The translations under genes were made by a program, and so were the position numbers. From Candidatus Poriferisodalis sp. (GTDB lineage: Bacteria > Actinomycetota > Acidimicrobiia > Acidimicrobiales > Poriferisodalaceae), in contig NZ_OZ240249.1 of assembly GCF_965198245.1 (NCBI RefSeq), positions 1,244,200 through 1,308,199 on the forward strand: a DNA stretch of 64,000 nucleotides, read 5' to 3'. The notes under the pieces were generated by a model. That model did no database searches, was not told where the DNA came from, and was given only the letters and a program-made list of their open reading frames with translations. How positions within the stretch are numbered: position 1 is the first letter of the stretch; each line of letters starts with the position of its first letter. Positions 1 to 64,000 of the stretch are shown here, one piece after another.

Positions 1-687
1 GCACTCATCTGCCCACTCACCGAGCTGAGCCTCGGCGACGGTGCGCACCTCGGCCACCTCACCGTGCAGGAACTCGGCGCTGCCGCGTGGCAGCTCGTCA
101 ACCACTGCTCGGACGTGGGCCGGGATGCCAACCTGCGGATTGGGCACGTGGCGATGGGCGGCGCGTATGCCCGTGCCCGCATCGGCACGGACATGACGGG
201 TCGTGGCGGCCACAGCGAGATCGACGCTGTGTATTTCGGCCGTGGTACTTCCACGCTCGACTTCCGCACTTTCCAGACCCACGTGGCACCCCACACCACC
301 TCTGACCTGTTGTTCAAGGGGGCGGTCGACGACCACGCCCGGGTGGTCTACACCGGGCTGATCCGTATCGAGGCCGATGCCTTCCATGTCGTGGCTGAGC
401 AGACCAACCGGAATCTGAAGCTGTCGCCGCATGCGTGGGCCGAGTCGGTGCCGAACCTCGAGATCGAGAACAACGACGTGCAGTGCAGCCACGCCTCCTC
501 GACCGGTCCCGTCGACGCTGACCAGCGCTTCTACCTCGAGAGCCGTGGCGTGCCGACCGACGTGGCCGAGGCACTCGTGGTGCGGGGCTTCTTCGACGAG
601 GTCCTCGACGCGCTGCCGTCACAGCAGATCTCTGCGTCGGTGCGCCGGCGCATCGATGAACTGGTATCCCCGGCAGGGGCGTCATGA
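1..687 (+). CDS. sufD: Fe-S cluster assembly protein SufD, C-terminal part (5' end lies upstream of the window)
   Basis: Frame 1 is open from nt 1, so the listed ORF 64..687 is only the first Met. SufB/SufD-type C-terminus (LLFKGAVDDHARVVYTGLIRI, EQTNRNLKLS, LEIENNDVQCSHASSTGPVD, QRFYLESRGV). Followed by Rieske and sufC genes with 4-nt ATGA overlaps, as in actinobacterial suf operons. Confidence 0.8.
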   Translation, partial: ALICPLTELSLGDGAHLGHLTVQELGAAAWQLVNHCSDVGRDANLRIGHVAMGGAYARARIGTDMTGRGGHSEIDAVYFGRGTSTLDFRTFQTHVAPHTTSDLLFKGAVDDHARVVYTGLIRIEADAFHVVAEQTNRNLKLSPHAWAESVPNLEIENNDVQCSHASSTGPVDADQRFYLESRGVPTDVAEALVVRGFFDEVLDALPSQQISASVRRRIDELVSPAGAS

Positions 688-1012
688 GCGAAGCAGTCGA
701 GGTCCGCACCGTGGTGCTGTGCCAGCAAGATGATGTGCCTGACGGCGAAGCCCGACGCTTCGATGTCGACGGTCATCGCATCGCGCTCGCTCGCATCGGC
801 GACGACTTCTATGCCATCGGCGATCGATGCACCCACCAGAACTACTCGTTGGCCGACGGCTGGGTCTGGCCCGAAGAATGCGCGCTGGAGTGCCCTCAGC
901 ACTCGTCGAGCTTCGACCTGCGCACCGGGCGGCCGAATTGCTTCCCCGCCACCCAGCCCGTGCCGGTCTACGAGATACGCACTCAAGGCGAAGGCGTAGC
1001 GGTGGTGCTGCC

Positions 1013-1016
<4 letters not shown>
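684..1016 (+). CDS. Rieske [2Fe-2S] ferredoxin-like protein embedded in the suf operon
   Basis: 110 aa with both Rieske boxes (CTHQNYSL and CPQHSSSF). Overlaps the sufD stop and the sufC start by 4 nt each. Confidence 0.8.
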
Positions 1017-1903
<887 letters not shown>

Positions 1904-2133
1904 GCGCCGCTGAATCTTGCTGAGAGGCCGCGCGCACAGGTGAACCTTTCCGTTGTCGCACCAGTCATTTCCCGCTCTTGTTCCCAGTTTCGATTCGATA
2001 CGGGCTCACGGGCCGCTCGGGCCACGGCTTCGCCTATCGGCTCAGCCTCTGGACGCGAGCGGCAGAGCGCGCTTTCGATGTGCCTGCCGGTTGGTGTTGA
2101 CTGGGCAAGGGGAAACATGGGGAGGATGATCCA

Positions 2134-2430
2134 ATGGCACGAGAGCTGTTGTCGCAGGACGAACTTGCAGGACTGGCGGCCGATCTGGGGGAGTGGGCCG
2201 TGTCGGGCAGCGAATTGCGACGCACGTTCCGCTTCGGGAACTTCGTGGAGGCGTTCGGATTTATGACTTCTGCGGCCCTAGTGGCAGAGAAGATGAACCA
2301 TCACCCCAACTGGTCAAACGTGTACAGCACGGTGGAGGTCGCGCTGAACACTCACGACCGTGGCGGCGTGACCGAGCTGGACGCTGCACTGGCGCGCGCG
2401 ATGGACGGCTTGGCGGGCGGCGCAAGCTGA
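2134..2430 (+). CDS. Pterin-4-alpha-carbinolamine dehydratase (PCD/DCoH family)
   Basis: 98 aa with a typical PCD core: FRFGNFVEAFGFMTSAALVAEKMNHHPNWSNVYSTVEVALNTHD. Confidence 0.8.
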   Translation: MARELLSQDELAGLAADLGEWAVSGSELRRTFRFGNFVEAFGFMTSAALVAEKMNHHPNWSNVYSTVEVALNTHDRGGVTELDAALARAMDGLAGGAS

Positions 2431-2440
2431 TCGCTGTTCG

Positions 2441-2986
2441 ATGGCTCGCAGGCGCCTGAAGCGGCGCAAGAGGGGAGAACGGTCCGCAACTCCGCAGATG
2501 GTGGAGGGGACGATCGAATCGAAGCCCGGCGCGCGCCGCCTGCTGCATCAGCTCTTCGAAGCATGGGTGCGCCTGCGGCCGGCTCGGGTCACGCTCGGTG
2601 TGCGCGGACTCGTGGTCGACCCTAAAGGCCGGATCTGCTTGGTCCGCCACACCTACAGGGACGGCTGGTTCCTGCCAGGCGGCGGCGTGAAGCCACGTGA
2701 GACGCTCTCGGAGGCGGCAGCCAGAGAGCTGCGTGAGGAGACCGGCATTGTCGTTGCCGAGGCTCCCCGGAAGGTGCTCGGCGTGTACTCCTCGCGCCAT
2801 GGGCGTCGCAGCGACCACATCGTCGTGTTCGTCGTCACCGATTGGCGGGTTGAAGAGTCCGTCTCGCCGGAAATTGCCGAAGTGGCGTTCTTCCCTCCGG
2901 GCGAACTGCCGCCAGGCACGACGCCAGGCACCTCGCGCCGAATCTCCGAATGGATGACCGGAGTCCCACCCGGCCACCGCTGGTAG
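2441..2986 (+). CDS. NUDIX hydrolase
   Basis: Nudix box GGGVKPRETLSEAAARELREETGI. The true start may be the internal Met at 2498. Confidence 0.75.
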   Translation: MARRRLKRRKRGERSATPQMVEGTIESKPGARRLLHQLFEAWVRLRPARVTLGVRGLVVDPKGRICLVRHTYRDGWFLPGGGVKPRETLSEAAARELREETGIVVAEAPRKVLGVYSSRHGRRSDHIVVFVVTDWRVEESVSPEIAEVAFFPPGELPPGTTPGTSRRISEWMTGVPPGHRW

Positions 2987-3230
2987 AACGAACGACGTGA
3001 CGCGCCGGCACTGGAGTTCCGAAGACGGCAGCCGTGTCGAGATCATCGACCTTGGCTCCGAGGTGCTCAGAGTGCCTGTCGGGCGCTGGCATCGACTTCT
3101 CGGTGACCTCTTGAGCCATGACGATCACGCCGCCTTTGTGCTGACCCTGGACAACGATCCGAACCTTGCCACTACATGAGTCAGACGGACCTCGATGCTC
3201 GCTGTTGGAGCCGACCGCTCGGGCGTGAGT

Positions 3231-3245
3231 TATACTGTTTAGTAT
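3231..3245 (+). promoter_or_regulatory. Candidate -10 box (TATACT) overlapping a 5-bp inverted repeat (ATACT-gttt-AGTAT) immediately upstream of, and overlapping, the vapB start. Possible leaderless promoter or antitoxin operator.
   Basis: Read directly: gagtTATACTgtttAGTATGact. The ATG at 3244 lies 7 nt after the -10-like hexamer. TA operons are typically autoregulated at palindromes overlapping the promoter. Confidence 0.3.
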
Positions 3246-3531
3246 GACTCATCGGGTGGGGCCGAAGGGCCAAGTCGTGATTCCGAAGGAGATCCGTGAC
3301 CAACTCGGCATCCGACCGGGTGATCGTGTGAGCTTCTGGTGCGACGGCGACGCGGTGAGCGTGCGCCGCGTGACCGACCTTTCCTCATTGTTCGGCTGCT
3401 TGCCGAGCGAACCCGACTTGACCGAGGACTTGCTCGCAGAACGGCGAGCCGATCGTGAGCGTGAGGAAGCTCGCTTGGCCCGGTACGGGACATCGCTGGC
3501 CGATGACGAGACCGACGATCACTCTGGCTGA
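3244..3531 (+). CDS. vapB: AbrB/SpoVT/MazE-fold antitoxin (VapB-like)
   Basis: N-terminal swapped-hairpin motif VGPKGQVVIPKEIRDQLGIRPGDRVSF and an acidic C-terminal tail. Its stop overlaps the start of the PIN gene (TGATG). Confidence 0.8.
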   Translation: MTHRVGPKGQVVIPKEIRDQLGIRPGDRVSFWCDGDAVSVRRVTDLSSLFGCLPSEPDLTEDLLAERRADREREEARLARYGTSLADDETDDHSG

Positions 3532-3923
3532 TGGCGGTCGTGCTGGACGCTTGGCCGGTCATGCAGTTCATGCAGGGCAGGGAATCGCTTGAGCGCCGGA
3601 TGTCCGAGTTGCTCGAAGGCAGCGAAGCCGTGATGTCGTGGATCAACGTCGGCGAGGTGTACTACTCGACTCGGCGTCGCTGGGGATCGCCCCTCGCAGA
3701 TCGTGTGCTGCCCCGGCTCTTGGGAAACGTGACGGCTGAGATCCCAACCGCCTCACGAGTCATCGAGGCGGCGACGCTCAAGTCGGAGTATCGAATGTCC
3801 TATGCAGACGCGTTCGCTGCGGCCACCGCCGTGGCCCATGACGCCGAGCTCTGGACGGGTGACCCCGAGTTGCTCATTCCGGACGCGCCCTGGCGCTGGC
3901 GCGACCTCAGCGTAGAACTCTGA
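3531..3923 (+). CDS. vapC: PIN-domain toxin (VapC-like)
   Basis: 130 aa. Starts VVLDAWPVM (first acidic residue), later SYADAFAAATAVAHDAELWTGDPEL (PIN C-terminal acidic motif). Coupled to the upstream AbrB-type gene. Confidence 0.8.
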   Translation: MAVVLDAWPVMQFMQGRESLERRMSELLEGSEAVMSWINVGEVYYSTRRRWGSPLADRVLPRLLGNVTAEIPTASRVIEAATLKSEYRMSYADAFAAATAVAHDAELWTGDPELLIPDAPWRWRDLSVEL

Positions 3924-3924
3924 C

Positions 3925-3940
3925 GCGCTCGGTTGAGCGC
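3925..3940. terminator. Perfect 6-bp hairpin (GCGCTC-ggtt-GAGCGC) in the 26-nt gap between convergent vapC and the ACAD-like gene
   Basis: Read directly from the sequence. There is no U-tract, so this would be an I-shaped terminator as is common in high-GC actinobacteria. Confidence 0.35.
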
Positions 3941-3949
3941 CGCAAATCG

Positions 3950-5131
3950 CTAGAGGCGGGGGGTGCGGGGTGGGTGGCCCATGAGGATGCGGCCGTAACC
4001 TTCCAACGCTGGGTCGAGCGCGGTGATCGCGTGCATGTTGATGGCCTGCAGGTCGGCTTGGAAACGGCCGATGCGGTTGGTGTCGCGCACGCCGCGTCCC
4101 CCGGTTGCCAGGTAGAGCGTTTCTACGGCTTCCAGGCACCGTCGCACGGCGTACGCGCAGTCGAGCCGCACCCGTGCTCGCAGCCCGAGCTCCATGAACT
4201 CCCCGTTGCGTGCGGTCTCCATGATGAGCTCAGCGGCTCGCCGCAGCAGCAGCTCGCCCTGGTCGATGAGCGCATGAGACTCGGCGAACTGCCGGTGTGT
4301 CAGCGGCCAATCGGTTTGCAGCACGTCGACGTGGCTGATGACCTTGCCGTCTACTTCCTCCGCGAACGCTGCGAGCGATGCCCGGGCGGCACCGATCGCG
4401 ACCGGCGTGAGGGCGTACGCCAAAGTCGGCATGAGCGCGCTGCGCTGGATCCAACCCTGGTTGTGGGCCATGCCCGGGGTGTCGCCCGAAGCCAGCACCT
4501 CGCCGGGGACAAAATGGTGTTCGGGCACGAAGACGTCCTTGGCCACGATGCTGCTGCTGCCCGTGGCTCGCAGACCGCTGGCGTGCCAGTCGTCGAGGAA
4601 GGCGATGTCCTTGGCGGGCAGGACGAACATGCCCGAAATGGGCTCGCCGCCGTTTGGTGACGGGATGTGACCGCCCAGGACGACCCAGCCCGCGTGGTCG
4701 ATGCCCGACCCGAACGGCCAGAAGCCGTTGAGCGTCCAGCCTCCGTCGACCGGGACTGTGTCGCCACGATCGGTCAGCACTCCGGCGACGTAGGTGTCCG
4801 GACCGTCGGCGTAGATCTCCTCTTGGCAGGCACTGGGCCAGTGCCCTGCGAGCCAGGCGTGGGCATTGCCCACGCACGCCAGCCAGGCGGTCGAAGGGCA
4901 GCCCTCGGCTAGCGCCGCTTGCACTTCGAGGTAGGTGATCCAGTCGAGTTCCTGACCGCCATTGGCGCTCGGTTGGCCGATCGTGAGCAACTCGGCGGCC
5001 CGCAACTCGTCGATGGCGTCGGGGGCAATCTGACGGGCCCAGGGATCGGCCGCCGCTCGGGCGGCCAGCTTCGGAGCAACCTGCCGCGCCCGCTCGACGA
5101 GTTCAGCGCGGCGATCAGCCTGCTCAGTCAT
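3950..5131 (-). CDS. Acyl-CoA dehydrogenase-fold protein, probably a two-component flavin-dependent monooxygenase (HsaA/HpaH-C2-like)
   Basis: 393 aa with ACAD N/M/C layout. It has the WxxNGxWPFGSG middle-domain motif (WTLNGFWPFGSGIDHAGW) typical of the monooxygenase branch. Confidence 0.65.
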   Translation of the reverse strand: MTEQADRRAELVERARQVAPKLAARAAADPWARQIAPDAIDELRAAELLTIGQPSANGGQELDWITYLEVQAALAEGCPSTAWLACVGNAHAWLAGHWPSACQEEIYADGPDTYVAGVLTDRGDTVPVDGGWTLNGFWPFGSGIDHAGWVVLGGHIPSPNGGEPISGMFVLPAKDIAFLDDWHASGLRATGSSSIVAKDVFVPEHHFVPGEVLASGDTPGMAHNQGWIQRSALMPTLAYALTPVAIGAARASLAAFAEEVDGKVISHVDVLQTDWPLTHRQFAESHALIDQGELLLRRAAELIMETARNGEFMELGLRARVRLDCAYAVRRCLEAVETLYLATGGRGVRDTNRIGRFQADLQAINMHAITALDPALEGYGRILMGHPPRTPRL

Positions 5132-5155
5132 GGTCCCGCCTTATCGCTGTGTGCA

Positions 5156-5171
5156 GGCGGACCGATCCGCC
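5156..5171 (-). terminator. 6-bp hairpin (GGCGGA-ccga-TCCGCC) 8 nt downstream of the sufU stop
   Basis: Read directly. It is positioned at the end of the minus-strand sufC-sufS-sufU block. Confidence 0.3.
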
Positions 5172-5178
5172 GGAAGGC

Positions 5179-5673
5179 TCACTCCGCCCCGGATGTCTCG
5201 TCGAGGCCGCTGGCGAGCGCGTTCCAGCCCAGCGTCGCGCATTTGATTCTCACCGGGAACTTCACCACGCCCCGCAGCGCTTCCAAGTCGCCGAGTTGGA
5301 GCACTCCGCCGTTCGACGCCCCGCCGTCGCGATCGAGGGCCTCGGATCCGTCCCCACCGATGACTTCCTCGTGGATCGACATCATGGCCTTGAAGGCCCG
5401 GGTGAGATCACGGATCTCGTTAGCGGACTTGCCAATAACCGCGGAGGACATCATCGATGCCGATGCCTGGCTGATCGAGCAGCCCTGCCCGCCGACACGC
5501 AAGTCGGTCACCGTGTCGCCATCCATCTCGAAGGTCAGCACGACCTCGTCACCGCACAGGGGGTTGAATCCCTCGCTGCGGTGCGCCGGCGGGCTCTCCA
5601 GCTCGCCGCGGTTGCGCGGGTTCCGGTAGTGGTCGAGGATGATCTCCCGGTACAGGTCTTCGAGCCCAGCCAT
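5179..5673 (-). CDS. sufU: SufU/IscU-like Fe-S scaffold / sulfur acceptor
   Basis: LYREIILDHYRNPRNRGEL, NPLCGDEV, GQGCSISQASASMM, VKFPVRIKCATLGWNAL: the three conserved Cys of SufU. Confidence 0.9.
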   Translation of the reverse strand: MAGLEDLYREIILDHYRNPRNRGELESPPAHRSEGFNPLCGDEVVLTFEMDGDTVTDLRVGGQGCSISQASASMMSSAVIGKSANEIRDLTRAFKAMMSIHEEVIGGDGSEALDRDGGASNGGVLQLGDLEALRGVVKFPVRIKCATLGWNALASGLDETSGAE

Positions 5674-5704
5674 CGGGTTTCGTTCCGCCCCAGTCCTGTT
5701 GCCG

Positions 5705-6964
5705 CTAGCGGCCGAACAGTGCGCCGACTTCGTCGAGCGCCTCAGCCAGCGAATCTACGTCGGAAGTGTCGTTGTACACGTACAGCGATGCCCGCGTCGT
5801 GGCGGTGACGCCGAGGCATCGCATGAGCGGCTTGGCGCAGTGGTGTCCCGCCCGCACGCACACGCCGCTCTGGTCGAGCACTTGGGAGATGTCGTGGGGA
5901 TGCACGTCGCGGTACACGAACGACAGCACGCCGCCGCGCTGGGCCGGCTCCGATGGACCGTGCACGGTGATGTCGTCGCCATGGCGGTCCGTGAGCGTAC
6001 GCAGGGCATACCCGGTGAGGCTGACTTCGTGGGCGCGCACGGCGTCCATGCCGAGCCCTTCCAGGTACCGCACGGCGGCCCCGAGGCCCACGATCTCCGC
6101 GATAGGCGGGGTGCCGGCTTCGAACTTGTGGGGCACCGTGTTGGGCCGGAAGCCCTCCTTGGTGACGTCAAGGATCATCTCGCCGCCACCCAGGAACGGC
6201 GGCATGTCTTCGAGCAGATCGGAACGCGCCCACAGCACGCCCACACCGGTCGGGCCGCACATCTTGTGGCCGGTGAACACCATGAAGTCCGCGCCCAGAG
6301 CGCCCACATCGGTGGGCAGGTGAGGTACGTACTGGCTGGCGTCCACGCTGATCAGCGCGCCTGCGTCGTGGGCGGCGGCCGCGAGCCGGGGGATGGGATT
6401 CAGCGTGCCTAACACGTTGCTCATGGCGGTTACCGACAGCAGCTGCGCCCCATCGAGCAAGCGGTCTAGGTCCGTCAGGTCCAGGCAGCCGTCAGCGGTA
6501 ATCGGAATCCAGCGGATCTCGAAACCCCGCTCGGCGGCCAGGATGTGCCAGGGGACGATGTTGGCGTGGTGCTCCATCTCGGTGAGCACAATCGCATCAG
6601 CCGGGCCCAGGTTGGAGCCGCCCCATGAACGGGCCACCAGGTTCATGGCCTCGGTGGCGTTCTTGGTGAAGATGATTTCGTCGGCACTGGGTGCCGAAAT
6701 GAATCGAGCTACGTCAGCGCGGGCATTCTCCATCAGCTCGGTTGCCGCCGCTGCGATCTCGTACGCGCCGCGATGGACGTTGGCGTTGACGGTGCGGTAG
6801 TAGTCGTCCATGGCGTCGAGCACGGCCGCCGGCTTCTGCGACGACGCGGCAGAGTCCAGGTAGACGATCGGATGGCCGTGGACGCTGCGTTCGAGCAGTG
6901 GGAACTGCGCCTTGACTGTCGTGTCGATAGGGACGTCGATGGCGACGTCGCCCGCGGTGCTCAC
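5705..6964 (-). CDS. sufS: Cysteine desulfurase SufS (class II aminotransferase V)
   Basis: 419 aa. VYLDSAASSQKP, NANVHRG, PLP-Lys motif FTGHKMCGPTG, active-site loop RAGHHCAKP. 4-nt overlap with the upstream sufC. Confidence 0.9.
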   Translation of the reverse strand: MSTAGDVAIDVPIDTTVKAQFPLLERSVHGHPIVYLDSAASSQKPAAVLDAMDDYYRTVNANVHRGAYEIAAAATELMENARADVARFISAPSADEIIFTKNATEAMNLVARSWGGSNLGPADAIVLTEMEHHANIVPWHILAAERGFEIRWIPITADGCLDLTDLDRLLDGAQLLSVTAMSNVLGTLNPIPRLAAAAHDAGALISVDASQYVPHLPTDVGALGADFMVFTGHKMCGPTGVGVLWARSDLLEDMPPFLGGGEMILDVTKEGFRPNTVPHKFEAGTPPIAEIVGLGAAVRYLEGLGMDAVRAHEVSLTGYALRTLTDRHGDDITVHGPSEPAQRGGVLSFVYRDVHPHDISQVLDQSGVCVRAGHHCAKPLMRCLGVTATTRASLYVYNDTSDVDSLAEALDEVGALFGR

Positions 6965-7809
6965 GCCGCCGCCTTCTGCTCGAAGGGCTCGTAGCCGTCG
7001 CGTTCGAGTTCGGCAGCCAGTTCAGGACCGCCCGAGGCCACGATCCGCCCGTCGACCAGCACATGCACATGGTCGGGCTCGATCTCGCCGAGCAGGCGCT
7101 CGTAGTGGGTGATGAGCACGACGCCCATGTGCGGCCGCTCGGCGCGAACCTGCTGCAGACCAGTCGCGACCACCCGCAACGCGTCGATGTCGAGTCCCGA
7201 ATCGGTCTCGTCGAGCACTGCCACATCGGGCTCCAGCAGGGCCAGCTGCAGGATCTCGTTGCGCTTGCGCTCGCCGCCGCTGAACCCTTCGTTGAGGTAG
7301 CGGTCCATGAACGACTCGTCCATGCCGAGCCGTGACATCCATTCGCCCATGGCGACATAGATCTCGATGGCCGACACGTCTTCGCCACGGCGTGCCGAAA
7401 CTGCTTGGCGCAGGAAGTTGCGCACCGACACGCCGGGGATGTGCTGGGGGTACTGGAAGGCCAGGAACAGGCCGGCCTTGGAGCGGGCATCGGGATCCCA
7501 TTCGGAGATGTCGTCGCCTCGATACCGGATCTCACCGCCGGTGACCTGGTACTCGGGCGATCCCAAGATCGTGGTGGCCAGCGTCGACTTACCCGACCCG
7601 TTGGGGCCCATGATGGCGTGGCACTCGCCCGCGTTGACTGTCAGATCCACGCTCCGCAGGATCTGCGGCCCGTCGACAGCTCGGACACCCAAGCCGTCGA
7701 TCTCGAAGAGGGGTGCGCCCCCCGCAGCGTCCGGCGCAATGTCGGCTGCCGCGCCTCCCGGCGCCATATCGGCTGCCGAGCCTCCCGCCGCTGTGTCGCC
7801 CAATGCCAT
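6961..7809 (-). CDS. sufC: SufC ABC ATPase (paralog 2)
   Basis: Walker A GPNGSGKST, FSGGERKRNEILQL, VLDETDSGLDIDAL, ITHY. The start is uncertain: Met at 7809 or 7767. The N-terminal leader is encoded by an imperfect 27-bp duplication (7733..7759 / 7760..7786, 3 mismatches). The rest of the 375-aa listed ORF is Arg/Pro-rich and unlikely to be coding. Confidence 0.85.
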   Translation of the reverse strand: MALGDTAAGGSAADMAPGGAAADIAPDAAGGAPLFEIDGLGVRAVDGPQILRSVDLTVNAGECHAIMGPNGSGKSTLATTILGSPEYQVTGGEIRYRGDDISEWDPDARSKAGLFLAFQYPQHIPGVSVRNFLRQAVSARRGEDVSAIEIYVAMGEWMSRLGMDESFMDRYLNEGFSGGERKRNEILQLALLEPDVAVLDETDSGLDIDALRVVATGLQQVRAERPHMGVVLITHYERLLGEIEPDHVHVLVDGRIVASGGPELAAELERDGYEPFEQKAAA

Positions 7810-7891
7810 CAGACGCAGTGTATGGCTGACCCGAAATGCCCCAACCAGCGCCCCTGATGGAGATGGCGGGCGTCGCCGATCGCCTGCGCCG

Positions 7892-8737
7892 TCAACTGTG
7901 CCGGTCGCGCCTAGCTCGCTCGACGCGCTCGACGATCTGCTCCGAGCTGGATCGGATGGTGCGCATGGCTGCAGCCGCCAACTGCGTGGCGGCTTCGCCA
8001 AGGGTCGGTTCCGACGGCGTCGGAGAATCCGGGGCTTCGGGTTCTGGTTCGGACGCTTCAGGCTCGGCCGACGCGTCTGGTTGGGCATCGGAGACCCGCA
8101 TGAACCGCGCTGTCAGCACCCCGTACCGGCGTTCGGTGTTCGCGTGGTCGAACAAGATGTTCTGCTCGGCGCTCTGGTACGCGCCGTTGCCGAACTTTTC
8201 CAGACAGCGAAACGACTGGATGGCGAATTCGGGCGCGAAGTGCTCGACCACGTCCCAGTCGAAGCAGATCGGCTCTTGCGGCGTCGGGCGATCGTGCACG
8301 TCGGTGATCACGAGCAGCAATCCGCCGGGGGCAGTGAGACGCTTCATCTCGGCGATCGCAGCTTCGAGATCGTCGACGTGGTCGAGCGAGTTGAACGAGC
8401 AGACGATGTCGAAGCTGGCATCGGGATACGGGATTGTCTCCGCGCCGGCTGCGACGTACGTCATCGCGTGTTCGGCAGCTCCCATCTGCAGGTAATCGTC
8501 AGCCAGCGGATCCACGCCTACGCGTTCGCGGGCCATCGTTGCCCACTCCAGCGACCCCCGGGGGCCGCAGCCGATGTCGAGCACCCGCTTGTCGCGGTAG
8601 TCGTCGTGGGTCAGGCCGAAGTGATCGGTGTAGAAGCGCTCGAACCAGTAGTTATCGAGCTTCCCTTCGGCGTCCTTGCGTTTCGACCAGTAGGCCAGCT
8701 CGCCGACGCCCTTGCTGACAACTTCGCCCTCAGACAC
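7892..8737 (-). CDS. Class I SAM-dependent methyltransferase (Methyltransf_11-like) with an acidic Pro/Glu-rich C-terminal tail
   Basis: Motif I VLDIGCGPRG and post-I/II FDIVCSFNSLDHV. GTG start at 8737 (VSEGEVV) is preceded by GGGAG. The longer ORF to 9025 would overlap the upstream peptidase gene. Confidence 0.7.
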   Translation of the reverse strand: MSEGEVVSKGVGELAYWSKRKDAEGKLDNYWFERFYTDHFGLTHDDYRDKRVLDIGCGPRGSLEWATMARERVGVDPLADDYLQMGAAEHAMTYVAAGAETIPYPDASFDIVCSFNSLDHVDDLEAAIAEMKRLTAPGGLLLVITDVHDRPTPQEPICFDWDVVEHFAPEFAIQSFRCLEKFGNGAYQSAEQNILFDHANTERRYGVLTARFMRVSDAQPDASAEPEASEPEPEAPDSPTPSEPTLGEAATQLAAAAMRTIRSSSEQIVERVERARRDRHS

Positions 8738-8766
8738 CCGATCTCGCTCCCATTGCCCAAAGGACG

Positions 8767-10140
8767 CTAGTTCCAGAGGCTGTCGACCACGTCGAGCCAG
8801 AATTGAGTGGTCAGCGCGAGTGATTCGAGGTCGATGCGCTCGTCGTTGCCGTGGAAGCGGGCGCCATAGTCGCCGCCGTCCAGATCGGGGCTGAACAGAC
8901 CGGCCCCATAGGCCACAGCGCCCATGTCGCGGTACACGCGGGAGTCGGTGAATCCGATGATGAGCTGCGGGGTGAGCCGAGCAGTCGGGAACCGCCGCCC
9001 CACCGCCACCTGCAGCGCATCCCACAACGGAGTCTCGACCCGGCTCACCGAACCGGGATCGTTCATGATGATCTCAACCTCGACATCGTCTGCCAGGTCG
9101 CCGAGCGCCTCATCCAGTTGCGCCTGCACCTCCGCTGCGCCCTCACCCGGCAGCGTGCGCACATCCACCTCGATGTCGACGTGGTCGGGGATCACGTTGA
9201 TTTTCATCAACGTGGGCGCGCCGATGACGTTCGGCGAGAACGAGGTATGGGTGCACGAGTACAGGTGCGCTGCCACCGACGCGCTGGGATGGGCATCCAG
9301 CCAGTCCTCGATGAGTGCCTCGTCCAGCATGATCGCCCGGGTCTCGTCGTCGACACCGAGCGTGTCGACCTGTTCCCGCCACAGCTCATGGAACCTCGGC
9401 GGCGGGCGGTACTGCGAGATCCGGTGCACCACTGCGGCTGCCCTGACGAGGGCGTTTTCCTGCCGGAACGGTCGTGAGCCGTGCCCGGGCACGCCCCGTA
9501 CCCGCAGGCGCCGCCAGGCCACGCCCTTCTCACCCACGTTCATGCCGATGAAAGGAGCTTCGGGCGAGCCCGAGTGCAAACCGCCGTTCTCGGTCAGCAC
9601 GTAGTCGGCACCGATTGCATCGGGGTGGTTCTCGGCCATCCAGCGAGCCCCGTAGGCCGAGCCGGCCTCCTCGTCGGCGCAGGCGAAGTAGATGAGGTCG
9701 CCTTTGGGTCGGTAGCCCGTGTCGGCCATGTGCCGGAATGCCACCGCCATCGAGGACGTCAGGTTCAGCATGTCCACCGCGCCGCGGCCCCACACCTCGC
9801 CGTCGATGAGTTCGCCTCCGAAGGGGTCCCGGCTCCAGCCGTCGGGATTCACCGGCACCACGTCGGTGTGACCCATCAGGCACAGAGTGGGCGCATTCGG
9901 ATCGCTGCCTTCGATGCGGGTCACGAGCGACCGTCGGCCCGGCGCCGCATCGAACACCTCAAGATCCAGGCCTGCACCCTCCAGGTAGGCCTGAATGGTG
10001 TCGGAGTTGCGAACCTCGCCCCCGGACTCCGTTGTGCCGTAGTTCACGCACTCATTGCGGATCAGGGTCTGCAGCAGCTCGACGGTTTGGCCCGTGCGGC
10101 GATTCTCGTCGCTGGTCCCTGCAGTAAATGACTGGCTCAT
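8767..10140 (-). CDS. M20 family metallopeptidase (ArgE/DapE/CPG2-like)
   Basis: Start at Met154 of ORF 8767..10599 (MSQSFTAG). LCLMGHTDVVPV, DGEVWGRGAVDM, ADEEAGS and GHGS motifs of M20 dipeptidases. Confidence 0.8.
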   Translation of the reverse strand: MSQSFTAGTSDENRRTGQTVELLQTLIRNECVNYGTTESGGEVRNSDTIQAYLEGAGLDLEVFDAAPGRRSLVTRIEGSDPNAPTLCLMGHTDVVPVNPDGWSRDPFGGELIDGEVWGRGAVDMLNLTSSMAVAFRHMADTGYRPKGDLIYFACADEEAGSAYGARWMAENHPDAIGADYVLTENGGLHSGSPEAPFIGMNVGEKGVAWRRLRVRGVPGHGSRPFRQENALVRAAAVVHRISQYRPPPRFHELWREQVDTLGVDDETRAIMLDEALIEDWLDAHPSASVAAHLYSCTHTSFSPNVIGAPTLMKINVIPDHVDIEVDVRTLPGEGAAEVQAQLDEALGDLADDVEVEIIMNDPGSVSRVETPLWDALQVAVGRRFPTARLTPQLIIGFTDSRVYRDMGAVAYGAGLFSPDLDGGDYGARFHGNDERIDLESLALTTQFWLDVVDSLWN

Positions 10141-10179
10141 GGGCTGCAACCTAGGCGGTGCCTGTGATCGAATGACCCG

Positions 10180-11619
10180 ATGGACACGCGCTCTGGGGAC
10201 GAAGCGGGCATCTGCGGGCTGACGGCGACGCAGATGGCGGCGATGCTGGCGAACGGTGAGATCTCGGCGCGAGAATTGCTCGCGGCACACCTTGAACGCA
10301 TCAGCCGGGTCAATCCGGCCGTGAATGCGATTGTGACATTCACGCCCGAACTGGCCGCCGAGCGGGCGGCTGCGGCCGATGAAGCCCACGCCCGCGGCGA
10401 GTCGCTCGGGTTGCTGCATGGTCTGCCGGTGGCGCACAAGGATCTGGCGCTCACCGCCGGTGTTCGCACCACGTTGGGCTCGCCGCTGTTCGCAGACTTC
10501 GTGCCGGACATCGATGCGCTGGTGGTCGAGCGTCAGCACCAGGCGGGGGCAGTCATGGTGGGCAAGACCAACACACCCGAGTTCGGCGCCGGCTCGCACA
10601 CGTTCAATCCGGTGTTCGGCATCACCCGCAACCCCTACAACGTTGCCAAGACATGCGGAGGTTCCAGCGGGGGAGCAGCGGTTGCACTGGCTACCCGGAT
10701 GCTGCCGCTGTGCGACGGCTCGGACCTCGGTGGCTCGCTGCGCAACCCTGCCGCGTTCTGCAACATCGTGGGCTTCCGGCCATCCCCAGGACGGGTGCCG
10801 TCAACCACCTCGCAGGACGCTTGGTTCCCGTTGGCCGTCGAAGGCCCGATGGGGCGGACCGTGACCGACGTGGCGTTCTTCCTGCAGGCGCTCGCCGGTC
10901 CCGATGCCCGCTCGCCGGTGTCGAACCAGGAGTCGCCGGAGGTCTTTGCAGGCTCGCTGGAGCGAGATCTGCGCGGCGTGCGGGTGGCGTGGTCGCCCGA
11001 TGCGGGCGGACTGCCCATCGATCCTGCGGTGCGGGCCGCGACGGCGAACGTGCCTGATGTGCTCACCGACTTGGGCTGCGAGGTCGTCGAGGCCTGGCCG
11101 GACCTGTCCGATGCCCCGCAGATCTTCCAGGCCCGGCGGGCGTGGCTGTTCGCTGTCGGCTTCGGGCCGCTGCTGGAGCAGTACCGGGGCCAGCTGAAAC
11201 ACACCGTGGCGTGGAACATCGAACAGGGTCTCGCCATGTCCATCGGCGAGTACACCGACATCTGCCGTCGCCACACCCAGCTATACGCCGACATCGATGC
11301 GTTCATGTCCCCTGCCGATGGCGGCTTCGAGTTCCTTGCGTGCCCGACCACTCAGGTGCCGCCGTTCGATGTCGAGGTCGAGTACCCCACCGAGATCGAA
11401 GGTGTCGAATTCGAAACCTACATCGACTGGATGCGCTCGTGCAGCGACATCACTGTCACGACCCACCCGGCCATCTCAGTGCCGGCCGGCTTCACCACCG
11501 ACGGCCTGCCCGTCGGCCTGCAACTGGTAGGCCGCCATCGCGCCGACCGCTCAGTGCTTGAACTCGCTCACGCTTGGGAGTCCGTCACCCGCCACATCGA
11601 CGTGCTCCCTTCGCTCTAG
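10180..11619 (+). CDS. Amidase-signature (AS) family amidase
   Basis: 479 aa. AS signature GGSSGGAAVALA with upstream K (AHKD) and CDGSDLGGSLRNPA. Divergent from the M20 gene with only ~40 bp between them. Confidence 0.85.
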   Translation: MDTRSGDEAGICGLTATQMAAMLANGEISARELLAAHLERISRVNPAVNAIVTFTPELAAERAAAADEAHARGESLGLLHGLPVAHKDLALTAGVRTTLGSPLFADFVPDIDALVVERQHQAGAVMVGKTNTPEFGAGSHTFNPVFGITRNPYNVAKTCGGSSGGAAVALATRMLPLCDGSDLGGSLRNPAAFCNIVGFRPSPGRVPSTTSQDAWFPLAVEGPMGRTVTDVAFFLQALAGPDARSPVSNQESPEVFAGSLERDLRGVRVAWSPDAGGLPIDPAVRAATANVPDVLTDLGCEVVEAWPDLSDAPQIFQARRAWLFAVGFGPLLEQYRGQLKHTVAWNIEQGLAMSIGEYTDICRRHTQLYADIDAFMSPADGGFEFLACPTTQVPPFDVEVEYPTEIEGVEFETYIDWMRSCSDITVTTHPAISVPAGFTTDGLPVGLQLVGRHRADRSVLELAHAWESVTRHIDVLPSL

Positions 11620-11908
11620 CGCCAGTTGTAGGAACATCCGCCCTGGGTTCGTTGAGCACATATGGAGAGCTCGATCAGCCGCGAAGCACATGCACCGCGG
11701 CTAGGTCTTCGCGTGGGCTGTTGCGGGCGGTGTTGGGCCAGCCAATCTCGTTGGATCGCGAACTGGGGTCAGCACACCCGACCTCATCTTCGTCGGCGTG
11801 CTCGCCGTCGCCACCGTCGTGGCCTTCGCGGTCTGCGCCATGTGCAACATCGACATGCGAACAGTGCGCGCTTGCGCCACCCGTCTGCAAAAAGTGCGTA
11901 CGAGGCGG

Positions 11909-13501
11909 CTAGTCGCTCACACTCCGTGCTGGTGACATGACAACGTCGAGTGTCGGGTGCTTCGGGTCGAATCTGATCTTCTGTAGATCGAGAGCGGTGA
12001 GCGGATCGTCGTCTGCCTGCAACCAATCGAGCTCTCGGAGCCACATCGGCTCAAGCACTGACCGGAGTTCATCCGTCAGTCGTGTACCAGCTCGACAGCG
12101 CACGACCGATGCATCCATGCCACCGAGTGCGTAGACGGCCCACCTCCGGGCCGGCTCGTCCTCGTCGCACGCATCGAGAAGTGTCTCAACGTCGTGGATA
12201 CGGGCAAGGACATTTGCTGCGGCTGCGGCCTTGCGCTGATCGCCACTGCCCAACCAGTCCAGCAAGGTCGTTCTGGTCGCGTCGGAGACGGAGTCGATCG
12301 CGCTAACGGCGTGGACGGCAACGAGCGGATTGTCGTCAAGCATGACCGGTATCAAGCGGTCAGGGCTTGCGGCAGCACCCTGACCAACGCCCCATGCAGC
12401 CGCGGCGCGCACATCCTCATGCAGGTCAATGTTTGTCGCGATGTCGAATAGGGCCTCAAGAGCCGCTGATGCATCAACTTCGGTAAGCGCGAGCACGGCC
12501 TCCATCGACCGCTCGTGCTCCTCACTGGCGTCCATCGATGCGGCAATCAGTGGTACCCAATTTCTTGAGTCGCTTCGTGCAAGTGCAACTTGGGCTTCGA
12601 GCCGTATTCGCCAATCCTCCTCAGCGTCATGGGCAACATTTCTGAGGAGCTCGATCACTTGCGCATGAGGCTGGGTACCGACTGCACGCATCGCTGCCAG
12701 GCGTTCAACTTCGTTCGGGTCTTGCAGCGCTGCAGACACGTCCCAAATGGCCCCCGGACACGAGAGCGACTCGGGTGGTGTGACGATGCCTGCGACGATC
12801 TGCTCGCCGGGCTCAAACTTGTCGCCCGGCGCCAAGTAGACGTGACCTTCGCTTGGCCAATCACGCCACTGCCAGTAACTCCGCCGCTCGCCGGTTTCTT
12901 TGCGAACGGCGATCCGGCCATCAGAGTCAACGCACTCGAAGGTGCCTCCGAATTTGGGTGACCAGCTCTTCCACTTCATCATCAGCTCGGATCCATCCGA
13001 CTGTGACTTGCGACCTGAGCGCATGGCGTGTGTCTCACGAGCGCGAAGTGCCGCGGTTGAAAACCAGACGGGATCAGCCACGTCTGGTGGGAACTCGTCC
13101 TGATTCGACCGGACGCGCATGAACGCGTACAAGTCGGAATCGCGCATCCCTCCGTCGTCCCACCGTCGTCCCGGTGTGTCCGAGTGCGAAAGCACGATCT
13201 CCAACGTGGACTTGGCGCGAGCTTCGATCCTGAGACCGCACTGGGTGCAGACGAGGTCGGGCAGGCGGAGGCGCTTCACCTTGGATTGCCAGACCTTGTT
13301 GGCCGTCGCATAACGCTCTAGCTCAATGGGCTGGTGGCCGTGGCGCTCCCGCAGGACATCGGCGGCCACGGCGGCGCCGACGGCACCCATCGCGACGAAG
13401 CGAGCAAATTTCGCATCTTCCTTGAAACCCACTGCCGCGCCTGCTCCCTCCGGCATGATGTGACATATGACCCGACGCGCCAACGCTAGGGCCGCTTCCA
13501 A
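11909..13501 (-). CDS. Hypothetical protein: N-terminal ~240 aa with a tentative PD-(D/E)xK-like signature, C-terminal ~290 aa of HEAT/PBS-lyase-like repeats. Candidate partner of the adjacent DNA methyltransferase.
   Basis: N-terminal segment IELERY...LPDLVCTQCGLRIEARAKS resembles E...PD...ExxxK nuclease cores, though not canonically. The C-terminal half has repeated helical units of the VRxxAAxALG type (DWRIRLEAQVALARS, HEDVRAAAAWGVGQG, QRKAAAAANVLARI, EPARRWAVYALGG). The start is more likely Met16 at 13456, because 13501 overlaps the divergent MTase start. Confidence 0.5.
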   Translation of the reverse strand: MEAALALARRVICHIMPEGAGAAVGFKEDAKFARFVAMGAVGAAVAADVLRERHGHQPIELERYATANKVWQSKVKRLRLPDLVCTQCGLRIEARAKSTLEIVLSHSDTPGRRWDDGGMRDSDLYAFMRVRSNQDEFPPDVADPVWFSTAALRARETHAMRSGRKSQSDGSELMMKWKSWSPKFGGTFECVDSDGRIAVRKETGERRSYWQWRDWPSEGHVYLAPGDKFEPGEQIVAGIVTPPESLSCPGAIWDVSAALQDPNEVERLAAMRAVGTQPHAQVIELLRNVAHDAEEDWRIRLEAQVALARSDSRNWVPLIAASMDASEEHERSMEAVLALTEVDASAALEALFDIATNIDLHEDVRAAAAWGVGQGAAASPDRLIPVMLDDNPLVAVHAVSAIDSVSDATRTTLLDWLGSGDQRKAAAAANVLARIHDVETLLDACDEDEPARRWAVYALGGMDASVVRCRAGTRLTDELRSVLEPMWLRELDWLQADDDPLTALDLQKIRFDPKHPTLDVVMSPARSVSD

Positions 13502-15272
13502 CGGACAGGCCGGGCTTTTCGGCCCGGCCAGCGAATCAGTTCATTCGCTACCAGATTCGGTCACCGTGAAGCGTTCCGATCCGGTGTACATGGCGCACGC
13601 GTACTTGACGAAGGTTCCGGTGGCGGCGGTCGTCCCATTCATCGACGCTATGACCGCACCTGGCGACATCGTGCTCGATCCCTTCGCAGGGTCCGGCATG
13701 ACCGGGGTTGCTGCGCTCGTGGCAGGCCGACGTGCTCGGTTGTTCGATGTATCGGTGCTCGGTCGGCACATTGGTAGCAACTACGCCAATCTCGTCGACA
13801 CAGGATCTCTTCAACGGCATGGCGCGGAAGCGGTTGAACGAGCGCGCGAGGTTGTCGGGGACATCTACGGCTCGACGTGCTCTGCATGCGGAGGACGCGC
13901 CGAGACTGCAAAGGCCATCTGGTCGTGCGTGGTCGAGTGCGGGGGCTGCGATGCCCGCGTCAACTACTACGCGTCCCTTCGAGAAGCCGACTGGCACAAG
14001 GCCGCGATGGCCTGCTTCCGTTGCGGGGAGACAGTTGGCAGCCGTTCATCGAGGACAGGTGAGGAGCCGGTCGTTGACTCGGTCGTATGCTCTTGTGCCG
14101 CAATACAGCGCGAACAACCCTGGTCTGAGCCGCTCGAGGTAGCTCAGGAGGCCGACCTGACTTGGCCCGACGTTCCAATCGAGCCGACACGCCAGATGTA
14201 CCAGGCATCGGCGCTCGGGCGTCACGGCCTCACTTCGACAGCGACCTTCTACAGCACACGGAATCTCTGCGCACTTGCAGCTTTGCGCGACGCGATCGAC
14301 GCAACGGATGACTCTGCGATCCGCCGCAAGCTTCTCTTTGCGTTCACTGCAATCCTGACCCGCGCAAGCAAGCGATACCAGTGGTCGCGTCAACGACCCC
14401 TGAATGCGGCGAACGCGAACTACTACATCGCGCCGGTCTTCTACGAGTGGAACGTGTTCGACCTCTTCACCCGAAAGGTCGATGCAGTTGCCCGGTCGGA
14501 CGAATGGATACGGGCACGTAGATGCGAACGCGGACTGGTCGCCGGAGTGGAGAACGGGGACGTCAGGTACGACGTCGCTTCCGCCACATCCCTGCCGCTA
14601 GAAGACGAGTCTGTCGACTACGTCTTCACCGATCCGCCCTTCGGCTCGAACATCTTCTACTCAGACATGAGCCTGTTCCAAGAGGCGTGGCTGCCAGGTC
14701 ACCAGCTCACTGATGCGGGACTAGAAGCGGTTGTGGACAGGACAGACACCGGGTCGTATCGCTCACCGGATCGGTACGAGGAGATGTTGACGGAGGCGCT
14801 ACGCGAGTGCCGCCGCGTCTTGAAGCCGAACGGCTATATCACTCTGCTCTTCGGCAACAGCAGTGGGGGTGTCTGGCGTCTCTTGCAACGAGCGATTGCT
14901 GCAGCCGATCTCGTTGTCGTGCCCGAACTCATTGCGACGCTCGACAAGGGCCAGCGGTCAGTCAAAGGCCTTGCATCTGGATTCGAGCATGTCTCGACGG
15001 TCGATCTAATGTTGACGATGACCAGCGGTGTTCCACCGGCTTCGGTGGCAGTCCCGATGTCTGCGGAACTCGAAGATGTCGTCCGGGGGATCACCTCGCG
15101 TGATGGTGAGCTCAGCCCGAGCCAGTGCTACGTGGAGGCTGTGCGCGAGGGATTCCGACGTGACTGGGACCTGTCAGCTATCGACCTTGGAGCGGTGACC
15201 AAGCTGCTTCGCGAAGCTGACTATGAGGTTGATCGGCGGACTGGCATGCTTCGCCGCAAGTCGGCCGCCTGA
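13467..15272 (+). CDS. N6-adenine/N4-cytosine DNA methyltransferase. The SAM motif I comes before catalytic motif IV, and a Cys-rich Zn-ribbon insert lies between them.
   Basis: Motif X/I block HAYLTKVPVAAVVPFIDAMTAPGDIVLDPFAGSGMTGVAA near the N-terminus. Catalytic DYVFTDPPFGSNIFYSD at about aa 395, followed by RVLKPNGYITLLFGNS. Four Cys pairs (CSACGG, CVVECGGC, CFRCGE) sit in the presumed target-recognition region. Confidence 0.8.
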   Translation: MTRRANARAASNGQAGLFGPASESVHSLPDSVTVKRSDPVYMAHAYLTKVPVAAVVPFIDAMTAPGDIVLDPFAGSGMTGVAALVAGRRARLFDVSVLGRHIGSNYANLVDTGSLQRHGAEAVERAREVVGDIYGSTCSACGGRAETAKAIWSCVVECGGCDARVNYYASLREADWHKAAMACFRCGETVGSRSSRTGEEPVVDSVVCSCAAIQREQPWSEPLEVAQEADLTWPDVPIEPTRQMYQASALGRHGLTSTATFYSTRNLCALAALRDAIDATDDSAIRRKLLFAFTAILTRASKRYQWSRQRPLNAANANYYIAPVFYEWNVFDLFTRKVDAVARSDEWIRARRCERGLVAGVENGDVRYDVASATSLPLEDESVDYVFTDPPFGSNIFYSDMSLFQEAWLPGHQLTDAGLEAVVDRTDTGSYRSPDRYEEMLTEALRECRRVLKPNGYITLLFGNSSGGVWRLLQRAIAAADLVVVPELIATLDKGQRSVKGLASGFEHVSTVDLMLTMTSGVPPASVAVPMSAELEDVVRGITSRDGELSPSQCYVEAVREGFRRDWDLSAIDLGAVTKLLREADYEVDRRTGMLRRKSAA

Positions 15273-15354
15273 GCGTCCCAAACAACGCGCGCCCTAGCTT
15301 CACAGTGCGAAGAGCCGCACGAAGGGACTCATCGGCATCGGTAGCCTGCCGCCC

Positions 15355-16452
15355 GTGTCTGAGGCGACGTCTGACGGGTCAGTAACGGCCGTTGAGGCCC
15401 ATGGACTCGTCCGCGACTTCGGTTCGGTGAGGGCGGTCGACGGCGTAGATCTGCTGGTCCGCCAAGGTGAGATCTTCGGCTTTCTGGGTCCGAACGGCGC
15501 TGGCAAGAGCACGACCGTGCGCATGCTGTGCACGCTGCTGCGCCCGACGGCGGGCACCGCCAGGGTTGCCGGCTACGACGTGGCGAGAAGCCCCGGTGAG
15601 GTGCGGATCCGCATCGGCGTCGCCATGCAAGACGCAGCGCTCGACGAGAAGCAGACCGGCCGCGAGATCCTTGACCTGCAGGCCCGGCTCTATGGGCTGC
15701 GCCCCGCCGACCGGGCTGCATCCATTGAGCGAGCTATCGACCTCGCCGACATTGGCGACGCCATCGATGCCCGTATCTCCACCTACAGCGGTGGAATGAA
15801 ACGGCGGCTGGACCTAGCGGCGTCGCTGATCCACGCACCGGAGGTGATCTTCTTGGACGAGCCCACAACGGGCCTCGACCCTGTGAGCCGAACCCAGGTG
15901 TGGGACGAGGTGCGCCGCCTCAATGACGAGCTGGGCGTGACGGTCTTCCTGACGACCCAATACCTGGAAGAAGCCGATGTGCTGGCCGATCGCGTGGCGA
16001 TCCTGGCCGATGGGCGCATCGTGCAACAGGGCACCCCCACCGAGCTGAAGCGCGCCGTGGGCGCCGACGTGATCGTGGTGGATCTCGAGCCCGAGGACAT
16101 CGCTAGCGCGACGGAGGCGGCGAAGACCGTGCCTCAGGCTGACGATGTGACTGCGGGTCGCCACGGCATCACCATTGCGACCTCGGACGGTGCCGGCCTG
16201 GTCGGTGCAGTTGCTGTGGCACTGGCCGGTGCCGACGTGCATCCCACAGCGCTCACCGTGCGGACACCCTCGCTCGACGACGTGTTCCTTCAGGCGACGG
16301 GCTACCGCATGGCCGCAGCCGAAGAAGCTGCTGCAGAGAGCGCAGTAGCAGCCGAGGAGGCTGTTGGAGAGGGTGCTGTGGAGCAGGCCGATTCGGTCGC
16401 CCCAAGCACACAGGTGGACGGCCAGCACACCGTTGCGGAACGCGCATCATGA
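15355..16452 (+). CDS. ABC transporter ATP-binding protein (DrrA/ABC-2 exporter type)
   Basis: Walker A GPNGAGKST, signature YSGGMKRRLDLA, Walker B IFLDEPTTGLDP. Long Ala/Glu-rich C-terminal tail. 4-nt overlap with the permease gene. Confidence 0.85.
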   Translation: MSEATSDGSVTAVEAHGLVRDFGSVRAVDGVDLLVRQGEIFGFLGPNGAGKSTTVRMLCTLLRPTAGTARVAGYDVARSPGEVRIRIGVAMQDAALDEKQTGREILDLQARLYGLRPADRAASIERAIDLADIGDAIDARISTYSGGMKRRLDLAASLIHAPEVIFLDEPTTGLDPVSRTQVWDEVRRLNDELGVTVFLTTQYLEEADVLADRVAILADGRIVQQGTPTELKRAVGADVIVVDLEPEDIASATEAAKTVPQADDVTAGRHGITIATSDGAGLVGAVAVALAGADVHPTALTVRTPSLDDVFLQATGYRMAAAEEAAAESAVAAEEAVGEGAVEQADSVAPSTQVDGQHTVAERAS

Positions 16453-17270
16453 CCGACACTGCTGCGGCCGCTGGTGGCCACCTGACGCACGGAGTCAGTT
16501 TCCTCACCGACATAGCGACGATCTCCCGGCGGGCTGTCCGCAGCGTGGTTCGCGAACCCGAGTACATGATCCCGGCGCTGATCATTCCCGTCTTCTTCTT
16601 TGTCGTGAATACCGGCGCTCTGGAGTCGTTCGTGGAGGGTCAGGCGCCTTCGGGGAGCAATGTCGGCCTCGACTACCGGGCTTTCCAGCTTCCCGTCGCG
16701 ATCATCTTTGCCGTCACGGGCATTTCTCGGGCCAGCGTGCTCGTGATCGACATTCAGTCCGGCTATCTCGACCGGATGCTCGTGACGCCGATTCGCCGAT
16801 CCACGCTGCTGTTCGGGCTGATGGTGGCTGACATCGTGATGGCGCTCGGACTGGCCCTGTTCGTGGTCGCGATGGGCCTTGGCTTCGGGGTGTGGTTCGA
16901 GACCGGCTTCTTGGGGTTCTTGGTCTTCTTGCTGCTCGCTATCGCCTGGAGCGTGGCGTACAGCGGCATCCCCTACACAGTTGCGCTGCGCACCGGGAAT
17001 CCGGCCGCGGTGAACTCGTCGTTCTTGATCTTCTTCCCGTTCGCGTTCCTGACGCCGTCATTCCTGCCACGAGAGCTGATGTCAGGCTGGCTGCGCACGG
17101 TGGCGGCGTGGAACCCTGTCACCTATCTCATGGAGGCGATGCGGGCGATCCTGTTCGAGGGCTGGGACGGGCTCATGATCCTCAAGGGAGCCGCCGCCAT
17201 CGTTGGACTCGCCATCGTGACCTTCTACATAGCGTTCAGATCGCTCGGTCGCCGGGTGGCGACGGGTTAG
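16449..17270 (+). CDS. ABC-2 type transporter permease
   Basis: 273 aa with about 6 hydrophobic spans. Translationally coupled to the ATPase. Confidence 0.8.
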   Translation: MTDTAAAAGGHLTHGVSFLTDIATISRRAVRSVVREPEYMIPALIIPVFFFVVNTGALESFVEGQAPSGSNVGLDYRAFQLPVAIIFAVTGISRASVLVIDIQSGYLDRMLVTPIRRSTLLFGLMVADIVMALGLALFVVAMGLGFGVWFETGFLGFLVFLLLAIAWSVAYSGIPYTVALRTGNPAAVNSSFLIFFPFAFLTPSFLPRELMSGWLRTVAAWNPVTYLMEAMRAILFEGWDGLMILKGAAAIVGLAIVTFYIAFRSLGRRVATG

Positions 17271-17331
17271 ACGCAGTCGCCGGGTGGCGACGGGTTAGAC
17301 GCAGTCGCCGGGTGGCGACGGGTTAGACGCA
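17248..17331. repeat. Three perfect tandem copies of a 28-bp unit (GTCGCCGGGTGGCGACGGGTTAGACGCA), each containing the hairpin GTCGCC-gggt-GGCGAC
   Basis: Read directly: units at 17248..17275, 17276..17303 and 17304..17331. Unit 1 is the last 23 nt of the permease gene including its TAG stop. Units 2-3 fill the gap up to the convergent MBL gene stop at 17337. Confidence 0.9.
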
Positions 17332-17336
17332 GCGGC

Positions 17337-17978
17337 TTACCAGCCTCGGTCGATCCACTCCTGCAGATGCGGAGACTCGTTGCCGATCGTGGTGTCGAGG
17401 CCGTGACCGGGCAGCACCATCGTGTCGCCCCCGAACGCCGAGAACATCCGATCCTCGATGCTGCGAACGATCTGATCGAAGTCGCCGCCGAATCCCGTTG
17501 CGCCGGGTCCACCCGGGAAGAGCGTGTCGCCGGTGAAGAGCAGCGGCGTGCCCTCCACATGGAAGCTCATGGAGCCAGCGGTGTGGCCCGGGTTGTGGAT
17601 GGTGCGTATCCGCAGGCGACCCACCTCGATGACCGAGTCGTCCTCGAGAATGAAGTCGTAACTCGGCAGCATCGACGAGTCTTCAGCGGTGATGCCCACC
17701 TCGATGCCCGCGTCGCGAATGGCCGGGACCGCCTGTATGTGGTCCCAATGACCGTGCGTCTCGACAACCTTGGTCACGCCGAGCGCCTGGCACACCTCGA
17801 GCAGACGCTCGTGCTCGTTCGCGGCGTCGATGAGCATCGCCTCGCCGGTCTCGGTACAGCGGATGGTGAAGACGTTGTTGTCGAAGTCGTCGGGGAAGCC
17901 ACTGGGCAAGTCACCTTCGATGGGGCGCACGACGTGCTTGTGGACTTCGATGCCGGTGCCGGACCAGTGCAATGCCAT
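17337..17978 (-). CDS. MBL-fold metallo-hydrolase (glyoxalase II-like)
   Basis: 213 aa with the HxHxDH motif (ETHGHWDHIQA), then HNPGHTAGS and the downstream metal ligands TGDTLF and LPGHG. Confidence 0.8.
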   Translation of the reverse strand: MALHWSGTGIEVHKHVVRPIEGDLPSGFPDDFDNNVFTIRCTETGEAMLIDAANEHERLLEVCQALGVTKVVETHGHWDHIQAVPAIRDAGIEVGITAEDSSMLPSYDFILEDDSVIEVGRLRIRTIHNPGHTAGSMSFHVEGTPLLFTGDTLFPGGPGATGFGGDFDQIVRSIEDRMFSAFGGDTMVLPGHGLDTTIGNESPHLQEWIDRGW

Positions 17979-18049
17979 GTCCGCATCCTAGGAGCGCGGC
18001 AGGCGTGCGTCCCTCGCCCGCCAGCGATAGGGCATCGTCAGGGCGTTGC

Positions 18050-19810
18050 TCAGGCTGCGTCGACCCGCACGGCGACCCGGTGCCAGCCTTCGGCACCATC
18101 GGGCCGGACGTCCTTCGGACCCTCGGGCTGCGTCATGCCGGTGCCGTCGATGGCCCGAACTTGCAGCGAGTGCGTGCCTGCGGTGGGCGTCCAGGCCAGG
18201 TGCCACTGCACCCAGCTCTCGTCACCCAGCGCCTCGCCCAGCTCGCATTGCTGCCACGGGCCGTCGTCGATGCGCACCTCGACAGCGCTGATGCCTCGAG
18301 TCGGCGCCCAGGCGATGCCTGCAATGGCGGTTGGGGTTCCGGCGACGGGGCGATCACCGCTGCCGGGCACGTCGATGCGGCTCTGCGTCTTCATGGGCCC
18401 CCGCTTGGACCATCCCCGCGGCACCCAGTAGCCGTCGAAGCCATCCCAGGTGGTGAGGTGAATCTCCTCGATCCACTTCACGGCCGACACGTAGCCATAC
18501 AGGCCTGCCACCACCAGGCGGGCGGGGAAGCCGTGGGAGGTGGGCAATGGCTCGCCGTTCATGCCGACGGCCAGCACTGCGTTGCGGCCGTCGCGCAGGA
18601 TCCCTGTCGGGAATCCGGCGGTCCAGTCGTCCACCGAGCGACCGACGACCTGGTCGGCACCGTCTCGCACCCCTGCCCGGTCGAGCAGGTCCACCAGCGG
18701 CACACCGGTCCAGATGGCGTTGCCGACGAGACGGCCGCCGACACGATTCGACACGCACGACAGCGTGATGACGTGTTCTTGCAGGTCCATCGCCAAGATC
18801 TCGTCAAAGGTCAGCTCGTAGGGGTTGTCGACCATTCCGGTGAAACGGAGCTTCCAGTTGGCCGGGTCGACCTGCGGCACCGTCAGCGCCGTGTCGATCC
18901 GGTAGAAGTCGTCGTTGGGCGTCAGGTAGCGGGAGATGCCGGCGACCTCGTCGAGCGTGTCCAGCGCGGCCACCTCGGCGGCTGCCGCTCGGCGGGCCGC
19001 AGTCGTAGCGCTTGTCTCTGCTGCAGTCGCGGCACCCGCGGCGGCGGCGGTGGTGGGGGGCGCGGACGGACTCAGGTTGATGTTGGCCCGGGCGGTCTCT
19101 GCCGCTGAGGGGCCGCGTACTCCCCGTCCCAGCGCCACAAGGCCCACAGCCGCCACGCCGGCGCCGCCGACGCCGAGCAGGAACGCCCGTCGGCTGGCAT
19201 CGGGAGCCGGATCCGGAGCTTCCCCAGCGGCAGGTTCGAGCGGCGGTTGATCGTCGCTGTGTGGGGGACTGTGGGCTGGGGCAAGTCGCAAGAGCATTCT
19301 CAGCGTGAGGTAGCCGAGCGCTGCTGCGATCACGGCAACGATCCACGAGCCGACGAACGGGCTCATCGGGTTGCGGGCTGCAGTCCATCCGCCGATGACG
19401 GCGAACGCAGCGAAGCCTGCGAACGGCACCCAGCGTCGGCGCGACGCCATCGCGCAGGCACCCAGCAGGCCGCCGATGAACAGCGAGACCCCGACGATGC
19501 CGATCGCCAGCACCGCCTTGTCCTTCTCGCCGAACAACTCGATGCTCAGCTTCACGGCCCAGTCAGGCGAGTAGTCCACTAACGCCTCGCCGACGGCGAC
19601 CACCAGCGACGGGATCGTGTCGACCAGCCCGTCCATCAGCTCCCCGAACGCCAACGCCACGGCAGCACCCGCAATGCCGGCCAGCAAGCCGGCACCAGCA
19701 CCGGGCCGCCCGATAAGCCGGCGTACCGCGCCGCCATTCGATGCGGTCGACGCGACCGTGCCCGTTTCAGGCGTGTCCGCGTCTGGGGTCTGGCTGGACC
19801 CGTCGCTCAT
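18050..19810 (-). CDS. Membrane-anchored molybdopterin-dependent oxidoreductase (sulfite-oxidase family: Mo-binding plus dimerisation domains)
   Basis: The N-terminal ~200 aa contain several TM helices, followed by an Ala-rich linker. Then the SO-family core (FYRIDTAL, ITLSCVSNRVGG, NGEPLPTSHGFPARLVVAGLYGYVSAVKW) and a C-terminal Ig-like domain. Confidence 0.75.
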   Translation of the reverse strand: MSDGSSQTPDADTPETGTVASTASNGGAVRRLIGRPGAGAGLLAGIAGAAVALAFGELMDGLVDTIPSLVVAVGEALVDYSPDWAVKLSIELFGEKDKAVLAIGIVGVSLFIGGLLGACAMASRRRWVPFAGFAAFAVIGGWTAARNPMSPFVGSWIVAVIAAALGYLTLRMLLRLAPAHSPPHSDDQPPLEPAAGEAPDPAPDASRRAFLLGVGGAGVAAVGLVALGRGVRGPSAAETARANINLSPSAPPTTAAAAGAATAAETSATTAARRAAAAEVAALDTLDEVAGISRYLTPNDDFYRIDTALTVPQVDPANWKLRFTGMVDNPYELTFDEILAMDLQEHVITLSCVSNRVGGRLVGNAIWTGVPLVDLLDRAGVRDGADQVVGRSVDDWTAGFPTGILRDGRNAVLAVGMNGEPLPTSHGFPARLVVAGLYGYVSAVKWIEEIHLTTWDGFDGYWVPRGWSKRGPMKTQSRIDVPGSGDRPVAGTPTAIAGIAWAPTRGISAVEVRIDDGPWQQCELGEALGDESWVQWHLAWTPTAGTHSLQVRAIDGTGMTQPEGPKDVRPDGAEGWHRVAVRVDAA

Positions 19811-20080
19811 TGCTGTACCGCCTTGCTGGCCGCATTGCCCGAACTGTGAGGAATCCGGCGCCGTTGTTGAGTCATGTTCGCTTTCGGATCAGCCTTGCGA
19901 TCTGCCCCGCTCGTATGCGGGAAGCTCGTCACGAAAGCTAACGCCCGGCTCGCACCGCAGGTTCCACGCCGTCTGCGTGAGTCCCACTGAGCCGTTCCTG
20001 TGTCTGGGTGATAGAACTTCGCCTGACTATTGCACCGGTGATCAAATTGCACTGGCTGCACCCGGCCCGGAGGCGCGACC

Positions 20081-21193
20081 GTGAACTTCGCATTCACCGA
20101 GGAGCAGGAAGAGCTCCGCAACTTTGTCCGCTCGTTCCTTGAGGAGAAGTCCCCGGAGACCGCCGTACGCGAGCTGATGGAGACCGACGACGGCTACGAC
20201 ACTGCCGTCTGGTCGCAGATGGCCGAACAGCTCGGCTTGCAGGCGCTGATCATCCCCGAGGAATACGGCGGGCAGGGCGCCAGCTACGTGGAGCTGGGCA
20301 TCGTGCTGGAAGAGATGGGCCGCAGCCTGCTGTGCTCGCCCTACTTCTCCACCGTGGTGCTGGCCGGCAACGCCATCCTGCACTCCGGCAACGAGAAGGC
20401 CAAGGAAGAGCTGCTCGCGGGCATTGCCTCCGGCGACATCATCGCCACGCTGGCCCTGGCAGAGGCCAGTGGTCGCTGGGACGCCGAGGGCGTCGAGGCG
20501 GAGGCCACCGACACAGGCGACTCGGCGACCATCACTGGCGAGAAGATGTTTGTGACCGACGGCGGCACAGCGAACTTGTTCATCGTGGCGGCCCGTTGCA
20601 ACGGCGGCATTCACCTGTTCACCGTCGAGGGCGACGCGGCCGGCCTCAGCCGGGAGAATCTCGCCACGATGGACCAGACCCGCAAGCAGGCCCGGATCTC
20701 ATTCAACAACACGCCTGGGAAGCATCTGTGCGACACCGACAACTTCGCCTACATCGACAGAGTGCTCGACCTGGCCGCTGTGGCCCTCGCGAACGAGCAG
20801 GTGGGCGGTGCGCAATTCGTGCTCGACATGGCGGTGCAGTACGCAAAGGACCGCGTGCAGTTCGGTCGTCCGATCGGTTCGTTCCAGGCCATCAAGCACA
20901 AGTGCGCCGACATGCTGCTCGAGGTCGAGTCGGCCAAGTCGGCTGCGTACTACGCCGCGTGGTGCGCCGCAGAGATGAACGACGAGCTGCCATCGGTGGC
21001 ATCGCTGGCCAAGGCGTACTGCTCGGAGGCCTACTTCCACTGTGCCGCGGAGAACATCCAGATCCACGGCGGCATCGGCTTCACCTGGGAGCACCCTGCG
21101 CACCTCTACTTCAAGCGAGCGAAGAGCTCCGAGCTGATCTTCGGCGATCCCGCATACCACCGGGAGCACCTGGCGCAGCGCATCGGCCTGTAG
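20081..21193 (+). CDS. Acyl-CoA dehydrogenase
   Basis: 370 aa, GTG start. ACAD C-terminal motifs QFGRPIGSFQAIKHKCADM and IQIHGGIGFTWEHPAHLYFKRA. Confidence 0.85.
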   Translation: MNFAFTEEQEELRNFVRSFLEEKSPETAVRELMETDDGYDTAVWSQMAEQLGLQALIIPEEYGGQGASYVELGIVLEEMGRSLLCSPYFSTVVLAGNAILHSGNEKAKEELLAGIASGDIIATLALAEASGRWDAEGVEAEATDTGDSATITGEKMFVTDGGTANLFIVAARCNGGIHLFTVEGDAAGLSRENLATMDQTRKQARISFNNTPGKHLCDTDNFAYIDRVLDLAAVALANEQVGGAQFVLDMAVQYAKDRVQFGRPIGSFQAIKHKCADMLLEVESAKSAAYYAAWCAAEMNDELPSVASLAKAYCSEAYFHCAAENIQIHGGIGFTWEHPAHLYFKRAKSSELIFGDPAYHREHLAQRIGL

Positions 21194-21260
21194 ACCCGAC
21201 AACACAGAACGCAACGCGGCCGGTGCGCCGCATGACACGCTTGAGGCCGAGGAGGCATCG

Positions 21261-21716
21261 GTGATCGTCACGGTCATCGTCATCTCATTGGTGATCGGCT
21301 TCGTCGTTGCCGCGGGCGTGGTCGGCACGCAGGCGCAGCGGCTTGGCCGCCAGCGACGGGAGCCGGTGTGGCGTCTCGCCGAGGCAGCGGAGTTCGTCTC
21401 CGATCTGCTGCCGTTCGACATCGCTGCCTCGCTGGACGCCGACGAGCTTGAAGCGCTGCTTCGGCAGCATCTCAATCAGCTGCAGTTCGGTCCCGCTGAG
21501 TCGGCTGGCGTCGCGGCAGGCGACACCGACGGGACTGCCAGTGACGGGAGCACGACGATCACCGAGGATCGTTCGTCTGCGGCCGACCTGTACCGCTCCG
21601 CCCGTCGCGATGGCCTCGAAGTGACGCTCGAACAGGTCTACGCCGTCGTGGACGCGCACCTGGAATACCTGCGCCGGATCGGCGCCCTCGCCGCCGTCTC
21701 CCCCAACGGCAGGTGA
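21261..21716 (+). CDS. Hypothetical membrane-anchored protein
   Basis: N-terminal TM helix (IVTVIVISLVIGFVVAAGVVG) followed by an acidic soluble domain. No family recognised. Confidence 0.5.
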   Translation: MIVTVIVISLVIGFVVAAGVVGTQAQRLGRQRREPVWRLAEAAEFVSDLLPFDIAASLDADELEALLRQHLNQLQFGPAESAGVAAGDTDGTASDGSTTITEDRSSAADLYRSARRDGLEVTLEQVYAVVDAHLEYLRRIGALAAVSPNGR

Positions 21717-21800
21717 GCCTTGGGCCGAATCTCTCCCGTTCGGGCCACGTTGGCCACGGCTCGGGTGAGGGGAGCGTCCGCTGGACGGCAGAATGTGAAC

Positions 21801-22022
21801 ATGGACATCCCGAGGGAGCTCGCCGGCTGTCGATTCGTCGGCGACAAGCGCAACCAGATCGTCTACGACATGGAAGTGGCGTCCGACGATCCCGCCGTTG
21901 ACGAACAGCTGGCTGCGGCCGTCGCCGACATCGTGACGGCGCAGTCCTACGCCACTTTCGGACCCGACGAGCTGCCTGAAGCGCGCAACCGCGGCTATCG
22001 CCTTTCGCGGCTCTGTGGCTAG
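21801..22022 (+). CDS. Small hypothetical protein
   Basis: Internal ATG of ORF 21720..22022 (MDIPRELAGCRFVGDKRNQIVYDM). Fills the gap between neighbouring genes. No family recognised. Confidence 0.35.
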   Translation: MDIPRELAGCRFVGDKRNQIVYDMEVASDDPAVDEQLAAAVADIVTAQSYATFGPDELPEARNRGYRLSRLCG

Positions 22023-22057
22023 GAGTCGCCGATGCTCCCCCCTACAGCGCTGCCGTC

Positions 22058-22849
22058 GTGCCGCCCCGGTCGAAACGCAGCGCGGTGAGCACCACCGTCA
22101 CCGAGATCACGATCGAGGGCAGCCCGCATCTTGCGGCGTTGATGGTTCGGCCGTCACGCTCGACGGGAAGCGGACCGGCGGTGTTGCTGTGTCATGGGTT
22201 CCCCTCCAAGCAGCGACCTGGCATACCGAACCGCACGTACCAGCTCTTCGCGGAGCGCATTGCCGAAGCGCAGGGCTGGACGGTGCTCGCGGTCAGCATG
22301 CGAGGCTGCGGCGAGTCCGACGGCGACTTTTCCCTGCTCGGATGGATCGACGATGTCGGGCGCTCGATCGAGCACGTCTTGGAAGACGGCTGCCGCGGTG
22401 TGTGGCTGGTGGGCTCCACGACCGGAGGCTCGGTGGCCATCCTTGCTGCTGCACGCGACCCCCGGGTGCGCGGCGTGGCAGCCATGGCGCCGAGGGCCGA
22501 CTTCGACGACTGGGCAGGCGACCCCAAAGCTTTCCTGGCGCACTGCCGCAATGTCGGTGTCATCAGGTCCGAGGACTTCCCGCGCTCGCCAAGCACGTGG
22601 AACCGTGAGTTGAAGCAGAACAGGGCGGTGGACGCAGTGCAGCGACTTACCGACCGGCCGCTGCTGATCCTGCACGGCATCAATGACCGGCAGGTGCCCT
22701 ACGAGGAGGCCCGCCACCTGGCGGAGCAGCATCCCAGTGCAGAGCTGCGCCTCATCGCGGGGGCAGATCACCGCATCCGCCACGACCCCCGAGCCGTCGC
22801 CATCCTGCTGGGCTGGCTGGAACACCAGGCTGCTGCCCGGTACGCCTAG
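22058..22849 (+). CDS. Alpha/beta hydrolase (dienelactone hydrolase / BAAT-like)
   Basis: 263 aa. LLCHGFPS, nucleophile elbow LVGSTTGGSVA, C-terminal ILHGINDRQVP and GADHR (Asp/His of the triad). Confidence 0.75.
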   Translation: MPPRSKRSAVSTTVTEITIEGSPHLAALMVRPSRSTGSGPAVLLCHGFPSKQRPGIPNRTYQLFAERIAEAQGWTVLAVSMRGCGESDGDFSLLGWIDDVGRSIEHVLEDGCRGVWLVGSTTGGSVAILAAARDPRVRGVAAMAPRADFDDWAGDPKAFLAHCRNVGVIRSEDFPRSPSTWNRELKQNRAVDAVQRLTDRPLLILHGINDRQVPYEEARHLAEQHPSAELRLIAGADHRIRHDPRAVAILLGWLEHQAAARYA

Positions 22850-23097
22850 GGGACCTCGCGACCTGCTGCATCGGGGTGGCGGGCGATCATCATGTTGGCG
22901 ATGGAGCGCACCACCGTGGTGCCGTCCTGGTTGACGAGTGCGTGGGTCATCTTGATGATGCCGCGGTCGGGTTTGGAGCGGCTCGGGCGAAGCTCCAGAA
23001 TCTCGATCACGATTGTGAGACGGTCGCCTGGGTGCACCGGTGCCAGCCAGCGCAACTCGTCGAGGCCGGGCGAACCCATGCTTGACGGCCCCAGCAC
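22846..23097 (-). pseudogene. 3'-terminal fragment (last ~72 codons) of a MaoC-like dehydratase gene. Duplicate of the 3' end of 32703..33179 and left boundary of the island.
   Basis: 63/72 aligned residues are identical to aa 85-156 of the intact gene. It lacks the N-terminal 84 codons, including the hot-dog helix. DNA copies are 22879..23094 and 32712..32927. Confidence 0.8.
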
Positions 23098-23283
23098 GTG
23101 ATCTCCCTCGGCGCGCGGACCGCGCAGGTTTGATTCTGACCAGCGGAAACCGAAATGAACGTGTCGTCAGAGCGACGGCGAAACCGAGGAAACCCCGGCA
23201 GGAGCAGCAATTCTCCGTTCAGTTCGCCGTGGGGGGTGCGGCCGCGATTTCTGATCCGAGAGCCCTTCTGCGGCCACTCAGTT

Positions 23284-23652
23284 TCACCAGATTGGCAAGT
23301 CTCGGACCCGAATCCTCGTGGGACTGAGCGAGACGACAGCGCCGGCTTCCAGTGCCTCCGCCAAGACCGGGAGGCTCTCCACAAGCAGAGCCGCATGCGC
23401 ATCCGGCGACTGGTGAGACACGCCTCGCAAGTGGATGACTGAAGGACTCACCGAGCGGCGCCGAAACAGGAGTGCTCCGAAATCCGAATCAGACGTGGCC
23501 ACGACGTACCCATGCTCCGCAGCCCATTCCAGGATGGTCTCATCCGCTGCGGTAAGCATGTCCACGTCGCCGACATGGAGGGTTTCATGGCCGCCAGCCC
23601 TGAGTGCTCCTGCGACTCGTGGAGACAGGTTGGCGTCGAGGAGGATTCTCAC
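23284..23652 (-). CDS. DUF5615-family PIN-like (Mut7-C-type) putative toxin
   Basis: MRILLDANLSPRVAGALRAGGHETLHVGDVDMLTAADETILEWAAEHGYVVATSDSDF is the typical DUF5615 N-terminus. 4-nt overlap with the upstream DUF433 gene. Confidence 0.7.
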   Translation of the reverse strand: MRILLDANLSPRVAGALRAGGHETLHVGDVDMLTAADETILEWAAEHGYVVATSDSDFGALLFRRRSVSPSVIHLRGVSHQSPDAHAALLVESLPVLAEALEAGAVVSLSPTRIRVRDLPIW

Positions 23653-23885
23653 GCAGACAGGGAAGCGGAGAGTTCTCTCTCGCTGACCCGGGCGGCGGCA
23701 AACTCAAGTGCCGCCGTGATGTCGTCCGTCTCGAGATACGGATAGTCGGATAGCAACTCCTCACGGGTCCTGCCAGCGGCAAGCTGTCCCAGCACCGTTG
23801 CAACGGTCACCCGCAGATCCCTGATGCAGGGCAGACCGCCCATGCGGTGAGGATCAACAGTGATCCGGTCCAAGAGCACGGCCAC
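23649..23885 (-). CDS. DUF433-family putative antitoxin
   Basis: 78 aa. ITVDPHRMGGLPCIRDLRVTVATVLGQLAAGRTREELLSDYPYLETDDITAAL matches the DUF433 pattern. Confidence 0.7.
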   Translation of the reverse strand: MAVLLDRITVDPHRMGGLPCIRDLRVTVATVLGQLAAGRTREELLSDYPYLETDDITAALEFAAARVSERELSASLSA

Positions 23886-23969
23886 AGGCTAATCCGCGCA
23901 CGCCCGAAGCACTGCCAGCAATGCTGTCGTGAGATTGCTGGCTGTTCTGCCGTGATTCTGAGCCAACTT

Positions 23970-24075
23970 CTACCGTGAAATCGGCTAACAGGTTCTCGTC
24001 CGCTGCGAACAGCATGTCCACCTGACCGACATGCATCGCCTCGTGGCAGTTAGCACGGGCCCCCTGTTCTCGCGT
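23970..24075 (-). pseudogene. Decayed remnant of a second DUF5615-type toxin gene
   Basis: Minus-strand translation NCHEAMHVGQVDMLFAADENLL parallels GGHETLHVGDVDMLTAADETIL of 23284..23652. The DNA is also visibly similar (about 23990-24045 vs 23555-23600). There is no intact N-terminus or partner antitoxin. Confidence 0.5.
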
Positions 24076-24228
24076 CGGACTTCGTCGGCGCTGGCCCTCA
24101 GTGCGTGGCTTCGGACCAACCATCGGGCCCCCGTCACCTGTCCGGTACGTCTAACCGACCACCCGGCTTGGAGTCCATGGTCGCATTCTCGCCCACTCCA
24201 CGCCGCCAAGAACTTCAAGGACAATGAG

Positions 24229-27200
24229 TCATGACGCGTACGCAAGCAGAGCATCGAGGACTCTGAATGCTTCACCGCGAACCAGTTCGTCGTGATGAGC
24301 CTGATTGCGGTAGGTCCGCAGGCAGCCATAGCAACTCGCTTTCAGGGCGCACGCGCAATCGCCGACGATTTTCCTTGCCTGATCCGTGAGTTGCGCGAGT
24401 TCCTCACGAATCAGGCGGACGTAGCCGGCGCCGCCCGGCACCGAGTCGAAGATGATCAACGCAGTGCCGCCGCCATCAGGAAGAGGACGCAGTGTTCCGT
24501 CGACGTCATCGGTGGGAATGCCGAGCACCGGGGTTGCGGCAAGCAACGATTGCAGGGTGCTGCGCGCTTCGATTCGGCTAAGCGGCCTCTTCAAGTCAAG
24601 TTCGAGTACGTCGGTCAGAAAAGTATGTCCAAGGTCAAGAACGCGCGGTCGTCCGCTGCATTCTCGTTGAGAACCAGGCCTGTTGTGGGTTCTCGGAGGC
24701 TTCTTTCGGTCTTGGTTGACGAGTGGTTCTCCATACCCGCACGTCAGACACATTCGAAAGCCTCGTGATGCCGGTCCAGCGTTGATGGCGGTGATCTGTC
24801 CCTGCCGACTGAAGCGAGCACCGATCGTGACGTTTTCTATCGGTGCCTGCTCCCACGGGGGCTGTTCCCCTTCGTAGTCACTGAAGAACGAACGTGCCCA
24901 ACCCGCTCGAGGCGGCCGGGTCTCCCCAGGCTGTTCCCGACTCCTGTAGCCGATGAAACCGAATTGCGGTACGACGAATTGCCGCTCGGCGATTGGGTTG
25001 CTGCAGGCACTGCACGGTGGCGCGAGGTGATGATCCTCGGCATCGAAATCGCGTCGTACACGAAAATCGCCGCACTTCTGACACTCGGAGTAGGAGCGTG
25101 CATAGAGTGCCCGACCCGGCGGGGCTCGCAATCCGTCGGATTCCCAGATGGCCTTCTTCGCCACCACCTTGGAACCTGGTGCGTACTCGGTGATGCCCCA
25201 GCGCAGGTCTCTGTTGAGATCGAGCGCTCCGGCGTCACGGTCGCCGTCGCGCCAAAGATCCAGTACGGCGACGTCGACCGGGAACCCGTACTTGGGCAGA
25301 ACAACGCGCGTCGCCAAGTAGTCAATCAATGGTCGCTTCTCCAAGGTGGCTTGGACCCGCCTCAGGGCACCTCGGCGGTGGGCTTGCTTGGACGCGGCGT
25401 CGCTATGTCCTTGGTTGGACAATTGGCGCTCTTGTTGGTCTGCGTCTTCGATTGCACGTTCGATCTCTGCCAGATCCTCTCGAATCGATTCAGCGGCGCG
25501 CCTGAGCGAGCCAGCGGGTTCGTCGGCTTGGTTACCAGTAGTGCCTGCGGTCAAGTGGTCGACCCATTCCCACGTCTGAACACCGAGTTCTGGGGCCACA
25601 GCCTCCGGCGTAATGCGAGCTATCGCCCGTCCGAGTTCCTCCGGATATGAACGCAGCCAGTCGACAAATTCGTCGACCGCAGCCGGTCGGCCATCTGTGG
25701 GGCGAAAGAACGACGCCACATCCCTGTGCGGTTCGCGCCCCGTGGTCGCGATGCGGCGCTCGAATGCCGCGAACGCCACGGCGTGAATATGCCGTCGCAC
25801 AATCTGCGAATTCCGTAGCGACACGATCGGCACCTCGACGTGTCCGTCGATGAGACGCTGAGGCTCTCTGAAGTGATGGAGGTCGTGGCTGCGGCGCTGC
25901 GCGAATGTGACAACCAAGGCCGACTTGCCGGCTCGCCGGCCGGCCCGGCCGGCCCTCTGCACATAGTTGGCCGGCGTCGGCGGTACGTTGCGCATCAATA
26001 CCGCCTGCACGTCGCCGACATCGACGCCAAGTTCGAACGTCGTCGTGCAGCTCAGAGCGTTTATCCGGCCATCGAGGAAGTCCTGCTGATATGTGCGGGC
26101 TTGGTCGGCTGAGAGCTGACCTGTGTGCTCTTGAACGCTCATGCCCGAAGGAACCAGCGTCGTGTAGAGCCGCCCATAGTGATCGGAGGCAGACAAGTCG
26201 ACATCGGTCACGGGACGCAGCGAACCCGCGCACTGCCAAGTGGGACATACGTCGTTCACACTTCGCCATGCAACCTGCCGACAGGTACGGCACACATAGG
26301 CGGGATGTCCTTCTCGGGCTGGCACGAACCGGATCCACTCGGGGTCGATTGCGAAGGTGTGTCCCGTTTGTCTTCCGCTGCGGGACGGGAATGCCTTGTC
26401 CCAACCGCTGCCCCGGTCGGTGAGCCATCTCCATAGGCCGTCGAGAATCACCCGCTCGTCGGCCACTGCACCGCGACGGTCCAGGACCTTGTGCAGGTAA
26501 TCCATGCGACGATTCGTGCCACGGGTGGGCAGCCATGACAGCACCTTCCCGGCGCTGCCTTCCGCGCGAACCGTGGTCACGACGTTTCGCGGAGCGAACA
26601 CCTGCTCATCGATGCTCACGCCGTCAGGCAGCCAGACAGCGGCCTGCATTCGCAATGTGTCCAGCAAGACCGCCACGATGTCGAATACCTCGGCATCGCT
26701 GAAACCGAGCTGTCTCAGAGGCTCGGGCGGTCGAGCGCGTCGCGGCACGGCGACAGTGATCTCGCCGAGCCCGCTGCCGTCGAGGCTTTGACGACGATCT
26801 GTCGCCAATACCTCGGCCATCAGCCACGTTCGCACTTGTCGCCGCTTGGAGTCGCCGCTGGCATCTGGGTCGAGAACAAGATGGTCTTCTGCGAGCCTCT
26901 GGATAGGCAACACGAGATCGTCGAACCGCAAGTCGTCATCGCTGTCCCGGTCAATTGCCAGCCAGATCATCCGGCGCTGGACGGCGCGGGCGTAGGTGCG
27001 TTCGAGGTACGGCGCGAAGAAGGCCGCGTCTTGGCGGCTGTCCGCAAACATCAGCAGCTTGCGACCCTCGCCGATCTCAGGCACGACACCAGCCGGGATG
27101 TCTCCGGGCGGCAGCGCCTGATACAGGCTGGTTGCGGCCACTGCGACGGGCGCGTCTTGCCCGGTGAAGAAGCGCAGCACGATCTGGCCGTTCGTGCGCC

Positions 27201-28764
27201 CGGAACAAGTGGGACATCGGCGGAGCGGGTCATTTGGGCGCTTGGGCTTGGCGAAGACGATTCGTTCTGAGGCACCGGTCGCTCCGCAAGGACAACGTTC
27301 CTCCCCTGAGTCGCTCAGGCGACCGCAAGCAGTACAGACATGTCGGTAGTCGACCTCAGCCTCCACCTCTTCGTCGTCGACAACAGCGGCCTCGTCCTCG
27401 TCGTCGGTTTCGAGTTGTCGGCCGATCAGCAGGTAGGCCAGATTGGTTCGCTGCGGCGGTGCTTGGACCAGCCGGTCCGAGTGCTCAGGTTCTGCGGCAT
27501 CGATAGTGGCATCTTGGAGACTTCCCACGAGGAAACCCGCACCACAGCGAACGCAAAGGCCGAGTTCGAACATCTGCGAGTCGACACCGCTGTCGTCACA
27601 GCTCGGGCAGGTGTGATGTCGCTCAAGTTGCACCCTCGGTGTCGCGGGGTCGTGTGCCGGTGATCGGCACACGAAGGCGCCTTCTAGAGCCCGCAGCATG
27701 TAATGGAAGCGAGCTGGTGCATCGGTATCCGGCTCATCGACGGACGGTGTCACGATGTCCTGTCGCGCAGATTCGGTTTCGTGGTGCTCGATCAGCTCAC
27801 CAAACAGATCGGAGGCGAATCTCGCGATTCGGGACGAGGCACCCGTGCCGGTACCGAGCGTCGCAGAGGTGCCAACGAACTGCAGGCGACCGGGCTGGCT
27901 TTGCACCACGCGGTCGCGCAGACGCCGCAGCAGCATGGCGATTTCAGCGCCACGCGCGCCGTTGTATACGTGCATCTCGTCGAGCACGATCCAGCGCCAA
28001 TGCTCTCCGGTCGGGCCGTCGAACAGTGTCGTATCAACGGGCCGCAGCAGCAGATACTCGAGCATTGCGTAGTTCGTGAGCAGAATGTGGGGCGGGCGCT
28101 CTCGCATCTCTTCCCTCGACACAAGTTCGCCGTTATCGGGGTCAGCGCCCGTAGCGCCACGATGTGCTTCTACGCCCTCGCGGTGCCGCTCTCGCGTTGC
28201 GCCGATATACCGCCCGAACGTGATCTGGGGAAAGGGCCGCAGTAGATCGCGTAAGCGCTGCATCTGATCGTTGGCGAGCGCATTCATCGGGTAGAGCAAC
28301 AACGCTCGCACCCCGGGTTGACTCAGCGTCCCGGCATCGCCTTCGGTAAGGAGTTGATGCAGAATCGGGAAGAGATAGCACTCGGTCTTACCCGATCCCG
28401 TGCCAGTCGCGATGACTAGATTGCGACGCGCCACAGCCTTGCGCAGAGCGCCTTCCTGATGCTGATACAGAGGTCGCGCTGGCGGGAACACGCCCGGGTC
28501 CAGTTGAGTGAAGCGCTCATGCAGCAGCCCTGTCGAGACAAGATCACTCAGCGAGGCGCCGGTGGCATAAGCGGGAGTCGGTTGACGAAATGGGCCCTTC
28601 TCGCTCTGGAATCGCTCGTCCAGAGCAAGATGAACTTCTGCGCGCAGCGACGCGTCGGCCGGCGAGTAGCGGGTCTTCAAGTAGCGCCGATACGACTCGC
28701 CGATGCTCTTCGCAGCGGCGGCAGGATCGAATCCTGCTGCGTCGGAGTTGCGGTACTCAGTCAC
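24229..28764 (-). CDS. Large (1511 aa) SF2 DExH-box helicase with a multi-Zn-ribbon insert between the RecA lobes and a C-terminal DUF1998 (MrfA-type Zn-binding) domain. DruE/DrmA+DrmB-like.
   Basis: Motif Q/I YQHQ...ATGTGSGKTE, motif II DEMH, motif III TSATLG, motifs V-VI TTTFELGVDVGD and QRAGRAGRR. CxxC pairs (HHTCPSCDD..CVRCG, CTACG..CPCG, CPTCSG) lie between the lobes. C-terminus CLTCGYGE ... CACALKASCYGCLRTYRNQAHHDELVRGEA is the DUF1998 signature. Confidence 0.85.
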   Translation of the reverse strand: MTEYRNSDAAGFDPAAAAKSIGESYRRYLKTRYSPADASLRAEVHLALDERFQSEKGPFRQPTPAYATGASLSDLVSTGLLHERFTQLDPGVFPPARPLYQHQEGALRKAVARRNLVIATGTGSGKTECYLFPILHQLLTEGDAGTLSQPGVRALLLYPMNALANDQMQRLRDLLRPFPQITFGRYIGATRERHREGVEAHRGATGADPDNGELVSREEMRERPPHILLTNYAMLEYLLLRPVDTTLFDGPTGEHWRWIVLDEMHVYNGARGAEIAMLLRRLRDRVVQSQPGRLQFVGTSATLGTGTGASSRIARFASDLFGELIEHHETESARQDIVTPSVDEPDTDAPARFHYMLRALEGAFVCRSPAHDPATPRVQLERHHTCPSCDDSGVDSQMFELGLCVRCGAGFLVGSLQDATIDAAEPEHSDRLVQAPPQRTNLAYLLIGRQLETDDEDEAAVVDDEEVEAEVDYRHVCTACGRLSDSGEERCPCGATGASERIVFAKPKRPNDPLRRCPTCSGRTNGQIVLRFFTGQDAPVAVAATSLYQALPPGDIPAGVVPEIGEGRKLLMFADSRQDAAFFAPYLERTYARAVQRRMIWLAIDRDSDDDLRFDDLVLPIQRLAEDHLVLDPDASGDSKRRQVRTWLMAEVLATDRRQSLDGSGLGEITVAVPRRARPPEPLRQLGFSDAEVFDIVAVLLDTLRMQAAVWLPDGVSIDEQVFAPRNVVTTVRAEGSAGKVLSWLPTRGTNRRMDYLHKVLDRRGAVADERVILDGLWRWLTDRGSGWDKAFPSRSGRQTGHTFAIDPEWIRFVPAREGHPAYVCRTCRQVAWRSVNDVCPTWQCAGSLRPVTDVDLSASDHYGRLYTTLVPSGMSVQEHTGQLSADQARTYQQDFLDGRINALSCTTTFELGVDVGDVQAVLMRNVPPTPANYVQRAGRAGRRAGKSALVVTFAQRRSHDLHHFREPQRLIDGHVEVPIVSLRNSQIVRRHIHAVAFAAFERRIATTGREPHRDVASFFRPTDGRPAAVDEFVDWLRSYPEELGRAIARITPEAVAPELGVQTWEWVDHLTAGTTGNQADEPAGSLRRAAESIREDLAEIERAIEDADQQERQLSNQGHSDAASKQAHRRGALRRVQATLEKRPLIDYLATRVVLPKYGFPVDVAVLDLWRDGDRDAGALDLNRDLRWGITEYAPGSKVVAKKAIWESDGLRAPPGRALYARSYSECQKCGDFRVRRDFDAEDHHLAPPCSACSNPIAERQFVVPQFGFIGYRSREQPGETRPPRAGWARSFFSDYEGEQPPWEQAPIENVTIGARFSRQGQITAINAGPASRGFRMCLTCGYGEPLVNQDRKKPPRTHNRPGSQRECSGRPRVLDLGHTFLTDVLELDLKRPLSRIEARSTLQSLLAATPVLGIPTDDVDGTLRPLPDGGGTALIIFDSVPGGAGYVRLIREELAQLTDQARKIVGDCACALKASCYGCLRTYRNQAHHDELVRGEAFRVLDALLAYAS

Positions 28765-29626
28765 CCCAGAAATCCTCGGCGGAGTTCTCGATGTGATGCA
28801 GGCCTAGGGCGAGCAGGATGCTGCGCGTCGTCAACAGTGGGGCGATCTCGGCAGCGTCACGTAACGCAGTCGCAGCCTCAGCCGTGTCTGCCCGTCCTGA
28901 CGAGCTGTCGATCAGGTGAAATGCGGCTGCGAGGACATCTGCGGGGAACTTGTGCCACGCAGGCCTTTCCGACTCAGGCCGGACCAAGTCGAGCAGGGTG
29001 AGTTGCCGGGCGCTGAACCTCTGGGCGTAGGAGTAGACCGCATTGTGCGATGAGCGCCAATGCCTGATGCGCTCACGGTCTGGTGACCTGCGGCTGCCCG
29101 GTGCTCGGGCTGGCTCGTGCCAAGTGTTGGTCAGCATCTCGAACGCCGCATCGAGGTAGCCGCCCCACTGCAGCGGCAATGAACCGGATGGCGGCAAGGC
29201 CTGCTGCAATTCCCGCAACCTCTCTGGCCCGAACTCGTCGAGCGGAGGGGTGACGGGCTCGATTCGACCTTCAATTGGTGCCGCGCCAGTTGCGGGTCGC
29301 CAACCGCTGAAGCGTTGCCACCGGTCGAGGCTCGCGTCGGCGAGATCGCTCGGACTACTGCCGACGAACGGATTGTCTAGCGCCGCGGCTACGGTCGGGA
29401 GGGTCTTCCACAGGCGCTCCAGATCCCAATCTGTGTATCCGGCCGAGCCGTGAGCGGATGCGACGATGGCTAACTCGAGCTTGCGGAGAACCTGCGCCGG
29501 AAGCTCGGCGAGCATCGGGGCCAGACGCGGCAACAGACTGTCAGAGGTCAACACCAACTCGACGAGGTCGACCAAGGTATTCGATGCTCCTGCATTCGTC
29601 GCACTGAGCTGTGCCGCGGCCTCCAT
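28757..29626 (-). CDS. Hypothetical 289-aa protein, middle gene of the helicase operon
   Basis: Its stop overlaps the helicase start by 8 nt. Mostly helical-looking, with no motif recognised. Confidence 0.6.
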   Translation of the reverse strand: MEAAAQLSATNAGASNTLVDLVELVLTSDSLLPRLAPMLAELPAQVLRKLELAIVASAHGSAGYTDWDLERLWKTLPTVAAALDNPFVGSSPSDLADASLDRWQRFSGWRPATGAAPIEGRIEPVTPPLDEFGPERLRELQQALPPSGSLPLQWGGYLDAAFEMLTNTWHEPARAPGSRRSPDRERIRHWRSSHNAVYSYAQRFSARQLTLLDLVRPESERPAWHKFPADVLAAAFHLIDSSSGRADTAEAATALRDAAEIAPLLTTRSILLALGLHHIENSAEDFWGD

Positions 29627-29680
29627 GGCACTAGCGAGTTCGTCGGTTGCGGAGGCTGCTGCGCTGATATCCAGGCTCTT

Positions 29681-32335
29681 TTAACGGGCGGCACCTGCGA
29701 CGACAAGCTCGAGCGCCTCGAGTGGGGCCTCGGTGCGAAGACCCTCAAGTCGGATCCGCCGCTGCAGTTCCGATCCGACGAGCACATCGCGTGTGCCTGC
29801 TTGGCCGGGAATCGGCAACGTTGGCGAGGACCACTCATCGGCCAAGGTGACTTCGGCCACGTAGGGACCCGGCGGCAGCAGCAGGATTGCCTCGCATCGG
29901 CCAGCGACGTCGTCCTCCACTTCGACGCAAACGGGCTGCTCCCACGGCCGATGCTCTGACCAGAGCCGGAGTTGGCGACCAGTGAACTGGCGGTTCTCCG
30001 TCCACTCGGCGCTGACAAGGCACTCGGCGGTCTCCGGGTCGAGTTCCGTGCTGATCTCCAAGTCGCTCACAATGAACTGTGCCTCTACCACGGCGATGGG
30101 CTCGCTCAGGTCGTCGACATGGAGGATGAGATCTAGCCGAGGAGCCGTCGCAGCGGCGATTGTCGTCCGCAGTTCGGCAAGCGAGAAGGACCACCACCCG
30201 ACCGGGCTATTGGTTTGCAGAGGCCCGATCTCGTAAGGGCTTGCGTCACTGCGCAGTTCAAGTCGCAGTGTTGCCGGCCGACCGCATCGAACCAAGACCG
30301 ACCCGACTGCGCCTGATTCAATCTCGTCGAGTCCGATTCGCAGCCGCTCAACTCCGAGGGTTGGGAAGGATCCGTCGGTTCGGCGAAGCGCCCAGGTCAA
30401 TCGAGGAATCGTGACAGCGAAGGCGGTGCCGCCGGCTGTGAGGGGAACGGTGTCCTGGCCTGCCTCAAACGACAACCTCGCTTCTGAAACTCGCGCACCG
30501 CCTTCGAGAAGGAGTTCGGCATCCGCGGTGACGCGAACCTCGACGACCTCGCGCGGTACGAAGATGCGATCAGGGACATCGACGGCGAGTCCCTGAATGA
30601 CGGTTATGTCCTCGCGAATGTCGCTGCCCAATGGGCCAGACACCTCGATCGTGCCCGCGAATGCAGGGGCAGAAGGCAAGAGCGCCGCCAATTCAAATGC
30701 GCCCTCCGCACACGGCAAGTCTGCGAGTCGCGTAGTGGTCGGCGAGCGATTCTCGGCCGACGCATCTGTGGCAGGTTCGCTTTCGCTTCGAATCTCGCGC
30801 CAACGGACGCGCCACCTTTGTGGATCGGCGTCCTCGGGCATCGCAATACTCGGTGGCTCAGCGAACACGCCGCCGCCGAGCATCCCTCTTGTGCCACTGA
30901 CCGGCGCCGTCGCCAATTTGGGCCGTGCGGGGGCTCGGGCCACGGCCAGCTCCGTCAATTCCTCATCGCCGCCCGGCCCAGGAGGAGGCTTCACCAGCAC
31001 GGCAGCTACCCCCTCGAGGTCGAAGCTTCTCAGCACCCAGCCATTCCATGCGCCTGCCCGCGGAGGAAGTTCCTCTGGACTCGGGATGGGCATTCCATCG
31101 GAGTCGGTGATGGCTACGCCTGGTGATGTCAGAATCAACGCTTGGCTGGCGGGCAGCCGGTGCTGCTGACGTGTGAGATTGCCGGAGGCATCGAACACGT
31201 ATGCGTGAACCCGCTCCAAACCCGCAAACTGTCGCTCCGACTGCCGGTTGGCCGAGTGCTCGCGCCACTCAAGCGTTGCAGTCCAGCCATGCGACGGCGC
31301 GAGCGGGATATCGCGCGGATCATGCCTGCGCGTCGCGAATCTGTGTGTCATAGCACCCTGGATCAGCCACCCGCCTTCATGCGGAAAAGGCGGAAGCGTC
31401 ATGTACGGACCATCACACGAGTAGCGGTCGATTCGGACAGTGGGTCGAGGCGGACGTCGCCCACGCCGGGCCGAACGTCGTTCGTCGTTGAGCAGGGCCC
31501 GCGTCAAGTACCGGGGCAGTCCTGCGTCGGCAGAGAGTTCTGCGATGAGGTCGGTCGCGTCACGTCCGAGTTCGGCGATGTCGGCGGCCGTGTCGATCAC
31601 CCGCTGCAGAAGGTCGCTGGCAAATTCGTCGCCATACTCGAAGAAGCGTTGTACTGGCTTCGCAAGTCCTGACCAGCGGGTGCTGGACTGTCGTATGCGA
31701 CCGATGAGCTCGTCGGCATCCCAGATGCCATCGCGCAATCCGGCAAACACCAAATCTGCGACTTCGTCTGCGCACGCAGCAGGGATGCCTCCGTGCATGA
31801 GAATCGGGCTCACATACGCGAGCCAGCGTTCTCGAGCCGCCGCGTAGCTGAAGTTCTCGAGTCCGAGTTCGTCCAGTGCCGACAGAAACGCCCTGCCTAC
31901 CTTGGACTGATCGACACCTGATGAGAGGTACGGGGCAATGGCAATGTTGGGCCAGAACGTACCTTCGTCGTAACAGCGCGCACCTTCGGCGGCGAGAAAT
32001 GCTGCAGTCGAGGCGGGGTAGCGCTTCAGGCGATCAGGCACACCGTGCTGGGCGACCTTGAGGACGACGTCTCTAGCCCTCTTGAGAATCGATCCATCAG
32101 CGGAGAGGTCGAGTTCGCTGACAATGCGAATGCCGTCGAAATGACGTCGAAGCTCGCGTTCGACGAAGTACGGGTTGTCGGTGGATTGCCGCGGTGCTTG
32201 CTGTTCATCATCCGCATTACCCGTGGACATATGTGAAACGTATCCGGCTTGCATCAGCCGATGCCCGATGTGTGGCCGCAGGATCTCGAGGCCAGAGCTG
32301 TCCGTGCTGGTGCACTGGGCAGTCGATGGGCCCAA
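29681..32335 (-). CDS. Hypothetical large protein (up to 884 aa), first gene of the helicase operon. Helical N-terminal half and a beta-rich (Ig-like?) C-terminal half.
   Basis: Long ORF with coding-like composition, 54 nt upstream of the 289-aa gene. I could find no Walker, nuclease or methylase motif. The listed start is a TTG; Met28 (32254) or Met36 (32230) are alternatives. Confidence 0.6.
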   Translation of the reverse strand: MGPSTAQCTSTDSSGLEILRPHIGHRLMQAGYVSHMSTGNADDEQQAPRQSTDNPYFVERELRRHFDGIRIVSELDLSADGSILKRARDVVLKVAQHGVPDRLKRYPASTAAFLAAEGARCYDEGTFWPNIAIAPYLSSGVDQSKVGRAFLSALDELGLENFSYAAARERWLAYVSPILMHGGIPAACADEVADLVFAGLRDGIWDADELIGRIRQSSTRWSGLAKPVQRFFEYGDEFASDLLQRVIDTAADIAELGRDATDLIAELSADAGLPRYLTRALLNDERRSARRGRRPPRPTVRIDRYSCDGPYMTLPPFPHEGGWLIQGAMTHRFATRRHDPRDIPLAPSHGWTATLEWREHSANRQSERQFAGLERVHAYVFDASGNLTRQQHRLPASQALILTSPGVAITDSDGMPIPSPEELPPRAGAWNGWVLRSFDLEGVAAVLVKPPPGPGGDEELTELAVARAPARPKLATAPVSGTRGMLGGGVFAEPPSIAMPEDADPQRWRVRWREIRSESEPATDASAENRSPTTTRLADLPCAEGAFELAALLPSAPAFAGTIEVSGPLGSDIREDITVIQGLAVDVPDRIFVPREVVEVRVTADAELLLEGGARVSEARLSFEAGQDTVPLTAGGTAFAVTIPRLTWALRRTDGSFPTLGVERLRIGLDEIESGAVGSVLVRCGRPATLRLELRSDASPYEIGPLQTNSPVGWWSFSLAELRTTIAAATAPRLDLILHVDDLSEPIAVVEAQFIVSDLEISTELDPETAECLVSAEWTENRQFTGRQLRLWSEHRPWEQPVCVEVEDDVAGRCEAILLLPPGPYVAEVTLADEWSSPTLPIPGQAGTRDVLVGSELQRRIRLEGLRTEAPLEALELVVAGAAR

Positions 32336-32378
32336 AATGCGTTGCCGAACCGGGCGGCGTGTGTTCTAGCGTGAGGTC

Positions 32379-32651
32379 ATGACAGCGGGCATGATGGCAG
32401 CGACACAGCTTGTCGTCGAGGCGTGGGCGGTACTCGTAGCCGCCGCGGGCATCGTCGCCAGCGTGCTCGGCACCGGCTTGGGCATCACCTTCCACCTCAG
32501 CGGACGCATCGACCACCAGTCGGATCGCATCGACCACCAGTCCGACCGCATCGACGGCGTGACCGCCGAGGTCGCCTTGGTGCGTGAGCGCGTAGCACGC
32601 CTGGAAGGCAGCTCCGGCACACCCGATCCGGGTCCGTTGCAGCTCGCCTGA
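32379..32651 (+). CDS. Small (90 aa) membrane-anchored protein with a tandem heptad repeat (RIDHQSD x2.5)
   Basis: N-terminal TM helix (AVLVAAAGIVASVLGTGLGI). The repeats are encoded by 21-bp units at 32505..32525, 32526..32546 and a partial unit at 32547..32555. Divergent from the 884-aa gene (44-bp gap). Confidence 0.4.
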   Translation: MTAGMMAATQLVVEAWAVLVAAAGIVASVLGTGLGITFHLSGRIDHQSDRIDHQSDRIDGVTAEVALVRERVARLEGSSGTPDPGPLQLA

Positions 32652-32702
32652 GCAAGCCCCTCTCGACGCTGCCCGCAGTGAGCGATCAGCACTTCGAGGG
32701 CT

Positions 32703-33179
32703 TCATGTGCGGCGGGCCATCATCATGTTCGCCACCGCGCGCACCACCGTGGTGCCGTCCTGGTTGACGAGTTCGTGGGTCATCTTGATGATGCCGCGGT
32801 CGGGCTTGGAGCGGCTCGGGCGAACCTCCAGAATCTCGACCACGAGGGTGAGAGGGTCGCCTGGATACACCGGTGCCAGCCAGCGCAGTTCGTCGAGACC
32901 AGGCGAACCCATGCTCGATGGCCCCAACAGGTATTCACCCAGCATCCTCATCATGATCGAGCCGGTATGCCATCCCGACGCGATGATCCGGCCATAGACG
33001 GTGTTTCGGGCTGCCTGGGGATCGATGTGGAAGGGCTGCGGGTCGAACTTACGGCCGAATTCGATGATCTCGGCCTCGTCGATGGTCGTCGTTCCGAACG
33101 TAAAACGTTCACCGGCCTCGTAGTCGTCGAACCATCGCTGCGGGCAGGGAATGTCGCTGGGCATCGTGACAGTCTGCAC
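32703..33179 (-). CDS. MaoC-like (R)-hydratase / hot-dog fold dehydratase, intact copy
   Basis: 158 aa. FDPQPFHIDPQAA...GRIIASGWHTGS is the MaoC hydratase motif. Lies directly downstream of aceE on the same strand. Confidence 0.8.
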   Translation of the reverse strand: MQTVTMPSDIPCPQRWFDDYEAGERFTFGTTTIDEAEIIEFGRKFDPQPFHIDPQAARNTVYGRIIASGWHTGSIMMRMLGEYLLGPSSMGSPGLDELRWLAPVYPGDPLTLVVEILEVRPSRSKPDRGIIKMTHELVNQDGTTVVRAVANMMMARRT

Positions 33180-33221
33180 GCGCCGCCCTCGCAGCGTCGG
33201 GAATCGTCGGCACCGGCTAGC

Positions 33222-35924
33222 TCAGTGCGTTGCCGAGGACCAGGGGTCGGCGCTGTCGGTGGCCAGGCCGTAGCGCTTGATGGCCTCGGCCGCCGCAGTC
33301 GCGTCGATCTCGCCGAGCTCGGCAAGGCGCCACAGCACCGCCACTGTGGTGTGCTCGGCAGTCACCTCGAAGTGCTCCCGCAGCCGGCTGCGGGTGTCGC
33401 TGCGGCCGAATCCGTCGGTGCCCAGCGAGGTGTAGTCGCGGCCGATCCAGCGTGACACCTGGTCGGGCACGGCTCGCATGAAGTCGGTCACGGCCACGAC
33501 CGGCCCGGAGCCGTCGGCCAGCTGCCGGGTCACGAACGGCACCTGCTGGGGATCGTCGGGATGCAGCGTGTTCCACCGCTCGCACGACAGTGCTTCTTCA
33601 CGCAACGCCTTGTACGAGGGGGCGCTCCACAGGTCCACCCCAACGTCGTGCTCGGCGGCCAGCAGGTCGGCCGCGGCCCGGGCAGCACCTTGCGCCGAAC
33701 CCGAGAACAGGATGGTGCCGGCGTGCGAGCGACCTTCCGGAGCCGGGGCGAAGCGATACAGCCCAGCCAGCAGATCCGATGTCGAGAGGTCGTCCGGCTC
33801 AGGGGGCTGGACGTAGTTCTCGTTGTAGATCGTCAGGTAGTAGAAGATGTCCTCGCCCACGCCGTACATGCGCCGGATCCCGTCGCGCACGATCGTCGCG
33901 AGCTCGTAGGCGAACGCCGGGTCGTATGCCTGACATGGCGGCACGACCGAGGCCAGCAGCGGCGAGTGGCCGTCCTGGTGCTGGAGACCCTCGCCCATCA
34001 AGGTGGTGCGCCCGGCCGTGGCCCCCATGAGGAAACCGCGACCCCTCATGTCGGCCAGCGCCCAGATCATGTCGCCCACACGCTGGAAGCCGAACATCGA
34101 ATAGAAGGTGTAGAAGGGCACCATCGCCACGCCGCGGACGGCATAGGAGGTGGCGGCGGCGGTGAAGCTGGCCAGCGCCCCGGCCTCGGTGATGCCCTCC
34201 TCAAGGATCTGGCCGTCGATGTGCTCGGTGTAGGACAGCAGCAGGTCGTGGTCGACGGGCTCGTACAGCTGGCCCTGGCTGGCGTAGATGCCGAGCTCGC
34301 GAAACAGCGAGTCCATGCCGAACGTGCGGGCCTCGTCGGGAATGATCGGCACCACACGGTCGCCGAAGCCCGGCTCTCGCGTCATCGCCCGCAGCATCCG
34401 GGTGAAGGCCATGGTGGTCGACACCGCAAACTTGCCCGAGCCCGCCGAGAACTCCTCGAACGGCTTCGAGCTCGGCATCGGCAGTGCCTTGCGGCACCAG
34501 TTGCCCATGCGTTTGGGCAACGGACCGCCCAGAGCCTTCCGGCGGGCCACCAAGTACTCGTGCTCGGCACTGCCGGGCTGGGGGCGGCAATAGGGCGGAT
34601 CGTCAGGGTCGAACTCGGCGTCGATCTCGTTGTGGAGCCGCAAGCGCTCCCGGATGGTCATGAGCTGGGTCCGGTTCAGCTTCTTGATCTGATGGGTGGC
34701 ATTGCGTGCTTCGAGGTCAGGTCCCAACGACCAGCCCTTCACAGTCTTGGTCAAGATGACGGTCGGGCTGCCCTCATGCTCCACGGCCGCCTGGTAGGCC
34801 GCGTACAGCTTCTTGTAGTCGTGACCGCCTCGGGGCAGGGTCTGCAGGTCCTCGTCGGAGAGGTGCTGGACCATCTCTCGCAACCGGGGATCGGGCCCGA
34901 AGAACCGCTCGCGGATGTAGGCCCCGCTTTCCACCGAGTAGCGCTGGTACTCGCCGTCGATGGTCTCGTTCATCTTGTTGAGCAGTGCGCCGTCACGGTC
35001 CCGGGCCAGCAGGTCGTCCCAGCGGCCTCCCCAGATCACCTTGATGACGTTCCACCCAGAGCCGCGGAAGTTGGCCTCGAGCTCCTGGATGATCTTCCCG
35101 TTGCCACGCACGGGCCCGTCGAGACGCTGCAGGTTGCAGTTCACGACGAAGATGAGGTTGTCGAGGCGTTCCCGTGCGGCGAGGTGCAGCGCACCGAGGG
35201 TTTCGGGCTCGTCGGTTTCGCCGTCGCCCACGAAACACCACACCTTCGACTCGGCCGTGTTGTCGATACGACGGTTGTGCAGGTAGCGGTTGAAGCGGGC
35301 GTGGTAGATCGCCATGATCGGCCCGAGGCCCATCGACACCGTCGGGTACTCCCAGAAGTCGGGCATGAGACGCGGATGGGGGTACGACGACAGCCCGGTG
35401 CGGCCGATCTCGCGCCGGAAGTGCTCGAGGTCGGTGTCGTCGAGGCGGCCCTCGAGATAGGCCCGTGCGTAGATGCCAGGTGCGGCATGGCCCTGGATGT
35501 AGATGTGGTCGCCGGGCTCGCCGTCATCCTTGCCTTGCCAGAAGTGGTTGAAGCCCACGTCATAGAGCGCCGCGGAGCTGGCAAACGTGGACAGGTGGCC
35601 GCCGATGCCGTCCGCCCAGGAGTTGGCGTGGGTGACCATTGCGACGGCGTTCCAGCGGATGAAAGCTCGAAGGCGCTTCTCAATCCCTTCATCGCCCGGG
35701 AACCACGGCTCGTCTTCGGGGGCGATGGTGTTGATGTACGGGGTCGAGACGGTGGCGGGAAAGTCGACCTGCAGCTCGCGGGCCTTGGACATCAGACGCC
35801 GGATCAGAAAGCGTGCCCGGTTCTTGCCCCGTTCCTCGACAACTGCTTTGAACGACTGCAGCCAGTCGTCGGTCTCGTCGGGATCGATGTCGGGGATCTG
35901 CTCATGCAACCCGTCAAAGAGCAT
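33222..35924 (-). CDS. aceE: Pyruvate dehydrogenase E1 component, homodimeric type
   Basis: Start at Met95 of ORF 33222..36206 (MLFDGLHEQIPDIDPDETDDWLQSF), giving 900 aa. ThDP motif GDGETDEPE...NLIFVVNCNLQRLDGPVRGN. Confidence 0.9.
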   Translation of the reverse strand: MLFDGLHEQIPDIDPDETDDWLQSFKAVVEERGKNRARFLIRRLMSKARELQVDFPATVSTPYINTIAPEDEPWFPGDEGIEKRLRAFIRWNAVAMVTHANSWADGIGGHLSTFASSAALYDVGFNHFWQGKDDGEPGDHIYIQGHAAPGIYARAYLEGRLDDTDLEHFRREIGRTGLSSYPHPRLMPDFWEYPTVSMGLGPIMAIYHARFNRYLHNRRIDNTAESKVWCFVGDGETDEPETLGALHLAARERLDNLIFVVNCNLQRLDGPVRGNGKIIQELEANFRGSGWNVIKVIWGGRWDDLLARDRDGALLNKMNETIDGEYQRYSVESGAYIRERFFGPDPRLREMVQHLSDEDLQTLPRGGHDYKKLYAAYQAAVEHEGSPTVILTKTVKGWSLGPDLEARNATHQIKKLNRTQLMTIRERLRLHNEIDAEFDPDDPPYCRPQPGSAEHEYLVARRKALGGPLPKRMGNWCRKALPMPSSKPFEEFSAGSGKFAVSTTMAFTRMLRAMTREPGFGDRVVPIIPDEARTFGMDSLFRELGIYASQGQLYEPVDHDLLLSYTEHIDGQILEEGITEAGALASFTAAATSYAVRGVAMVPFYTFYSMFGFQRVGDMIWALADMRGRGFLMGATAGRTTLMGEGLQHQDGHSPLLASVVPPCQAYDPAFAYELATIVRDGIRRMYGVGEDIFYYLTIYNENYVQPPEPDDLSTSDLLAGLYRFAPAPEGRSHAGTILFSGSAQGAARAAADLLAAEHDVGVDLWSAPSYKALREEALSCERWNTLHPDDPQQVPFVTRQLADGSGPVVAVTDFMRAVPDQVSRWIGRDYTSLGTDGFGRSDTRSRLREHFEVTAEHTTVAVLWRLAELGEIDATAAAEAIKRYGLATDSADPWSSATH

Positions 35925-35945
35925 GGGTTCTAGTGTCGCACTTGG

Positions 35946-37010
35946 ATGAGTCCCCAGCCGAACACCCAAGCCCGCGAAGTCTTCACTGACGGGTCGTGCC
36001 TGGGCAATCCGGGACCGGGCGGCTGGGCGTACGTGATTGACGGCGGGCCGTGGGCGTGCGGTCACGAACCCAGGACAACGAACCAGCGGATGGAGGTCAC
36101 CGCTGCGGCTCAGGCCGTCGAGGTGCTGGATGGGCCGCTGCGCATCATGAGCGACTCCACCTACGTGGTGAAGTGCTTCACCGACGAATGGTGGAAGGGC
36201 TGGCACCGGCGCAATTGGCTGAACACGTCACGCAAGCCGGTGGCCAACCGAGACCTGTGGGAGCCGTTCATCGATGCCGTGCTGGCGCGGGGCGACGTCG
36301 AGTTTGCTTGGGTGAAAGGTCACGCCGGCCAGCGGTTGAATTCCGCCGCCGATGCCCTGGCCGTGCACGCTGCGAGCGCTGGTGCTGGGCTCCGGGGCAA
36401 GCGATTCGACGATGACGTGCTCGATCAGCTCGCTGACGGGCGGTCGGGGTCGCACGGCTCCCCGAAGGGCACCGTCAGCACCGACGAGCCGACATCGGGG
36501 AACCGGGAAATCGCCGGTCACGTCGTGACCGTGCTGGGCCACCGGCCGCCGGAGCTCGGCGGGTACAACGAGAACCCGATCTTGCGCAAGGTGCTCCGGC
36601 AGCTGAGCGACGTACTCGCTGCCAAGCGCCAGATGCATCCCGATCTCGTGGTCGCGACGGGCCTCGGGCTTGGTGCCGAGACGCTGGGTGCCGAGGCTGC
36701 GCTGGCGGCTGGTGTGCCATATGCCGTGGTGCTTGCGTTCGAGGGCGTCGAACGACGGTGGCCGGGGACGTCGCGTCAACGCTTCGCCGAGCTCCGGCAG
36801 CAAGCAGCTCAAGAATTCATGCTCGGTGCCAAGTCACCAGTCGACGGAGAGGCGTTCGGCAAGGCGATGCGGCGGCGGGACACGTGGTTCATGCACAACT
36901 GCGACGAAGCGATCCTCGTTCGCCGAGCCGGCGACCGCACGCTGGCGGACCTGCACCGGCGCCTGGAAGAAGCGCTCGGCGGGGACGTGTGGGTCATCGA
37001 GCCCGACTAG
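35946..37010 (+). CDS. rnhA: RNase HI fused to a C-terminal YpsA/DUF1273-type SLOG domain
   Basis: N-terminus: FTDGSCLGNPGPGGWAY, TNQRMEV, IMSDSTYV, WVKGHAG..LNSAADALA (the DEDD residues of RNase HI). C-terminus: VTVLGHRPPELGGYNENP, VVATGLGLGAETLGAEAALAAGVPYAVVLAFEGVERRW parallels B. subtilis YpsA (ITGYKPHELG...ISGQLGVELWAAE...AVITPF). Only 21 bp separate it from the divergent aceE start. Confidence 0.75.
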   Translation: MSPQPNTQAREVFTDGSCLGNPGPGGWAYVIDGGPWACGHEPRTTNQRMEVTAAAQAVEVLDGPLRIMSDSTYVVKCFTDEWWKGWHRRNWLNTSRKPVANRDLWEPFIDAVLARGDVEFAWVKGHAGQRLNSAADALAVHAASAGAGLRGKRFDDDVLDQLADGRSGSHGSPKGTVSTDEPTSGNREIAGHVVTVLGHRPPELGGYNENPILRKVLRQLSDVLAAKRQMHPDLVVATGLGLGAETLGAEAALAAGVPYAVVLAFEGVERRWPGTSRQRFAELRQQAAQEFMLGAKSPVDGEAFGKAMRRRDTWFMHNCDEAILVRRAGDRTLADLHRRLEEALGGDVWVIEPD

Positions 37011-37037
37011 CAGCAGCGGGCCATCCGGGCCGGTTGC

Positions 37038-37523
37038 TCAGGCGGCGTTCTCAGCGTCTGTGTCGGGGGTCGCGGCGGGAGGCGTCTCGACGATGGCTGC
37101 CAGTCGCTCGAGCGTGACTTCCATGGACAGCACGTTCTTCTTGTGAGCTCCCGCAAGTTCGATGCTGCGCGGCCAGCGTGCAGTTCCCCATTCGAAGGTC
37201 TCGCGCACCAGCGTGCCGCCGTCGTCGGAGGGCTCGAGCTCGTATCGCCAGCGTTGCCCCTGCCAGTGCGCCCACGCGATCAGCCGGTTCTCCTCGAACT
37301 CCAGGACCCGGTTCTTGGTGGGGTACGTGACGCCGAGACGCACGCGCATCGAAAATGTGCTGCCGAGCGTCAATGGGATGTTGCTGCTGGTTGCCCGAAC
37401 CAGCCTCCCCGAGCCGTCGATCTCGCAGTGACGGCTGGCATCGGCTAGCACCGTAAAGATCGCCTCAGCCGGCGCGGCGATGTGGCGCTCGACGCTGACG
37501 CTGCGCTGCTCGCTCCTGGCCAT
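37038..37523 (-). CDS. SRPBCC (polyketide cyclase/START-like) family protein
   Basis: 161 aa. The N-terminus ERHIAAPAEAIFTVLADASRHCEIDGSG and the overall size are typical of Polyketide_cyc2-type SRPBCC proteins. Confidence 0.6.
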   Translation of the reverse strand: MARSEQRSVSVERHIAAPAEAIFTVLADASRHCEIDGSGRLVRATSSNIPLTLGSTFSMRVRLGVTYPTKNRVLEFEENRLIAWAHWQGQRWRYELEPSDDGGTLVRETFEWGTARWPRSIELAGAHKKNVLSMEVTLERLAAIVETPPAATPDTDAENAA

Positions 37524-37531
37524 GGCTTCGG

Positions 37532-38236
37532 TCAGGCCGGTGACAGCGCGTCGGTGACGATTTCGCCGGGAATATGGCCCTGGCCGCGCTCAGTAGTGCC
37601 GTCGGCTCGTACAAGCATCCAGGTGGGTTGAGATCGGACGCCGAACGCATCCCACAGATCCCCGCTCTCGTCACCGAAGTGGGGCATCTGCTCGAGTCCG
37701 TGAGAGCTCACGAATCCCTCGAAGGAAGCGATGGAGTCGTGCGCGGCGACGCCCACGATCACCAAGTCATCCCCGTGTTCTGCTTTCAGCTCTGCGACCG
37801 CAGGAGCTTCTCTCCGGCAGGCCGGTCACCACGGAGCCCAGAACCACAGCAGCACGTCGTTGCCTGCTGCAGCAGCCAGCTCGAAGGGCTGCCCGTCAAC
37901 CTGGCTCGTGTCGAGCAGGAGTATCTCGGGCCGGGTCTCGGCCGCTGAGGCGCTCTCGTCTGCCGATGATCCTTCAGTGGCGGAGGCATTTGCGCCACCG
38001 TCGGCTGCTACGGGTTCGACACTCTCGGCGGCAGATGCCGGTTCGACGCTCTCGGCGGCAGATGCCGGTTCGACACTTTCAGCAGCGGCTGCGCTCGAAG
38101 GCTCGTACGTCTCGGCGACATCCGTCGGAGACGCTGTCGAAGACGCGTCGTCATCGGTACCGCAACCCGCCAACACCATGAGGCTGATGGCGCACGCAGC
38201 CAAGCCGACAGTCCGGCGGCGGGCGAATGCGGTCAC
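37532..38236 (-). CDS. TlpA/ResA-like thioredoxin-fold lipoprotein with an in-frame TGA (37826..37828) replacing the first Cys of the WAPW-C-PAC active site. Candidate selenoprotein (UxxC) or recent pseudogene.
   Basis: GTG start at 38236, lipobox LMVLAGC, and a repeat-rich Ala/Glu/Ser linker. Then ...NDVLLWFWAPW-TGA-PACRREAPAVAELKAEHGDDLVIVGVAAHDS...GVRSQPTWMLV (cis-Pro loop). ORFs 37826..39217 (C-terminal part) and 37532..37765 are in the same frame, 20 codons apart. Confidence 0.55.
38013..38093. repeat. 27-bp coding tandem repeat x3 (GGTTCGACACTCTCGGCGGCAGATGCC) giving (ESVEPASAA)3 in the lipoprotein linker
   Basis: Units at 38013..38039 and 38040..38066, and a diverged unit at 38067..38093. 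Read directly. Confidence 0.8.
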
Positions 38237-38464
38237 GGTGCGAATCTTACCCGTGGGGACATGGGGGTCCCGGTAGCGACCGTCGCTACATTCGTCCGCG
38301 TGAGCACCCGGGCGTTGCTTGTCACAGCGCTTGTCACGGGCGTCGTCATCCTGGTGGCGTTCGCGATCCGGGTGCTGATCTGGTTGTAGCGCTTCGGCGC
38401 CGGTCTGGACAGATGATCGCCCCGGTGCAAACGGCTGAGCCCCGAGGCGTACCCTCGTCGCGCG

Positions 38465-39928
38465 ATGGCAGATGAAGCGAATTCCGGCGAATCGAGCGCC
38501 CCGGTTCGTTACGACCTCGTCGTGATCGGCGGCGGGCCCGCGGGCTACGGGGCGGCGCTGTATGCCGGCGCGGCGGGCATGAAGGTCGCGCTGGTGGAGC
38601 GGGACCGGCTGGGCGGCACGTGCTTGCACCGGGGCTGCATACCCGCCAAGGAGTTGCTTGAGACAGCAGCCGTGTGGCGCACGGTGAGCGAAGCAGCCGA
38701 GTTCGGCGTGAACACCGAGCCGCCCGAGCTGGACTTCAGCGTCTCGCAGGGCCGCAAGCAACGCATCGTGGACGGCCTCGAAACCGGGGTGAAGGGACTG
38801 CTGCGGCGCCGCAAAGTCGCGGTGCACGAGGGGACGGGCCGGCTGGGCACCGACCGGTCGGTCGCGGTGCGCAACGGCGAGTCCGAGACCCAGACGCTGC
38901 ATGGTGACCATGTCTTGCTGGCGGCGGGTTCGGTGCCCATCACACTGCCGGGATTCGATCGCGACGGGACGCTCGTGATGACTTCGGACGAAGTCTTGGC
39001 GCTGGACGAGGTGCCAGGTCGCGTCGCCGTGATTGGCGGCGGGGCCATCGGCTGCGAATTCGCTTCGATGCTGGCCGACCTCGGCGCCGACGTGACCGTG
39101 CTCGAGTACGCGCCACAGATCATTCCCGGCGTCGATGGGGACATCTCCAAGGCCCTGACCCGGGCGTTTGCCAAGCGGGGCATCAACGTGCGGACGGGCT
39201 GCGGGGTCACTGGTCACACGCCGCTCGACGATGGCGGCACGACCGTGCGATACACGGCAGCTGCGTCAGAGGGCGACGACGCCGACACGGCCGAGCTGGA
39301 AGTGGACGCGGTGGTGGTGTCGGTGGGACGGCGGCCGTACCCAGACCACCTCGGCCTCGATGACACCGAAGTCAAAGTCGATGAACGAGGCTTCGTCGTC
39401 GTTGACGAGCTGTGCCGAACGACGATGGCCGGCGTCTACGCCGTGGGCGACCTCATCAATACGCCTCAGCTTGCCCATGTCGGCTTCGCAGAGGCGATCG
39501 TTGCGGTGAAGGACATCCTGGGCGAAGACCCCGCGCCGGTGGACTACCCCAATGTGCCGTGGGCGATCTACTGCCATCCCGAGGTGGCCTTCACCGGGCT
39601 GTCCGAAGCAGCGGCTCGCGAAGCCGGCTACGACGTGGTGTCGTCCAAGCACCGCTACAGCGGCAATTCCCGGGCGATGATCGTCAACGACACCGAGGGC
39701 CTCGTCAAGATCGTGGCCGAGCGTGATGCCGACGGCTCCGCCGGGCGCGTGCTCGGCGTTCACATGATGGGGCCGTGGGTCACCGAGCAGCTCGGTCAGG
39801 GCTACCTGGCGGTCAACTGGGAGGCCACGGTCTCCGAGGTGGCCGCATTGGTGCAGCCGCATCCAACGTTGTCCGAGCTGTTCGGCGAGACGATGATGGC
39901 GCTCACAGGTCGGGGGCTCCACGGATGA
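38465..39928 (+). CDS. lpd: Dihydrolipoyl dehydrogenase (E3)
   Basis: GGGPAGYGAALYAG, redox-active disulfide GGTCLHRGCIPAK, NAD site VIGGGAIGCEF, C-terminal HPHPTLSE. Confidence 0.9.
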   Translation: MADEANSGESSAPVRYDLVVIGGGPAGYGAALYAGAAGMKVALVERDRLGGTCLHRGCIPAKELLETAAVWRTVSEAAEFGVNTEPPELDFSVSQGRKQRIVDGLETGVKGLLRRRKVAVHEGTGRLGTDRSVAVRNGESETQTLHGDHVLLAAGSVPITLPGFDRDGTLVMTSDEVLALDEVPGRVAVIGGGAIGCEFASMLADLGADVTVLEYAPQIIPGVDGDISKALTRAFAKRGINVRTGCGVTGHTPLDDGGTTVRYTAAASEGDDADTAELEVDAVVVSVGRRPYPDHLGLDDTEVKVDERGFVVVDELCRTTMAGVYAVGDLINTPQLAHVGFAEAIVAVKDILGEDPAPVDYPNVPWAIYCHPEVAFTGLSEAAAREAGYDVVSSKHRYSGNSRAMIVNDTEGLVKIVAERDADGSAGRVLGVHMMGPWVTEQLGQGYLAVNWEATVSEVAALVQPHPTLSELFGETMMALTGRGLHG

Positions 39929-39967
39929 GCCGGCGTGCGGGCACTCGACGCCGTTCGAGGCAGCGAT

Positions 39968-41362
39968 ATGGCTGACCTGGTGCTGCCGCAGCTCGGCGAG
40001 ACGGTCACCGAAGGGACCATCACCCGCTGGTTCAAAGGCGTCGGCGACTCGATCACGGTGGGCGAGTTGCTCTATGAGGTGTCCACCGACAAGGTGGACA
40101 GCGAGGTGCCCTCGCCCATGGAGGGGGTCATCAGCGAAATCCGTGTGCCCGAGGGCGAGACGGTGGACGTCGGAACGGTGCTGGCCATTGTCGAGGTAAG
40201 CGAGGGTGCCGTCGTGCCGCCGCCGGCTGCGCCCGTCGCCGACACCAGCGCAGCCGCGGCCCCAGCACCCGTTTCGCCGCCGGCGGAACCGGCCCCCGTA
40301 GCGCCATCTGAGGTCCCAGTGGCCGCAGCCGCTGCGGCCGCATCGATTGATGGCGCAGCCAGCGGGTCGGCGCGCAATGGAAGTGGTCGGCTGCTGTCTC
40401 CGGTGGTGCGGCGCCTCGTGCGAGAGCACAGCCTGGATCCCGCTGCACTGGTCGGCACAGGTGTAGGCGGTCGCATCACCCGGTCCGATGTGCTCAACGC
40501 CATCGACGAGCAGAAACGCTCGGCGGCTGCAACCGCCCCGACCGCGCCAGCACGAGCAACATCGCCAGCAGGCGAACGCGCCGCCGCTCCGAGCCCGCCT
40601 TCGGTGCCGGCACCGGTGGCAGCCGCTGCAGCGGCTGAGTGGACCGACGGCGACTCACGTTTCGAGGCGTTCAACAACATCCGGCGCCGCACCGGCGAGC
40701 ACATGGTCAACTCGGTGGCCACCTCGCCCCACGCTCTCACCGTCGTCGAGGTCGACTACGAGAACGTCGAGCAGGTGCGCCGGGCGCACCGCGAAGCGTG
40801 GCGAGCATCAGAGGGATTCAGCCTCACCTACCTGCCCTTCATCGTCATTGCCGTCGCCGACGCATTGGCTCACTGGCCCCGGCTCAACGCCTCGGTGGAA
40901 GACGACGGGTTGCGCATCCGGCGGCGTCGCAACATCGGCGTTGCCGTCGACCTCGATTACGACGGCCTCATCGTTCCGGTGCTGCGGGACGCCGACTCGC
41001 TGAGTTTGCGAGGGGTCGCCCGCACCATGAACGAACTCGCGACGAGGGCCCGCGAGCGACGCCTGACCCCCGACGACATCACCGGCGGCACCTTCACCAT
41101 CTCCAACAACGGCTCGTTCGGCACCTACACGACGGCGGCCATCATCAACCAGCCCCAGGTTGCGGTGCTCTCGACCGACGGCGTTGCCCGCCGCCCGGTC
41201 GTGGTCGCAGATCGATTCGGCAATGAGAGCATCGTGGTGCACTCGGTAGGCCACCTGGCGATGGGCTGGGATCACCGTGCGTTCGACGGCAGCTATGCCG
41301 CGGGATTCTTGGGGCACATCCGCCAGATGCTGGAACAGCACGACTGGGGAGCGGAGCTCTGA
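39968..41362 (+). CDS. Dihydrolipoamide acyltransferase (E2) of a 2-oxoacid dehydrogenase complex
   Basis: Start at MADLVLPQLGETVTEGTI. Lipoyl-Lys motif EVSTDKVDSEVP, Ala/Pro linkers, PSBD (LSPVVRRLVREHSLD), catalytic DHRAFDG. Confidence 0.9.
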   Translation: MADLVLPQLGETVTEGTITRWFKGVGDSITVGELLYEVSTDKVDSEVPSPMEGVISEIRVPEGETVDVGTVLAIVEVSEGAVVPPPAAPVADTSAAAAPAPVSPPAEPAPVAPSEVPVAAAAAAASIDGAASGSARNGSGRLLSPVVRRLVREHSLDPAALVGTGVGGRITRSDVLNAIDEQKRSAAATAPTAPARATSPAGERAAAPSPPSVPAPVAAAAAAEWTDGDSRFEAFNNIRRRTGEHMVNSVATSPHALTVVEVDYENVEQVRRAHREAWRASEGFSLTYLPFIVIAVADALAHWPRLNASVEDDGLRIRRRRNIGVAVDLDYDGLIVPVLRDADSLSLRGVARTMNELATRARERRLTPDDITGGTFTISNNGSFGTYTTAAIINQPQVAVLSTDGVARRPVVVADRFGNESIVVHSVGHLAMGWDHRAFDGSYAAGFLGHIRQMLEQHDWGAEL

Positions 41363-41468
41363 GGCCGAGCGAGTTTGCAGTGGATTCGGGTTGCAGAACA
41401 ACGCCGCCAGCGAGGCCGGGGCCCGAGCGGCCCGTGAGCGTAGCGAACATGAGCGGAGCGTTCGTCTG

Positions 41469-43130
41469 ATGCTGCAGGTGCGGTGGCTGGGGCGGGTTCG
41501 CTTCCGCGAGGCGCTGGATTTGCAGCGACGCCTGTGGACGCACAGTCGGGATGACTACTTGCTGCTGCTCGAACACGATCACGTCTTCACCGCAGGCCCG
41601 AGTGCCGACGAGGCGAACTTGCTGGTCGATCCGGCTGAGGTCGGCGCCGACTGCGTGCGTATCGACCGTGGCGGCGACTTCACCTACCACGGTCCCGGCC
41701 AACTCGTTGGCTACCCGATCCTGTCCTTGCCAAGCAACCGGGGCGGCGGACTGGCGGAGACGGCCGCGTACGTGTGCGACTTGGAACAAGTGCTCATCGA
41801 CGCGCTGGCTGACCTCGGTCTCGCCGGCTGCGGTCGGCTGCGGGGCTATCCGGGCGTGTGGCTCGACCTCGACGGCACGCCCCGCAAGCTCGCCGCGATC
41901 GGCGTACGACTCAGCCGTGGTCGCACCATGCACGGCTTCGGGCTGAACGTCGACACCGACTTGGCGTGGTTCGAGCGGATCATCCCGTGCGGCATCCGTG
42001 ATTTCCGACCGACATCGCTGCGGGCTGAGGGCTGCACTGCGACGATGCGCGAGGTGGCAGATGCGGTGGTCCGGCGTGCAGCCGAACGGTGGTCGCCCAC
42101 AGGCTTCGAGCGTGCAGATGTGGCGTGGCGGCGCCGCCCGTCCGATCTCAGCGCCTTCAGCCGTGGCCTGGGTCCCGGTCAGGTCGAGATCCCTCCGCCG
42201 CGCAGCCGAGCCAGGTTGGCGCAAGCTGGTGTGAACGGCGGCCTCGGTCTCGCTGAGCGGAAACCCCCGTGGCTGCGTGCCCGCATGGACCCCAATGAGG
42301 GTTACCTGCGGCTGCGCCGGGTGATGCGCCGGCACGACTTGGTGACGGTGTGCGAGGAGGCGGGCTGCCCGAACATCTTCGAGTGCTGGGGTGCGGGCAC
42401 AGCCACTTTCATGCTCAACGGCGAGCGGTGCACGCGGGCGTGCGGTTTCTGCTTGGTCGACACCAGCCAGCCGGCACCGCTCGATCCCGATGAGCCTCGC
42501 CGGGTGGCCGACGCGGTCGCCGAGATGGAACTCGACCATGCGGTCGTCACCGCGGTTGCCCGGGATGATCTACCCGACGGTGGGGCGGCTGCGTTCGCCG
42601 AGACCATCGCGGCGATCAAGGCGCAATCGCCAAGCACGACAGTCGAGGTGCTGGTGCCCGATTTCGGCGGCGATGCCGCGGCGCTCCAGACAATCCTCGA
42701 CGCGGGCCCCGACATCGTGAACCACAACATTGAGACCGTCGCTCGGTTGCAGCGAGCCGTTCGCCCATCGGCGGGCTATGCCCGCAGCCTGGCGTTGCTG
42801 GCCCGCAGCGCATCGGCCGGGCTCGTCACGAAATCGGGCATCATCGTCGGCATGGGCGAGGACGATGCCGAGGTCGACGTCACCTTGGCCGATCTCGCGG
42901 CAGTCGGCGTCAGCATCGTGACGATCGGCCAGTACTTGCGGCCGACCAGCCATCACATCCCTGTCGCCCGCTGGGTGCCGCCTACCTCGTTCAGCCGTTG
43001 GCGAGAGGTCGGAACTGCTTTGGGGCTTGATCACGTCGAGTCCAGCCCGCTGACCCGCTCCAGCTACCACGCCGCCGAATCGGCCGCAGCCGTGCAGCTC
43101 GGACCAAGCCGCCAGCAAGTGCCGGCGTAG
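41469..43130 (+). CDS. lipB/lipA: Apparent LipB (octanoyltransferase) - LipA (lipoyl synthase) fusion in one continuous reading frame
   Basis: LipB part: LLLLEHDHVFTAG, RGGDFTYHGPGQLVGYPIL, RKLAAIGVR, HGFGLNV. There is no stop codon before the LipA part (ERKPPWLRARM, CEEAGCPNIFECW, radical-SAM CTRACGFCLV, NHNIETV, YLRPT). An internal GTG at 42231 could also start a separate LipA. Confidence 0.8.
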   Translation: MLQVRWLGRVRFREALDLQRRLWTHSRDDYLLLLEHDHVFTAGPSADEANLLVDPAEVGADCVRIDRGGDFTYHGPGQLVGYPILSLPSNRGGGLAETAAYVCDLEQVLIDALADLGLAGCGRLRGYPGVWLDLDGTPRKLAAIGVRLSRGRTMHGFGLNVDTDLAWFERIIPCGIRDFRPTSLRAEGCTATMREVADAVVRRAAERWSPTGFERADVAWRRRPSDLSAFSRGLGPGQVEIPPPRSRARLAQAGVNGGLGLAERKPPWLRARMDPNEGYLRLRRVMRRHDLVTVCEEAGCPNIFECWGAGTATFMLNGERCTRACGFCLVDTSQPAPLDPDEPRRVADAVAEMELDHAVVTAVARDDLPDGGAAAFAETIAAIKAQSPSTTVEVLVPDFGGDAAALQTILDAGPDIVNHNIETVARLQRAVRPSAGYARSLALLARSASAGLVTKSGIIVGMGEDDAEVDVTLADLAAVGVSIVTIGQYLRPTSHHIPVARWVPPTSFSRWREVGTALGLDHVESSPLTRSSYHAAESAAAVQLGPSRQQVPA

Positions 43131-43229
43131 GGCACCCCTCTCAAACACCCCGAAACGTTCCGCGTAGCGAACCCTGGACTTACCTATGCTGCCGACAGGT
43201 TTCGAACTCGACTTGTTTGGTGAGGCCGT

Positions 43230-44771
43230 GTGGCGGCAGTTGCCGATGATCTGCTTGCGGCTGGACCGTTGACGCGTGCCGAGCAACGCCGCATCGCGCA
43301 GGCTGAGGGACTGACTGCGGAATGTCGTTCGGAGCTTGGGCAGTACTTCACTCCTGCCCCCATAGCGAGACTGTTGGCCGACATGTTCGAACCGCCGGAG
43401 GGACGGGTACGCGTCCTGGACCCCGGTGCCGGCGTCGGTTCGCTCTCGGCTGCACTAGTTGAACGCGCAGCCAGCGAGGGATGGCACTGCTTGCTGGACG
43501 TAACAGCCCTGGAAGTCGACGATCGCCTGCTGGAAGGTCTCGAAGCGACCCTCAGTGACTGCTGCGATGTAATGCCCTCAGTTCAGGGTCGTGTCGAGCA
43601 TTCGGATTTTTTGACATGGGCTGCGGCCCAGGCAGCGCCAGAGATGTTCCAGCGAGAACGTCTGCCGTTCGATCTCGTCATCATGAACCCGCCATACGGC
43701 AAGCTGCGCACAGCTTCGGCGACTCATGAGCGGCTTCGACGTCTTGGTGTTCGTACGAGCAACCTGTATTCGGCCTTTGTCTGGCTTGCTAGCCGCTTGC
43801 TCGTTCCCGGTGGCCAGCTGGTCGCGATCACCCCGAGGAGTTTCTGCAACGGGTCGTATTTCAGGCCATTCCGGCAGGCCCTGCTGGACGATTGTGTGCT
43901 ACGGGACATCCACGTCTTCGAATCCCGCGACACCGCATTTCGCGACGGCGCGGTGCTGCAAGAGAACATCATCTTCAGGATCGTTCGGTCCGCTCAGCGC
44001 CCCCCGGTGCAGATCGCCGTCAGTTCGGGTTCGGGTCTCGACGAACCTCGCCGGCATGAAGTCAGCGCCGACTCGGTCGTCCACCCGAAGGATCCACGGC
44101 TCTTTATTCGCATACCCGAGGACCCCGCGAGCGTCGTGCTGGCGGAGCACGTAGGAGGCCTCCCGCAGACGCTGGCAGGATTGGGTGTCACAGCCTCGAC
44201 AGGCCGGGTGGTGGACTTTCGGTCGCGGGAGCACCTGCGTGAAGACTGCGACGGCGACGGCGACGCGATCCCGTTGATCTACCCCGGACACTTGCGGCGA
44301 GGCAGGATCAACTGGCCGGGTGAGTCCAACTCCAAGCCGTGCGCGATTGCGGTAACGCCGGCAACCAAAGGCATGTTCCTGCCTTCGGGTGAGTACGTGC
44401 TGGTCAAACGTTTCTCATCGAAAGAGGAACGCCGACGGGTAGTCGCGGCCGTGCTGGAATCCTTGGATCTGCCGAGCGATGTCGTCGCCATGGAGAATCA
44501 CGTCAACGTGCTGCACGTCTCGAACCGAGGCATGGAACGCTATCTCGCATGGGGATTGGCGGCCTACCTCAACTCGACGATTGTCGACCTGTTCTTCCGG
44601 CAGTTCAACGGGCATACACAAGTGAACGCTGCCGACTTGGAGTCGCTTCGGTATCCGGACGTTCAGTCCCTCCTGGCCTTGGGTGCCGAGGCACGCTCAG
44701 CTAATTTCGAGCAGGCAGCCACGGACTTGCTGGTGGAACGCCACGTCCCGGCTCTCGAAGGTGTGCGGTGA
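43230..44771 (+). CDS. N6-adenine DNA methyltransferase of the M.PstI/M.BsuBI (Eco57I-like, gamma-class) type
   Basis: 513 aa. GQYFTPAPIARLL, motif I VLDPGAGVGSLS, motif IV DLVIMNPPYGK. Size and partner gene match the PstI family (M.PstI is about 507 aa). 4-nt overlap with the downstream endonuclease gene. Confidence 0.75.
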   Translation: MAAVADDLLAAGPLTRAEQRRIAQAEGLTAECRSELGQYFTPAPIARLLADMFEPPEGRVRVLDPGAGVGSLSAALVERAASEGWHCLLDVTALEVDDRLLEGLEATLSDCCDVMPSVQGRVEHSDFLTWAAAQAAPEMFQRERLPFDLVIMNPPYGKLRTASATHERLRRLGVRTSNLYSAFVWLASRLLVPGGQLVAITPRSFCNGSYFRPFRQALLDDCVLRDIHVFESRDTAFRDGAVLQENIIFRIVRSAQRPPVQIAVSSGSGLDEPRRHEVSADSVVHPKDPRLFIRIPEDPASVVLAEHVGGLPQTLAGLGVTASTGRVVDFRSREHLREDCDGDGDAIPLIYPGHLRRGRINWPGESNSKPCAIAVTPATKGMFLPSGEYVLVKRFSSKEERRRVVAAVLESLDLPSDVVAMENHVNVLHVSNRGMERYLAWGLAAYLNSTIVDLFFRQFNGHTQVNAADLESLRYPDVQSLLALGAEARSANFEQAATDLLVERHVPALEGVR

Positions 44772-45718
44772 ACCACCAGATCACCCAGCGCATCTCCGAG
44801 GCGCAGTGGATTCTCAAGGAACTCGGATTCCCTCCTGCGCAGAGCAACGAGCGCTCTGCACTTGCCTTTCTCGCGCTTCTTGACGTGAAGCCCGACATGC
44901 CATGGGCGGCGGCGGGCACCCCGCTGCGGGGCATCACCGAGATGATGAAGTTCATGCGTGTCCACTACGGCAAGGACTATGCGCCCAATACCCGCGAGAC
45001 GGTTCGACGGCAGACAATTCACCAGTTCTGCGCCGCCGGTTTGGCTACAAAGAACCCCGACGATCCCGACCGCCCCACCAACAGCGGCAAGACCGTCTAC
45101 CAGGTCAACGGCATTGCCTGGACGCTGGCCAAGGCCTACGGCACCGACGCTTGGTCAGAACGCCTGGCCACCTATCTCGAGCGGGTAGGGACGCTCGCCG
45201 ACCAGCTTGAGCGCCAGCGCCGGCTGCGTCGCATTCCGGTGCGTTTGCCTGATGGCACCTCCGTCGATCTCTCGCCAGGAGGTCAGAACCCGCTCATTAG
45301 GGAGATCATCCAAGGGTTCTGCCCAAGATTCACGCCCGGAGGAGCCGTTTGGTACATCGGCGATGCCGATGAGAAGTTCGCGGTCTACGACGAAAACGCA
45401 TTCATGCGAGCTCGTATCAGCGTTCCCCATCACGGCAAGATGCCCGATGTCATCGTCGAGCATGTGGACGAGTCGTGGCTCGTCGTTGTCGAGGCCGTGA
45501 CATCTCACGGACCCATCGATCCGAAGCGCCGAGCCGAGTTGGACCAGCTCTTGCAATCGCCGCGTCTCGGACTCGTCTACGTCACGGCGTTCTCAGATCG
45601 AGCGACCTTCCGTCAATACGTCGCAGACATCGCGTGGGAAACCGAAGTTTGGATTGCCGAATCGCCTGACCATCTCATTCACTTCGACGGATCCAAGTTC
45701 TTGGGTCCCTACGACTGA
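44768..45718 (+). CDS. BsuBI/PstI-family type II restriction endonuclease
   Basis: 316 aa (R.PstI is about 326 aa). The N-terminal region ISEAQWILKELGFPPAQSNERSALAFLALL and the C-terminal catalytic half (...PDVIVEHVDESWLVVVEAVTSHGPIDPKRR) resemble that family as I recall it. Not verified by search. Confidence 0.6.
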   Translation: MNHQITQRISEAQWILKELGFPPAQSNERSALAFLALLDVKPDMPWAAAGTPLRGITEMMKFMRVHYGKDYAPNTRETVRRQTIHQFCAAGLATKNPDDPDRPTNSGKTVYQVNGIAWTLAKAYGTDAWSERLATYLERVGTLADQLERQRRLRRIPVRLPDGTSVDLSPGGQNPLIREIIQGFCPRFTPGGAVWYIGDADEKFAVYDENAFMRARISVPHHGKMPDVIVEHVDESWLVVVEAVTSHGPIDPKRRAELDQLLQSPRLGLVYVTAFSDRATFRQYVADIAWETEVWIAESPDHLIHFDGSKFLGPYD

Positions 45719-45730
45719 GATTGGCCCCCT

Positions 45731-46582
45731 GTGGGTGAGGGTGCACCCGTCGATGTGGCAACGGTGCTTTGCCAGTGGGCCACCGGGGGCCTGGCGTACC
45801 TGTGGGTGACCACTCGGCGACGCGAAGTCGGGCTGGGCTACGGGTGGCTGTTGCGCTCGCTGTATGGGGTGATCGCAGTCATTGCAGCCGTCGCCGGCTT
45901 CGTGTTCCAGCTGAACGCGGTGCGCGACTTCGCCTGCATCGCGATGGCGCTCTGCGCAGGCGCGACGCTCGTGCGCTCGGCACTGCCCAACGTGTCCCCA
46001 GCGGGCCCCCGTGAGCCAGCCGGAAGCATCGACAGCGACGGTGCAGCACCAGCTGAGTCCTCCCCGCGGAGGACGATCGAGGTCTTCGACTCGCGCTGGG
46101 ATCTTGCGGCACCGCTCGCCGGCGTGGTGGGCGTGGTGGCTGCGGGACTCGGCGCCAGCGGAGACATCAACCCGGTTCTGCACCTCGCGCGCGTTGTCGT
46201 CGGCGCTGCGTTCCTGGGTGCCGTCAGCGATTCGATGCTGCTGGGTCACTGGTACCTCGTGCAGCCGGGACTGCGGCGGGAACCGCTGCGGGAACTGGTG
46301 CGCCATCTTGGCGGGATCTGGCCCGTCGAAGTGGGGCTGCTGTTGCTGCCCACGGGAATGATGGCTGTGCTCACCGGCAGCATCGATGATGGCTATGGCG
46401 GGCTGCTGGGCTGGTTCTGGGCCGCGTGCGCCATCACCACGGTGGCGCTCGCATCGCTAGCCATGGCTGCGCTGCGCGAACGCCAGTACGCGGCCGTCAT
46501 GGCCGCCACCGGGCTGCTCTACCTAGCGATCCTTACCGGCTTCGGCACCGACCTCGTGGCTCGCGTCACTCTCGCCGGTTAG
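45731..46582 (+). CDS. Polytopic membrane protein of unknown function
   Basis: 283 aa with about 7-8 hydrophobic spans, high GC3, GTG start. Confidence 0.55.
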   Translation: MGEGAPVDVATVLCQWATGGLAYLWVTTRRREVGLGYGWLLRSLYGVIAVIAAVAGFVFQLNAVRDFACIAMALCAGATLVRSALPNVSPAGPREPAGSIDSDGAAPAESSPRRTIEVFDSRWDLAAPLAGVVGVVAAGLGASGDINPVLHLARVVVGAAFLGAVSDSMLLGHWYLVQPGLRREPLRELVRHLGGIWPVEVGLLLLPTGMMAVLTGSIDDGYGGLLGWFWAACAITTVALASLAMAALRERQYAAVMAATGLLYLAILTGFGTDLVARVTLAG

Positions 46583-46585
46583 TGG

Positions 46586-46900
46586 ATGGCGTTTCGAGCT
46601 TCTGGCTCGATGTCCCGCGTTAGTCCTGCGGCGACGTCTCGTCGGTACTCGGCTGAGCAACGGGAGCACGCTGTGCCGATGGTGCTGGCGCTGCGAGAGG
46701 AGCTGGGCGCCTCGGCGGGGACGGTAACGCGTGTGGCTCCGCAGCTCGGCTACGGCGTGGAATCGGTCCGCAAGTGGGTGGCTCAGGCCGAGATCGACGC
46801 AGGCGTCCGTGCAGGGCTGAGCTCGGCGGAGAGCGAGGAGCTACGACGGTTGCGCCAGGAGAACCGCGAGCTGCGTCGGGCGAACGAGATCGTGCAGGGG
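46586..46900 (+). mobile_element. Remnant of an IS3-family transposase orfA (HTH plus leucine-zipper part only)
   Basis: RRYSAEQREHAVPMVLAL...TVTRVAPQLGYGVESVRKWVAQAEIDAGVRAGLSSAESEELRRLRQENRELRRANEIV is the canonical IS3/IS911 OrfA pattern. Similarity ends at about 46894, where the frameshift window and orfB should follow. No orfB or DDE domain is present. Confidence 0.7.
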
Positions 46901-47227
46901 GCGACGACTCGTGCCCGGACGCGCGGGACACCGAGGACGAAGCCCAGACCGAAGTGCGGGCAGTTTGCAAGTTTGACGAGCGGCAGTTCGGCATCGGAGA
47001 CGATGTGGAATACGACGTTGACGCGTGCGATGCCGCCCAGCACGCCTTTGAGATCGCCGGCTACGCGGCATTGCGCGCGTGCACGAGATAATTGATCTGC
47101 TTGCTGCACAAGCACCCCGTCGAGCATCGACGTACAGCCGATACCCGGCGCCATCCAAGCAGAAGCCATCTGCGGAGCACGTGGCTGGCAGTCGTTCCGT
47201 CATCGCTGCAGCAGTCGAGAGCCACGC

Positions 47228-47923
47228 ATGGGCGCACTGGCAAGGAACGGCGAGACGACAACGGCAGCCGCATCGCACCTCCAACGCAGTCGTAGCATTT
47301 GGCTGGTGAAGCAAGCAGAGCAGGCACCGGGCTGGGAGCCACTCGAACCCGTGTGGGAGATGGTCGGCAGATTCTGGAGAATCCAATACGGCTTGGAGAG
47401 CATGTTGCGGAACACGTTGCCGATGTTCACCGACGAAGACTGGACACTGCTGACTGCTGGTCAACTGAGGACCAAGTGCGAACGATGGTACCGCTCTCTC
47501 GGTATCAACGAATTCGTTCAACTTGACGAGGGGCTTCAATGGATCAAGCAGAGCGTCGCCAACCGAAACTGCGTTGCCCACGCCAAGCTCGAGGGCGAGT
47601 ACCTATGGGGCATCTTCAAGCCGATCAACGGCGAAGAAGGACAACGGCTAGAAATCACCCAACAATGGCTTGAAATCGCGTACGCCACAGCGTGGGTTGC
47701 TTTGCGCATGATCCATGATCTCGGCTTGGCCGTCATGGCTGCTGAATTCAGCAACGCCTTCTCTGCTGGCTTGGAGAAGATCCCCGATGAGGAACTGGCC
47801 CAAGCAGAGAGGGCTATTGCGAATCTGCCTCCCGAGCGGCGTCAATGGTTGGAGTCACTTACAGAGCCTCTGTTGTTCCCTGCGGGCCGACCAAAGTACA
47901 TAGCGCGAAGTCCATCGCCTTGA
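47228..47923 (+). CDS. Hypothetical protein with a HEPN-like RNxxAH motif, in a visibly AT-richer segment
   Basis: 231-aa ORF. The motif SVANRNCVAHAKLEG fits Rx4-6H / RN..AH of HEPN RNases, in an all-helical-looking context. Start uncertain (alternative Met at 47360). Confidence 0.4.
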   Translation: MGALARNGETTTAAASHLQRSRSIWLVKQAEQAPGWEPLEPVWEMVGRFWRIQYGLESMLRNTLPMFTDEDWTLLTAGQLRTKCERWYRSLGINEFVQLDEGLQWIKQSVANRNCVAHAKLEGEYLWGIFKPINGEEGQRLEITQQWLEIAYATAWVALRMIHDLGLAVMAAEFSNAFSAGLEKIPDEELAQAERAIANLPPERRQWLESLTEPLLFPAGRPKYIARSPSP

Positions 47924-47954
47924 CCTTTCTCAACAGGCCTTAGCAAGACTCACC

Positions 47955-48779
47955 TCAGGCGCCGGTCCATTCGGGCGGGCGCTTCTCCGCGAAGGCACGT
48001 CCGCCCTCTTTGGCATCGTCGCTGTCGCCCACGATCCTGCGAATCGACTCGCCCATGCGCAGGGCCTCGGTCCAGCCCATCCGCTGGCTTCGCCACGCCA
48101 CTTCCTTGACGGCCCGTACTGCCAGCGGCGCTCCCTGGCACAGGCGCGCCGCCAGCGAACGTGCTTCGTCCATGAGCGTGTCGTGCGGCACGACCTTCCA
48201 TGCCAGGCCCATCTCGCGGGCGCGTTCGGCGTCGATGTTGTCGCCCGTCAGCAGGATCTCCATGGCGTTCGCCCAGCCGATCTTGTGCGGCATCCGCATC
48301 GATCCCACGATGGTCGGCACGCCGATCTTCACCTCGGGCATGCCGAATACGGCGCGGTCCGACGCGATTAGGAAGTCCGCCACCAGTGCCCCTGTTAGCC
48401 CGTAGCCGATGCATGCACCGTTGACGGCCGCAATGACGGGCTTGAACAGTTCAAGACCACTCTCGAGGCTGTTGACGGTCGGGACCTCGAAGTACGACCC
48501 CGACCACGATCCCGCCGAGCCCCGGGTCGGGTCGCGCAGGTCGGCACCGGCACAGAACGCCCGCCCGGTGCCGGTCATGATCGCCACCCAGGCGTCGGGG
48601 TCGTTATAGAACTCCATCCACGCCGCATTCAGGCACTGGCGCATGTCGCCGTTGATGGCGTTCATGGCCTCGGGCCGGTTGTAGGTGATGGTGGCGATGT
48701 GCCCGCCGAGTTGGTACGTGGCAGCCGCGTCGGGGTCCGAGGTGTCAGGCACAGGGCCCCTGTAAGAAGGATCGGTCAT
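47955..48779 (-). CDS. Enoyl-CoA hydratase/isomerase (crotonase) family protein
   Basis: Start at Met93 of ORF 47955..49055 (MTDPSYRG). ITYNRPEAMNAIN, oxyanion-hole FCAGADL, AAVNGACIGYG. Confidence 0.85.
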   Translation of the reverse strand: MTDPSYRGPVPDTSDPDAAATYQLGGHIATITYNRPEAMNAINGDMRQCLNAAWMEFYNDPDAWVAIMTGTGRAFCAGADLRDPTRGSAGSWSGSYFEVPTVNSLESGLELFKPVIAAVNGACIGYGLTGALVADFLIASDRAVFGMPEVKIGVPTIVGSMRMPHKIGWANAMEILLTGDNIDAERAREMGLAWKVVPHDTLMDEARSLAARLCQGAPLAVRAVKEVAWRSQRMGWTEALRMGESIRRIVGDSDDAKEGGRAFAEKRPPEWTGA

Positions 48780-48873
48780 GCGAGTCGTTCTAGCGCACCC
48801 GCTGCGCCGGGACGATTTCAGCGGCCTCCCCCATTGACCGGTCAGTTCGAAGCACGGCAGGTACGTTGAGCAG

Positions 48874-49827
48874 GTGAGCGGCGGCACCGATGACAATGCG
48901 GTGATCGTCGAGACATCGGCGCTCACGCAACGCTTCGGGTCGACCGTGGCGCTTGACACGCTGGACGTGCGCATGCGACCCGGAGTCACCGGGCTGGTGG
49001 GCGCGAACGGCGCGGGCAAGACCACCTTGCTCAACGCCCTGCTCGGCCTGCGCATCCCGACCTCGGGCTCGGCGACGGTGCTGGGACTGGATCCACGCAG
49101 CCAGGGTGCGGCCTTACGGGCGAAAGTGGGGTTCGCTCCCGAACGTGACGTGCTACCCGACGAGATGCGCGCCGTGGACTTCGTGCGTCACCTGTCGCAG
49201 GTGCGTGGCCTGCCTCGTAGCGAGGCGCGCACCCGTGCCTCGGACAGCCTGTGGCTGGTCGGCTTGGGCGAGGAGCGCACACGCACGCTCGGCACGATGT
49301 CCACCGGTCAGCGCCAGCGGGTCAAGCTGGCACAAGCCATGGCGTCAGATCCGCAACTGGTGCTGCTCGACGAGCCGACGTCCGGGCTCGACCCAACGCA
49401 GCGCAGCGACATGCTGACCCTGATCGGCGAGATCAGCAACGAGCACTCGGTGAGCGTCGTGCTGTCGTCGCACCTGCTCGAGGAGGTCGAACGGGTCTGC
49501 GACCACATCGTGGCACTCGACGCGGGTCGCCTGGTCGCCGAAGGGCCGATCGCCGAGCTGATCGGCGACGGCGACGGCGAGGGCGTCACCTTGGAACTCG
49601 TCGACATTGCCGTGCCCTCGGGATCGGTGGACGCGGTCGTAAGCATGCTGCTCGGTGCCGGCATCGAGGTGGAGCGCTCGGGCACCACGCTGCGGCTGGG
49701 AGGCGTTGACCGCGACGAGCTGTGCGACCGGGCTCGCGACGCGGTAGCGGAAGCAGGAGCGCGTATCCGGCGTCTCGAGACCCGCCGCCGCACCTTGGCC
49801 GACCTGTTCGAAGCGTCAGCCATATGA
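48874..49827 (+). CDS. ABC transporter ATP-binding protein (ABC-2 exporter type)
   Basis: GANGAGKTT, MSTGQRQRVKLA, VLLDEPTSGLDP. Confidence 0.85.
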   Translation: MSGGTDDNAVIVETSALTQRFGSTVALDTLDVRMRPGVTGLVGANGAGKTTLLNALLGLRIPTSGSATVLGLDPRSQGAALRAKVGFAPERDVLPDEMRAVDFVRHLSQVRGLPRSEARTRASDSLWLVGLGEERTRTLGTMSTGQRQRVKLAQAMASDPQLVLLDEPTSGLDPTQRSDMLTLIGEISNEHSVSVVLSSHLLEEVERVCDHIVALDAGRLVAEGPIAELIGDGDGEGVTLELVDIAVPSGSVDAVVSMLLGAGIEVERSGTTLRLGGVDRDELCDRARDAVAEAGARIRRLETRRRTLADLFEASAI

Positions 49828-50771
49828 ACGACATGAACGACGCCCGCACGATGGCGACCGAAGCCGCCGACGACGCTGCACAGATTCTCGACCAGCGCTA
49901 CCGGCCCTACAACGGCCCCCGCCGCGGACTTGCCGGCGCGATGCGCGCCGTCGTCGGGTCGTCATTCAGGTTCACGCTGGGATTCGGGCGACCGGCGCGC
50001 CACAAGTTCCTGCCGTGGCTGGCTGTGGTGATCGCACTGGTTCCTGCCATTGTGTTCGTCGGCATCGCCACCGTGATCGACGTCGACATGATCTCCGAGC
50101 AGATCCTGCCCGACTACCACCAGTACTACGGCTTGATTGAGGCGGCGCTGTTCTTCTACTGCGGCATCGTGGTGCCGGAGATCCTGGTCGCCGACCGCCG
50201 CAACGGGATGCTGCCGCTGTACTTGTCGACGCCGCTGCGGCTGTGGAGCTATCTCGTCTCGAAGTCGGCCGCGGTGGCCGTCACGTTGGCGGTCATCACC
50301 ATCGGGCCGCTGCTGTTCCTGCTCATTGCCTACACCGTGGAGGGATCGGGTCCTGATGGGCTGGGGGACTGGCTGATCGTGCTCGTGCGCATCTTGGGTT
50401 CCGGCATCGCCATCGCCGCCACCATCACCGCGGCCAGCCTGGCCATTTCGAGCCTCACCGACCGGCGCGCCTTCGCAGTGATCGGCGTCGTCCTGCTCTT
50501 GCTGGGCAGCAATCTCGTCACCAGCGTGCTCGTCGAAACCGCCGAGCTCGACGCCCGGTTGTACGCGTTCAACCTCGGCGAAATCGGTGCGGCGCTGAAG
50601 GACCGCATCTACGGCGTCGGTCCGCCGACCCCGTTGGGGGCGGGTGAAGCGTCGCAGGGCCAGCGCCTCAGCGAGCTGTCGACGATCTTCGTCGTGGCGG
50701 TGAACGCGGCTTGGGTCGCAGCAGGCGCGGCAGTGGTTTGGTGGCGCTACCGGCGGATCGAGGGGAGCTGA
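49824..50771 (+). CDS. ABC-2-type membrane permease
   Basis: Start at MNDMNDAR (ATGA overlap with the ATPase stop). About 6 TM spans. Confidence 0.7.
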   Translation: MNDMNDARTMATEAADDAAQILDQRYRPYNGPRRGLAGAMRAVVGSSFRFTLGFGRPARHKFLPWLAVVIALVPAIVFVGIATVIDVDMISEQILPDYHQYYGLIEAALFFYCGIVVPEILVADRRNGMLPLYLSTPLRLWSYLVSKSAAVAVTLAVITIGPLLFLLIAYTVEGSGPDGLGDWLIVLVRILGSGIAIAATITAASLAISSLTDRRAFAVIGVVLLLLGSNLVTSVLVETAELDARLYAFNLGEIGAALKDRIYGVGPPTPLGAGEASQGQRLSELSTIFVVAVNAAWVAAGAAVVWWRYRRIEGS

Positions 50772-51802
50772 TGAACGCGCGCCCCCATCCGGTGCCTGCA
50801 CCCGAACCCGATTCGACGACCGGACGGCCCTCGCCCTGCAGCGGATCCGCTGACCCCTCGACGGACTCCCCGAATGACGCCACGCCCTCCGGCATGGTCG
50901 AGGTGCATGGAGTGTCGAAGTTCTTCGGTGACGTGGTGGCCGTGTCGGACGTGACGTTCACGGTTCGCGCCGGCGTCACCGCGCTGCTCGGTCCCAACGG
51001 TGCGGGCAAGTCGACGCTCTTTCGCATGATGTGCGGGCTCACCCCGCCATCGCGTGGAACGGTGCGAGTGCTGGGAGCCGACGCCCGGGGAGATCGCGAC
51101 GTGCGAGGCCGCATCGGTCTCTCGCCCCAGCAGGACGCCCTCTTCGACCGGCTCGACGCACTCGACTTCGTGAGCATTGCCGCGGCAACCCAGGGCGTGG
51201 CTGACCCGAGAGCTGCCGGACGCCATGCACTGGGAGTTGTCGAACTCGACCCGGACGATCATCGGCCGGTGTCGGGCTATTCCAAGGGCATGCGCCAGCG
51301 CACCAAGTTGGCTGCCGCACTCGTCCACGATCCTGAGGTGCTGATCTTGGACGAGCCGCTCAACGGCCTCGATCCAGTCCAGCGACGTCGCATGATCGAA
51401 CTGCTCGAGGGCTTGGGCGCGCAGGGACGCTGCGTGCTCGTGTCCTCGCATGTGCTCGAAGAGGTCGCTCGCCTGGGGTCACGCATCCTGGTGATCGCCC
51501 AAGGCCGTCTGGTGGCGAGCGGCGACTACCGCGATCTCCGGGAGCTGATGGACGATCGCCCGCACCGCATCAGCATCGAAGCAGACCAGCCTCGTGCTCT
51601 CGCCGCTGCGCTTGTCAGCTCGGGCACCGTCGTGGGCGTGCGCATCGACGGCGACGTGGTGGTGGCAGACACGCTGGAGGTGGATCGGCTCGGGCGTGAG
51701 ATCGCGCCATTGGCGAAGGGCCTCGGCACCCGTCTGCGACGCGTCATACCGCTGGACGAGGACCTCGAATCGGTATTCCGCTACCTGGTGGAACGACGAT
51801 GA
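50771..51802 (+). CDS. Second ABC transporter ATP-binding protein of the same cluster
   Basis: Start at MNARPHP (1-nt overlap with the previous stop). GPNGAGKST, YSKGMRQRTKLA, LILDEPLNGLDP. Confidence 0.85.
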   Translation: MNARPHPVPAPEPDSTTGRPSPCSGSADPSTDSPNDATPSGMVEVHGVSKFFGDVVAVSDVTFTVRAGVTALLGPNGAGKSTLFRMMCGLTPPSRGTVRVLGADARGDRDVRGRIGLSPQQDALFDRLDALDFVSIAAATQGVADPRAAGRHALGVVELDPDDHRPVSGYSKGMRQRTKLAAALVHDPEVLILDEPLNGLDPVQRRRMIELLEGLGAQGRCVLVSSHVLEEVARLGSRILVIAQGRLVASGDYRDLRELMDDRPHRISIEADQPRALAAALVSSGTVVGVRIDGDVVVADTLEVDRLGREIAPLAKGLGTRLRRVIPLDEDLESVFRYLVERR

Positions 51803-52599
51803 GCGAAGCCATCGACACGGGGCAGACGACCGTGCAACGCCGTCGTGTCGGATCCGTACGGGCGACCGTGCTGTGCTACCGAGTCCTGATCCGCCAGATC
51901 GTGACGGCCGGCCGGCTCGCGGCACTCGCCGCTCTCGGAGCAATCATGATCGTGGTCGGCTGGGTCGCGGGGATCGCTGCGGCTGACCGGGACCTCAGCG
52001 CAGCGGAGATGTTGCGTGACGGGGCGGGCTACGCCGATGCGTTCGGCTTGATCGTGATCGTCCCGATCGTGTCGTTGGTGTTCGCCGCGGCCTCGCTGGG
52101 TGATGCCCGCGATGACGGCACGCTCGTGTACTTGTGGCTGCGTCCGATGGGTCGCGCGCCTGTGGCAGCCGCCGCGGCCGCGGTCGCCATGACGGCGGCG
52201 CTGCCGCTGTGCGTTGCACCGACGGTGCTGGGGGGCTGGCTGGCATCAGGCGGCGCTGCAGGGTCGGGAGACCTTGCAGTCGGGATCTTGGCTGCGGCGG
52301 CGCTGGGGACGGTGGCGTATTCGTGCTTGTTCGTGCTCGTCGGGCTGCTGTTCCGCAAGGCGGTGCTGTGGGGGATCGCCTACGTATTGCTGTGGGAGGG
52401 ACTCGCTGTGGGTCTCGGCGAGTTCGCTGCGCGGCTCTCGCTGCGCGGCTATGCCCGTTCGGTGCTCGCCCAGATCGCCGACGTCGACCTGGGTTTCGAT
52501 CCCAACCGTGGGGTCACGGCCATCGTGGTGCTCGCCTGCGTGTCGGTCGCGAGCCTCGGTCTCGCCGCGTTGCGCCTCAGGCATATCAACGTGGACTAA
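51799..52599 (+). CDS. Second ABC-2-type membrane permease
   Basis: 266 aa, 4-nt overlap with the ATPase, about 6 TM spans. Confidence 0.7.
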   Translation: MSEAIDTGQTTVQRRRVGSVRATVLCYRVLIRQIVTAGRLAALAALGAIMIVVGWVAGIAAADRDLSAAEMLRDGAGYADAFGLIVIVPIVSLVFAAASLGDARDDGTLVYLWLRPMGRAPVAAAAAAVAMTAALPLCVAPTVLGGWLASGGAAGSGDLAVGILAAAALGTVAYSCLFVLVGLLFRKAVLWGIAYVLLWEGLAVGLGEFAARLSLRGYARSVLAQIADVDLGFDPNRGVTAIVVLACVSVASLGLAALRLRHINVD

Positions 52600-52757
52600 G
52601 TGCCTCAGCGGATAGGCGGCGATGCCCGGCAGCCCCGACGGCTTGGACTTTGCGCAGAAATGCCGCCACAGACGGCAAAATTGCACAAAGAAAGCGTGAC
52701 AGCAACTTTCCGAGACGTCGACTATCCGCGCGGCCTCTCAGAGCCCGAGTTCCCCCA

Positions 52758-52777
52758 GTGTCGGGTTGACCCGACAC
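52758..52777 (+). promoter_or_regulatory. Perfect 8-bp hairpin/palindrome GTGTCGGG-ttga-CCCGACAC just upstream of the likely glycosyltransferase start
   Basis: Read directly. It overlaps the listed TTG start (52766), which argues that the real start is the GTG at 52781 or 52787. It could be an operator, a 5'-UTR structure or the terminator of the ABC operon. Confidence 0.3.
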
Positions 52778-53809
52778 AATGTGCGGGTGCGCTTGGTGAT
52801 CCAGATCCCCTGTCTCGATGAGGCAGAGACGCTAGGTGAGACCCTGAGCGCGCTGCCACGCCAAGTGGAGGGCTTCAGCGAAGTGCTGTGGCTGGTCATC
52901 GACGACGGCTCAACCGATGACACGGTCGACGTGGCATGGACTCATGGCGCCGACGCAGTCGTGAGCCTGACGCAGAACAAGGGGCTCGCGGTGGCCTTCG
53001 CCAGCGGCGTCGACGCAGCGCTGCGCATGGGTGCCGACGTCATCGTCAACACCGACGGCGACAACCAGTACAACGCGGGAGACATCAGCCGGCTCACCGA
53101 ACCGATCGTCGCGGGTCGGGCCGACCTGGTCATCGGCTCACGGGACATCCGCAATCACCCTGAGTTCTCACCGCTCAAGAAGCGGCTGCAACGACTCGGC
53201 TCGTGGACCGTGCGCCAGGCCTCGGCCACCGATGTGGCCGACGTCACCTCCGGATTCCGTGCCTACAACCGGGAGGCGGCGCTCGCAGCGAACGTGGTGT
53301 CGCGCTTCACGTACACGCTCGAGACGGTGATCCAGGCCGGCAAGTCGGACTTGGCCGTCACCGATGTGCCGGTTCGGGTGAATCCCACCACCCGCCCGTC
53401 CCGCCTTTTCAAATCCAAGCGGCAGTACGTGCGCAGGGCCGCGGGCACCATCGTCCGCGTGTACGCCATGCACGAGCCACTGCGGGTTTTTGCCGTGTTG
53501 GCTGCGGGGTTCGCGGCGGTCGGCGTCTTGCTGTTCGCCCGCTTCGGATGGTTCCTGGTGACCTCAGACGGTTCGGGCCACGTGCAGTCGCTCATCATCG
53601 GCGCGGTTGCGTTGCTGGTGGCGATGCAGTTGCTGATGCTCGGTGTCCTAGCGGACCTGCTGCGAGCCAACCGGGTGATTGCCGAGCGAACGCTGCGCCG
53701 GGTGCGTGCCATCGAGCTCGACGTCGGCACCCTTACTAGTGACAAGCGGGTGGCGGAGGAGAGTTCTTCCCCACCCGCCGCGCCAGGGGGCTCCGCAGCT
53801 ACGAGATAA
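52766..53809 (+). CDS. Family 2 glycosyltransferase (polyprenol-phosphate sugar synthase-like) with C-terminal TM helices
   Basis: VIQIPCLDEAETLGETL, VIDDGSTDDT, NTDGDNQY (DxD region), C-terminal hydrophobic spans. The start is probably 52781 or 52787. Confidence 0.8.
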   Translation: MTRHNVRVRLVIQIPCLDEAETLGETLSALPRQVEGFSEVLWLVIDDGSTDDTVDVAWTHGADAVVSLTQNKGLAVAFASGVDAALRMGADVIVNTDGDNQYNAGDISRLTEPIVAGRADLVIGSRDIRNHPEFSPLKKRLQRLGSWTVRQASATDVADVTSGFRAYNREAALAANVVSRFTYTLETVIQAGKSDLAVTDVPVRVNPTTRPSRLFKSKRQYVRRAAGTIVRVYAMHEPLRVFAVLAAGFAAVGVLLFARFGWFLVTSDGSGHVQSLIIGAVALLVAMQLLMLGVLADLLRANRVIAERTLRRVRAIELDVGTLTSDKRVAEESSSPPAAPGGSAATR

Positions 53810-55571
53810 CGACCACCACGTCGCCGGCGCCCACGGTGTCGCCCGGCGCGACCTTGATCTCGGTGACGGTTCCGGAGCGGTCCGCGTTGATGCTGTTCTC
53901 CATCTTCATGGCTTCGAGCACGACCACGCCGTCGCCGCTGGTGACCTCTTGGCCGACCTCAACAAGGATCTCGACGATGGTGCCTTGCATCGGGACGGTC
54001 ACCTGACCCGTACCGGTGCCGGCTGAGGCGGCGCTGCTCGCGCGCCTCGGGCGCGCCGAAGCAGTTGCAGCGCCGGACGAGGCTGCCTCGGGCACCCATG
54101 CGCTCACCGAGAATCGCTTGCCATCGACCTCGACGACGACGTCGCGCCGCACGCGCGGCATGTCGTCGCTGTCGGATGTGCCACCAGACCCGACGGGGGG
54201 CTCGGCGTCGGCCTTGCCGCTCACACCACTCAGGTCGAGTTGTTCCTCAACCCATCTGGTGCTGTGGGTGCCGGCCCGGAAATCTTCCGACGCCATGATC
54301 ACGGTGTGGGCGGCAACAGTTGTCGCAACGCCGCCGATGCTCAATTCGCCCAGCGCCCGCTGCATGCGAGCGATTGCTGTCGGGCGGTCCGAGCCCCACA
54401 CGATGAGCTTGCCGATGAGGTTGTCGTAGTACTGGCTGATGGTGTCGCCTGCCTCGTACCCGCCGTCCCAGCGAACGCCGAAACCGTCGGGCACACGCAG
54501 TGACGTCAGCGACCCGGGTGAGGGCAGGAATCGCCCGCCCGCGGGATCCTCGGCGTTGATACGCGCCTCGATGGCGTGCCCGACCGAGGTCACCTCCGAC
54601 TGCGTGAACGACAGCCGCTCGCCGGCGGCCACCCGGATCTGTTCGCGGACCAGATCGACGCCGGTCACCATCTCCGTTACCGGGTGCTCCACCTGCAGCC
54701 GGGTGTTCATTTCCAAGTAGAAGAACTCGCCGTCTTGATAGAGAAATTCGACGGTGCCTGCGTTCGTGTAGTCGCAGCCGCGGGCAACCGCCACCGCTGC
54801 GTCTCCCATCGCCTTGCGAACGGCGTCATCGAGAAGCGGCGCGGGACTTTCTTCAACCAGCTTCTGGTGCCGGCGCTGAGCGGAGCAGTCGCGCTCGCCC
54901 AGCCAGACGGCGTTGCCGTGATGGTCGGCGATGATCTGCACCTCGATGTGGCGCGGCCAGGTGAGGTAGCGCTCCATGTAGCACTCGCCGCGCCCGAAGA
55001 ACGCCTCGGCCTCGCGCTGCGCAGACTCCAGCGCGGCTTCGATCTCGTCAGGCCCGCCAACGACCTTCATGCCGCGGCCGCCGCCGCCGTAAGCCGCCTT
55101 GATGGCGATGGGGTAGCCATGGGTTGCCCCAAAAGCAGCGACCTCGTCGGTCGAGGTGATCACTTCGGTGGTGCCCGGAACGCCGGCGACCCCGGACCGT
55201 TGGGCAGCGAGGCGCGCCGAGATCTTGTCGCCCATCACCTCGATGGCTTCCGGTGGCGGTCCCACGAAGGTCACACCCCGGGAGGTGATGGCCCGCGCGA
55301 AGTCGGCGTTTTCGGAGTAGAAGCCGTAGCCGGGATGGACTGCGTCAGCCCCGCTGCGGGAGATCACGTCCAGGATTGCTTCGGTGTTGAGGTAGCTCTC
55401 GGCTGCCGTCCGGCCGCCGAGGGCGAACGCCTCATCCGCGAGCCGCACATGCATGGCGTCGCGGTCCAGTTCGCTGTAGACGGCGACCGATGAGATGCCC
55501 AGCTCGCGGCAGGTCCGGATGACACGCACAGCGATCTCGCCCCGGTTGGCGATGAGGAGCTTGCTGAACAC
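53799..55571 (-). CDS. accA: Acyl-CoA carboxylase alpha subunit (biotin carboxylase plus biotin carboxyl carrier domains)
   Basis: MFSKLLIANRGEIAVRVIRT, ATP-grasp motifs, C-terminal biotinylation motif VLEAMKMEN. Confidence 0.9.
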   Translation of the reverse strand: MFSKLLIANRGEIAVRVIRTCRELGISSVAVYSELDRDAMHVRLADEAFALGGRTAAESYLNTEAILDVISRSGADAVHPGYGFYSENADFARAITSRGVTFVGPPPEAIEVMGDKISARLAAQRSGVAGVPGTTEVITSTDEVAAFGATHGYPIAIKAAYGGGGRGMKVVGGPDEIEAALESAQREAEAFFGRGECYMERYLTWPRHIEVQIIADHHGNAVWLGERDCSAQRRHQKLVEESPAPLLDDAVRKAMGDAAVAVARGCDYTNAGTVEFLYQDGEFFYLEMNTRLQVEHPVTEMVTGVDLVREQIRVAAGERLSFTQSEVTSVGHAIEARINAEDPAGGRFLPSPGSLTSLRVPDGFGVRWDGGYEAGDTISQYYDNLIGKLIVWGSDRPTAIARMQRALGELSIGGVATTVAAHTVIMASEDFRAGTHSTRWVEEQLDLSGVSGKADAEPPVGSGGTSDSDDMPRVRRDVVVEVDGKRFSVSAWVPEAASSGAATASARPRRASSAASAGTGTGQVTVPMQGTIVEILVEVGQEVTSGDGVVVLEAMKMENSINADRSGTVTEIKVAPGDTVGAGDVVVVIS

Positions 55572-55625
55572 GAATCAGGTCCTAACAGGCCGCGCGGATA
55601 GGCAGAACATCGATCGGCGACGTTA

Positions 55626-56546
55626 TTGCTCTCCGCTCCTGTTCGCTACCGATACTGTCGCTGCGTGCCTGCCGAGCAGGATCCGGGGCAGTTCGACTCA
55701 CCGCACTTCAGCAGTGTCGACGGCACCCGCTTCACCGATGTCGAGTGGCACGACGAGATCGGCTCCACCAATACCGAACTGCTCGATCGGGCCCGACGCG
55801 GCGCACCCGAAGGGGTCGTGCTGATTGCGGACCGCCAGACCGCCGGTCGCGGTCGCCGTGGTCGCAGGTGGACGGCGCCGCCGGGCAGCTCGTTGATGAT
55901 GTCCGTGCTGCTGCGACCGCCAGCGGGTCCGCTGCCTCCTGCTCGTGCGGCCTTGGTGACGCTCGCAGTCGCGCTTGCTGCAGCCGACGCATGCGAGCAG
56001 ACGAGCGGCATTCGACCCCAGCTGAAGTGGCCCAACGACCTTGTGATCGCTGGCGATGCGGGCCTTGGCACAACTCGTCAAGACCGCAAGCTCGCCGGCA
56101 TCCTGGCTGAGTCCATCAGCACCCAAGGACAGATCACGGCACTTGTTGTGGGCATGGGCCTCAACACCGGGTGGCCGGAGGTGCCCGCAGAACTGGACGG
56201 CATCGCGACCAGCCTCAACCTGGAATCTGGTGTTCCAGTGGACCGAACTCTGCTGGCGCGCCGGGTGCTTGCGGGACTCGAAGCTCGATACGGGCGCCTC
56301 TGCCACAGCGGCGAAGGTGCCAGCGACGCCACCGGGACAACCAAAGTGCTGGAAGAAGCGCGGCAGAATTCGGCCACGCTCGGCCGTCGAGTTCGCATCT
56401 CGCTTGATGCCACGACGATGTCGCGTGTCCTCGAAGGACTCGCGACTGACCTCGATGCCCAAGGGCGATTGTTGGTCACCGATGACGCCGGCGCTGCCCA
56501 CACTGTGGCCGTCGGCGATGTCGTGCATCTGCGGTCGGCCCAGTAG
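55626..56546 (+). CDS. birA: Biotin--[acetyl-CoA-carboxylase] ligase
   Basis: GSTNTELL, signature QTAGRGRRGRRW, KWPNDL. The start may be the GTG at about 55665. Divergent from accA. Confidence 0.85.
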   Translation: MLSAPVRYRYCRCVPAEQDPGQFDSPHFSSVDGTRFTDVEWHDEIGSTNTELLDRARRGAPEGVVLIADRQTAGRGRRGRRWTAPPGSSLMMSVLLRPPAGPLPPARAALVTLAVALAAADACEQTSGIRPQLKWPNDLVIAGDAGLGTTRQDRKLAGILAESISTQGQITALVVGMGLNTGWPEVPAELDGIATSLNLESGVPVDRTLLARRVLAGLEARYGRLCHSGEGASDATGTTKVLEEARQNSATLGRRVRISLDATTMSRVLEGLATDLDAQGRLLVTDDAGAAHTVAVGDVVHLRSAQ

Positions 56547-56656
56547 TGGTCGAGGCTGGGCGAAACTCTTCTGTGCCCGGACTCGGCGTCGGGTAGAACC
56601 GCGCTGCGGGACCGCGCCCGCTAACGCCGCGTCAACACCAACAGAGCGAGGATGCC

Positions 56657-58153
56657 GTGCCGCTGACCATATCGACCGACGAATTCGAGGTTGTCACCGA
56701 CCCTGCTGCTGGGCCGCCCACGGCCGCCAGCGACCGGCCGGTGCGCAGCGATGCCCTGGACACGCTGGGTGCGACGCCCAACTACTTGGCCGCCAGCGGA
56801 TTCGACGGCTCCGTGGGCAGCACGGCGCTCATGGCCGGCGCGTCCGATACTGCAGACGACATGCTGCCGATTGCAGTCGGGCTGGGTTCAGGGGATCTGA
56901 CCACGGCAGACATCCGCAAGGCGTCGGCTTCGTTGTGGCGTGCCGCCTCGAAGCTGGACTCATTGACCTCGGCGCTGGCGGCTGCAGCGTCTGACGACGT
57001 TGGCGCCGATGTCGCTCTCGGCGCAGTCGTCGAAGGCATGCTGCTGGCGTCCTACGGGTTCAACGAGCACAAGGGCGACCCGCCGGCGCCGGCTGCGCTC
57101 GAGCGGGTAGCGCTCGCGGCGCCCGATGGCACCGATGTGGCAGCAGCCATTGCACGTGCCGCTGCCGTGGCCGGCGGGATCGCACTGGCCCGTGACCTCG
57201 TGAACCAGCCGGCCGGGGCGCTCACCGCGAGCGGCCTCGCCTCTGCCGCAGTGGATGTAATCGAAGCAGCTGCGGCAGAGGGCGATCCCGCAGCGGGCAC
57301 GGCGTCGGTCGAGGTATGGGACCGCGAACGGCTCGCAGCAGAACGATGCGGCGGGCTGCTCGGTGTCAACGCTGGCTCGACAGAGCCCCCCGCCCTCATC
57401 CGCATGCGATGGCAGCCGGCGGCCACTCCACGTGCGGTTGTGCATCTCGTCGGAAAAGGCATCACTTTCGATACCGGCGGGCTCAACCTCAAGTCCTTCG
57501 AAGGCATGGAGTGGATGAAGGTGGACATGGGCGGCGCCGCCGCAGTCATCGGGGCGATGAGCGCCATCGCTCGATTGGCACCCGACGTCGCGGTCACCGG
57601 TATCTGCTGCTGCACGGACAATCAACCCGGACCCACGGCCACCAAGCCCGGCGACGTGCTGCGCATCCGCAACGGCAAGACGGTCGAGGTGCTGAACACG
57701 GACGCCGAGGGCCGGCTCGTCCTCGCGGACGGCCTCTCGCTGGCCGTCGAAGAGGAGCCTGACCTCGTGGTAGATCTCGCCACGTTGACGGGTGCCTGCC
57801 TCGTGGCGTTGGGCGACAAGTACGCGGGACTCATGGGCAATGACTCGGCGGCGATCGAACGGGCCGAGGCAGCAGCCCGCGCCGCAGGAGAACCTCTCTG
57901 GCACCTGCCGCTGCCGCCGGAGTATCGCGAGCAACTCGACTCTCCGATTGCCGACCTGCGCAACATCGGCAAGGGCCGCTACGGGGGCACGCTTGTCGCC
58001 GGCATCTTCCTGTCGGAGTTCGTCGGCGAGACCCCCTGGGTGCATCTCGACATTGCCGGTCCAGTGCGAACCGATGCCGATGCTGGCGAGCTGTCCAAGG
58101 GTGCGACCGGCTTTGGCGTGCGCACGCTGGTCGAACTGGTGTGCAATTGGTAA
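56657..58153 (+). CDS. pepA: Leucyl aminopeptidase (M17)
   Basis: VGKGITFDTGG, signature NTDAEGRLVLAD, DLATLTGA. GTG start preceded by GAGG. Confidence 0.9.
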   Translation: MPLTISTDEFEVVTDPAAGPPTAASDRPVRSDALDTLGATPNYLAASGFDGSVGSTALMAGASDTADDMLPIAVGLGSGDLTTADIRKASASLWRAASKLDSLTSALAAAASDDVGADVALGAVVEGMLLASYGFNEHKGDPPAPAALERVALAAPDGTDVAAAIARAAAVAGGIALARDLVNQPAGALTASGLASAAVDVIEAAAAEGDPAAGTASVEVWDRERLAAERCGGLLGVNAGSTEPPALIRMRWQPAATPRAVVHLVGKGITFDTGGLNLKSFEGMEWMKVDMGGAAAVIGAMSAIARLAPDVAVTGICCCTDNQPGPTATKPGDVLRIRNGKTVEVLNTDAEGRLVLADGLSLAVEEEPDLVVDLATLTGACLVALGDKYAGLMGNDSAAIERAEAAARAAGEPLWHLPLPPEYREQLDSPIADLRNIGKGRYGGTLVAGIFLSEFVGETPWVHLDIAGPVRTDADAGELSKGATGFGVRTLVELVCNW

Positions 58154-58205
58154 TCGGGTGCCGCCCTGCGTCTGGCGGACAGTGACCGCGCCCCGGCTGG
58201 ACGCG

Positions 58206-58949
58206 TCATACATTTCGGGTGGCGTGAGGCCGTACGCAACGGTCGGCCCACGCCCATGCAGTTGCCTCGTTGGCAGCCCTCGGCGCCAACCCCAGCATCA
58301 CGAGCCGCTCTGCGGATTCGTGAAGGCCGTGACCAAGCATCAGCATGCATGTCGCAAGCAGCCGAGTTTCGCCCACGGAAAAGTCCGTATGTCCAACGGT
58401 GCGAGTCCAGCGACCGATCTCGTCGCGCAGTTCGCGCGGCATGCGAACGTGCAGCTTGCGCGGTACCGGCGGCATCTGCCTGCGCACAATCAGAACAGCG
58501 TCGTTCTCGAAGTGGGCCAGATCGAACATGCGGCAGCGGTCGATGGTTCTCATGAACGTGCTCTGGCGACCGCCGCGGTGTTGAAGACCGAGTCGCTGCG
58601 CAGTGGACTCGAGGTTTAGGCGCAGAATCTCACCCGGGGCCAGTTCGTCGAATTCGCGCGCAAGCAGCCGCAGCAGCCAGACCGCACTGGGGCCGAGCAC
58701 AGCGATCCAGAAGCGCTCCACGTAGGCCGAGCGCGGGTCGTGGCCATCGCGGTGCAGTTTGGGGTCGTCCCAGGGCCGCACCTGCAGGACCCGCAGTGGC
58801 TCCGCCGCCGCTCCGATGTGCGCAGTGCTGCCCGGCCCGGTTGCAGTGCCGCCGACTAGTTGCAGTGTGGCTGGGGTGGCCCCATCTGGAGCGGCCGAGT
58901 GGATGGGGACTGTGGGCCTCTGTTCAGCTGGCACTGGGATCTCCCTCAC
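58206..58949 (-). CDS. Conserved-looking hypothetical protein (possible winged-helix DNA-binding protein); start uncertain
   Basis: The C-terminal ~190 aa of ORF 58206..59531 look like a real protein (YVERFWIAVLGPSAVWLLRLLAREF...). The upstream part crosses an AT-rich block and the sirtuin gene region and is rejected. Candidate GTG at 58949, or ATG at 58988. Confidence 0.45.
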   Translation of the reverse strand: MREIPVPAEQRPTVPIHSAAPDGATPATLQLVGGTATGPGSTAHIGAAAEPLRVLQVRPWDDPKLHRDGHDPRSAYVERFWIAVLGPSAVWLLRLLAREFDELAPGEILRLNLESTAQRLGLQHRGGRQSTFMRTIDRCRMFDLAHFENDAVLIVRRQMPPVPRKLHVRMPRELRDEIGRWTRTVGHTDFSVGETRLLATCMLMLGHGLHESAERLVMLGLAPRAANEATAWAWADRCVRPHATRNV

Positions 58950-58980
58950 GTTCGCTTGCGACTGCCATTCACTTGGAACG

Positions 58981-59028
58981 TAATACATATATATCAAAAT
59001 AGATGAAAATAATATGAAAATTATTGGA
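58981..59028. other. ~50-bp strongly AT-rich block (taatacatatatatcaaaatagatgaaaataatatgaaaattattgg) in an otherwise GC-rich divergent intergenic region
   Basis: Read directly; unique in this window. Lies between the hypothetical gene (minus strand) and the sirtuin gene (plus strand). Confidence 0.8.
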
Positions 59029-59141
59029 AGTGCCACAACGCTCGTGAAATTGACTCCTGCGCAATAGGTCAGAATGGGCAACATGAACGCCGCGATCTCG
59101 CTCGACGGCTCCGGCATGCTGAGCGCTATCGTCATCGGGCG

Positions 59142-59969
59142 TTGGTCAGAATGGGTGAGATGAACCCGGATGAGATGAACACTGGGGCCGATTCGAGTTC
59201 CGCAGTCGACGACGTGCGATCTGTGGCTGGATGGATCGACGAGGCACGTGCCATCACGGTGCTCACCGGTGCAGGCATCTCCACCGATTCGGGCATTCCG
59301 GACTTTCGCGGTCCAAATGGCGTGTGGACGAAGAACCCCGCCGCCGAGAAGCAGGCGACGCTGCAGAACTACTTGGCCGATCCCGAGGTGCGCGCCTTGG
59401 CGTGGCGAGCTCGCATGGACCACCGGGCCTGGGGCGCCGAGCCCAACGACGGTCACAGGGCCCTCGTGCAGCTGGAGCGCCGTCGCAAGCTGGTGTCGCT
59501 CTTGACGCAGAACGTGGATGGGCTGCACCACGACGCCGGATCAGATCCCGACAAGATCGTGGAGGTGCACGGCACCATCCGCGAGGTTGCGTGCCTGGAG
59601 TGCGACTACCGCGACGACATGGGAATCGCGCTGGACCGGGTGCGGCTCGGCGAGGACGACCCACCATGCCCCGAGTGCGGCGGGATTCTCAAGAGCGCCA
59701 CGATCAGCTTCGGTCAGCAGCTCGTTGCACGAGACCTGCTGCGCGCTCAGATCGCAGCCGAGAATTGCGACCTGATGCTGGCCGTGGGCACGACGCTGGC
59801 CGTGTACCCCATCGCTGCGGTTGTACCCACAGCCAAGTCGGCCGGTGCACGCGTGGTGATCGTCAACGCCGAGCCCACCGAGATGGATCACCTAGCCGAC
59901 ATGGTCCTGCGGATGTCCATCTCTGAGGTACTGCCGCGAATCTGCGGCCGCACCTCCCGCCTGAGGTGA
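59142..59969 (+). CDS. cobB: NAD-dependent protein deacylase, Sir2/CobB family
   Basis: GAGISTDSGIPDFRGPNGVW, QNVDGLH, catalytic VEVHGT, Zn ribbon CLECDY...CPECGG, VVIVNAEPT. Start is TTG 59142 or ATG 59151/59160. Confidence 0.85.
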   Translation: MVRMGEMNPDEMNTGADSSSAVDDVRSVAGWIDEARAITVLTGAGISTDSGIPDFRGPNGVWTKNPAAEKQATLQNYLADPEVRALAWRARMDHRAWGAEPNDGHRALVQLERRRKLVSLLTQNVDGLHHDAGSDPDKIVEVHGTIREVACLECDYRDDMGIALDRVRLGEDDPPCPECGGILKSATISFGQQLVARDLLRAQIAAENCDLMLAVGTTLAVYPIAAVVPTAKSAGARVVIVNAEPTEMDHLADMVLRMSISEVLPRICGRTSRLR

Positions 59970-60030
59970 CACCCGCGTGGCGTCCGGGGTGACTAATTCC
60001 TGACTAGATAGGTAGGATTTAGGATCCGAG

Positions 60031-60048
60031 CCTGATCGGTTGATCAGG
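60031..60048 (+). promoter_or_regulatory. Perfect 7-bp hairpin CCTGATC-ggtt-GATCAGG between cobB and the moeZ-like gene, preceded by an AT-richer stretch
   Basis: Read directly. It could terminate cobB or act as an operator for the downstream gene. Confidence 0.3.
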
Positions 60049-60090
60049 TCGTACCGCACGCGACGCCGAGTCACGAACAGGGAGGCCCAG

Positions 60091-61254
60091 ATGCCCTCGT
60101 TCCGCGAACTGCTGACAGCGACCAAACGCGAGATCACCGAGATCGACACGGCCACCGCCGCCGAGTGGATCTCCGACCGCTCACCGGTCGTGCTCGACGT
60201 GCGCGAGCCCGACGAGTACACCCAGGGTGCGCTCGTCGAGGCGATCCATATCCCGCGCGGGCATCTCGAGGCGCAGATCGAGAACCGAGTGCTCGATCAC
60301 GACGCCGAGATCATCATCTATTGCGCCGGCGGCGTTCGCTCGGCCTTTGCGGCCAAGACACTCGCCGAACTCGGGTACCCCAACTCGGTCTCCATGGATG
60401 GCGGCTTTGGCCGCTGGAAGGACGAAGGTCGTCCGTGGGCCACGCCTGCCTCCCTCGGCGCCGAACAGCGCAACCGCTACCTGCGTCACCTGCTGCTGCC
60501 CGAGGTGGGCGAGGCCGGACAGCTCAAGCTGCTTGACGCCAAGGTGCTCATGCTGGGCGCCGGCGGCCTCGGCTCTCCCGCAGCGCTGTACCTGGCTGCG
60601 GCCGGCGTCGGCACCATCGGCATCATCGACATGGATGTGGTCGACGAATCCAACCTGCAGCGCCAGATCCTCCACAACGTCGACCGGGTGGGCGACCGCA
60701 AGGTGGATTCGGCTAAGAAGACCCTCACTGCCCTGAACCCTGACGTCAACGTGGTCACCTACGACACCCGGCTCGGTGCCGACAACGTGCTCGACATCTT
60801 GTCGGGCTGGGATGTCGTCGTGGACGGCGCCGACAACTTCCCGAGCCGCTACCTGCTCAATGACGCGTCGGTGAAGCTGGGCATTCCGGTGGTGCACGGT
60901 TCGATCTTCCGCTTCGAGGGCCAGATCACGGTCTTCGACCCGCACAACGGTCCGACCTATCGCGATTACCTGCCCGAGCCCCCGCCGGCAGAACTTGCTC
61001 CCTCGTGCGCTGAAGCTGGCGTGCTCGGCGTGCTGCCAGGCATCGTCGGGTCGATCCAGGCGCTCGAGACGATCAAGCTGATCCTGGGCATCGGCGACGG
61101 CTTGGCGGGTCGCATCATCGCGTTCGACTCCCTGGAGATGTCGTTCCGCGAGTTCCGGTTGCGGCCCGACCCCTCCAACGAGGTGACCTACGCCAATCGC
61201 GAGCGCATCACGGTCAGCGAGCTCGACGGTCTCTGCAGCCCCACGCTGAGCTGA
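60091..61254 (+). CDS. ThiF/MoeB-type adenylyltransferase with an N-terminal rhodanese domain (MoeZ-like sulfur-carrier activating enzyme, permuted domain order)
   Basis: ATG at 60091 preceded by GGGAGG. Rhodanese active site IIYCAGGVRS at about aa 85. ThiF domain LGAGGLGSPAALYLAAAGVG, DESNLQRQ, CAEAGVLG. Confidence 0.8.
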   Translation: MPSFRELLTATKREITEIDTATAAEWISDRSPVVLDVREPDEYTQGALVEAIHIPRGHLEAQIENRVLDHDAEIIIYCAGGVRSAFAAKTLAELGYPNSVSMDGGFGRWKDEGRPWATPASLGAEQRNRYLRHLLLPEVGEAGQLKLLDAKVLMLGAGGLGSPAALYLAAAGVGTIGIIDMDVVDESNLQRQILHNVDRVGDRKVDSAKKTLTALNPDVNVVTYDTRLGADNVLDILSGWDVVVDGADNFPSRYLLNDASVKLGIPVVHGSIFRFEGQITVFDPHNGPTYRDYLPEPPPAELAPSCAEAGVLGVLPGIVGSIQALETIKLILGIGDGLAGRIIAFDSLEMSFREFRLRPDPSNEVTYANRERITVSELDGLCSPTLS

Positions 61255-61277
61255 GCCGGCCCCGCTCCGGGGTCGGC
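61255..61277 (+). terminator. 10-bp stem (one G-U pair), 3-nt loop hairpin starting immediately after the moeZ-like stop codon
   Basis: GCCGGCCCCG-ctc-CGGGGTCGGC, read directly. No U-tract. Confidence 0.45.
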
Positions 61278-61318
61278 GACGACAGAGGGGCCGGGAGCCA
61301 CCGGTACGCTGCCCACTC

Positions 61319-62686
61319 ATGGCCCAGAAGCGCTTCGTCGTGATCGGCGGTGGCCCAGCGGGCCATTCGGCGGCAACCTACGCGGCGCGCTACGGCGCAG
61401 AAGTGACGCTCATCGAGCGTGACATCGTCGGCGGTTCTGCACACCTGCGGGATTGCGTGCCCTCCAAGACCATGATCGCGACGGGTTCCGCGCTCAGCTT
61501 CGCCGGCCGCCTCGACGACTTGGGCTTGGCCAACGTCTCCACGTCGGTCGACACGCCGCACTTGCGCCAGCGCATCGGCGACATCGAGGACCGCCTCGCG
61601 GAAGTCGCCCGTCAGATGTTGGTCAGCCAGGGTGTGCGGATCCTGTCGGGCTCAGGTCGCCTGCTCGGGCCCAACGACGTCTGCGCCGACACATCGGACG
61701 GAGCGGTCGAGCTGTCCGCCGACGTCATCGTGCTGTCGACCGGCAGCCGTCCCCGGATCCCCGACTGGGCACCCATCGACGGTGAGCGGATTCTCACCAC
61801 CCGTGACGCGTACCCGCCCGCGGAGCTTCCTGAACATCTCGTTGTCGTGGGCTCAGGCGTGACCGGTGTGGAGTTCGTGCACATGTTCACCTCGCTGGGC
61901 TCGAAGGTGACGCTGATCGTCAGCCGCCAGCAGGTGCTGCCGCACAAGGATCCCGAGGCCGCCGCTGTGCTTGAGCAGACCTTCGGCGATCTCGGCGTGC
62001 ACATGCTCAAGGGCGCACGTGCGGTGAGCATCGTGCGTGACGGCGACGCCGTGGAGGTCGTCTGCAGCGATGGGCGAACGGTGCAGGCATCTCATGCGCT
62101 GCTCGCCATCGGCTCGATCCCCAACAGCGACGGGCTGGGTCTCGAGAACACCGATGTGCGCGTCGACGAGCACGGATTCGTCGAGGTCGATCACAACCTC
62201 TGCTCGTCGGGTCCGGGCATTTATGCGGCCGGCGACTTGTCCGGCAAGCTGCCGCTGTCGTCGGTGGCGGCCATGCAGGGGCGCAAGATCGTCGAGCATT
62301 CGATGGGCCTGCACGACAGCCGGCCCCATCGACACCTCGACTACGACAAGGCCGCGTCGGCCATCTTCACCGAGCCCGAGATCGCCGATGTCGGACTTGC
62401 CGAGGCCGAGGCGTTTGCCACGGGCCGCAAGATCCGCGTCACCAAGGTGCCGTTCGGTGCCAATGCCAAGGCGCTGATCGAGGAGAATCCGCGTGGCTTT
62501 GTCAAGATCGTCTCTGATCCGCTGACCGGCCAGGTCCTGGGCGGATCGATCGTGGGCCGCCATGCAGCCGAGTTGATCTCGGTCGTGGCGCTGGCTGTGA
62601 GCGCGAACCTGCGAGTCCAGGACATCGCCGAGAGCCTGTTCGTATATCCATCCCTGAGCGAGGCCCTCTGCGAGGCAGCCGAGTGA
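61319..62686 (+). CDS. Pyridine nucleotide-disulfide oxidoreductase of the Lpd-like family that lacks the first redox Cys (like mycobacterial LpdA/Rv3303c NAD(P)H quinone reductase)
   Basis: GGGPAGHSAA. GGSAHLRDCVPSK replaces the canonical GGTCLxxGCIPSK. VVGSGVTGVEF. C-terminal dimerisation domain ending YPSLSEA. Confidence 0.75.
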   Translation: MAQKRFVVIGGGPAGHSAATYAARYGAEVTLIERDIVGGSAHLRDCVPSKTMIATGSALSFAGRLDDLGLANVSTSVDTPHLRQRIGDIEDRLAEVARQMLVSQGVRILSGSGRLLGPNDVCADTSDGAVELSADVIVLSTGSRPRIPDWAPIDGERILTTRDAYPPAELPEHLVVVGSGVTGVEFVHMFTSLGSKVTLIVSRQQVLPHKDPEAAAVLEQTFGDLGVHMLKGARAVSIVRDGDAVEVVCSDGRTVQASHALLAIGSIPNSDGLGLENTDVRVDEHGFVEVDHNLCSSGPGIYAAGDLSGKLPLSSVAAMQGRKIVEHSMGLHDSRPHRHLDYDKAASAIFTEPEIADVGLAEAEAFATGRKIRVTKVPFGANAKALIEENPRGFVKIVSDPLTGQVLGGSIVGRHAAELISVVALAVSANLRVQDIAESLFVYPSLSEALCEAAE

Positions 62687-62705
62687 GTAGGCCTGAGGCC
62701 GCCGA

Positions 62706-64000
62706 GTGAGCCACCGCAGTTGGCGGGCTCGCCTCATTCTTATTTCGCTGGCGGCGTTGACCCTGCTGGGAGCAGTCGCGACCGCTGGCTCTGCATTCGT
62801 GCTGCTCCAGCTCGGGCGGATCGAACGTCACGAATTGGCAGACGTGCTCACCTCAGCGCCTCAGCAGCCAGTGACGGCGGCCGATGTCGTGATCGGCCAG
62901 ACGTCGACAGCGCTCGGGAATCCCGATGGTGAGCCCCCTGGACACACAGCTGAGGGCGGCGGAGGCGGCACGACGGGAGATGGCGACGGAGCAGCCGATG
63001 AGGCCGACGCGGCATCGGGATCGGCTGGTACAGACAACCAATCCCCAGGGCAGCCAGTGCTCCCAGGCAGCCCGACGGGCGAGAACTACCTGCTCGTGGG
63101 CATCGACAGCACGTTGGGGCTCTCAGCGGACGACCCTTTGCGCGCGGGCCATTCAGACTTCAGCCGACTCGCAGACGTGATCATGGTGATTCGGCTGCGC
63201 AATGACGGGACGGCCGCAATGATGTCGATCCCGCGCGATCTCGCCGCCGAGATCGCAGGCACCAGCGACATCACAGGCATCAGTCAGATTGCCAAGATAA
63301 ATAGCGCCTACAACCGCGACCGAACGACCGCTGGTCGCGCTGCACGAATGATCGACACCGTGGAGGAGAATCTCGAGATCACCTTGCAGCACTTCATCGA
63401 AGTCGACTTCCAGGCCTTCCTGCGACTCGTGGACGCAGTCGGCGGCGTTCAGATGACGTTTAGCCAGCCCCTCAGAGATCAACCGAACGGCGGTACGAGC
63501 AGCCCGACTGAGAGCCGTAGTGGCTTCGTCACCAAGGCTGGCACGCACGTCCTCGACGGCCGGCAGGCACTGGCGTACGTACGGAGCCGCCACCTCGAAG
63601 AGCAGTCTCCTGACGGCACGTGGCAACGCCATGGCATCTGGAATGATCTCGCTCGCAACGACCGCCAACGCGAGTTCATGCGTATTGCCGCCGAGCAAGT
63701 CGCACCGGGACTTCTCGCGAGTCCGATCAAGTTGCTCTCGATTCTTGACATCGCAGCCGACCATCTGTCGACCTCTGACACTCTGAGCATTGTGAACGAT
63801 GGCCGGCGTCTCGCGTCGAGATTCCCGGGCATCGACTTCGATACCGACTTCGAGGAATATGAGCTGCGGGTGCAGGATGTCCACGATCCCGTGCGGTGGT
63901 CGCTGGGGCTCACGCCCGACCCCCACAACCAGCGGGTGCTGGATGTGTTCCGGGGCATCGGCTGGGACGACATCGTGGAGTCACGCGTGACGGTGAAGGT
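62706..64000 (+). CDS. LytR-CpsA-Psr (LCP) family protein, 3'-truncated by the window end
   Basis: This frame-3 ORF is not in the supplied track because it runs off the window. GTG at 62706, TM helix (RLILISLAALTLLGAVATAGSAFVLL), a Gly/Asp-rich linker, then the LCP core NYLLVGIDS...RLADVIMVIRL...MMSIPRDL...INSAY...QHFIEVDFQAFLRLVDAVGGV...GRQALAYVRSR. Confidence 0.75.
   Translation, partial: MSHRSWRARLILISLAALTLLGAVATAGSAFVLLQLGRIERHELADVLTSAPQQPVTAADVVIGQTSTALGNPDGEPPGHTAEGGGGGTTGDGDGAADEADAASGSAGTDNQSPGQPVLPGSPTGENYLLVGIDSTLGLSADDPLRAGHSDFSRLADVIMVIRLRNDGTAAMMSIPRDLAAEIAGTSDITGISQIAKINSAYNRDRTTAGRAARMIDTVEENLEITLQHFIEVDFQAFLRLVDAVGGVQMTFSQPLRDQPNGGTSSPTESRSGFVTKAGTHVLDGRQALAYVRSRHLEEQSPDGTWQRHGIWNDLARNDRQREFMRIAAEQVAPGLLASPIKLLSILDIAADHLSTSDTLSIVNDGRRLASRFPGIDFDTDFEEYELRVQDVHDPVRWSLGLTPDPHNQRVLDVFRGIGWDDIVESRVTVK

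Follow-up and report, generated by a model that had tools for sequence, protein, structure and literature searches.

A 64,000-nt stretch of the Candidatus Poriferisodalis sp. genome (hereafter, the window) probably encodes a compact, III-B-like Druantia type III system made up of two genes, the druH-like one of which has been cut by a recent stop codon. The locus had originally been predicted to be a three-gene operon and a possible new effector/sensor set. Its relatives are instead organized as two genes, and such systems have already been described as Druantia III-B, so that the window holds a pseudogenised representative of an established kind of system rather than a novel set of three genes.

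One druH-like gene interrupted by an in-frame stop codon

The original prediction placed three genes on the minus strand: an 884-aa ORF (29681-32335, TTG start), a 289-aa ORF (28757-29626, ATG start) and a 1511-aa helicase, with a 54-nt gap between the first two and an 8-nt overlap into the third. All three ORFs, the gap and the overlap are found where they had been reported, but the first two do not constitute separate partner genes. They share a reading frame and their sole separator is one TAA codon (29681-29683). Because the 19 codons of the apparent gap align residue by residue, in that same frame, with uninterrupted homologs, the two ORFs are halves of a single gene encoding a DruH-like protein of ~1157 residues.

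The 5' part of this gene comprises codons 1-849 (29684..32230, minus strand) and starts at ATG 32230 (MSTGNADD...), the start seen in homologs and in the NCBI call. The 884-aa length came from placing the start too far upstream, at a TTG (32335); counted from the ATG, this part encodes 849 aa. Its product is 100% identical to an NCBI protein of 849 aa (P0001/WP_419552288.1) and aligns with residues 1-849 of uninterrupted homologs of ~1157 aa. The 3' part (28757..29680, minus strand) comprises codons 851-1157 and the terminal stop (28757-28759), and its in-frame translation runs on continuously with the homologs; the 289-aa ORF begins at an internal ATG (29626) within it.

Codon 850 is a premature TAA (29681..29683, minus strand) where relatives encode Ser (TCA). 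The split is thus a single in-frame nonsense change (TCA to TAA, a C to A substitution at Ser850) in a gene that is otherwise intact. The junction reads ...VVAGAAR*KSLDISAA... in the window and ...VVAGAARSKNLDISAA... in the homolog P0002, and the corresponding codons are CGT TAA AAG in the window, CGT TCA AAG in its closest species-level relative (L003) and CGT TCA CGA in a further related locus (L002). Consistent with a single gene, about 40 of the 44 homologs are single proteins of 1104-1225 aa spanning both ORFs, and 17 of 18 full-length related loci present one open frame. Neither set contains a relative with a two-gene organization at the stop site.

The stop codon appears to be recent

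An intact allele of the gene (P0325/L062) carries TCA (CGT TCA AAG) where the window has TAA, and is 99.13% identical to the window over 8.3 kb, with 13 amino acid differences in addition to Ser850. Stop aside, the window copy retains all conserved residues of the family (53/53 invariant positions and 117/117 positions conserved at ≥90%). Furthermore, dN/dS values before and after the stop are nearly equal, at 0.21 and 0.23 against L003 and 0.20 and 0.19 against L002, and that of druE is 0.14. Since conserved residues have been kept and dN/dS remains at about 0.2 on both sides of the stop, the mutation appears, on these sequence comparisons, to be recent.

An assembly or sequencing artefact, in which a one-base consensus error would have created the TAA in a druH that is intact in the organism, is an alternative that we consider improbable. 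The stop does come down to one base relative to a near-identical intact allele, and a single genome is the only recorded source of the exact truncated products. A search for contigs encoding the 849-aa product found none on record, JGI metagenomes scanned twice, for the TAA and the TCA allele, returned no match, and neither did a tblastn search of the protein against PLSDB plasmids. Nevertheless, the genome is a 4.39-Mb contig and presumably well covered, and substitution errors that create stops are rare. This gene does acquire nonsense alleles, moreover, as the sister species (L003) carries a different in-frame TAA (TAC to TAA at codon 101) beside an intact druE. Druantia III has also decayed in E. 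coli K-12, with a truncated yjiT and a yjiV pseudogene, and in ECONIH1, where druE is frameshifted.

The druH-like gene is partnered with a compact DruE helicase

The gene immediately downstream, druE (24229..28764, minus strand), encodes the 1511-aa helicase, with DEAD (residues 101-304, 1.2e-21), Helicase_C (873-944, 8.1e-13) and MZB (DUF1998; 1411-1482, 1.1e-10) domains in Pfam. Its best PADLOC match is DruE1 (2.8e-181), followed by DruE3 (7.4e-170). The protein is compact: it ends 29 residues past the MZB domain, and neither PADLOC nor Pfam returns a PLD or Vsr match, with no nuclease domain at the C-terminus. Although the best helicase match is DruE1, a Druantia type I system (DruABCDE) was ruled out, as PADLOC finds no DruA-D match in either partner ORF.

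The 3' end of the druH-like gene overlaps the helicase start by 8 nt (GTGACTGA), compared with 11 nt in the related locus L001, and the sequence arrangement indicates that the two genes are translationally coupled. Such an arrangement agrees with the definition of Druantia type III (Doron 2018; PADLOC/DefenseFinder), in which a large helicase with a DEAD/DEAH core, Helicase_C and DUF1998/MZB follows druH directly, in the same direction and usually with an overlap. The partnership extends beyond the window. In a survey of co-occurrence of the kind that the original prediction had called for, a DruE-like helicase lies directly downstream and on the same strand in 44 of 59 loci (43 of them distinct); of the other 15, 13 run into a contig end, which leaves only two exceptions. 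The family of DruH-like partners of compact DruE comprises 1543 clusters at 50% identity (E≤1e-3).

The merged protein is predicted to share the three-part architecture of DruH

The AlphaFold2 (AF2) model of the merged family protein (pLDDT 81.9, pTM 0.78) is predicted to be composed of three parts: an N-terminal α-helical domain (residues 20-246; 31493..32171, minus strand), an Ig/Fn3-like β-sandwich array (residues ~264-818; 29777..31441, minus strand) and a C-terminal α-helical domain (residues ~821-1157, modeled as helical to 1156; 28760..29770, minus strand). The helical N-terminal part followed by β-sandwich modules that had been read from the sequence is thus seen in the model. The N-terminal domain is the most conserved region of the family and the only one matched in distant relatives. 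The stop at residue 850 does not fall at a domain boundary but cuts into the C-terminal domain, behind the two or three helices that open it (821-851).

Foldseek comparison of the model to PDB entries up to 2026-04-08, a set that does not include the DruH structure 9TUD, returned only generic Ig/Fn3 arrays, namely those of cytokine receptors, fibronectin, contactin and macroglobulin (E down to 3e-7). The AF2 model of E. coli DruH is divided similarly (3-260, 272-818 and 834-1095), contains an equivalent helix within its array, and retrieves the same class of Foldseek targets, 11 PDB chains being common to both top 50s. The predicted three-part layout and its boundaries match the E. coli DruH model, as well as the published cryo-EM descriptions of DruH.

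Sequence relationship to known DruH proteins is borderline

As originally predicted, no recognizable domain is found in either ORF, with no PADLOC, Pfam or NCBIfam match. In particular, no PADLOC DruH3 match is obtained at E≤1 for either ORF, nor for 36 (E≤1), 44 (E≤0.01) and 6 (E≤0.1) relatives, and NCBIfam NF038336 (YjiT_fam) does not match the DruH-like protein. The positive control, E. coli YjiT, matches 11 DruH3 models and NF038336. None of 42 close homologs carries any Pfam domain, PF27205 and PF27201 included, in precomputed annotation; the Pfam copy that was searched gives no score even to E. coli DruH and so does not bear on these two families. Full-coverage agreement with an established DruH profile, which would have identified a known system outright, was accordingly not observed. 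Searches with PADLOC, Pfam and NCBIfam produced no other informative matches across 36 close, 44 diverse and 6 distant (Chloroflexota and Bacillota) proteins. SMC-like coiled-coil matches appear in a single, insert-bearing Bacillota protein. The best match of the family profile to PDB sequences is at noise level (a peptide N-methyltransferase, E 0.023), and a second homolog search using the III-A profile added no diversity.

The profile-profile check against DruH that had been suggested for the two ORFs gave a borderline outcome. With hhalign, the comparison of a first family alignment (A1) to III-A DruH (A2) yielded an E-value of 0.11, and that of a more diverse family alignment (A4) to the same III-A alignment an E-value of 1e-4 (probability 58%, 574 co-linear columns); with 132 and 117 sequences on either side, the score was 36.3 (E 0.008), a modest margin over the 28.5-29.2 of controls with one side reversed. 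These alignments extend co-linearly over long stretches starting at the N-terminus, the N-terminal helical domain weakly matching its III-A DruH counterpart, and they pair the invariant HGGIP of the family with DruH EGGLP. The case for homology to III-A DruH hence comes chiefly from architecture and genomic context, the profile-profile comparison being borderline.

For the DruH of Mycolicibacterium smegmatis, the query consisted of ~170 residues rebuilt from primer tables and subject to OCR noise. In a position-aware PSSM scan, 4 of 11 of these noisy primer-derived peptides ranked first or second within ~20 residues of their expected position (rank 1 at 1118, with 19.5 bits, and at 1015; rank 2 at 836 and at 707). 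The peptide surrounding M. smegmatis E1096/E1099/D1108 is the one that maps, at rank 1 and 19.5 bits, to the C-terminal helical domain. Peptides from the N-terminus do not map, good placement being confined to the C-terminal half. In hmmsearch, one peptide scored 7.4 bits, a value reached by none of 200 shuffles, short peptides affording this test little power.

These sequence results could also be explained by a distinct, non-Druantia system in which the ~1150-aa partner is not a DruH homolog, has converged on the size and Ig-array layout of DruH, and shares with Druantia the helicase alone. All DruH profiles fail on the partner, the profile-profile comparison is borderline, the best PADLOC helicase match is DruE1 instead of DruE3, and Ig/Fn3 arrays are common building blocks. 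Even so, we deem such convergence as improbable as an assembly error. It would have to account for near-identical three-part boundaries, including the equivalent helix inside the array, for long co-linear hhalign alignments in which HGGIP stands opposite EGGLP, and for a like operon order and druE overlap. Two DruH variants from E. coli themselves have recognizable sequence in common only over residues 14-258, so that failing DruH profiles are what a fast-evolving sensor would lead one to expect. Published work, furthermore, already classes partners of this sort, next to a compact DruE, as DruH.

The system lies in a putative inserted island

The host is a sponge-associated member of the Acidimicrobiia. 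The genes flanking druH-like and druE in its genome are a toxin-antitoxin pair and metabolic genes. The pair is formed by a DUF433 antitoxin-type gene (23649..23885, minus strand; Pfam PF04255, 2.4e-22) and a DUF5615/PIN-like toxin-type gene (23284..23652, minus strand; Pfam PF18480, 6e-24; PIN_10, 1.5e-8) that overlaps it by 4 nt. A repeat search revealed a 230-nt direct repeat with 89% identity and a spacing of 9833 bp. One copy, at one edge of the island, is a duplicated 3' fragment of a MaoC-like gene (22878..23107), and the other (32711..32940), at the opposite edge, is contained in the 3' end of that MaoC-like dehydratase gene (32703-33179, minus strand; MaoC domain, 2e-15). G+C content is 62-63.6% over 24-32 kb, compared to 65-69% in the flanks. 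These features suggest a ~9.8-kb inserted island carrying the Druantia type III system together with the toxin-antitoxin pair.

Proposed mechanism and consequences of the premature stop

By analogy with characterized Druantia III systems, DruH would act as the infection sensor, its variable Ig-like array recognizing late phage structural proteins. DruH would also bind or process ssDNA or forked DNA, and its C-terminal helical domain would engage the DruE stalk, as this domain does in P. aeruginosa DruH (10.64898/2026.05.13.724313). DruE could then load on ssDNA-dsDNA junctions and unwind them in the 3' to 5' direction, an activity that may block phage genome circularization and replication. 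The stop codon in the window would strip the main product of almost all of its C-terminal domain, including the region onto which the essential residues of M. smegmatis DruH map. Because it lies at the start of the DruE-contacting domain, which holds those residues, the system is probably inactive. The window copy has thus most likely become a pseudogene through recent inactivation, leaving druE as an orphan.

The truncation might instead have generated a functional two-piece DruH, with translation restarting at the ATG located 19 codons past the TAA and the resulting 289-aa domain rejoining the 849-aa body and DruE, a scenario we regard as somewhat less probable still than convergence or a consensus error. 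The 3' part remains open and coupled to druE, keeps all of its conserved residues and shows a dN/dS of about 0.2, yet these signals are equally expected from a very recent nonsense mutation, and a strain with 99.1% identity is intact. No relative is split into two genes at this site, and the stop falls inside the C-terminal domain, behind helices 821-851, as opposed to a domain boundary. The restart Met is not conserved (the codon at ATG 29626 corresponds to Ile in P0009) and is not preceded by a Shine-Dalgarno-like sequence (CGAACTCGCTAGTGCC-ATG). Programmed read-through or recoding is unlikely, since termination is strong at a TAA with A as the next base, selenocysteine and pyrrolysine do not use TAA, and the codon in the intact allele is an ordinary Ser.

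Taken together, these data favor a recently inactivated two-gene Druantia III over a new three-gene effector/sensor set, a reading that this locus does not support. The suggestion of a split or variant DruH was essentially right: the gene is split by a nonsense codon and has the size, operon position and predicted architecture of DruH, but the split does not represent a two-gene design and DruH profiles miss the protein. The family as a whole escapes the PADLOC, NCBIfam and Pfam DruH models; standard defense finders would therefore register an orphan DruE at these loci and underestimate the abundance of Druantia III-B in Actinomycetota, Chloroflexota and Bacillota. Family alignments obtained here could serve to seed a profile.

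The window and its near-identical relative also provide a natural allele pair (intact versus stop at codon 850) which, together with the independent nonsense allele of the sister species, poses the question of whether DruH is costly and repeatedly inactivated. It is conceivable, if speculative and on balance doubtful, that nonsense DruH alleles recur because DruH is intrinsically toxic, or else that a truncated body and a separate C-terminal domain make up a two-piece sensor. Were toxicity the cause, single-base changes could let populations of these sponge symbionts silence the system and perhaps later restore it.

Comparison with known systems

Two-gene systems composed of DruH and a compact DruE constitute Druantia III-B, validated in M. 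smegmatis as MSMEG_1253/1254 (PMC12458937; 10.64898/2026.05.13.724758; PMC13316683). The published definition requires a compact DruE without the two C-terminal PLD nuclease domains, plus DruH, and III-B forms a phylogenetically distinct DruE branch with GIH50614.1 as its representative (Bell 2025; Himpich 2026). Assignment of the window system as III-B-like rests on its compact DruE, a DEAD/Helicase_C/MZB helicase without PLD nuclease domains like that of III-B, and on its DruH-like partner. As in the M. smegmatis system, two co-directional genes overlap in an actinobacterium (by 17 nt in M. smegmatis) and the helicase partner has no annotated domains (1132 aa there, 1157 aa when merged here), with a tentative likeness between the two DruH proteins that is drawn from primer-derived fragments and is co-linear on the C-terminal half. 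Residues E1096, E1099 and D1108 of M. smegmatis DruH are essential, and the protein is toxic if unbalanced by DruE. Unlike this system, the window copy has a stop at codon 850, and its DruE is shorter (1511 versus 1667 aa).

The III-A DruH proteins (YjiT/STY4851-ECs_5259 of E. coli and P. aeruginosa; PDB ID: 9TUD) resemble the window protein in length (1096-1119 aa), in lying upstream of and coupled to druE, and in a predicted arrangement of helical N-terminus, ~550-aa Ig/Fn3-like array and helical C-terminus with boundaries within ~10-15 residues. They also share its structural neighbors and its lack of a recognizable catalytic domain. In contrast, the window protein escapes PADLOC DruH3, NF038336 and PF27205/PF27201 and its hhalign match to them is borderline, and III-A DruE proteins are of ~2100 aa with two PLD domains, of which the window DruE has none. 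MrfA/MrfB (YprA/YprB) and DISARM/ARMADA have in common with the window a YprA-type helicase core and an MZB/DUF1998 zinc domain. These systems were rejected as candidates, the flanking ORFs containing no MrfB-type exonuclease, DrmB/DrmC, BrxHII or PglX.

A parallel to the state of the window locus is the yjiT/yjiV region of E. coli K-12, a Druantia III system that has likewise decayed in place, leaving a truncated druH beside helicase DNA; the frameshifted druE of ECONIH1 is a further instance of decay. K-12 yjiT corresponds to the N-terminal 503 aa of DruH (PADLOC DruH3, 3.7e-241) and yjiV is a pseudogene. Whereas K-12 has lost half of druH and its druE is broken, the genes in the window are otherwise pristine and stand a single base away from an intact allele.

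A single druH-like gene interrupted by a recent stop codon

The original prediction described a possible new three-gene set in which two separate partner genes precede a helicase. The ORF list places an 884-aa ORF at 29681-32335 (minus strand, TTG start), a 289-aa ORF at 28757-29626 (minus strand, ATG start) and the 1511-aa helicase ORF at 24229-28764 (minus strand), and the sequence bears out the predicted gene order, the 54-nt gap and the 8 nt (GTGACTGA) shared with the start of the helicase ORF. The 884-aa and 289-aa ORFs nonetheless share one frame, with a single TAA (29681-29683) between them, and constitute one druH-like gene, split by a recent stop, in a two-gene pair with druE. The read-through translation of the window junction is ...ELVVAGAAR*KSLDISAAASATDELASAMEAAAQ..., and a 90% identical homolog (P0002) is uninterrupted at this point (...ELVVAGAARSKNLDISAAVSATDELANAMETTAQ...). 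The length of 884 aa is an over-extension, because homologs and the NCBI gene call begin at the ATG at 32230, which yields 849 codons. The ATG at which the 289-aa ORF begins is an internal Met codon like any other (Ile in the homolog P0009), with no Shine-Dalgarno-like sequence upstream.

About 40 of the 44 homologs found are single proteins of 1104-1225 aa spanning both window ORFs, and one open frame is present in 17 of 18 full-length related loci from species-representative genomes. The stop-codon position is TCA (Ser) in the related loci L003 and L002. L062, a contig of a different assembly with 99.13% identity to the window across 8.3 kb, has TCA there too, and its 1157-aa product (P0325) differs from the merged window translation at 13 residues plus Ser850. 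The merged protein retains all family-alignment positions that are invariant (53/53) or at least 90% conserved (117/117), and dN/dS values before and after the stop are 0.21 and 0.23 against L003, and 0.20 and 0.19 against L002; the value for druE (0.14) is below these. Taken together, the intact near-identical allele, the retained conserved residues and the equal dN/dS on both sides indicate that the stop is a very recent, strain-level C-to-A substitution. A single-base consensus error creating the TAA is much less likely, and indeed improbable, given that in the sister genome L003 (7301-7303; OZ246894.1, Acidimicrobiales MAG) the same gene has independently acquired an in-frame TAA, at codon 101 (TAC, Tyr, to TAA), with druE intact, and that Druantia III loci are decayed also in E. 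coli K-12 and ECONIH1.

The L003 and window disruptions are each C-to-A changes, each creating TAA. The druE of L062 (ENA ERZ25766727, ctg254499_1x_l) appears as three gene calls (159, 1157 and 174 aa), and the locus shows 4 gaps relative to the window that may be errors of the 1x contig. Where the window has its DUF433/DUF5615 pair downstream of druE, L062 instead encodes an ISL3 transposase and an AAA_14/DUF4143 ATPase. The intact and nonsense alleles of the druH-like gene make up a natural pair, a useful by-product of this analysis.

The helicase is a DruE lacking nuclease domains

The 1511-aa helicase matches the PADLOC models DruE1 (2.8e-181) and DruE3 (7.4e-170), with Pfam DEAD (101-304), Helicase_C (873-944) and MZB/DUF1998 (1411-1482) domains; by these profile matches, the protein is a DruE. 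Its C-terminus lies 29 residues past the MZB domain, and PLD and Vsr nuclease domains are therefore absent.

The divergence of the two genes (window 24229-32230) is discordant. Relative to L003, the closest species-level relative, druH is 89% identical at the amino acid level (dS 0.26-0.39) and druE only 79% (dS 0.91); relative to L002, identity is 70-75% for druH and 80.5% for druE. Such a pattern suggests recombination between sensor and helicase modules.

The druH-like protein shares its predicted architecture with DruH

A confident AlphaFold2 model of the druH-like protein, built on a 36-sequence family alignment (pLDDT 81.9, pTM 0.78), is helical at 20-246, consists of beta strands at 264-818 and is helical again at 821-1156. 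Foldseek searches against the PDB returned Ig/Fn3/macroglobulin domain arrays with E down to 3e-7 (TEP1, A2M, CD109, leptin and OSM receptors, fibronectin, contactins) and no catalytic fold among the matches; the model and these arrays confirm the repeated beta-sandwich modules anticipated by the original prediction. A bona fide E. coli III-A DruH (YjiT type), modelled with the same tool, is helical at 3-260, forms beta strands at 272-818 and is helical again at 834-1095; the helix within its array lies at 694-706, that of the window family model at 685-693. Foldseek assigns both models the same class of neighbours, and their top-50 lists have 11 PDB chains in common. The modelled architecture agrees with published DruH cryo-EM work: one study distinguishes ten domains, one of them Ig-like and three Fn3-like (10.64898/2026.05.13.724758), and a different study has Ig-like domains from residue 257 onward (PMC13192584).

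In contrast with the positive controls, the window protein and all scanned relatives went undetected by established DruH profiles (PADLOC DruH3, NCBIfam NF038336, Pfam PF27205/PF27201), full-coverage matches to which would have marked the partners as a known system in the original prediction. K-12 YjiT, the N-terminal 503 aa of DruH, matched PADLOC DruH3 at 3.7e-241 and 10 further DruH3 models, and full-length E. coli DruH matches NF038336 and carries PF27205/PF27201. This failure must be put in context, because the YjiT-type and 9TUD-type E. coli DruH variants themselves share recognisable sequence only over residues 14-258 (phmmer of L061:9001-12291, the 1096-aa K-12/ECONIH1 YjiT type, against the 1119-aa PDB 9tud_A: E 1.7e-21). 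By this comparison, DruH divergence is extremely fast outside the N-terminal domain. A further by-product is the evidence for a very large DruH-like family that escapes all of the DruH profiles tried here. In ECONIH1, the druE beside druH is annotated as frameshifted.

Profile-profile comparison of a narrow family alignment with III-A DruH gave an E of 0.11, and a diverse family alignment gave 1e-4 (probability 58%) over 574 co-linear columns (26-663 vs 38-709). With 132 vs 117 sequences, the score was 36.3 (E 0.008), compared to 28.5-29.2 for controls with one side reversed. The alignment matches the family-invariant HGGIP to the DruH-invariant EGGLP, and these comparisons are suggestive of homology to III-A DruH. 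A non-homologous partner merely resembling DruH is unlikely, since domain boundaries, motifs and operon position all match DruH. Of the options originally put forward, a split or variant DruH is essentially borne out by the one-gene homologs and the architecture, and a different system has little probability.

The family is widespread and paired with DruE-like helicases

In an exhaustive profile search, the family amounts to 1543 representative clusters at a cut-off of E<=1e-3, of which 665 remain at E<=1e-30; most are 1100-1200 aa long. Among species-representative genomes, its centre lies in Acidimicrobiia and other Actinomycetota, with relatives in Chloroflexota, Bacillota, Acidobacteriota and Planctomycetota recognisable mainly over the N-terminal ~220 residues. 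Of 59 loci, 44 (43 distinct) have a DruE-like helicase next on the same strand; 13 of the other 15 are truncated by contig ends, the exceptions being L022 and the fragmentary L042. The co-occurrence survey proposed in the original prediction thus finds the druH-like partner essentially always paired with a DUF1998 helicase.

Several distant members deviate in their organization. The 1415-aa member in an uncultured Oscillochloris sp. MAG (L022:5518-9765) is followed by a membrane sensor-like ORF, with no DruE-like helicase in the 2 kb downstream. In Candidatus Chloroploca sp. (L025:6989-11026), a distant DruH-like partner (P0043) upstream of a DruE-like helicase terminates in a sigma-70 region 2-4 module (precomputed Pfam PF04542, PF04539, PF04545, PF00140). 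Partners of 1476-1663 aa in Bacillota, Anaerolineae and Chloroflexia MAGs (L046, L048, L052, L053, L058) carry, after the HGGIP motif, a ~500-aa coiled-coil insert that contains predicted transmembrane segments; the L052 insert draws weak SMC-like matches (LmuB 5e-8, JetC 4e-6).

The pair resides in a putative genomic island

In this sponge-associated acidimicrobiian host (Candidatus Poriferisodalis sp.), druE is followed after 344 nt by DUF433 antitoxin-type and DUF5615/PIN-like toxin-type genes (23284-23885, minus strand). The druH-druE-toxin/antitoxin block is bracketed by two copies of a 230-nt direct repeat (22878-23107 and 32711-32940; 89% identity), the second copy being the 3' end of a MaoC-like gene, and G+C content is 62-63.6% between the repeats vs 65-69% outside. 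The flanking repeat and the drop in G+C make this block look like a ~9.8-kb island, apparently acquired by insertion at the MaoC-like gene's 3' end; it contains no visible integrase. Genes beyond the toxin-antitoxin pair are metabolic (MaoC-like dehydratase, pyruvate-dehydrogenase-E1-like ORF, acyl-CoA dehydrogenase, alpha/beta hydrolase).

A 61-nt stretch at 23994-24054, 74% identical to part of the toxin gene, may be left over from a second copy of the toxin. The interval separating druH from the MaoC-like gene holds a candidate gene of 90 aa (32379-32651, plus strand), whose product has a hydrophobic helix at its N-terminus and the sequence HQSDRID repeated in tandem, with no Pfam match. 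At 35946-37010 (plus strand), a gene encodes a fusion of an RNase H domain (3e-34) with a YpsA/SLOG-like domain, whose match (4e-5) falls short of the Pfam cut-off.

Relationship to the M. smegmatis system and consequences of the stop codon

M. smegmatis MSMEG_1253 (DruH, 1132 aa) and MSMEG_1254 (DruE, 1667 aa), which overlap by 17 nt, form a type III Druantia (Li & He, PMC13316683). Approximately 170 residues of this DruH were rebuilt from mutagenesis and cloning primers (PMC13316683 supplement), and each primer-derived peptide was slid along the PSSM of the druH-like family, ranking 1130 positions. The E1096/E1099/D1108 peptide (SRETSLAELAEVVPQLVTIDLIIAELII) mapped to family position 1118 (rank 1 of 1130; expected ~1113; 19.5 bits), the E998 peptide to 1015 (rank 1; expected ~1013; 8.6 bits), the E842 peptide to 836 (rank 2; expected ~853; 7.5 bits) and the T696 peptide to 707 (rank 2; expected ~707; 6.7 bits). 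The C-terminal peptide scored 7.4 bits by hmmsearch, a value that none of 200 shuffles attained. Peptides from the N-terminal part failed to map to the family, and just one of the same peptides fell near its expected position on the III-A profile. These results support, but do not prove, membership of M. smegmatis DruH in the window's family.

The intact pair is inferred to work like characterised systems, in which DruH is proposed to act as an infection sensor, with an Ig-like region subject to positive selection. DruH associates with phage baseplate or tail proteins (PMC13192584), and a minor tail protein activates the M. smegmatis system (PMC13316683). One study reports binding of ssDNA competitive with ATP; two report 3'-5' exonuclease or nicking activity (10.64898/2026.05.13.724313; PMC13192584), and two others no nuclease activity or no catalytic domain (one being 10.64898/2026.05.13.724758). 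In the forked-DNA holocomplex, the DruH C-terminal helical domain contacts the DruE stalk (10.64898/2026.05.13.724313), and DruE unwinds 3'->5' from ssDNA-dsDNA junctions. The M. smegmatis system blocks phage DNA circularisation and replication, its DruH is toxic unless DruE is present, and E842A, R864/865A, E1096/1099A and D1108A each abolish defence (PMC13316683).

Of the C-terminal domain, just the first two or three helices precede the stop at residue 850. Because the 849-aa product lacks the region that corresponds to the M. smegmatis essential residues and to the DruE-contacting domain, the window copy has most likely lost function, leaving druE as an orphan. A functional two-piece DruH, restarting at the ATG 19 codons downstream of the TAA, finds no positive support and is the least probable of the alternatives.

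Rather than a new three-gene set, the locus holds a Druantia type III-B-like druH-druE pair, a system of known kind whose copy here is damaged. Druantia III-B is defined as DruH plus a compact DruE without PLD domains (Bell et al., PMC12458937; Himpich et al.), and the window presents the same arrangement, with a druH-like gene followed by a compact DruE devoid of PLD domains.

What the first reader, a model, noticed from the sequence alone, without database searches (positions are those of the whole stretch)
37532..38236. In-frame TGA exactly at the first Cys of the CxxC motif of a TlpA-like thioredoxin lipoprotein: candidate selenoprotein or very recent pseudogene
Reading the minus strand gives ...GNDVLLWFWAPW-TGA-PACRREAPAVAELKAEHGDDLVIVGVAAHDS...GVRSQPTWMLVRADG... 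The stop at 37826..37828 occupies the position of the nucleophilic Cys of W-C-x-x-C. The frame continues without interruption (20 codons to the next listed ORF, same frame). Every downstream hallmark of the redoxin fold is intact, including the resolving Cys and the cis-Pro loop. UxxC thioredoxin-fold selenoproteins are established in bacteria. A small stem-loop follows 7 nt after the TGA: GCCGGAG-agaag-CUCCUGC, 7 bp with one C-U mismatch, at 37800..37818. I cannot judge whether it is SECIS-competent. The alternative is a single TGC/TGT to TGA nonsense mutation.
Basis: partly seen in the sequence, partly recalled or inferred. Interest (0 to 1): 0.65.

Follow-up and report, generated by a model that had tools for sequence, protein, structure and literature searches.

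The report
Selenocysteine DsbE/DsbF-like redoxin lipoprotein gene
The "stop" codon in the middle of this gene is almost certainly read as selenocysteine, so this is an intact but mis-annotated selenium version of a cell-surface disulfide-exchange enzyme, a known kind of selenoprotein that turns out to be common in marine, sponge-associated and soil Actinobacteria.

Summary
A minus-strand gene (38236..37532) encodes a lipoprotein with a TlpA/ResA/DsbE-type thioredoxin-fold domain. An in-frame TGA (37828..37826) sits where the first Cys of W-C-x-x-C should be.

It is not a pseudogene or a sequencing error.
- The same TGA occurs in every close ortholog found: 23 truncated protein clusters, and 12 syntenic loci read from several independent assemblies.
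- 103 of 120 metagenome contigs that carry WFWAPW-TGA have a Cys three codons later and an intact, conserved frame of at least 40 codons (about 100 where the contig allows).
- Downstream dN/dS is 0.23-0.32 at dS about 1.
- More distant homologs, including M. tuberculosis DsbF and DsbE, have Cys at this position.

A hairpin at 37808..37788 follows the TGA. It has a GGUC tetraloop, a 3-4 bp upper stem, a bulged C and a lower stem. It shows compensatory changes across 61 sequences and has the same architecture as the E. coli fdhF SECIS.

I could not reach selA, selB, selC or selD of this genome with the tools. That step rests on inference and literature.

Verdict: a real, unannotated selenoprotein; a new member of a known kind (UxxC redoxins).

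The parts
37532..38236 (-). Complete selenoprotein CDS. It has 234 residues plus the terminal TGA, a GTG start, and Sec at codon 137. Public gene callers split it into a 127-164 aa 'hypothetical protein' and a 76-aa 'TlpA family protein disulfide reductase'.
   Evidence: sequence and translation. (truncated database entries). (read-through in orthologs).
38162..38236 (-). Signal peptide ending in the lipobox L22-A-G-C25 (38173..38162). This predicts a lipid-anchored extracytoplasmic protein.
   Evidence: motif coordinates. The lipobox [LV]-[AVST]-[GSA]-C is present in all but one of the 23 orthologous N-terminal fragments; P0195 has L-A-A-C. Localisation is inferred from sequence only.
38013..38077 (-). 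27-nt tandem repeat (2.4 copies, coding AAESVEPAS) inside the low-complexity Ala/Ser/Glu/Pro/Thr linker between the lipid anchor and the redoxin domain.
   Evidence: TRF: period 27, 94% matches. The linker is unrelated in L005 although the domain is identical.
37535..37939 (-). Thioredoxin-fold redoxin domain (residues 100-234, ETRPEIL...ALSPA), homologous to M. tuberculosis DsbF/DsbE, ResA and TlpA.
   Evidence: Pfam. (PDB: 3IOS 1e-22, 1LU4 1e-20, ResA about 1e-10, TlpA 6e-8). (ortholog alignment).
37826..37828 (-). In-frame UGA, codon 137, at the position of the nucleophilic Cys of the W-C-x-x-C motif. Predicted selenocysteine.
   Evidence: The same codon is TGA in L001-L007, L010, L011 and L212-L216, and in 103 UxxC plus 4 UxxU metagenome loci. 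It is Cys in DsbF/DsbE and in 78 GTDB homologs.
37817..37819 (-). Resolving Cys140 (TGC) of the U-P-A-C motif.
   Evidence: Invariant in the ortholog alignment.
37788..37808 (-). Predicted bacterial SECIS hairpin: AGCU-C(bulge)-CUGC [GGUC] GCAG-AGCU. The loop GGUC is at 37799..37796, and 26 nt separate the UGA from the loop.
   Evidence: it is the MFE structure of the 60-nt stretch. (61 sequences: 86% paired against 69.5% shuffled; covariation 0.40 against 0.11, 0/500 shuffles reach it; compensatory pairs). (U-A to G-C switch within the sponge clade). (same architecture as E. coli fdhF).
37619..37633 (-). S-Q-P-T-W loop holding the conserved cis-Pro (P204) of the thioredoxin fold, downstream of the UGA.
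   Evidence: coordinates. Q104/P105 are nearly invariant in alignment A3 and align with QQP of DsbF.

Best explanation
This is an intact gene for a selenocysteine-containing, lipid-anchored extracytoplasmic thiol-disulfide oxidoreductase of the actinobacterial DsbE/DsbF (TlpA/ResA-like redoxin) type, with active site W-U137-P-A-C140.

Proposed decoding: during translation, UGA137 is not read as stop. The mRNA hairpin 18-38 nt downstream (GGUC tetraloop, short upper stem, bulged C, lower stem) recruits SelB-GTP-Sec-tRNA(Sec), which inserts selenocysteine. The ribosome then translates the remaining 97 codons, which include the hairpin itself (it codes A-P-A-V-A-E-L).

Proposed function: the pre-protein is exported, lipidated at Cys25 and held on the outer face of the membrane by a flexible, repeat-containing linker. 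There the selenolate of U137 attacks substrate disulfides and is resolved by Cys140 through a selenenylsulfide. This gives a faster or lower-pKa version of the Cys enzyme.

Shown here:
- conservation of the TGA;
- purifying selection downstream of it;
- Cys in homologs;
- a covarying hairpin;
- homology to DsbF/DsbE.

Inferred:
- actual Sec insertion;
- presence of selA/selB/selC/selD in this genome;
- export and lipidation;
- direction of catalysis and substrates.
For: 1. TGA at the same codon in all close orthologs. There are 23 distinct 90% clusters of N-terminal fragments, all ending ...WFWAPW. Twelve syntenic ortholog loci were read from independent assemblies (ENA long-read and short-read, NCBI). 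All have TGA and 97-103 open codons after it.
2. The downstream part is translated. dN/dS is 0.23-0.32 at dS 0.8-1.2 among four diverged orthologs, with no frameshift or stop.
3. Family breadth. Of 120 metagenome stretches with WFWAPW-TGA, 103 have Cys at +3 and at least 40 conserved codons. Four are UxxU, 3 are cut by contig ends and 10 are chance matches.
4. Cys in homologs. DsbF 3IOS (WFWAPWCPTC) and DsbE 1LU4 have Cys, as do 78 GTDB genomes. The protein searches found no Cys-form relative above 49% identity.
5. The hairpin has a GGUC loop invariant in 61 sequences. Pair types are CG47/GU8/GC6, UA44/GC9/CG8, GC55/UA5/AU1 and, outside my selection criterion, CG35/UA7/AU5/GC4/UG3. Covariation is 0.40 against 0.11 for shuffles, and slid controls reach 31-57% paired against 86%. 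One change is purely synonymous and compensatory: CCU...GCA to CCC...GCG in L099.
6. Of the other 38 unique family sequences, 33 have a hairpin of at least 5 bp with a GU-containing loop, in most about 9 nt further on.
7. The distance from UGA to loop is 26 nt, inside the 16-37 nt range given for bacterial SECIS (PMC10778597). The architecture equals that of E. coli fdhF folded the same way.
8. TGA is otherwise a normal stop here. It ends aceE, lpdA, the E2 gene and this gene itself.
9. Sec machinery is reported in a sponge Acidimicrobiia bin (SelA, SelB, SelD; PMC5649159 Table S4) and in all Actinomarinales genomes (bioRxiv 10.64898/2026.04.03.716425).
Against: - No selA, selB, selD or tRNA-Sec in the 64-kb window, in 8.7 kb beyond its end, or in about 1.2 Mb of fetched loci. 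The rest of the roughly 3.86-Mb genome could not be read.
- A SelA search did not surface a Poriferisodalis protein among the 120 hits listed, nor did 10 representative clusters checked. This is uninformative rather than negative.
- The hairpin is not unusually stable: z = -0.08 against shuffles.
- No Rfam family matches.
- The upper four pairs of the class A alignment were a selection criterion, so their 100% pairing is circular. Only the pair types and the lower stem are independent evidence.
- Some orthologs (L006, L212) have a G-A mismatch in the lower stem.
- There is no direct evidence of selenium in the protein.
Confidence: 0.9

Rival explanations
1. Recent pseudogene: a single TGC/TGT to TGA nonsense mutation inactivated a Cys-type redoxin gene.
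For: One transition or transversion from TGC/TGT gives TGA. Public annotation treats the gene as broken, with two ORFs (P0001 and P0157).
Against: The same TGA is present in every ortholog at dS about 1 divergence and in more than 100 metagenomic homologs. All have intact 97-103-codon downstream frames and dN/dS of 0.23-0.32. A dead 3' half would accumulate stops and frameshifts.
Confidence: 0.02
2. Sequencing or assembly error at one base.
For: Long-read metagenome assemblies carry errors. Some neighbouring genes look split in L213 and L216.
Against: TGA is found in independent assemblies from different samples and technologies: ENA ERZ6103982, ERZ23495189, ERZ2506xxxx, NCBI GCA_965237655.1, OZ220497.1 and JGI metagenomes.
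Confidence: 0.005
3. UGA is read through or recoded by something other than the Sec system. Examples are near-cognate Trp or Cys insertion, or a lineage-wide codon reassignment.
For: The Sec machinery was not demonstrated in this genome. Conservation of the downstream ORF only proves read-through, not the identity of the inserted residue.
Against: TGA is the usual terminator of well-conserved genes in the window and of this gene, so there is no global reassignment. The codon is confined to the redox-active Cys position, the hallmark of Sec/Cys pairs. It is followed by a covarying hairpin with the GGUC loop architecture of the fdhF SECIS. Related lineages have the Sec machinery.
Confidence: 0.04
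4. Two separate products: translation really stops at UGA137 and gives a lipoprotein stub, and the 76-77-aa downstream ORF (TTG/ATG about 37765) is made independently, as annotated.
For: This is how NCBI and other gene callers annotate it. Some termination at UGA is expected when selenium is scarce.
Against: The 20 codons between the TGA and the annotated restart are among the most conserved of the protein (PACRREAPAVAELK...) and hold the resolving Cys. Neither half alone is a thioredoxin fold. Pfam and PDB alignments run straight across the TGA.
Confidence: 0.03

Closest known systems
Mycobacterium tuberculosis DsbF (Rv1677, PDB 3IOS) and DsbE/MPT53 (Rv2878c, PDB 1LU4)
   Same: These are the best solved-structure matches (E=1e-22 and 1e-20), aligned across the whole domain. 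They share the identical WFWAPW-[C/U]-P-x-C active-site context and the same Q-P cis-Pro loop. They are actinobacterial and exported (DsbF is a lipoprotein; that point is from my own knowledge).
   Different: Those enzymes have Cys at the nucleophilic position, whereas this one has UGA/Sec. Identity is only about 40%. This protein carries a long low-complexity, repeat-containing linker.
UxxC thioredoxin-fold selenoprotein families of Zhang and Gladyshev: 'Prx-like thiol:disulfide oxidoreductase' (PF00578; UxxC, UxxU), 'Prx-like 1/3', 'Trx-like 1', 'Thiol:disulfide interchange protein'
   Same: The motif is the same (UxxC, with UxxU variants in the family). The best Pfam hit is the same (PF00578, then PF08534). 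There are many Cys homologs, and the family is abundant in marine metagenomes (PMC2398784, PMC1794560, PMC13188914).
   Different: The published reference sequences are from Deltaproteobacteria (Geobacter). I could not align to them, so identity with one of those named families is untested. This clade is actinobacterial and lipoprotein-type, and it is unannotated in the genomes that carry it.
E. coli fdhF SECIS (SelB-binding hairpin)
   Same: Both have a GGUC tetraloop, a 3-4 bp upper stem, a single bulged pyrimidine on the 5' side and a lower helix, and both lie inside the coding sequence just after the UGA (both folded).
   Different: The loop starts at nt 30 (U of UGA = 1) here and at nt 22 in fdhF. 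The bulge is C rather than U. Binding to SelB is untested.
NCBIfam NF041054 'ResA-like WAxxUGC motif-containing protein', also called the UGC-containing TlpA family
   Same: It is a ResA/TlpA-like selenoprotein with W-A-x-x-U context, and it gives a weak match (38 bits).
   Different: The score is far below the cut-off (300). The motif here is U-P-A-C (UxxC), not U-G-C. The length and architecture differ.
TlpA (Bradyrhizobium), ResA (Bacillus), CcmG/DsbE (Proteobacteria)
   Same: They have the same fold and are extracytoplasmic, membrane-tethered reductases with a CxxC motif.
   Different: They are more distant (E=1e-8 to 1e-11) and all are below the NCBIfam cut-offs. They are Cys enzymes. No cytochrome-maturation genes are adjacent here; the neighbours are lpdA/E2/lipoate genes, an SRPBCC protein, RNase H and aceE.

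Membership tests
Bacterial selenoprotein gene (UGA decoded as Sec) | In-frame UGA aligned with Cys in homologs, at a redox-active site | tested here: met
   U137 aligns with the first Cys of CPTC in DsbF and with WFWAPWC in 78 GTDB genomes.
Bacterial selenoprotein gene (UGA decoded as Sec) | UGA conserved among orthologs, with the coding frame conserved on both sides | tested here: met
   Twelve syntenic loci and 23 protein clusters share it. Of 120 metagenome stretches, 103 UxxC plus 4 UxxU loci keep the frame. Downstream dN/dS is 0.23-0.32.
Bacterial selenoprotein gene (UGA decoded as Sec) | SECIS stem-loop inside the ORF, apical loop 16-37 nt after the UGA, G(U) in the loop | tested here: met
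   The hairpin is at 37808..37788 with loop GGUC 26 nt after the UGA. It covaries. The distance range is from PMC10778597. The architecture is like fdhF. SelB binding was not tested.
Bacterial selenoprotein gene (UGA decoded as Sec) | selA, selB, selC (tRNA-Sec) and selD present in the same genome | not testable with these tools
   They are absent from the window and from all fetched flanks. The whole genome is not readable here. Indirect attempts failed. Related lineages have them.
Bacterial selenoprotein gene (UGA decoded as Sec) | Selenium actually incorporated (75Se labelling or mass spectrometry) | not testable with these tools
   This needs an experiment.
Thioredoxin-fold redoxin of the TlpA/ResA/DsbE-DsbF type | Domain models matched above curated thresholds | tested here: met
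   With U replaced by C: PF00578 51.4 bits (cut-off 26), PF08534 47.9 (26.6), PF13905 40.1 (27), PF00085 37.5 (23.5).
Thioredoxin-fold redoxin of the TlpA/ResA/DsbE-DsbF type | W-C-x-x-C active site and cis-Pro loop in register | tested here: met
   W-U-P-A-C and S-Q-P align residue for residue with DsbF. The columns are invariant or nearly invariant in A1 and A3.
Thioredoxin-fold redoxin of the TlpA/ResA/DsbE-DsbF type | Extracytoplasmic location (signal peptide or lipobox) | tested here: inconclusive
   The lipobox L-A-G-C follows a hydrophobic N-terminus and is conserved in all but one of the 23 ortholog fragments (P0195 has L-A-A-C). No dedicated predictor and no experiment were available.
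Thioredoxin-fold redoxin of the TlpA/ResA/DsbE-DsbF type | Three-dimensional fold | not tested
Only sequence homology to solved structures is available.
NCBIfam equivalogs: ResA (NF002854), TlpA (NF047696), DsbE (TIGR00385), WAxxUGC selenoprotein (NF041054) | Score above the curated cut-off | tested here: not met
   Scores against cut-offs: 54 vs 170, 48 vs 230, 42 vs 123, 38 vs 300. It is not a member of any of these named equivalogs.
Rfam SECIS families | Covariance-model match | tested here: not met
   There is no hit at gathering threshold in the window and no SECIS model at E<=10 in 37650-37950. According to the Actinomarina preprint, in-ORF bacterial SECIS elements are poorly represented in Rfam.
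Published 'Prx-like thiol:disulfide oxidoreductase' (UxxC/UxxU, PF00578) selenoprotein family | Sequence similarity to the family's reference (WP_010940744.1) and a shared motif | not tested
   The motif (UxxC, plus UxxU variants) and the Pfam model agree with the table in PMC13188914.

The most novel reading that the evidence does not exclude
The gene may belong to a large clade of DsbE/DsbF-type selenoproteins, probably actinobacterial and probably surface lipoproteins, that has not been described as such. Two things are only suggested by the data. First, Sec rather than Cys may be the long-standing state: a crude tree of 94 Sec and 78 Cys forms needs about 4 Sec/Cys switches. Second, the SECIS may have moved about 9 nt along the coding sequence in a second subclade, drawn from soil, sediment and some marine metagenomes, while keeping a GU-containing loop. 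The family also includes UxxU members, where one hairpin would have to serve two UGA codons 9 nt apart. Public annotation pipelines break the gene into two ORFs in every Poriferisodalis-clade genome and contig seen here.
Probability: 0.35. Interest if true: 0.45.

Novelty: new member of a known kind. Interest (0 to 1): 0.36.

Why it matters
- Annotation. In every Candidatus Poriferisodalis and related genome or contig seen here, this gene is recorded as a truncated 'hypothetical protein' plus a 76-aa 'TlpA family' fragment. The same error probably affects the metagenomic homologs, where the TGA would likewise be called a stop. No NCBIfam model recognises the family. A model with the UGA and its hairpin would repair these records.
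- Selenium biology. It adds an exported, membrane-tethered disulfide oxidoreductase to the selenoproteome of sponge-associated and free-living Acidimicrobiia. This fits reports that sponge symbionts are enriched in SelA/SelB and that marine Acidimicrobiia keep Sec machinery.
- RNA evolution. The hairpin data give a clean natural example of an in-ORF SECIS evolving under double constraint from protein and RNA. It has synonymous compensatory changes and two alternative registers.
- Its E. coli-like GGUC loop makes heterologous expression a realistic test.

Tried and rejected
- Sec machinery in fetched DNA. tblastn of E. coli and Miltoncostaea SelA/SelB/SelD, and ARAGORN, found nothing in the window or in about 1.2 Mb of loci apart from generic GTPase hits.
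- Sec machinery by protein search. I took an actinobacterial selD-selA-selB operon from a Miltoncostaea plasmid and searched with its SelA. The 120 listed hits include none from the Poriferisodalis contigs. P0132 proved to be another organism's sel operon. A representative search plus a cluster look-up of 10 candidates gave no named or matching contig.
- Extending the window. This gave 8.7 kb more and identified a 3.86-Mb circular contig that is 99.7% identical, but it held no sel genes.
- Other selenoprotein genes in the window. A GC3-based scan, a CxxU/UxxC motif scan and a TGA-plus-GGUC-hairpin scan found only this locus to be credible. The 21714 TGA is just two adjacent genes.
- Thermodynamic support for the hairpin: none (z = -0.08).
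- Rfam: no match.
- Literature search for 'Poriferisodalis': no papers held. The BSepDB paper text does not mention this family or phylum.
Full report
**1. What is in the sequence.**
- Reading the minus strand from GTG 38236 to the terminal TGA at 37534..37532 gives 234 sense codons with one internal TGA at 37828..37826, codon 137.
- The N-terminus (VTAFARRRTVGLAACAISLMVLAGCG) is a signal peptide ending in a lipobox L-A-G-C (38173..38162).
- A low-complexity Ala/Ser/Glu/Pro linker follows. It contains a 27-nt tandem repeat (38013..38077).
- A redoxin domain then starts at ETRPEIL (residue 100).
- The internal TGA lies in ...LLWFWAPW-TGA-PAC..., where the first Cys of W-C-x-x-C belongs.
- With Cys substituted, the protein passes the Pfam gathering scores of AhpC-TSA, Redoxin, Thioredoxin_8 and Thioredoxin, in single matches that span the TGA.
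- Its best matches among solved structures are M. tuberculosis DsbF (3IOS, E=1e-22, WFWAPWCPTC) and DsbE/MPT53 (1LU4, 1e-20). ResA and TlpA follow.

**2. Pseudogene or error?**
- A homology search returned five very different 'proteins' with no Pfam domain that all end ...WFWAPW. A second, domain-only search raised this to 23 distinct clusters. Several are named Candidatus Poriferisodalis sp., an Acidimicrobiia sponge symbiont.
- I fetched the DNA of 12 such loci from independent assemblies. All are syntenic: lipoate genes, E2 and lpdA lie upstream; an SRPBCC protein, RNase H and aceE lie downstream.
- All have TGA at the same codon followed by 97-103 open, alignable codons.
- Among four orthologs with 66-72% domain identity, the region after the TGA has dN/dS of 0.23-0.32 at dS 0.8-1.2. 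It is translated and under purifying selection.
- Independent samples and sequencing technologies rule out a base-call error.
- Gene callers and NCBI split the gene into a 'hypothetical protein' and a 76-aa 'TlpA family protein disulfide reductase' (P0001/P0157).

**3. How wide is the family?**
- A scan of one genome per GTDB species found only two close, TGA-bearing relatives: Ca. Poriferisodalis sp. and an Acidimicrobiales bacterium with a 2.9-Mb chromosome. It also found 78 Cys-type homologs at 35-46% identity in Streptomyces, Lentzea, Nocardiopsis, Mycobacterium and others.
  - 103 have Cys at +3 and at least 40 conserved downstream codons, mostly the full domain of about 100 codons.
  - 4 have a second TGA at +3 (UxxU) with the frame continuing.
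  - 3 are cut by contig ends.
  - 10 are chance matches in unrelated frames.
- The sources are marine, estuarine, sediment and soil metagenomes.
- A crude NJ tree of 94 Sec and 78 Cys forms needs only about 4 Sec/Cys changes, and 74 Cys forms fall in one clade. The sampling of the two sets is biased by the search patterns, so this is only indicative.

**4. The RNA element.**
It is not conserved.
- Immediately 3' of it, sharing its 3' arm, is another hairpin: AGCU-C-CUGC [GGUC] GCAG-AGCU (37808..37788). This is the MFE structure of the 60 nt after the UGA.
- I collected 61 unique family sequences that have GGUC at this position flanked by a 4-bp stem (alignment A2). In these the loop is invariant and the stem changes by compensation:
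  - pair 26-37: CG47/GU8/GC6;
  - pair 27-36: UA44/GC9/CG8;
  - pair 28-35: GC55/UA5/AU1;
  - pair 24-39 in the lower stem, which was not part of my selection: CG35/UA7/AU5/GC4/UG3.
- Overall, 86% of cells pair against 69.5% in shuffles. The covariation score is 0.40 against 0.11 (0 of 500 shuffles reach it). Sliding the partner by 1-3 columns drops pairing to 31-57%.
- Some changes are purely synonymous on both sides, for example Pro CCU/Ala GCA to CCC/GCG in L099. This points to selection on RNA, not protein.
- Within the sponge clade, the top pair of the lower stem switches from U-A (window) or U-G (L002) to G-C (L007, L213-L216). L006 and L212 have a G-A intermediate.
- Caveats: pairing of the upper 4 bp is circular in A2 because I selected for it, and the hairpin is not thermodynamically exceptional (z = -0.08).
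- Of the other 38 unique sequences, 33 have a 5-9 bp hairpin with an (A)GGU(N) or similar GU-containing loop. In most of them it lies about 9 nt further downstream and again carries compensatory variants: UCGCGC/GCGCGA, UCGCUC/GAGCGA, UGGCUGC/GCAGCCG.
- I folded the E. coli fdhF region the same way (UGA codon 140). It gives GG-U-UGC [GGUC] GCA-CC: the same tetraloop, short upper stem, 5' pyrimidine bulge and lower stem. Its loop starts at nt 22, against nt 30 here.
- The 26-nt gap between UGA and loop is inside the 16-37 nt range quoted for bacterial SECIS (PMC10778597).
- Rfam has no matching model.

**5. Is UGA otherwise a stop?** Yes. It terminates aceE, lpdA, the E2 gene, most high-GC3 ORFs of the window, and this gene itself. 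A global reassignment is excluded.

**6. The missing link.**
- The window has no tRNA gene and no selA/selB/selD. Neither do about 1.2 Mb of fetched loci, nor 8.7 kb beyond the window end.
- The window is 99.7% identical over 12.7 kb to a 3.86-Mb circular contig, ENA ERZ25072076 ctg246034_12x_c. The rest of that contig cannot be read with these tools.
- Attempts to reach the symbiont's SelA through an actinobacterial query failed for technical reasons: the output lists are capped and carry no way to filter by organism.
- The literature gives indirect support.
  - Slaby et al. 2017 report SelA/SelB enriched in sponge symbiont bins. Their Table S4 shows SelA=2, SelB=1, SelD=1 in the Acidimicrobiia bin76.
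  - A 2026 preprint reports selA, selB, selC and selD in all 84 complete Actinomarinales (Acidimicrobiia) genomes.

**7. Interpretation.**
- The gene meets the comparative criteria used to define bacterial selenoproteins: a Sec/Cys pair at a redox site, a conserved UGA with conserved flanks, and an in-ORF SECIS-like hairpin.
- The most likely mechanism is SelB-mediated Sec insertion at U137, directed by the GGUC hairpin. The product would be a lipid-anchored extracytoplasmic U-P-A-C thiol-disulfide oxidoreductase of the DsbE/DsbF type.
- Export, lipidation, catalytic direction and substrates are inferred from homology only.
- I put 0.9 on this. Non-Sec read-through gets about 0.04, genuinely split products about 0.03, pseudogene about 0.02 and sequencing error less than 0.01.

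**8. Relation to what is known.**
- UxxC thioredoxin-fold selenoproteins are well established and abundant in marine metagenomes. Named families include 'Prx-like 1' (PF00578), 'Prx-like 3' (PF08534), 'Trx-like 1', 'thiol:disulfide interchange protein' and 'Prx-like thiol:disulfide oxidoreductase' with UxxC/UxxU (PMC2398784, PMC1794560, PMC13188914).
- This family's Pfam profile, its motif and its UxxU variants fit the Prx-like group. I could not align to the published references, so membership in a named family is untested.
- It is not a member of the NCBIfam WAxxUGC selenoprotein family (38 against 300 bits), nor of the ResA, TlpA or DsbE equivalogs.
- Novelty is therefore modest: a new, unannotated, actinobacterial and sponge-symbiont member of a known kind, with a neatly documented SECIS.

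Noticed in passing
L121, L155, L168, L201 (metagenome loci; TGA-NNN-NNN-TGA just after WFWAPW): Four family members have a second in-frame TGA at the resolving-Cys position (W-U-P-F-U, W-U-P-V-U, W-U-S-T-U). The downstream domain is intact. Three of them (L121, L155, L168) carry the same GGUC hairpin with compensatory stems (CUAC/GUAG, CCAC/GUGG); L201 instead has the downstream-shifted type of hairpin. One hairpin would have to serve two UGA codons 9 nt apart.
   Followed up: partly
L090, L094, L095, L100, L108, L111, L115, L117, L125, L132, L148 and others (about 28 metagenome loci, mostly soil and sediment): In a second subclade the hairpin next to the UGA is replaced by a 6-9 bp hairpin about 9 nt further downstream (for example UCGCGC-AGGUG-GCGCGA), often preceded by a second GC-rich hairpin. 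The SECIS seems to have shifted register within the same coding region.
   Followed up: partly
window 38013-38077 (minus-strand linker, residues about 51-75): There is a 27-nt tandem repeat (2.4 copies, AAESVEPAS). P0177 has one copy fewer. L005 has an identical redoxin domain but a completely unrelated linker and N-terminus, so the linker turns over much faster than the domain.
   Followed up: partly
window about 22870-32710: Roughly 9.8 kb between the alpha/beta-hydrolase gene and the MaoC/aceE block has no counterpart in L001, L212 or L213, where the gap is 0-2.3 kb. It lacks high-GC3 ORFs and looks like a strain-specific island.
   Followed up: no
window about 43200-45700; L001 2627-5109; L212, L216; absent in L006, L007, L213: A BsuBI/PstI-type restriction enzyme plus an N6 methyltransferase sits between the lipoate-synthase-like gene and the enoyl-CoA hydratase in some genomes of the clade only. 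This is a variable restriction-modification insertion. Its presence in the window is inferred from 92.5% DNA identity to L001.
   Followed up: partly
L006 2987-3217; L213 12126-14836; L216 7021-9680: Several neighbouring genes are called as fragments in low-coverage long-read contigs: HpaB as 76 aa against 461 aa elsewhere, aceE split, and lpdA/E2 split. These are probably assembly indels, in contrast to the clean, conserved TGA of the redoxin gene.
   Followed up: no
window 37826-39217 (minus strand): the ORF listing reports a 463-aa ORF in the redoxin gene's frame. It runs far upstream through the intergenic region and antisense to lpdA. This is a mechanical artefact of high GC content; the real start is the GTG at 38236, as in the orthologs.
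   Followed up: yes
window 51318-63995 against L219: The window is 99.7% identical over 12.7 kb to a 3,859,807-bp circular contig (ENA ERZ25072076 ctg246034_12x_c, also in NCBI). That contig is therefore the source genome or a very close strain.
   Followed up: partly
L210 (Miltoncostaea oceani plasmid NZ_CP064357.1, 815 kb) and L217: Compact selD-selA-selB operons with overlapping stop and start codons occur in a Thermoleophilia megaplasmid and in an unidentified 1.57-Mb metagenome contig. They would be useful actinobacterial-type queries for anyone scanning the Poriferisodalis genomes.
   Followed up: no
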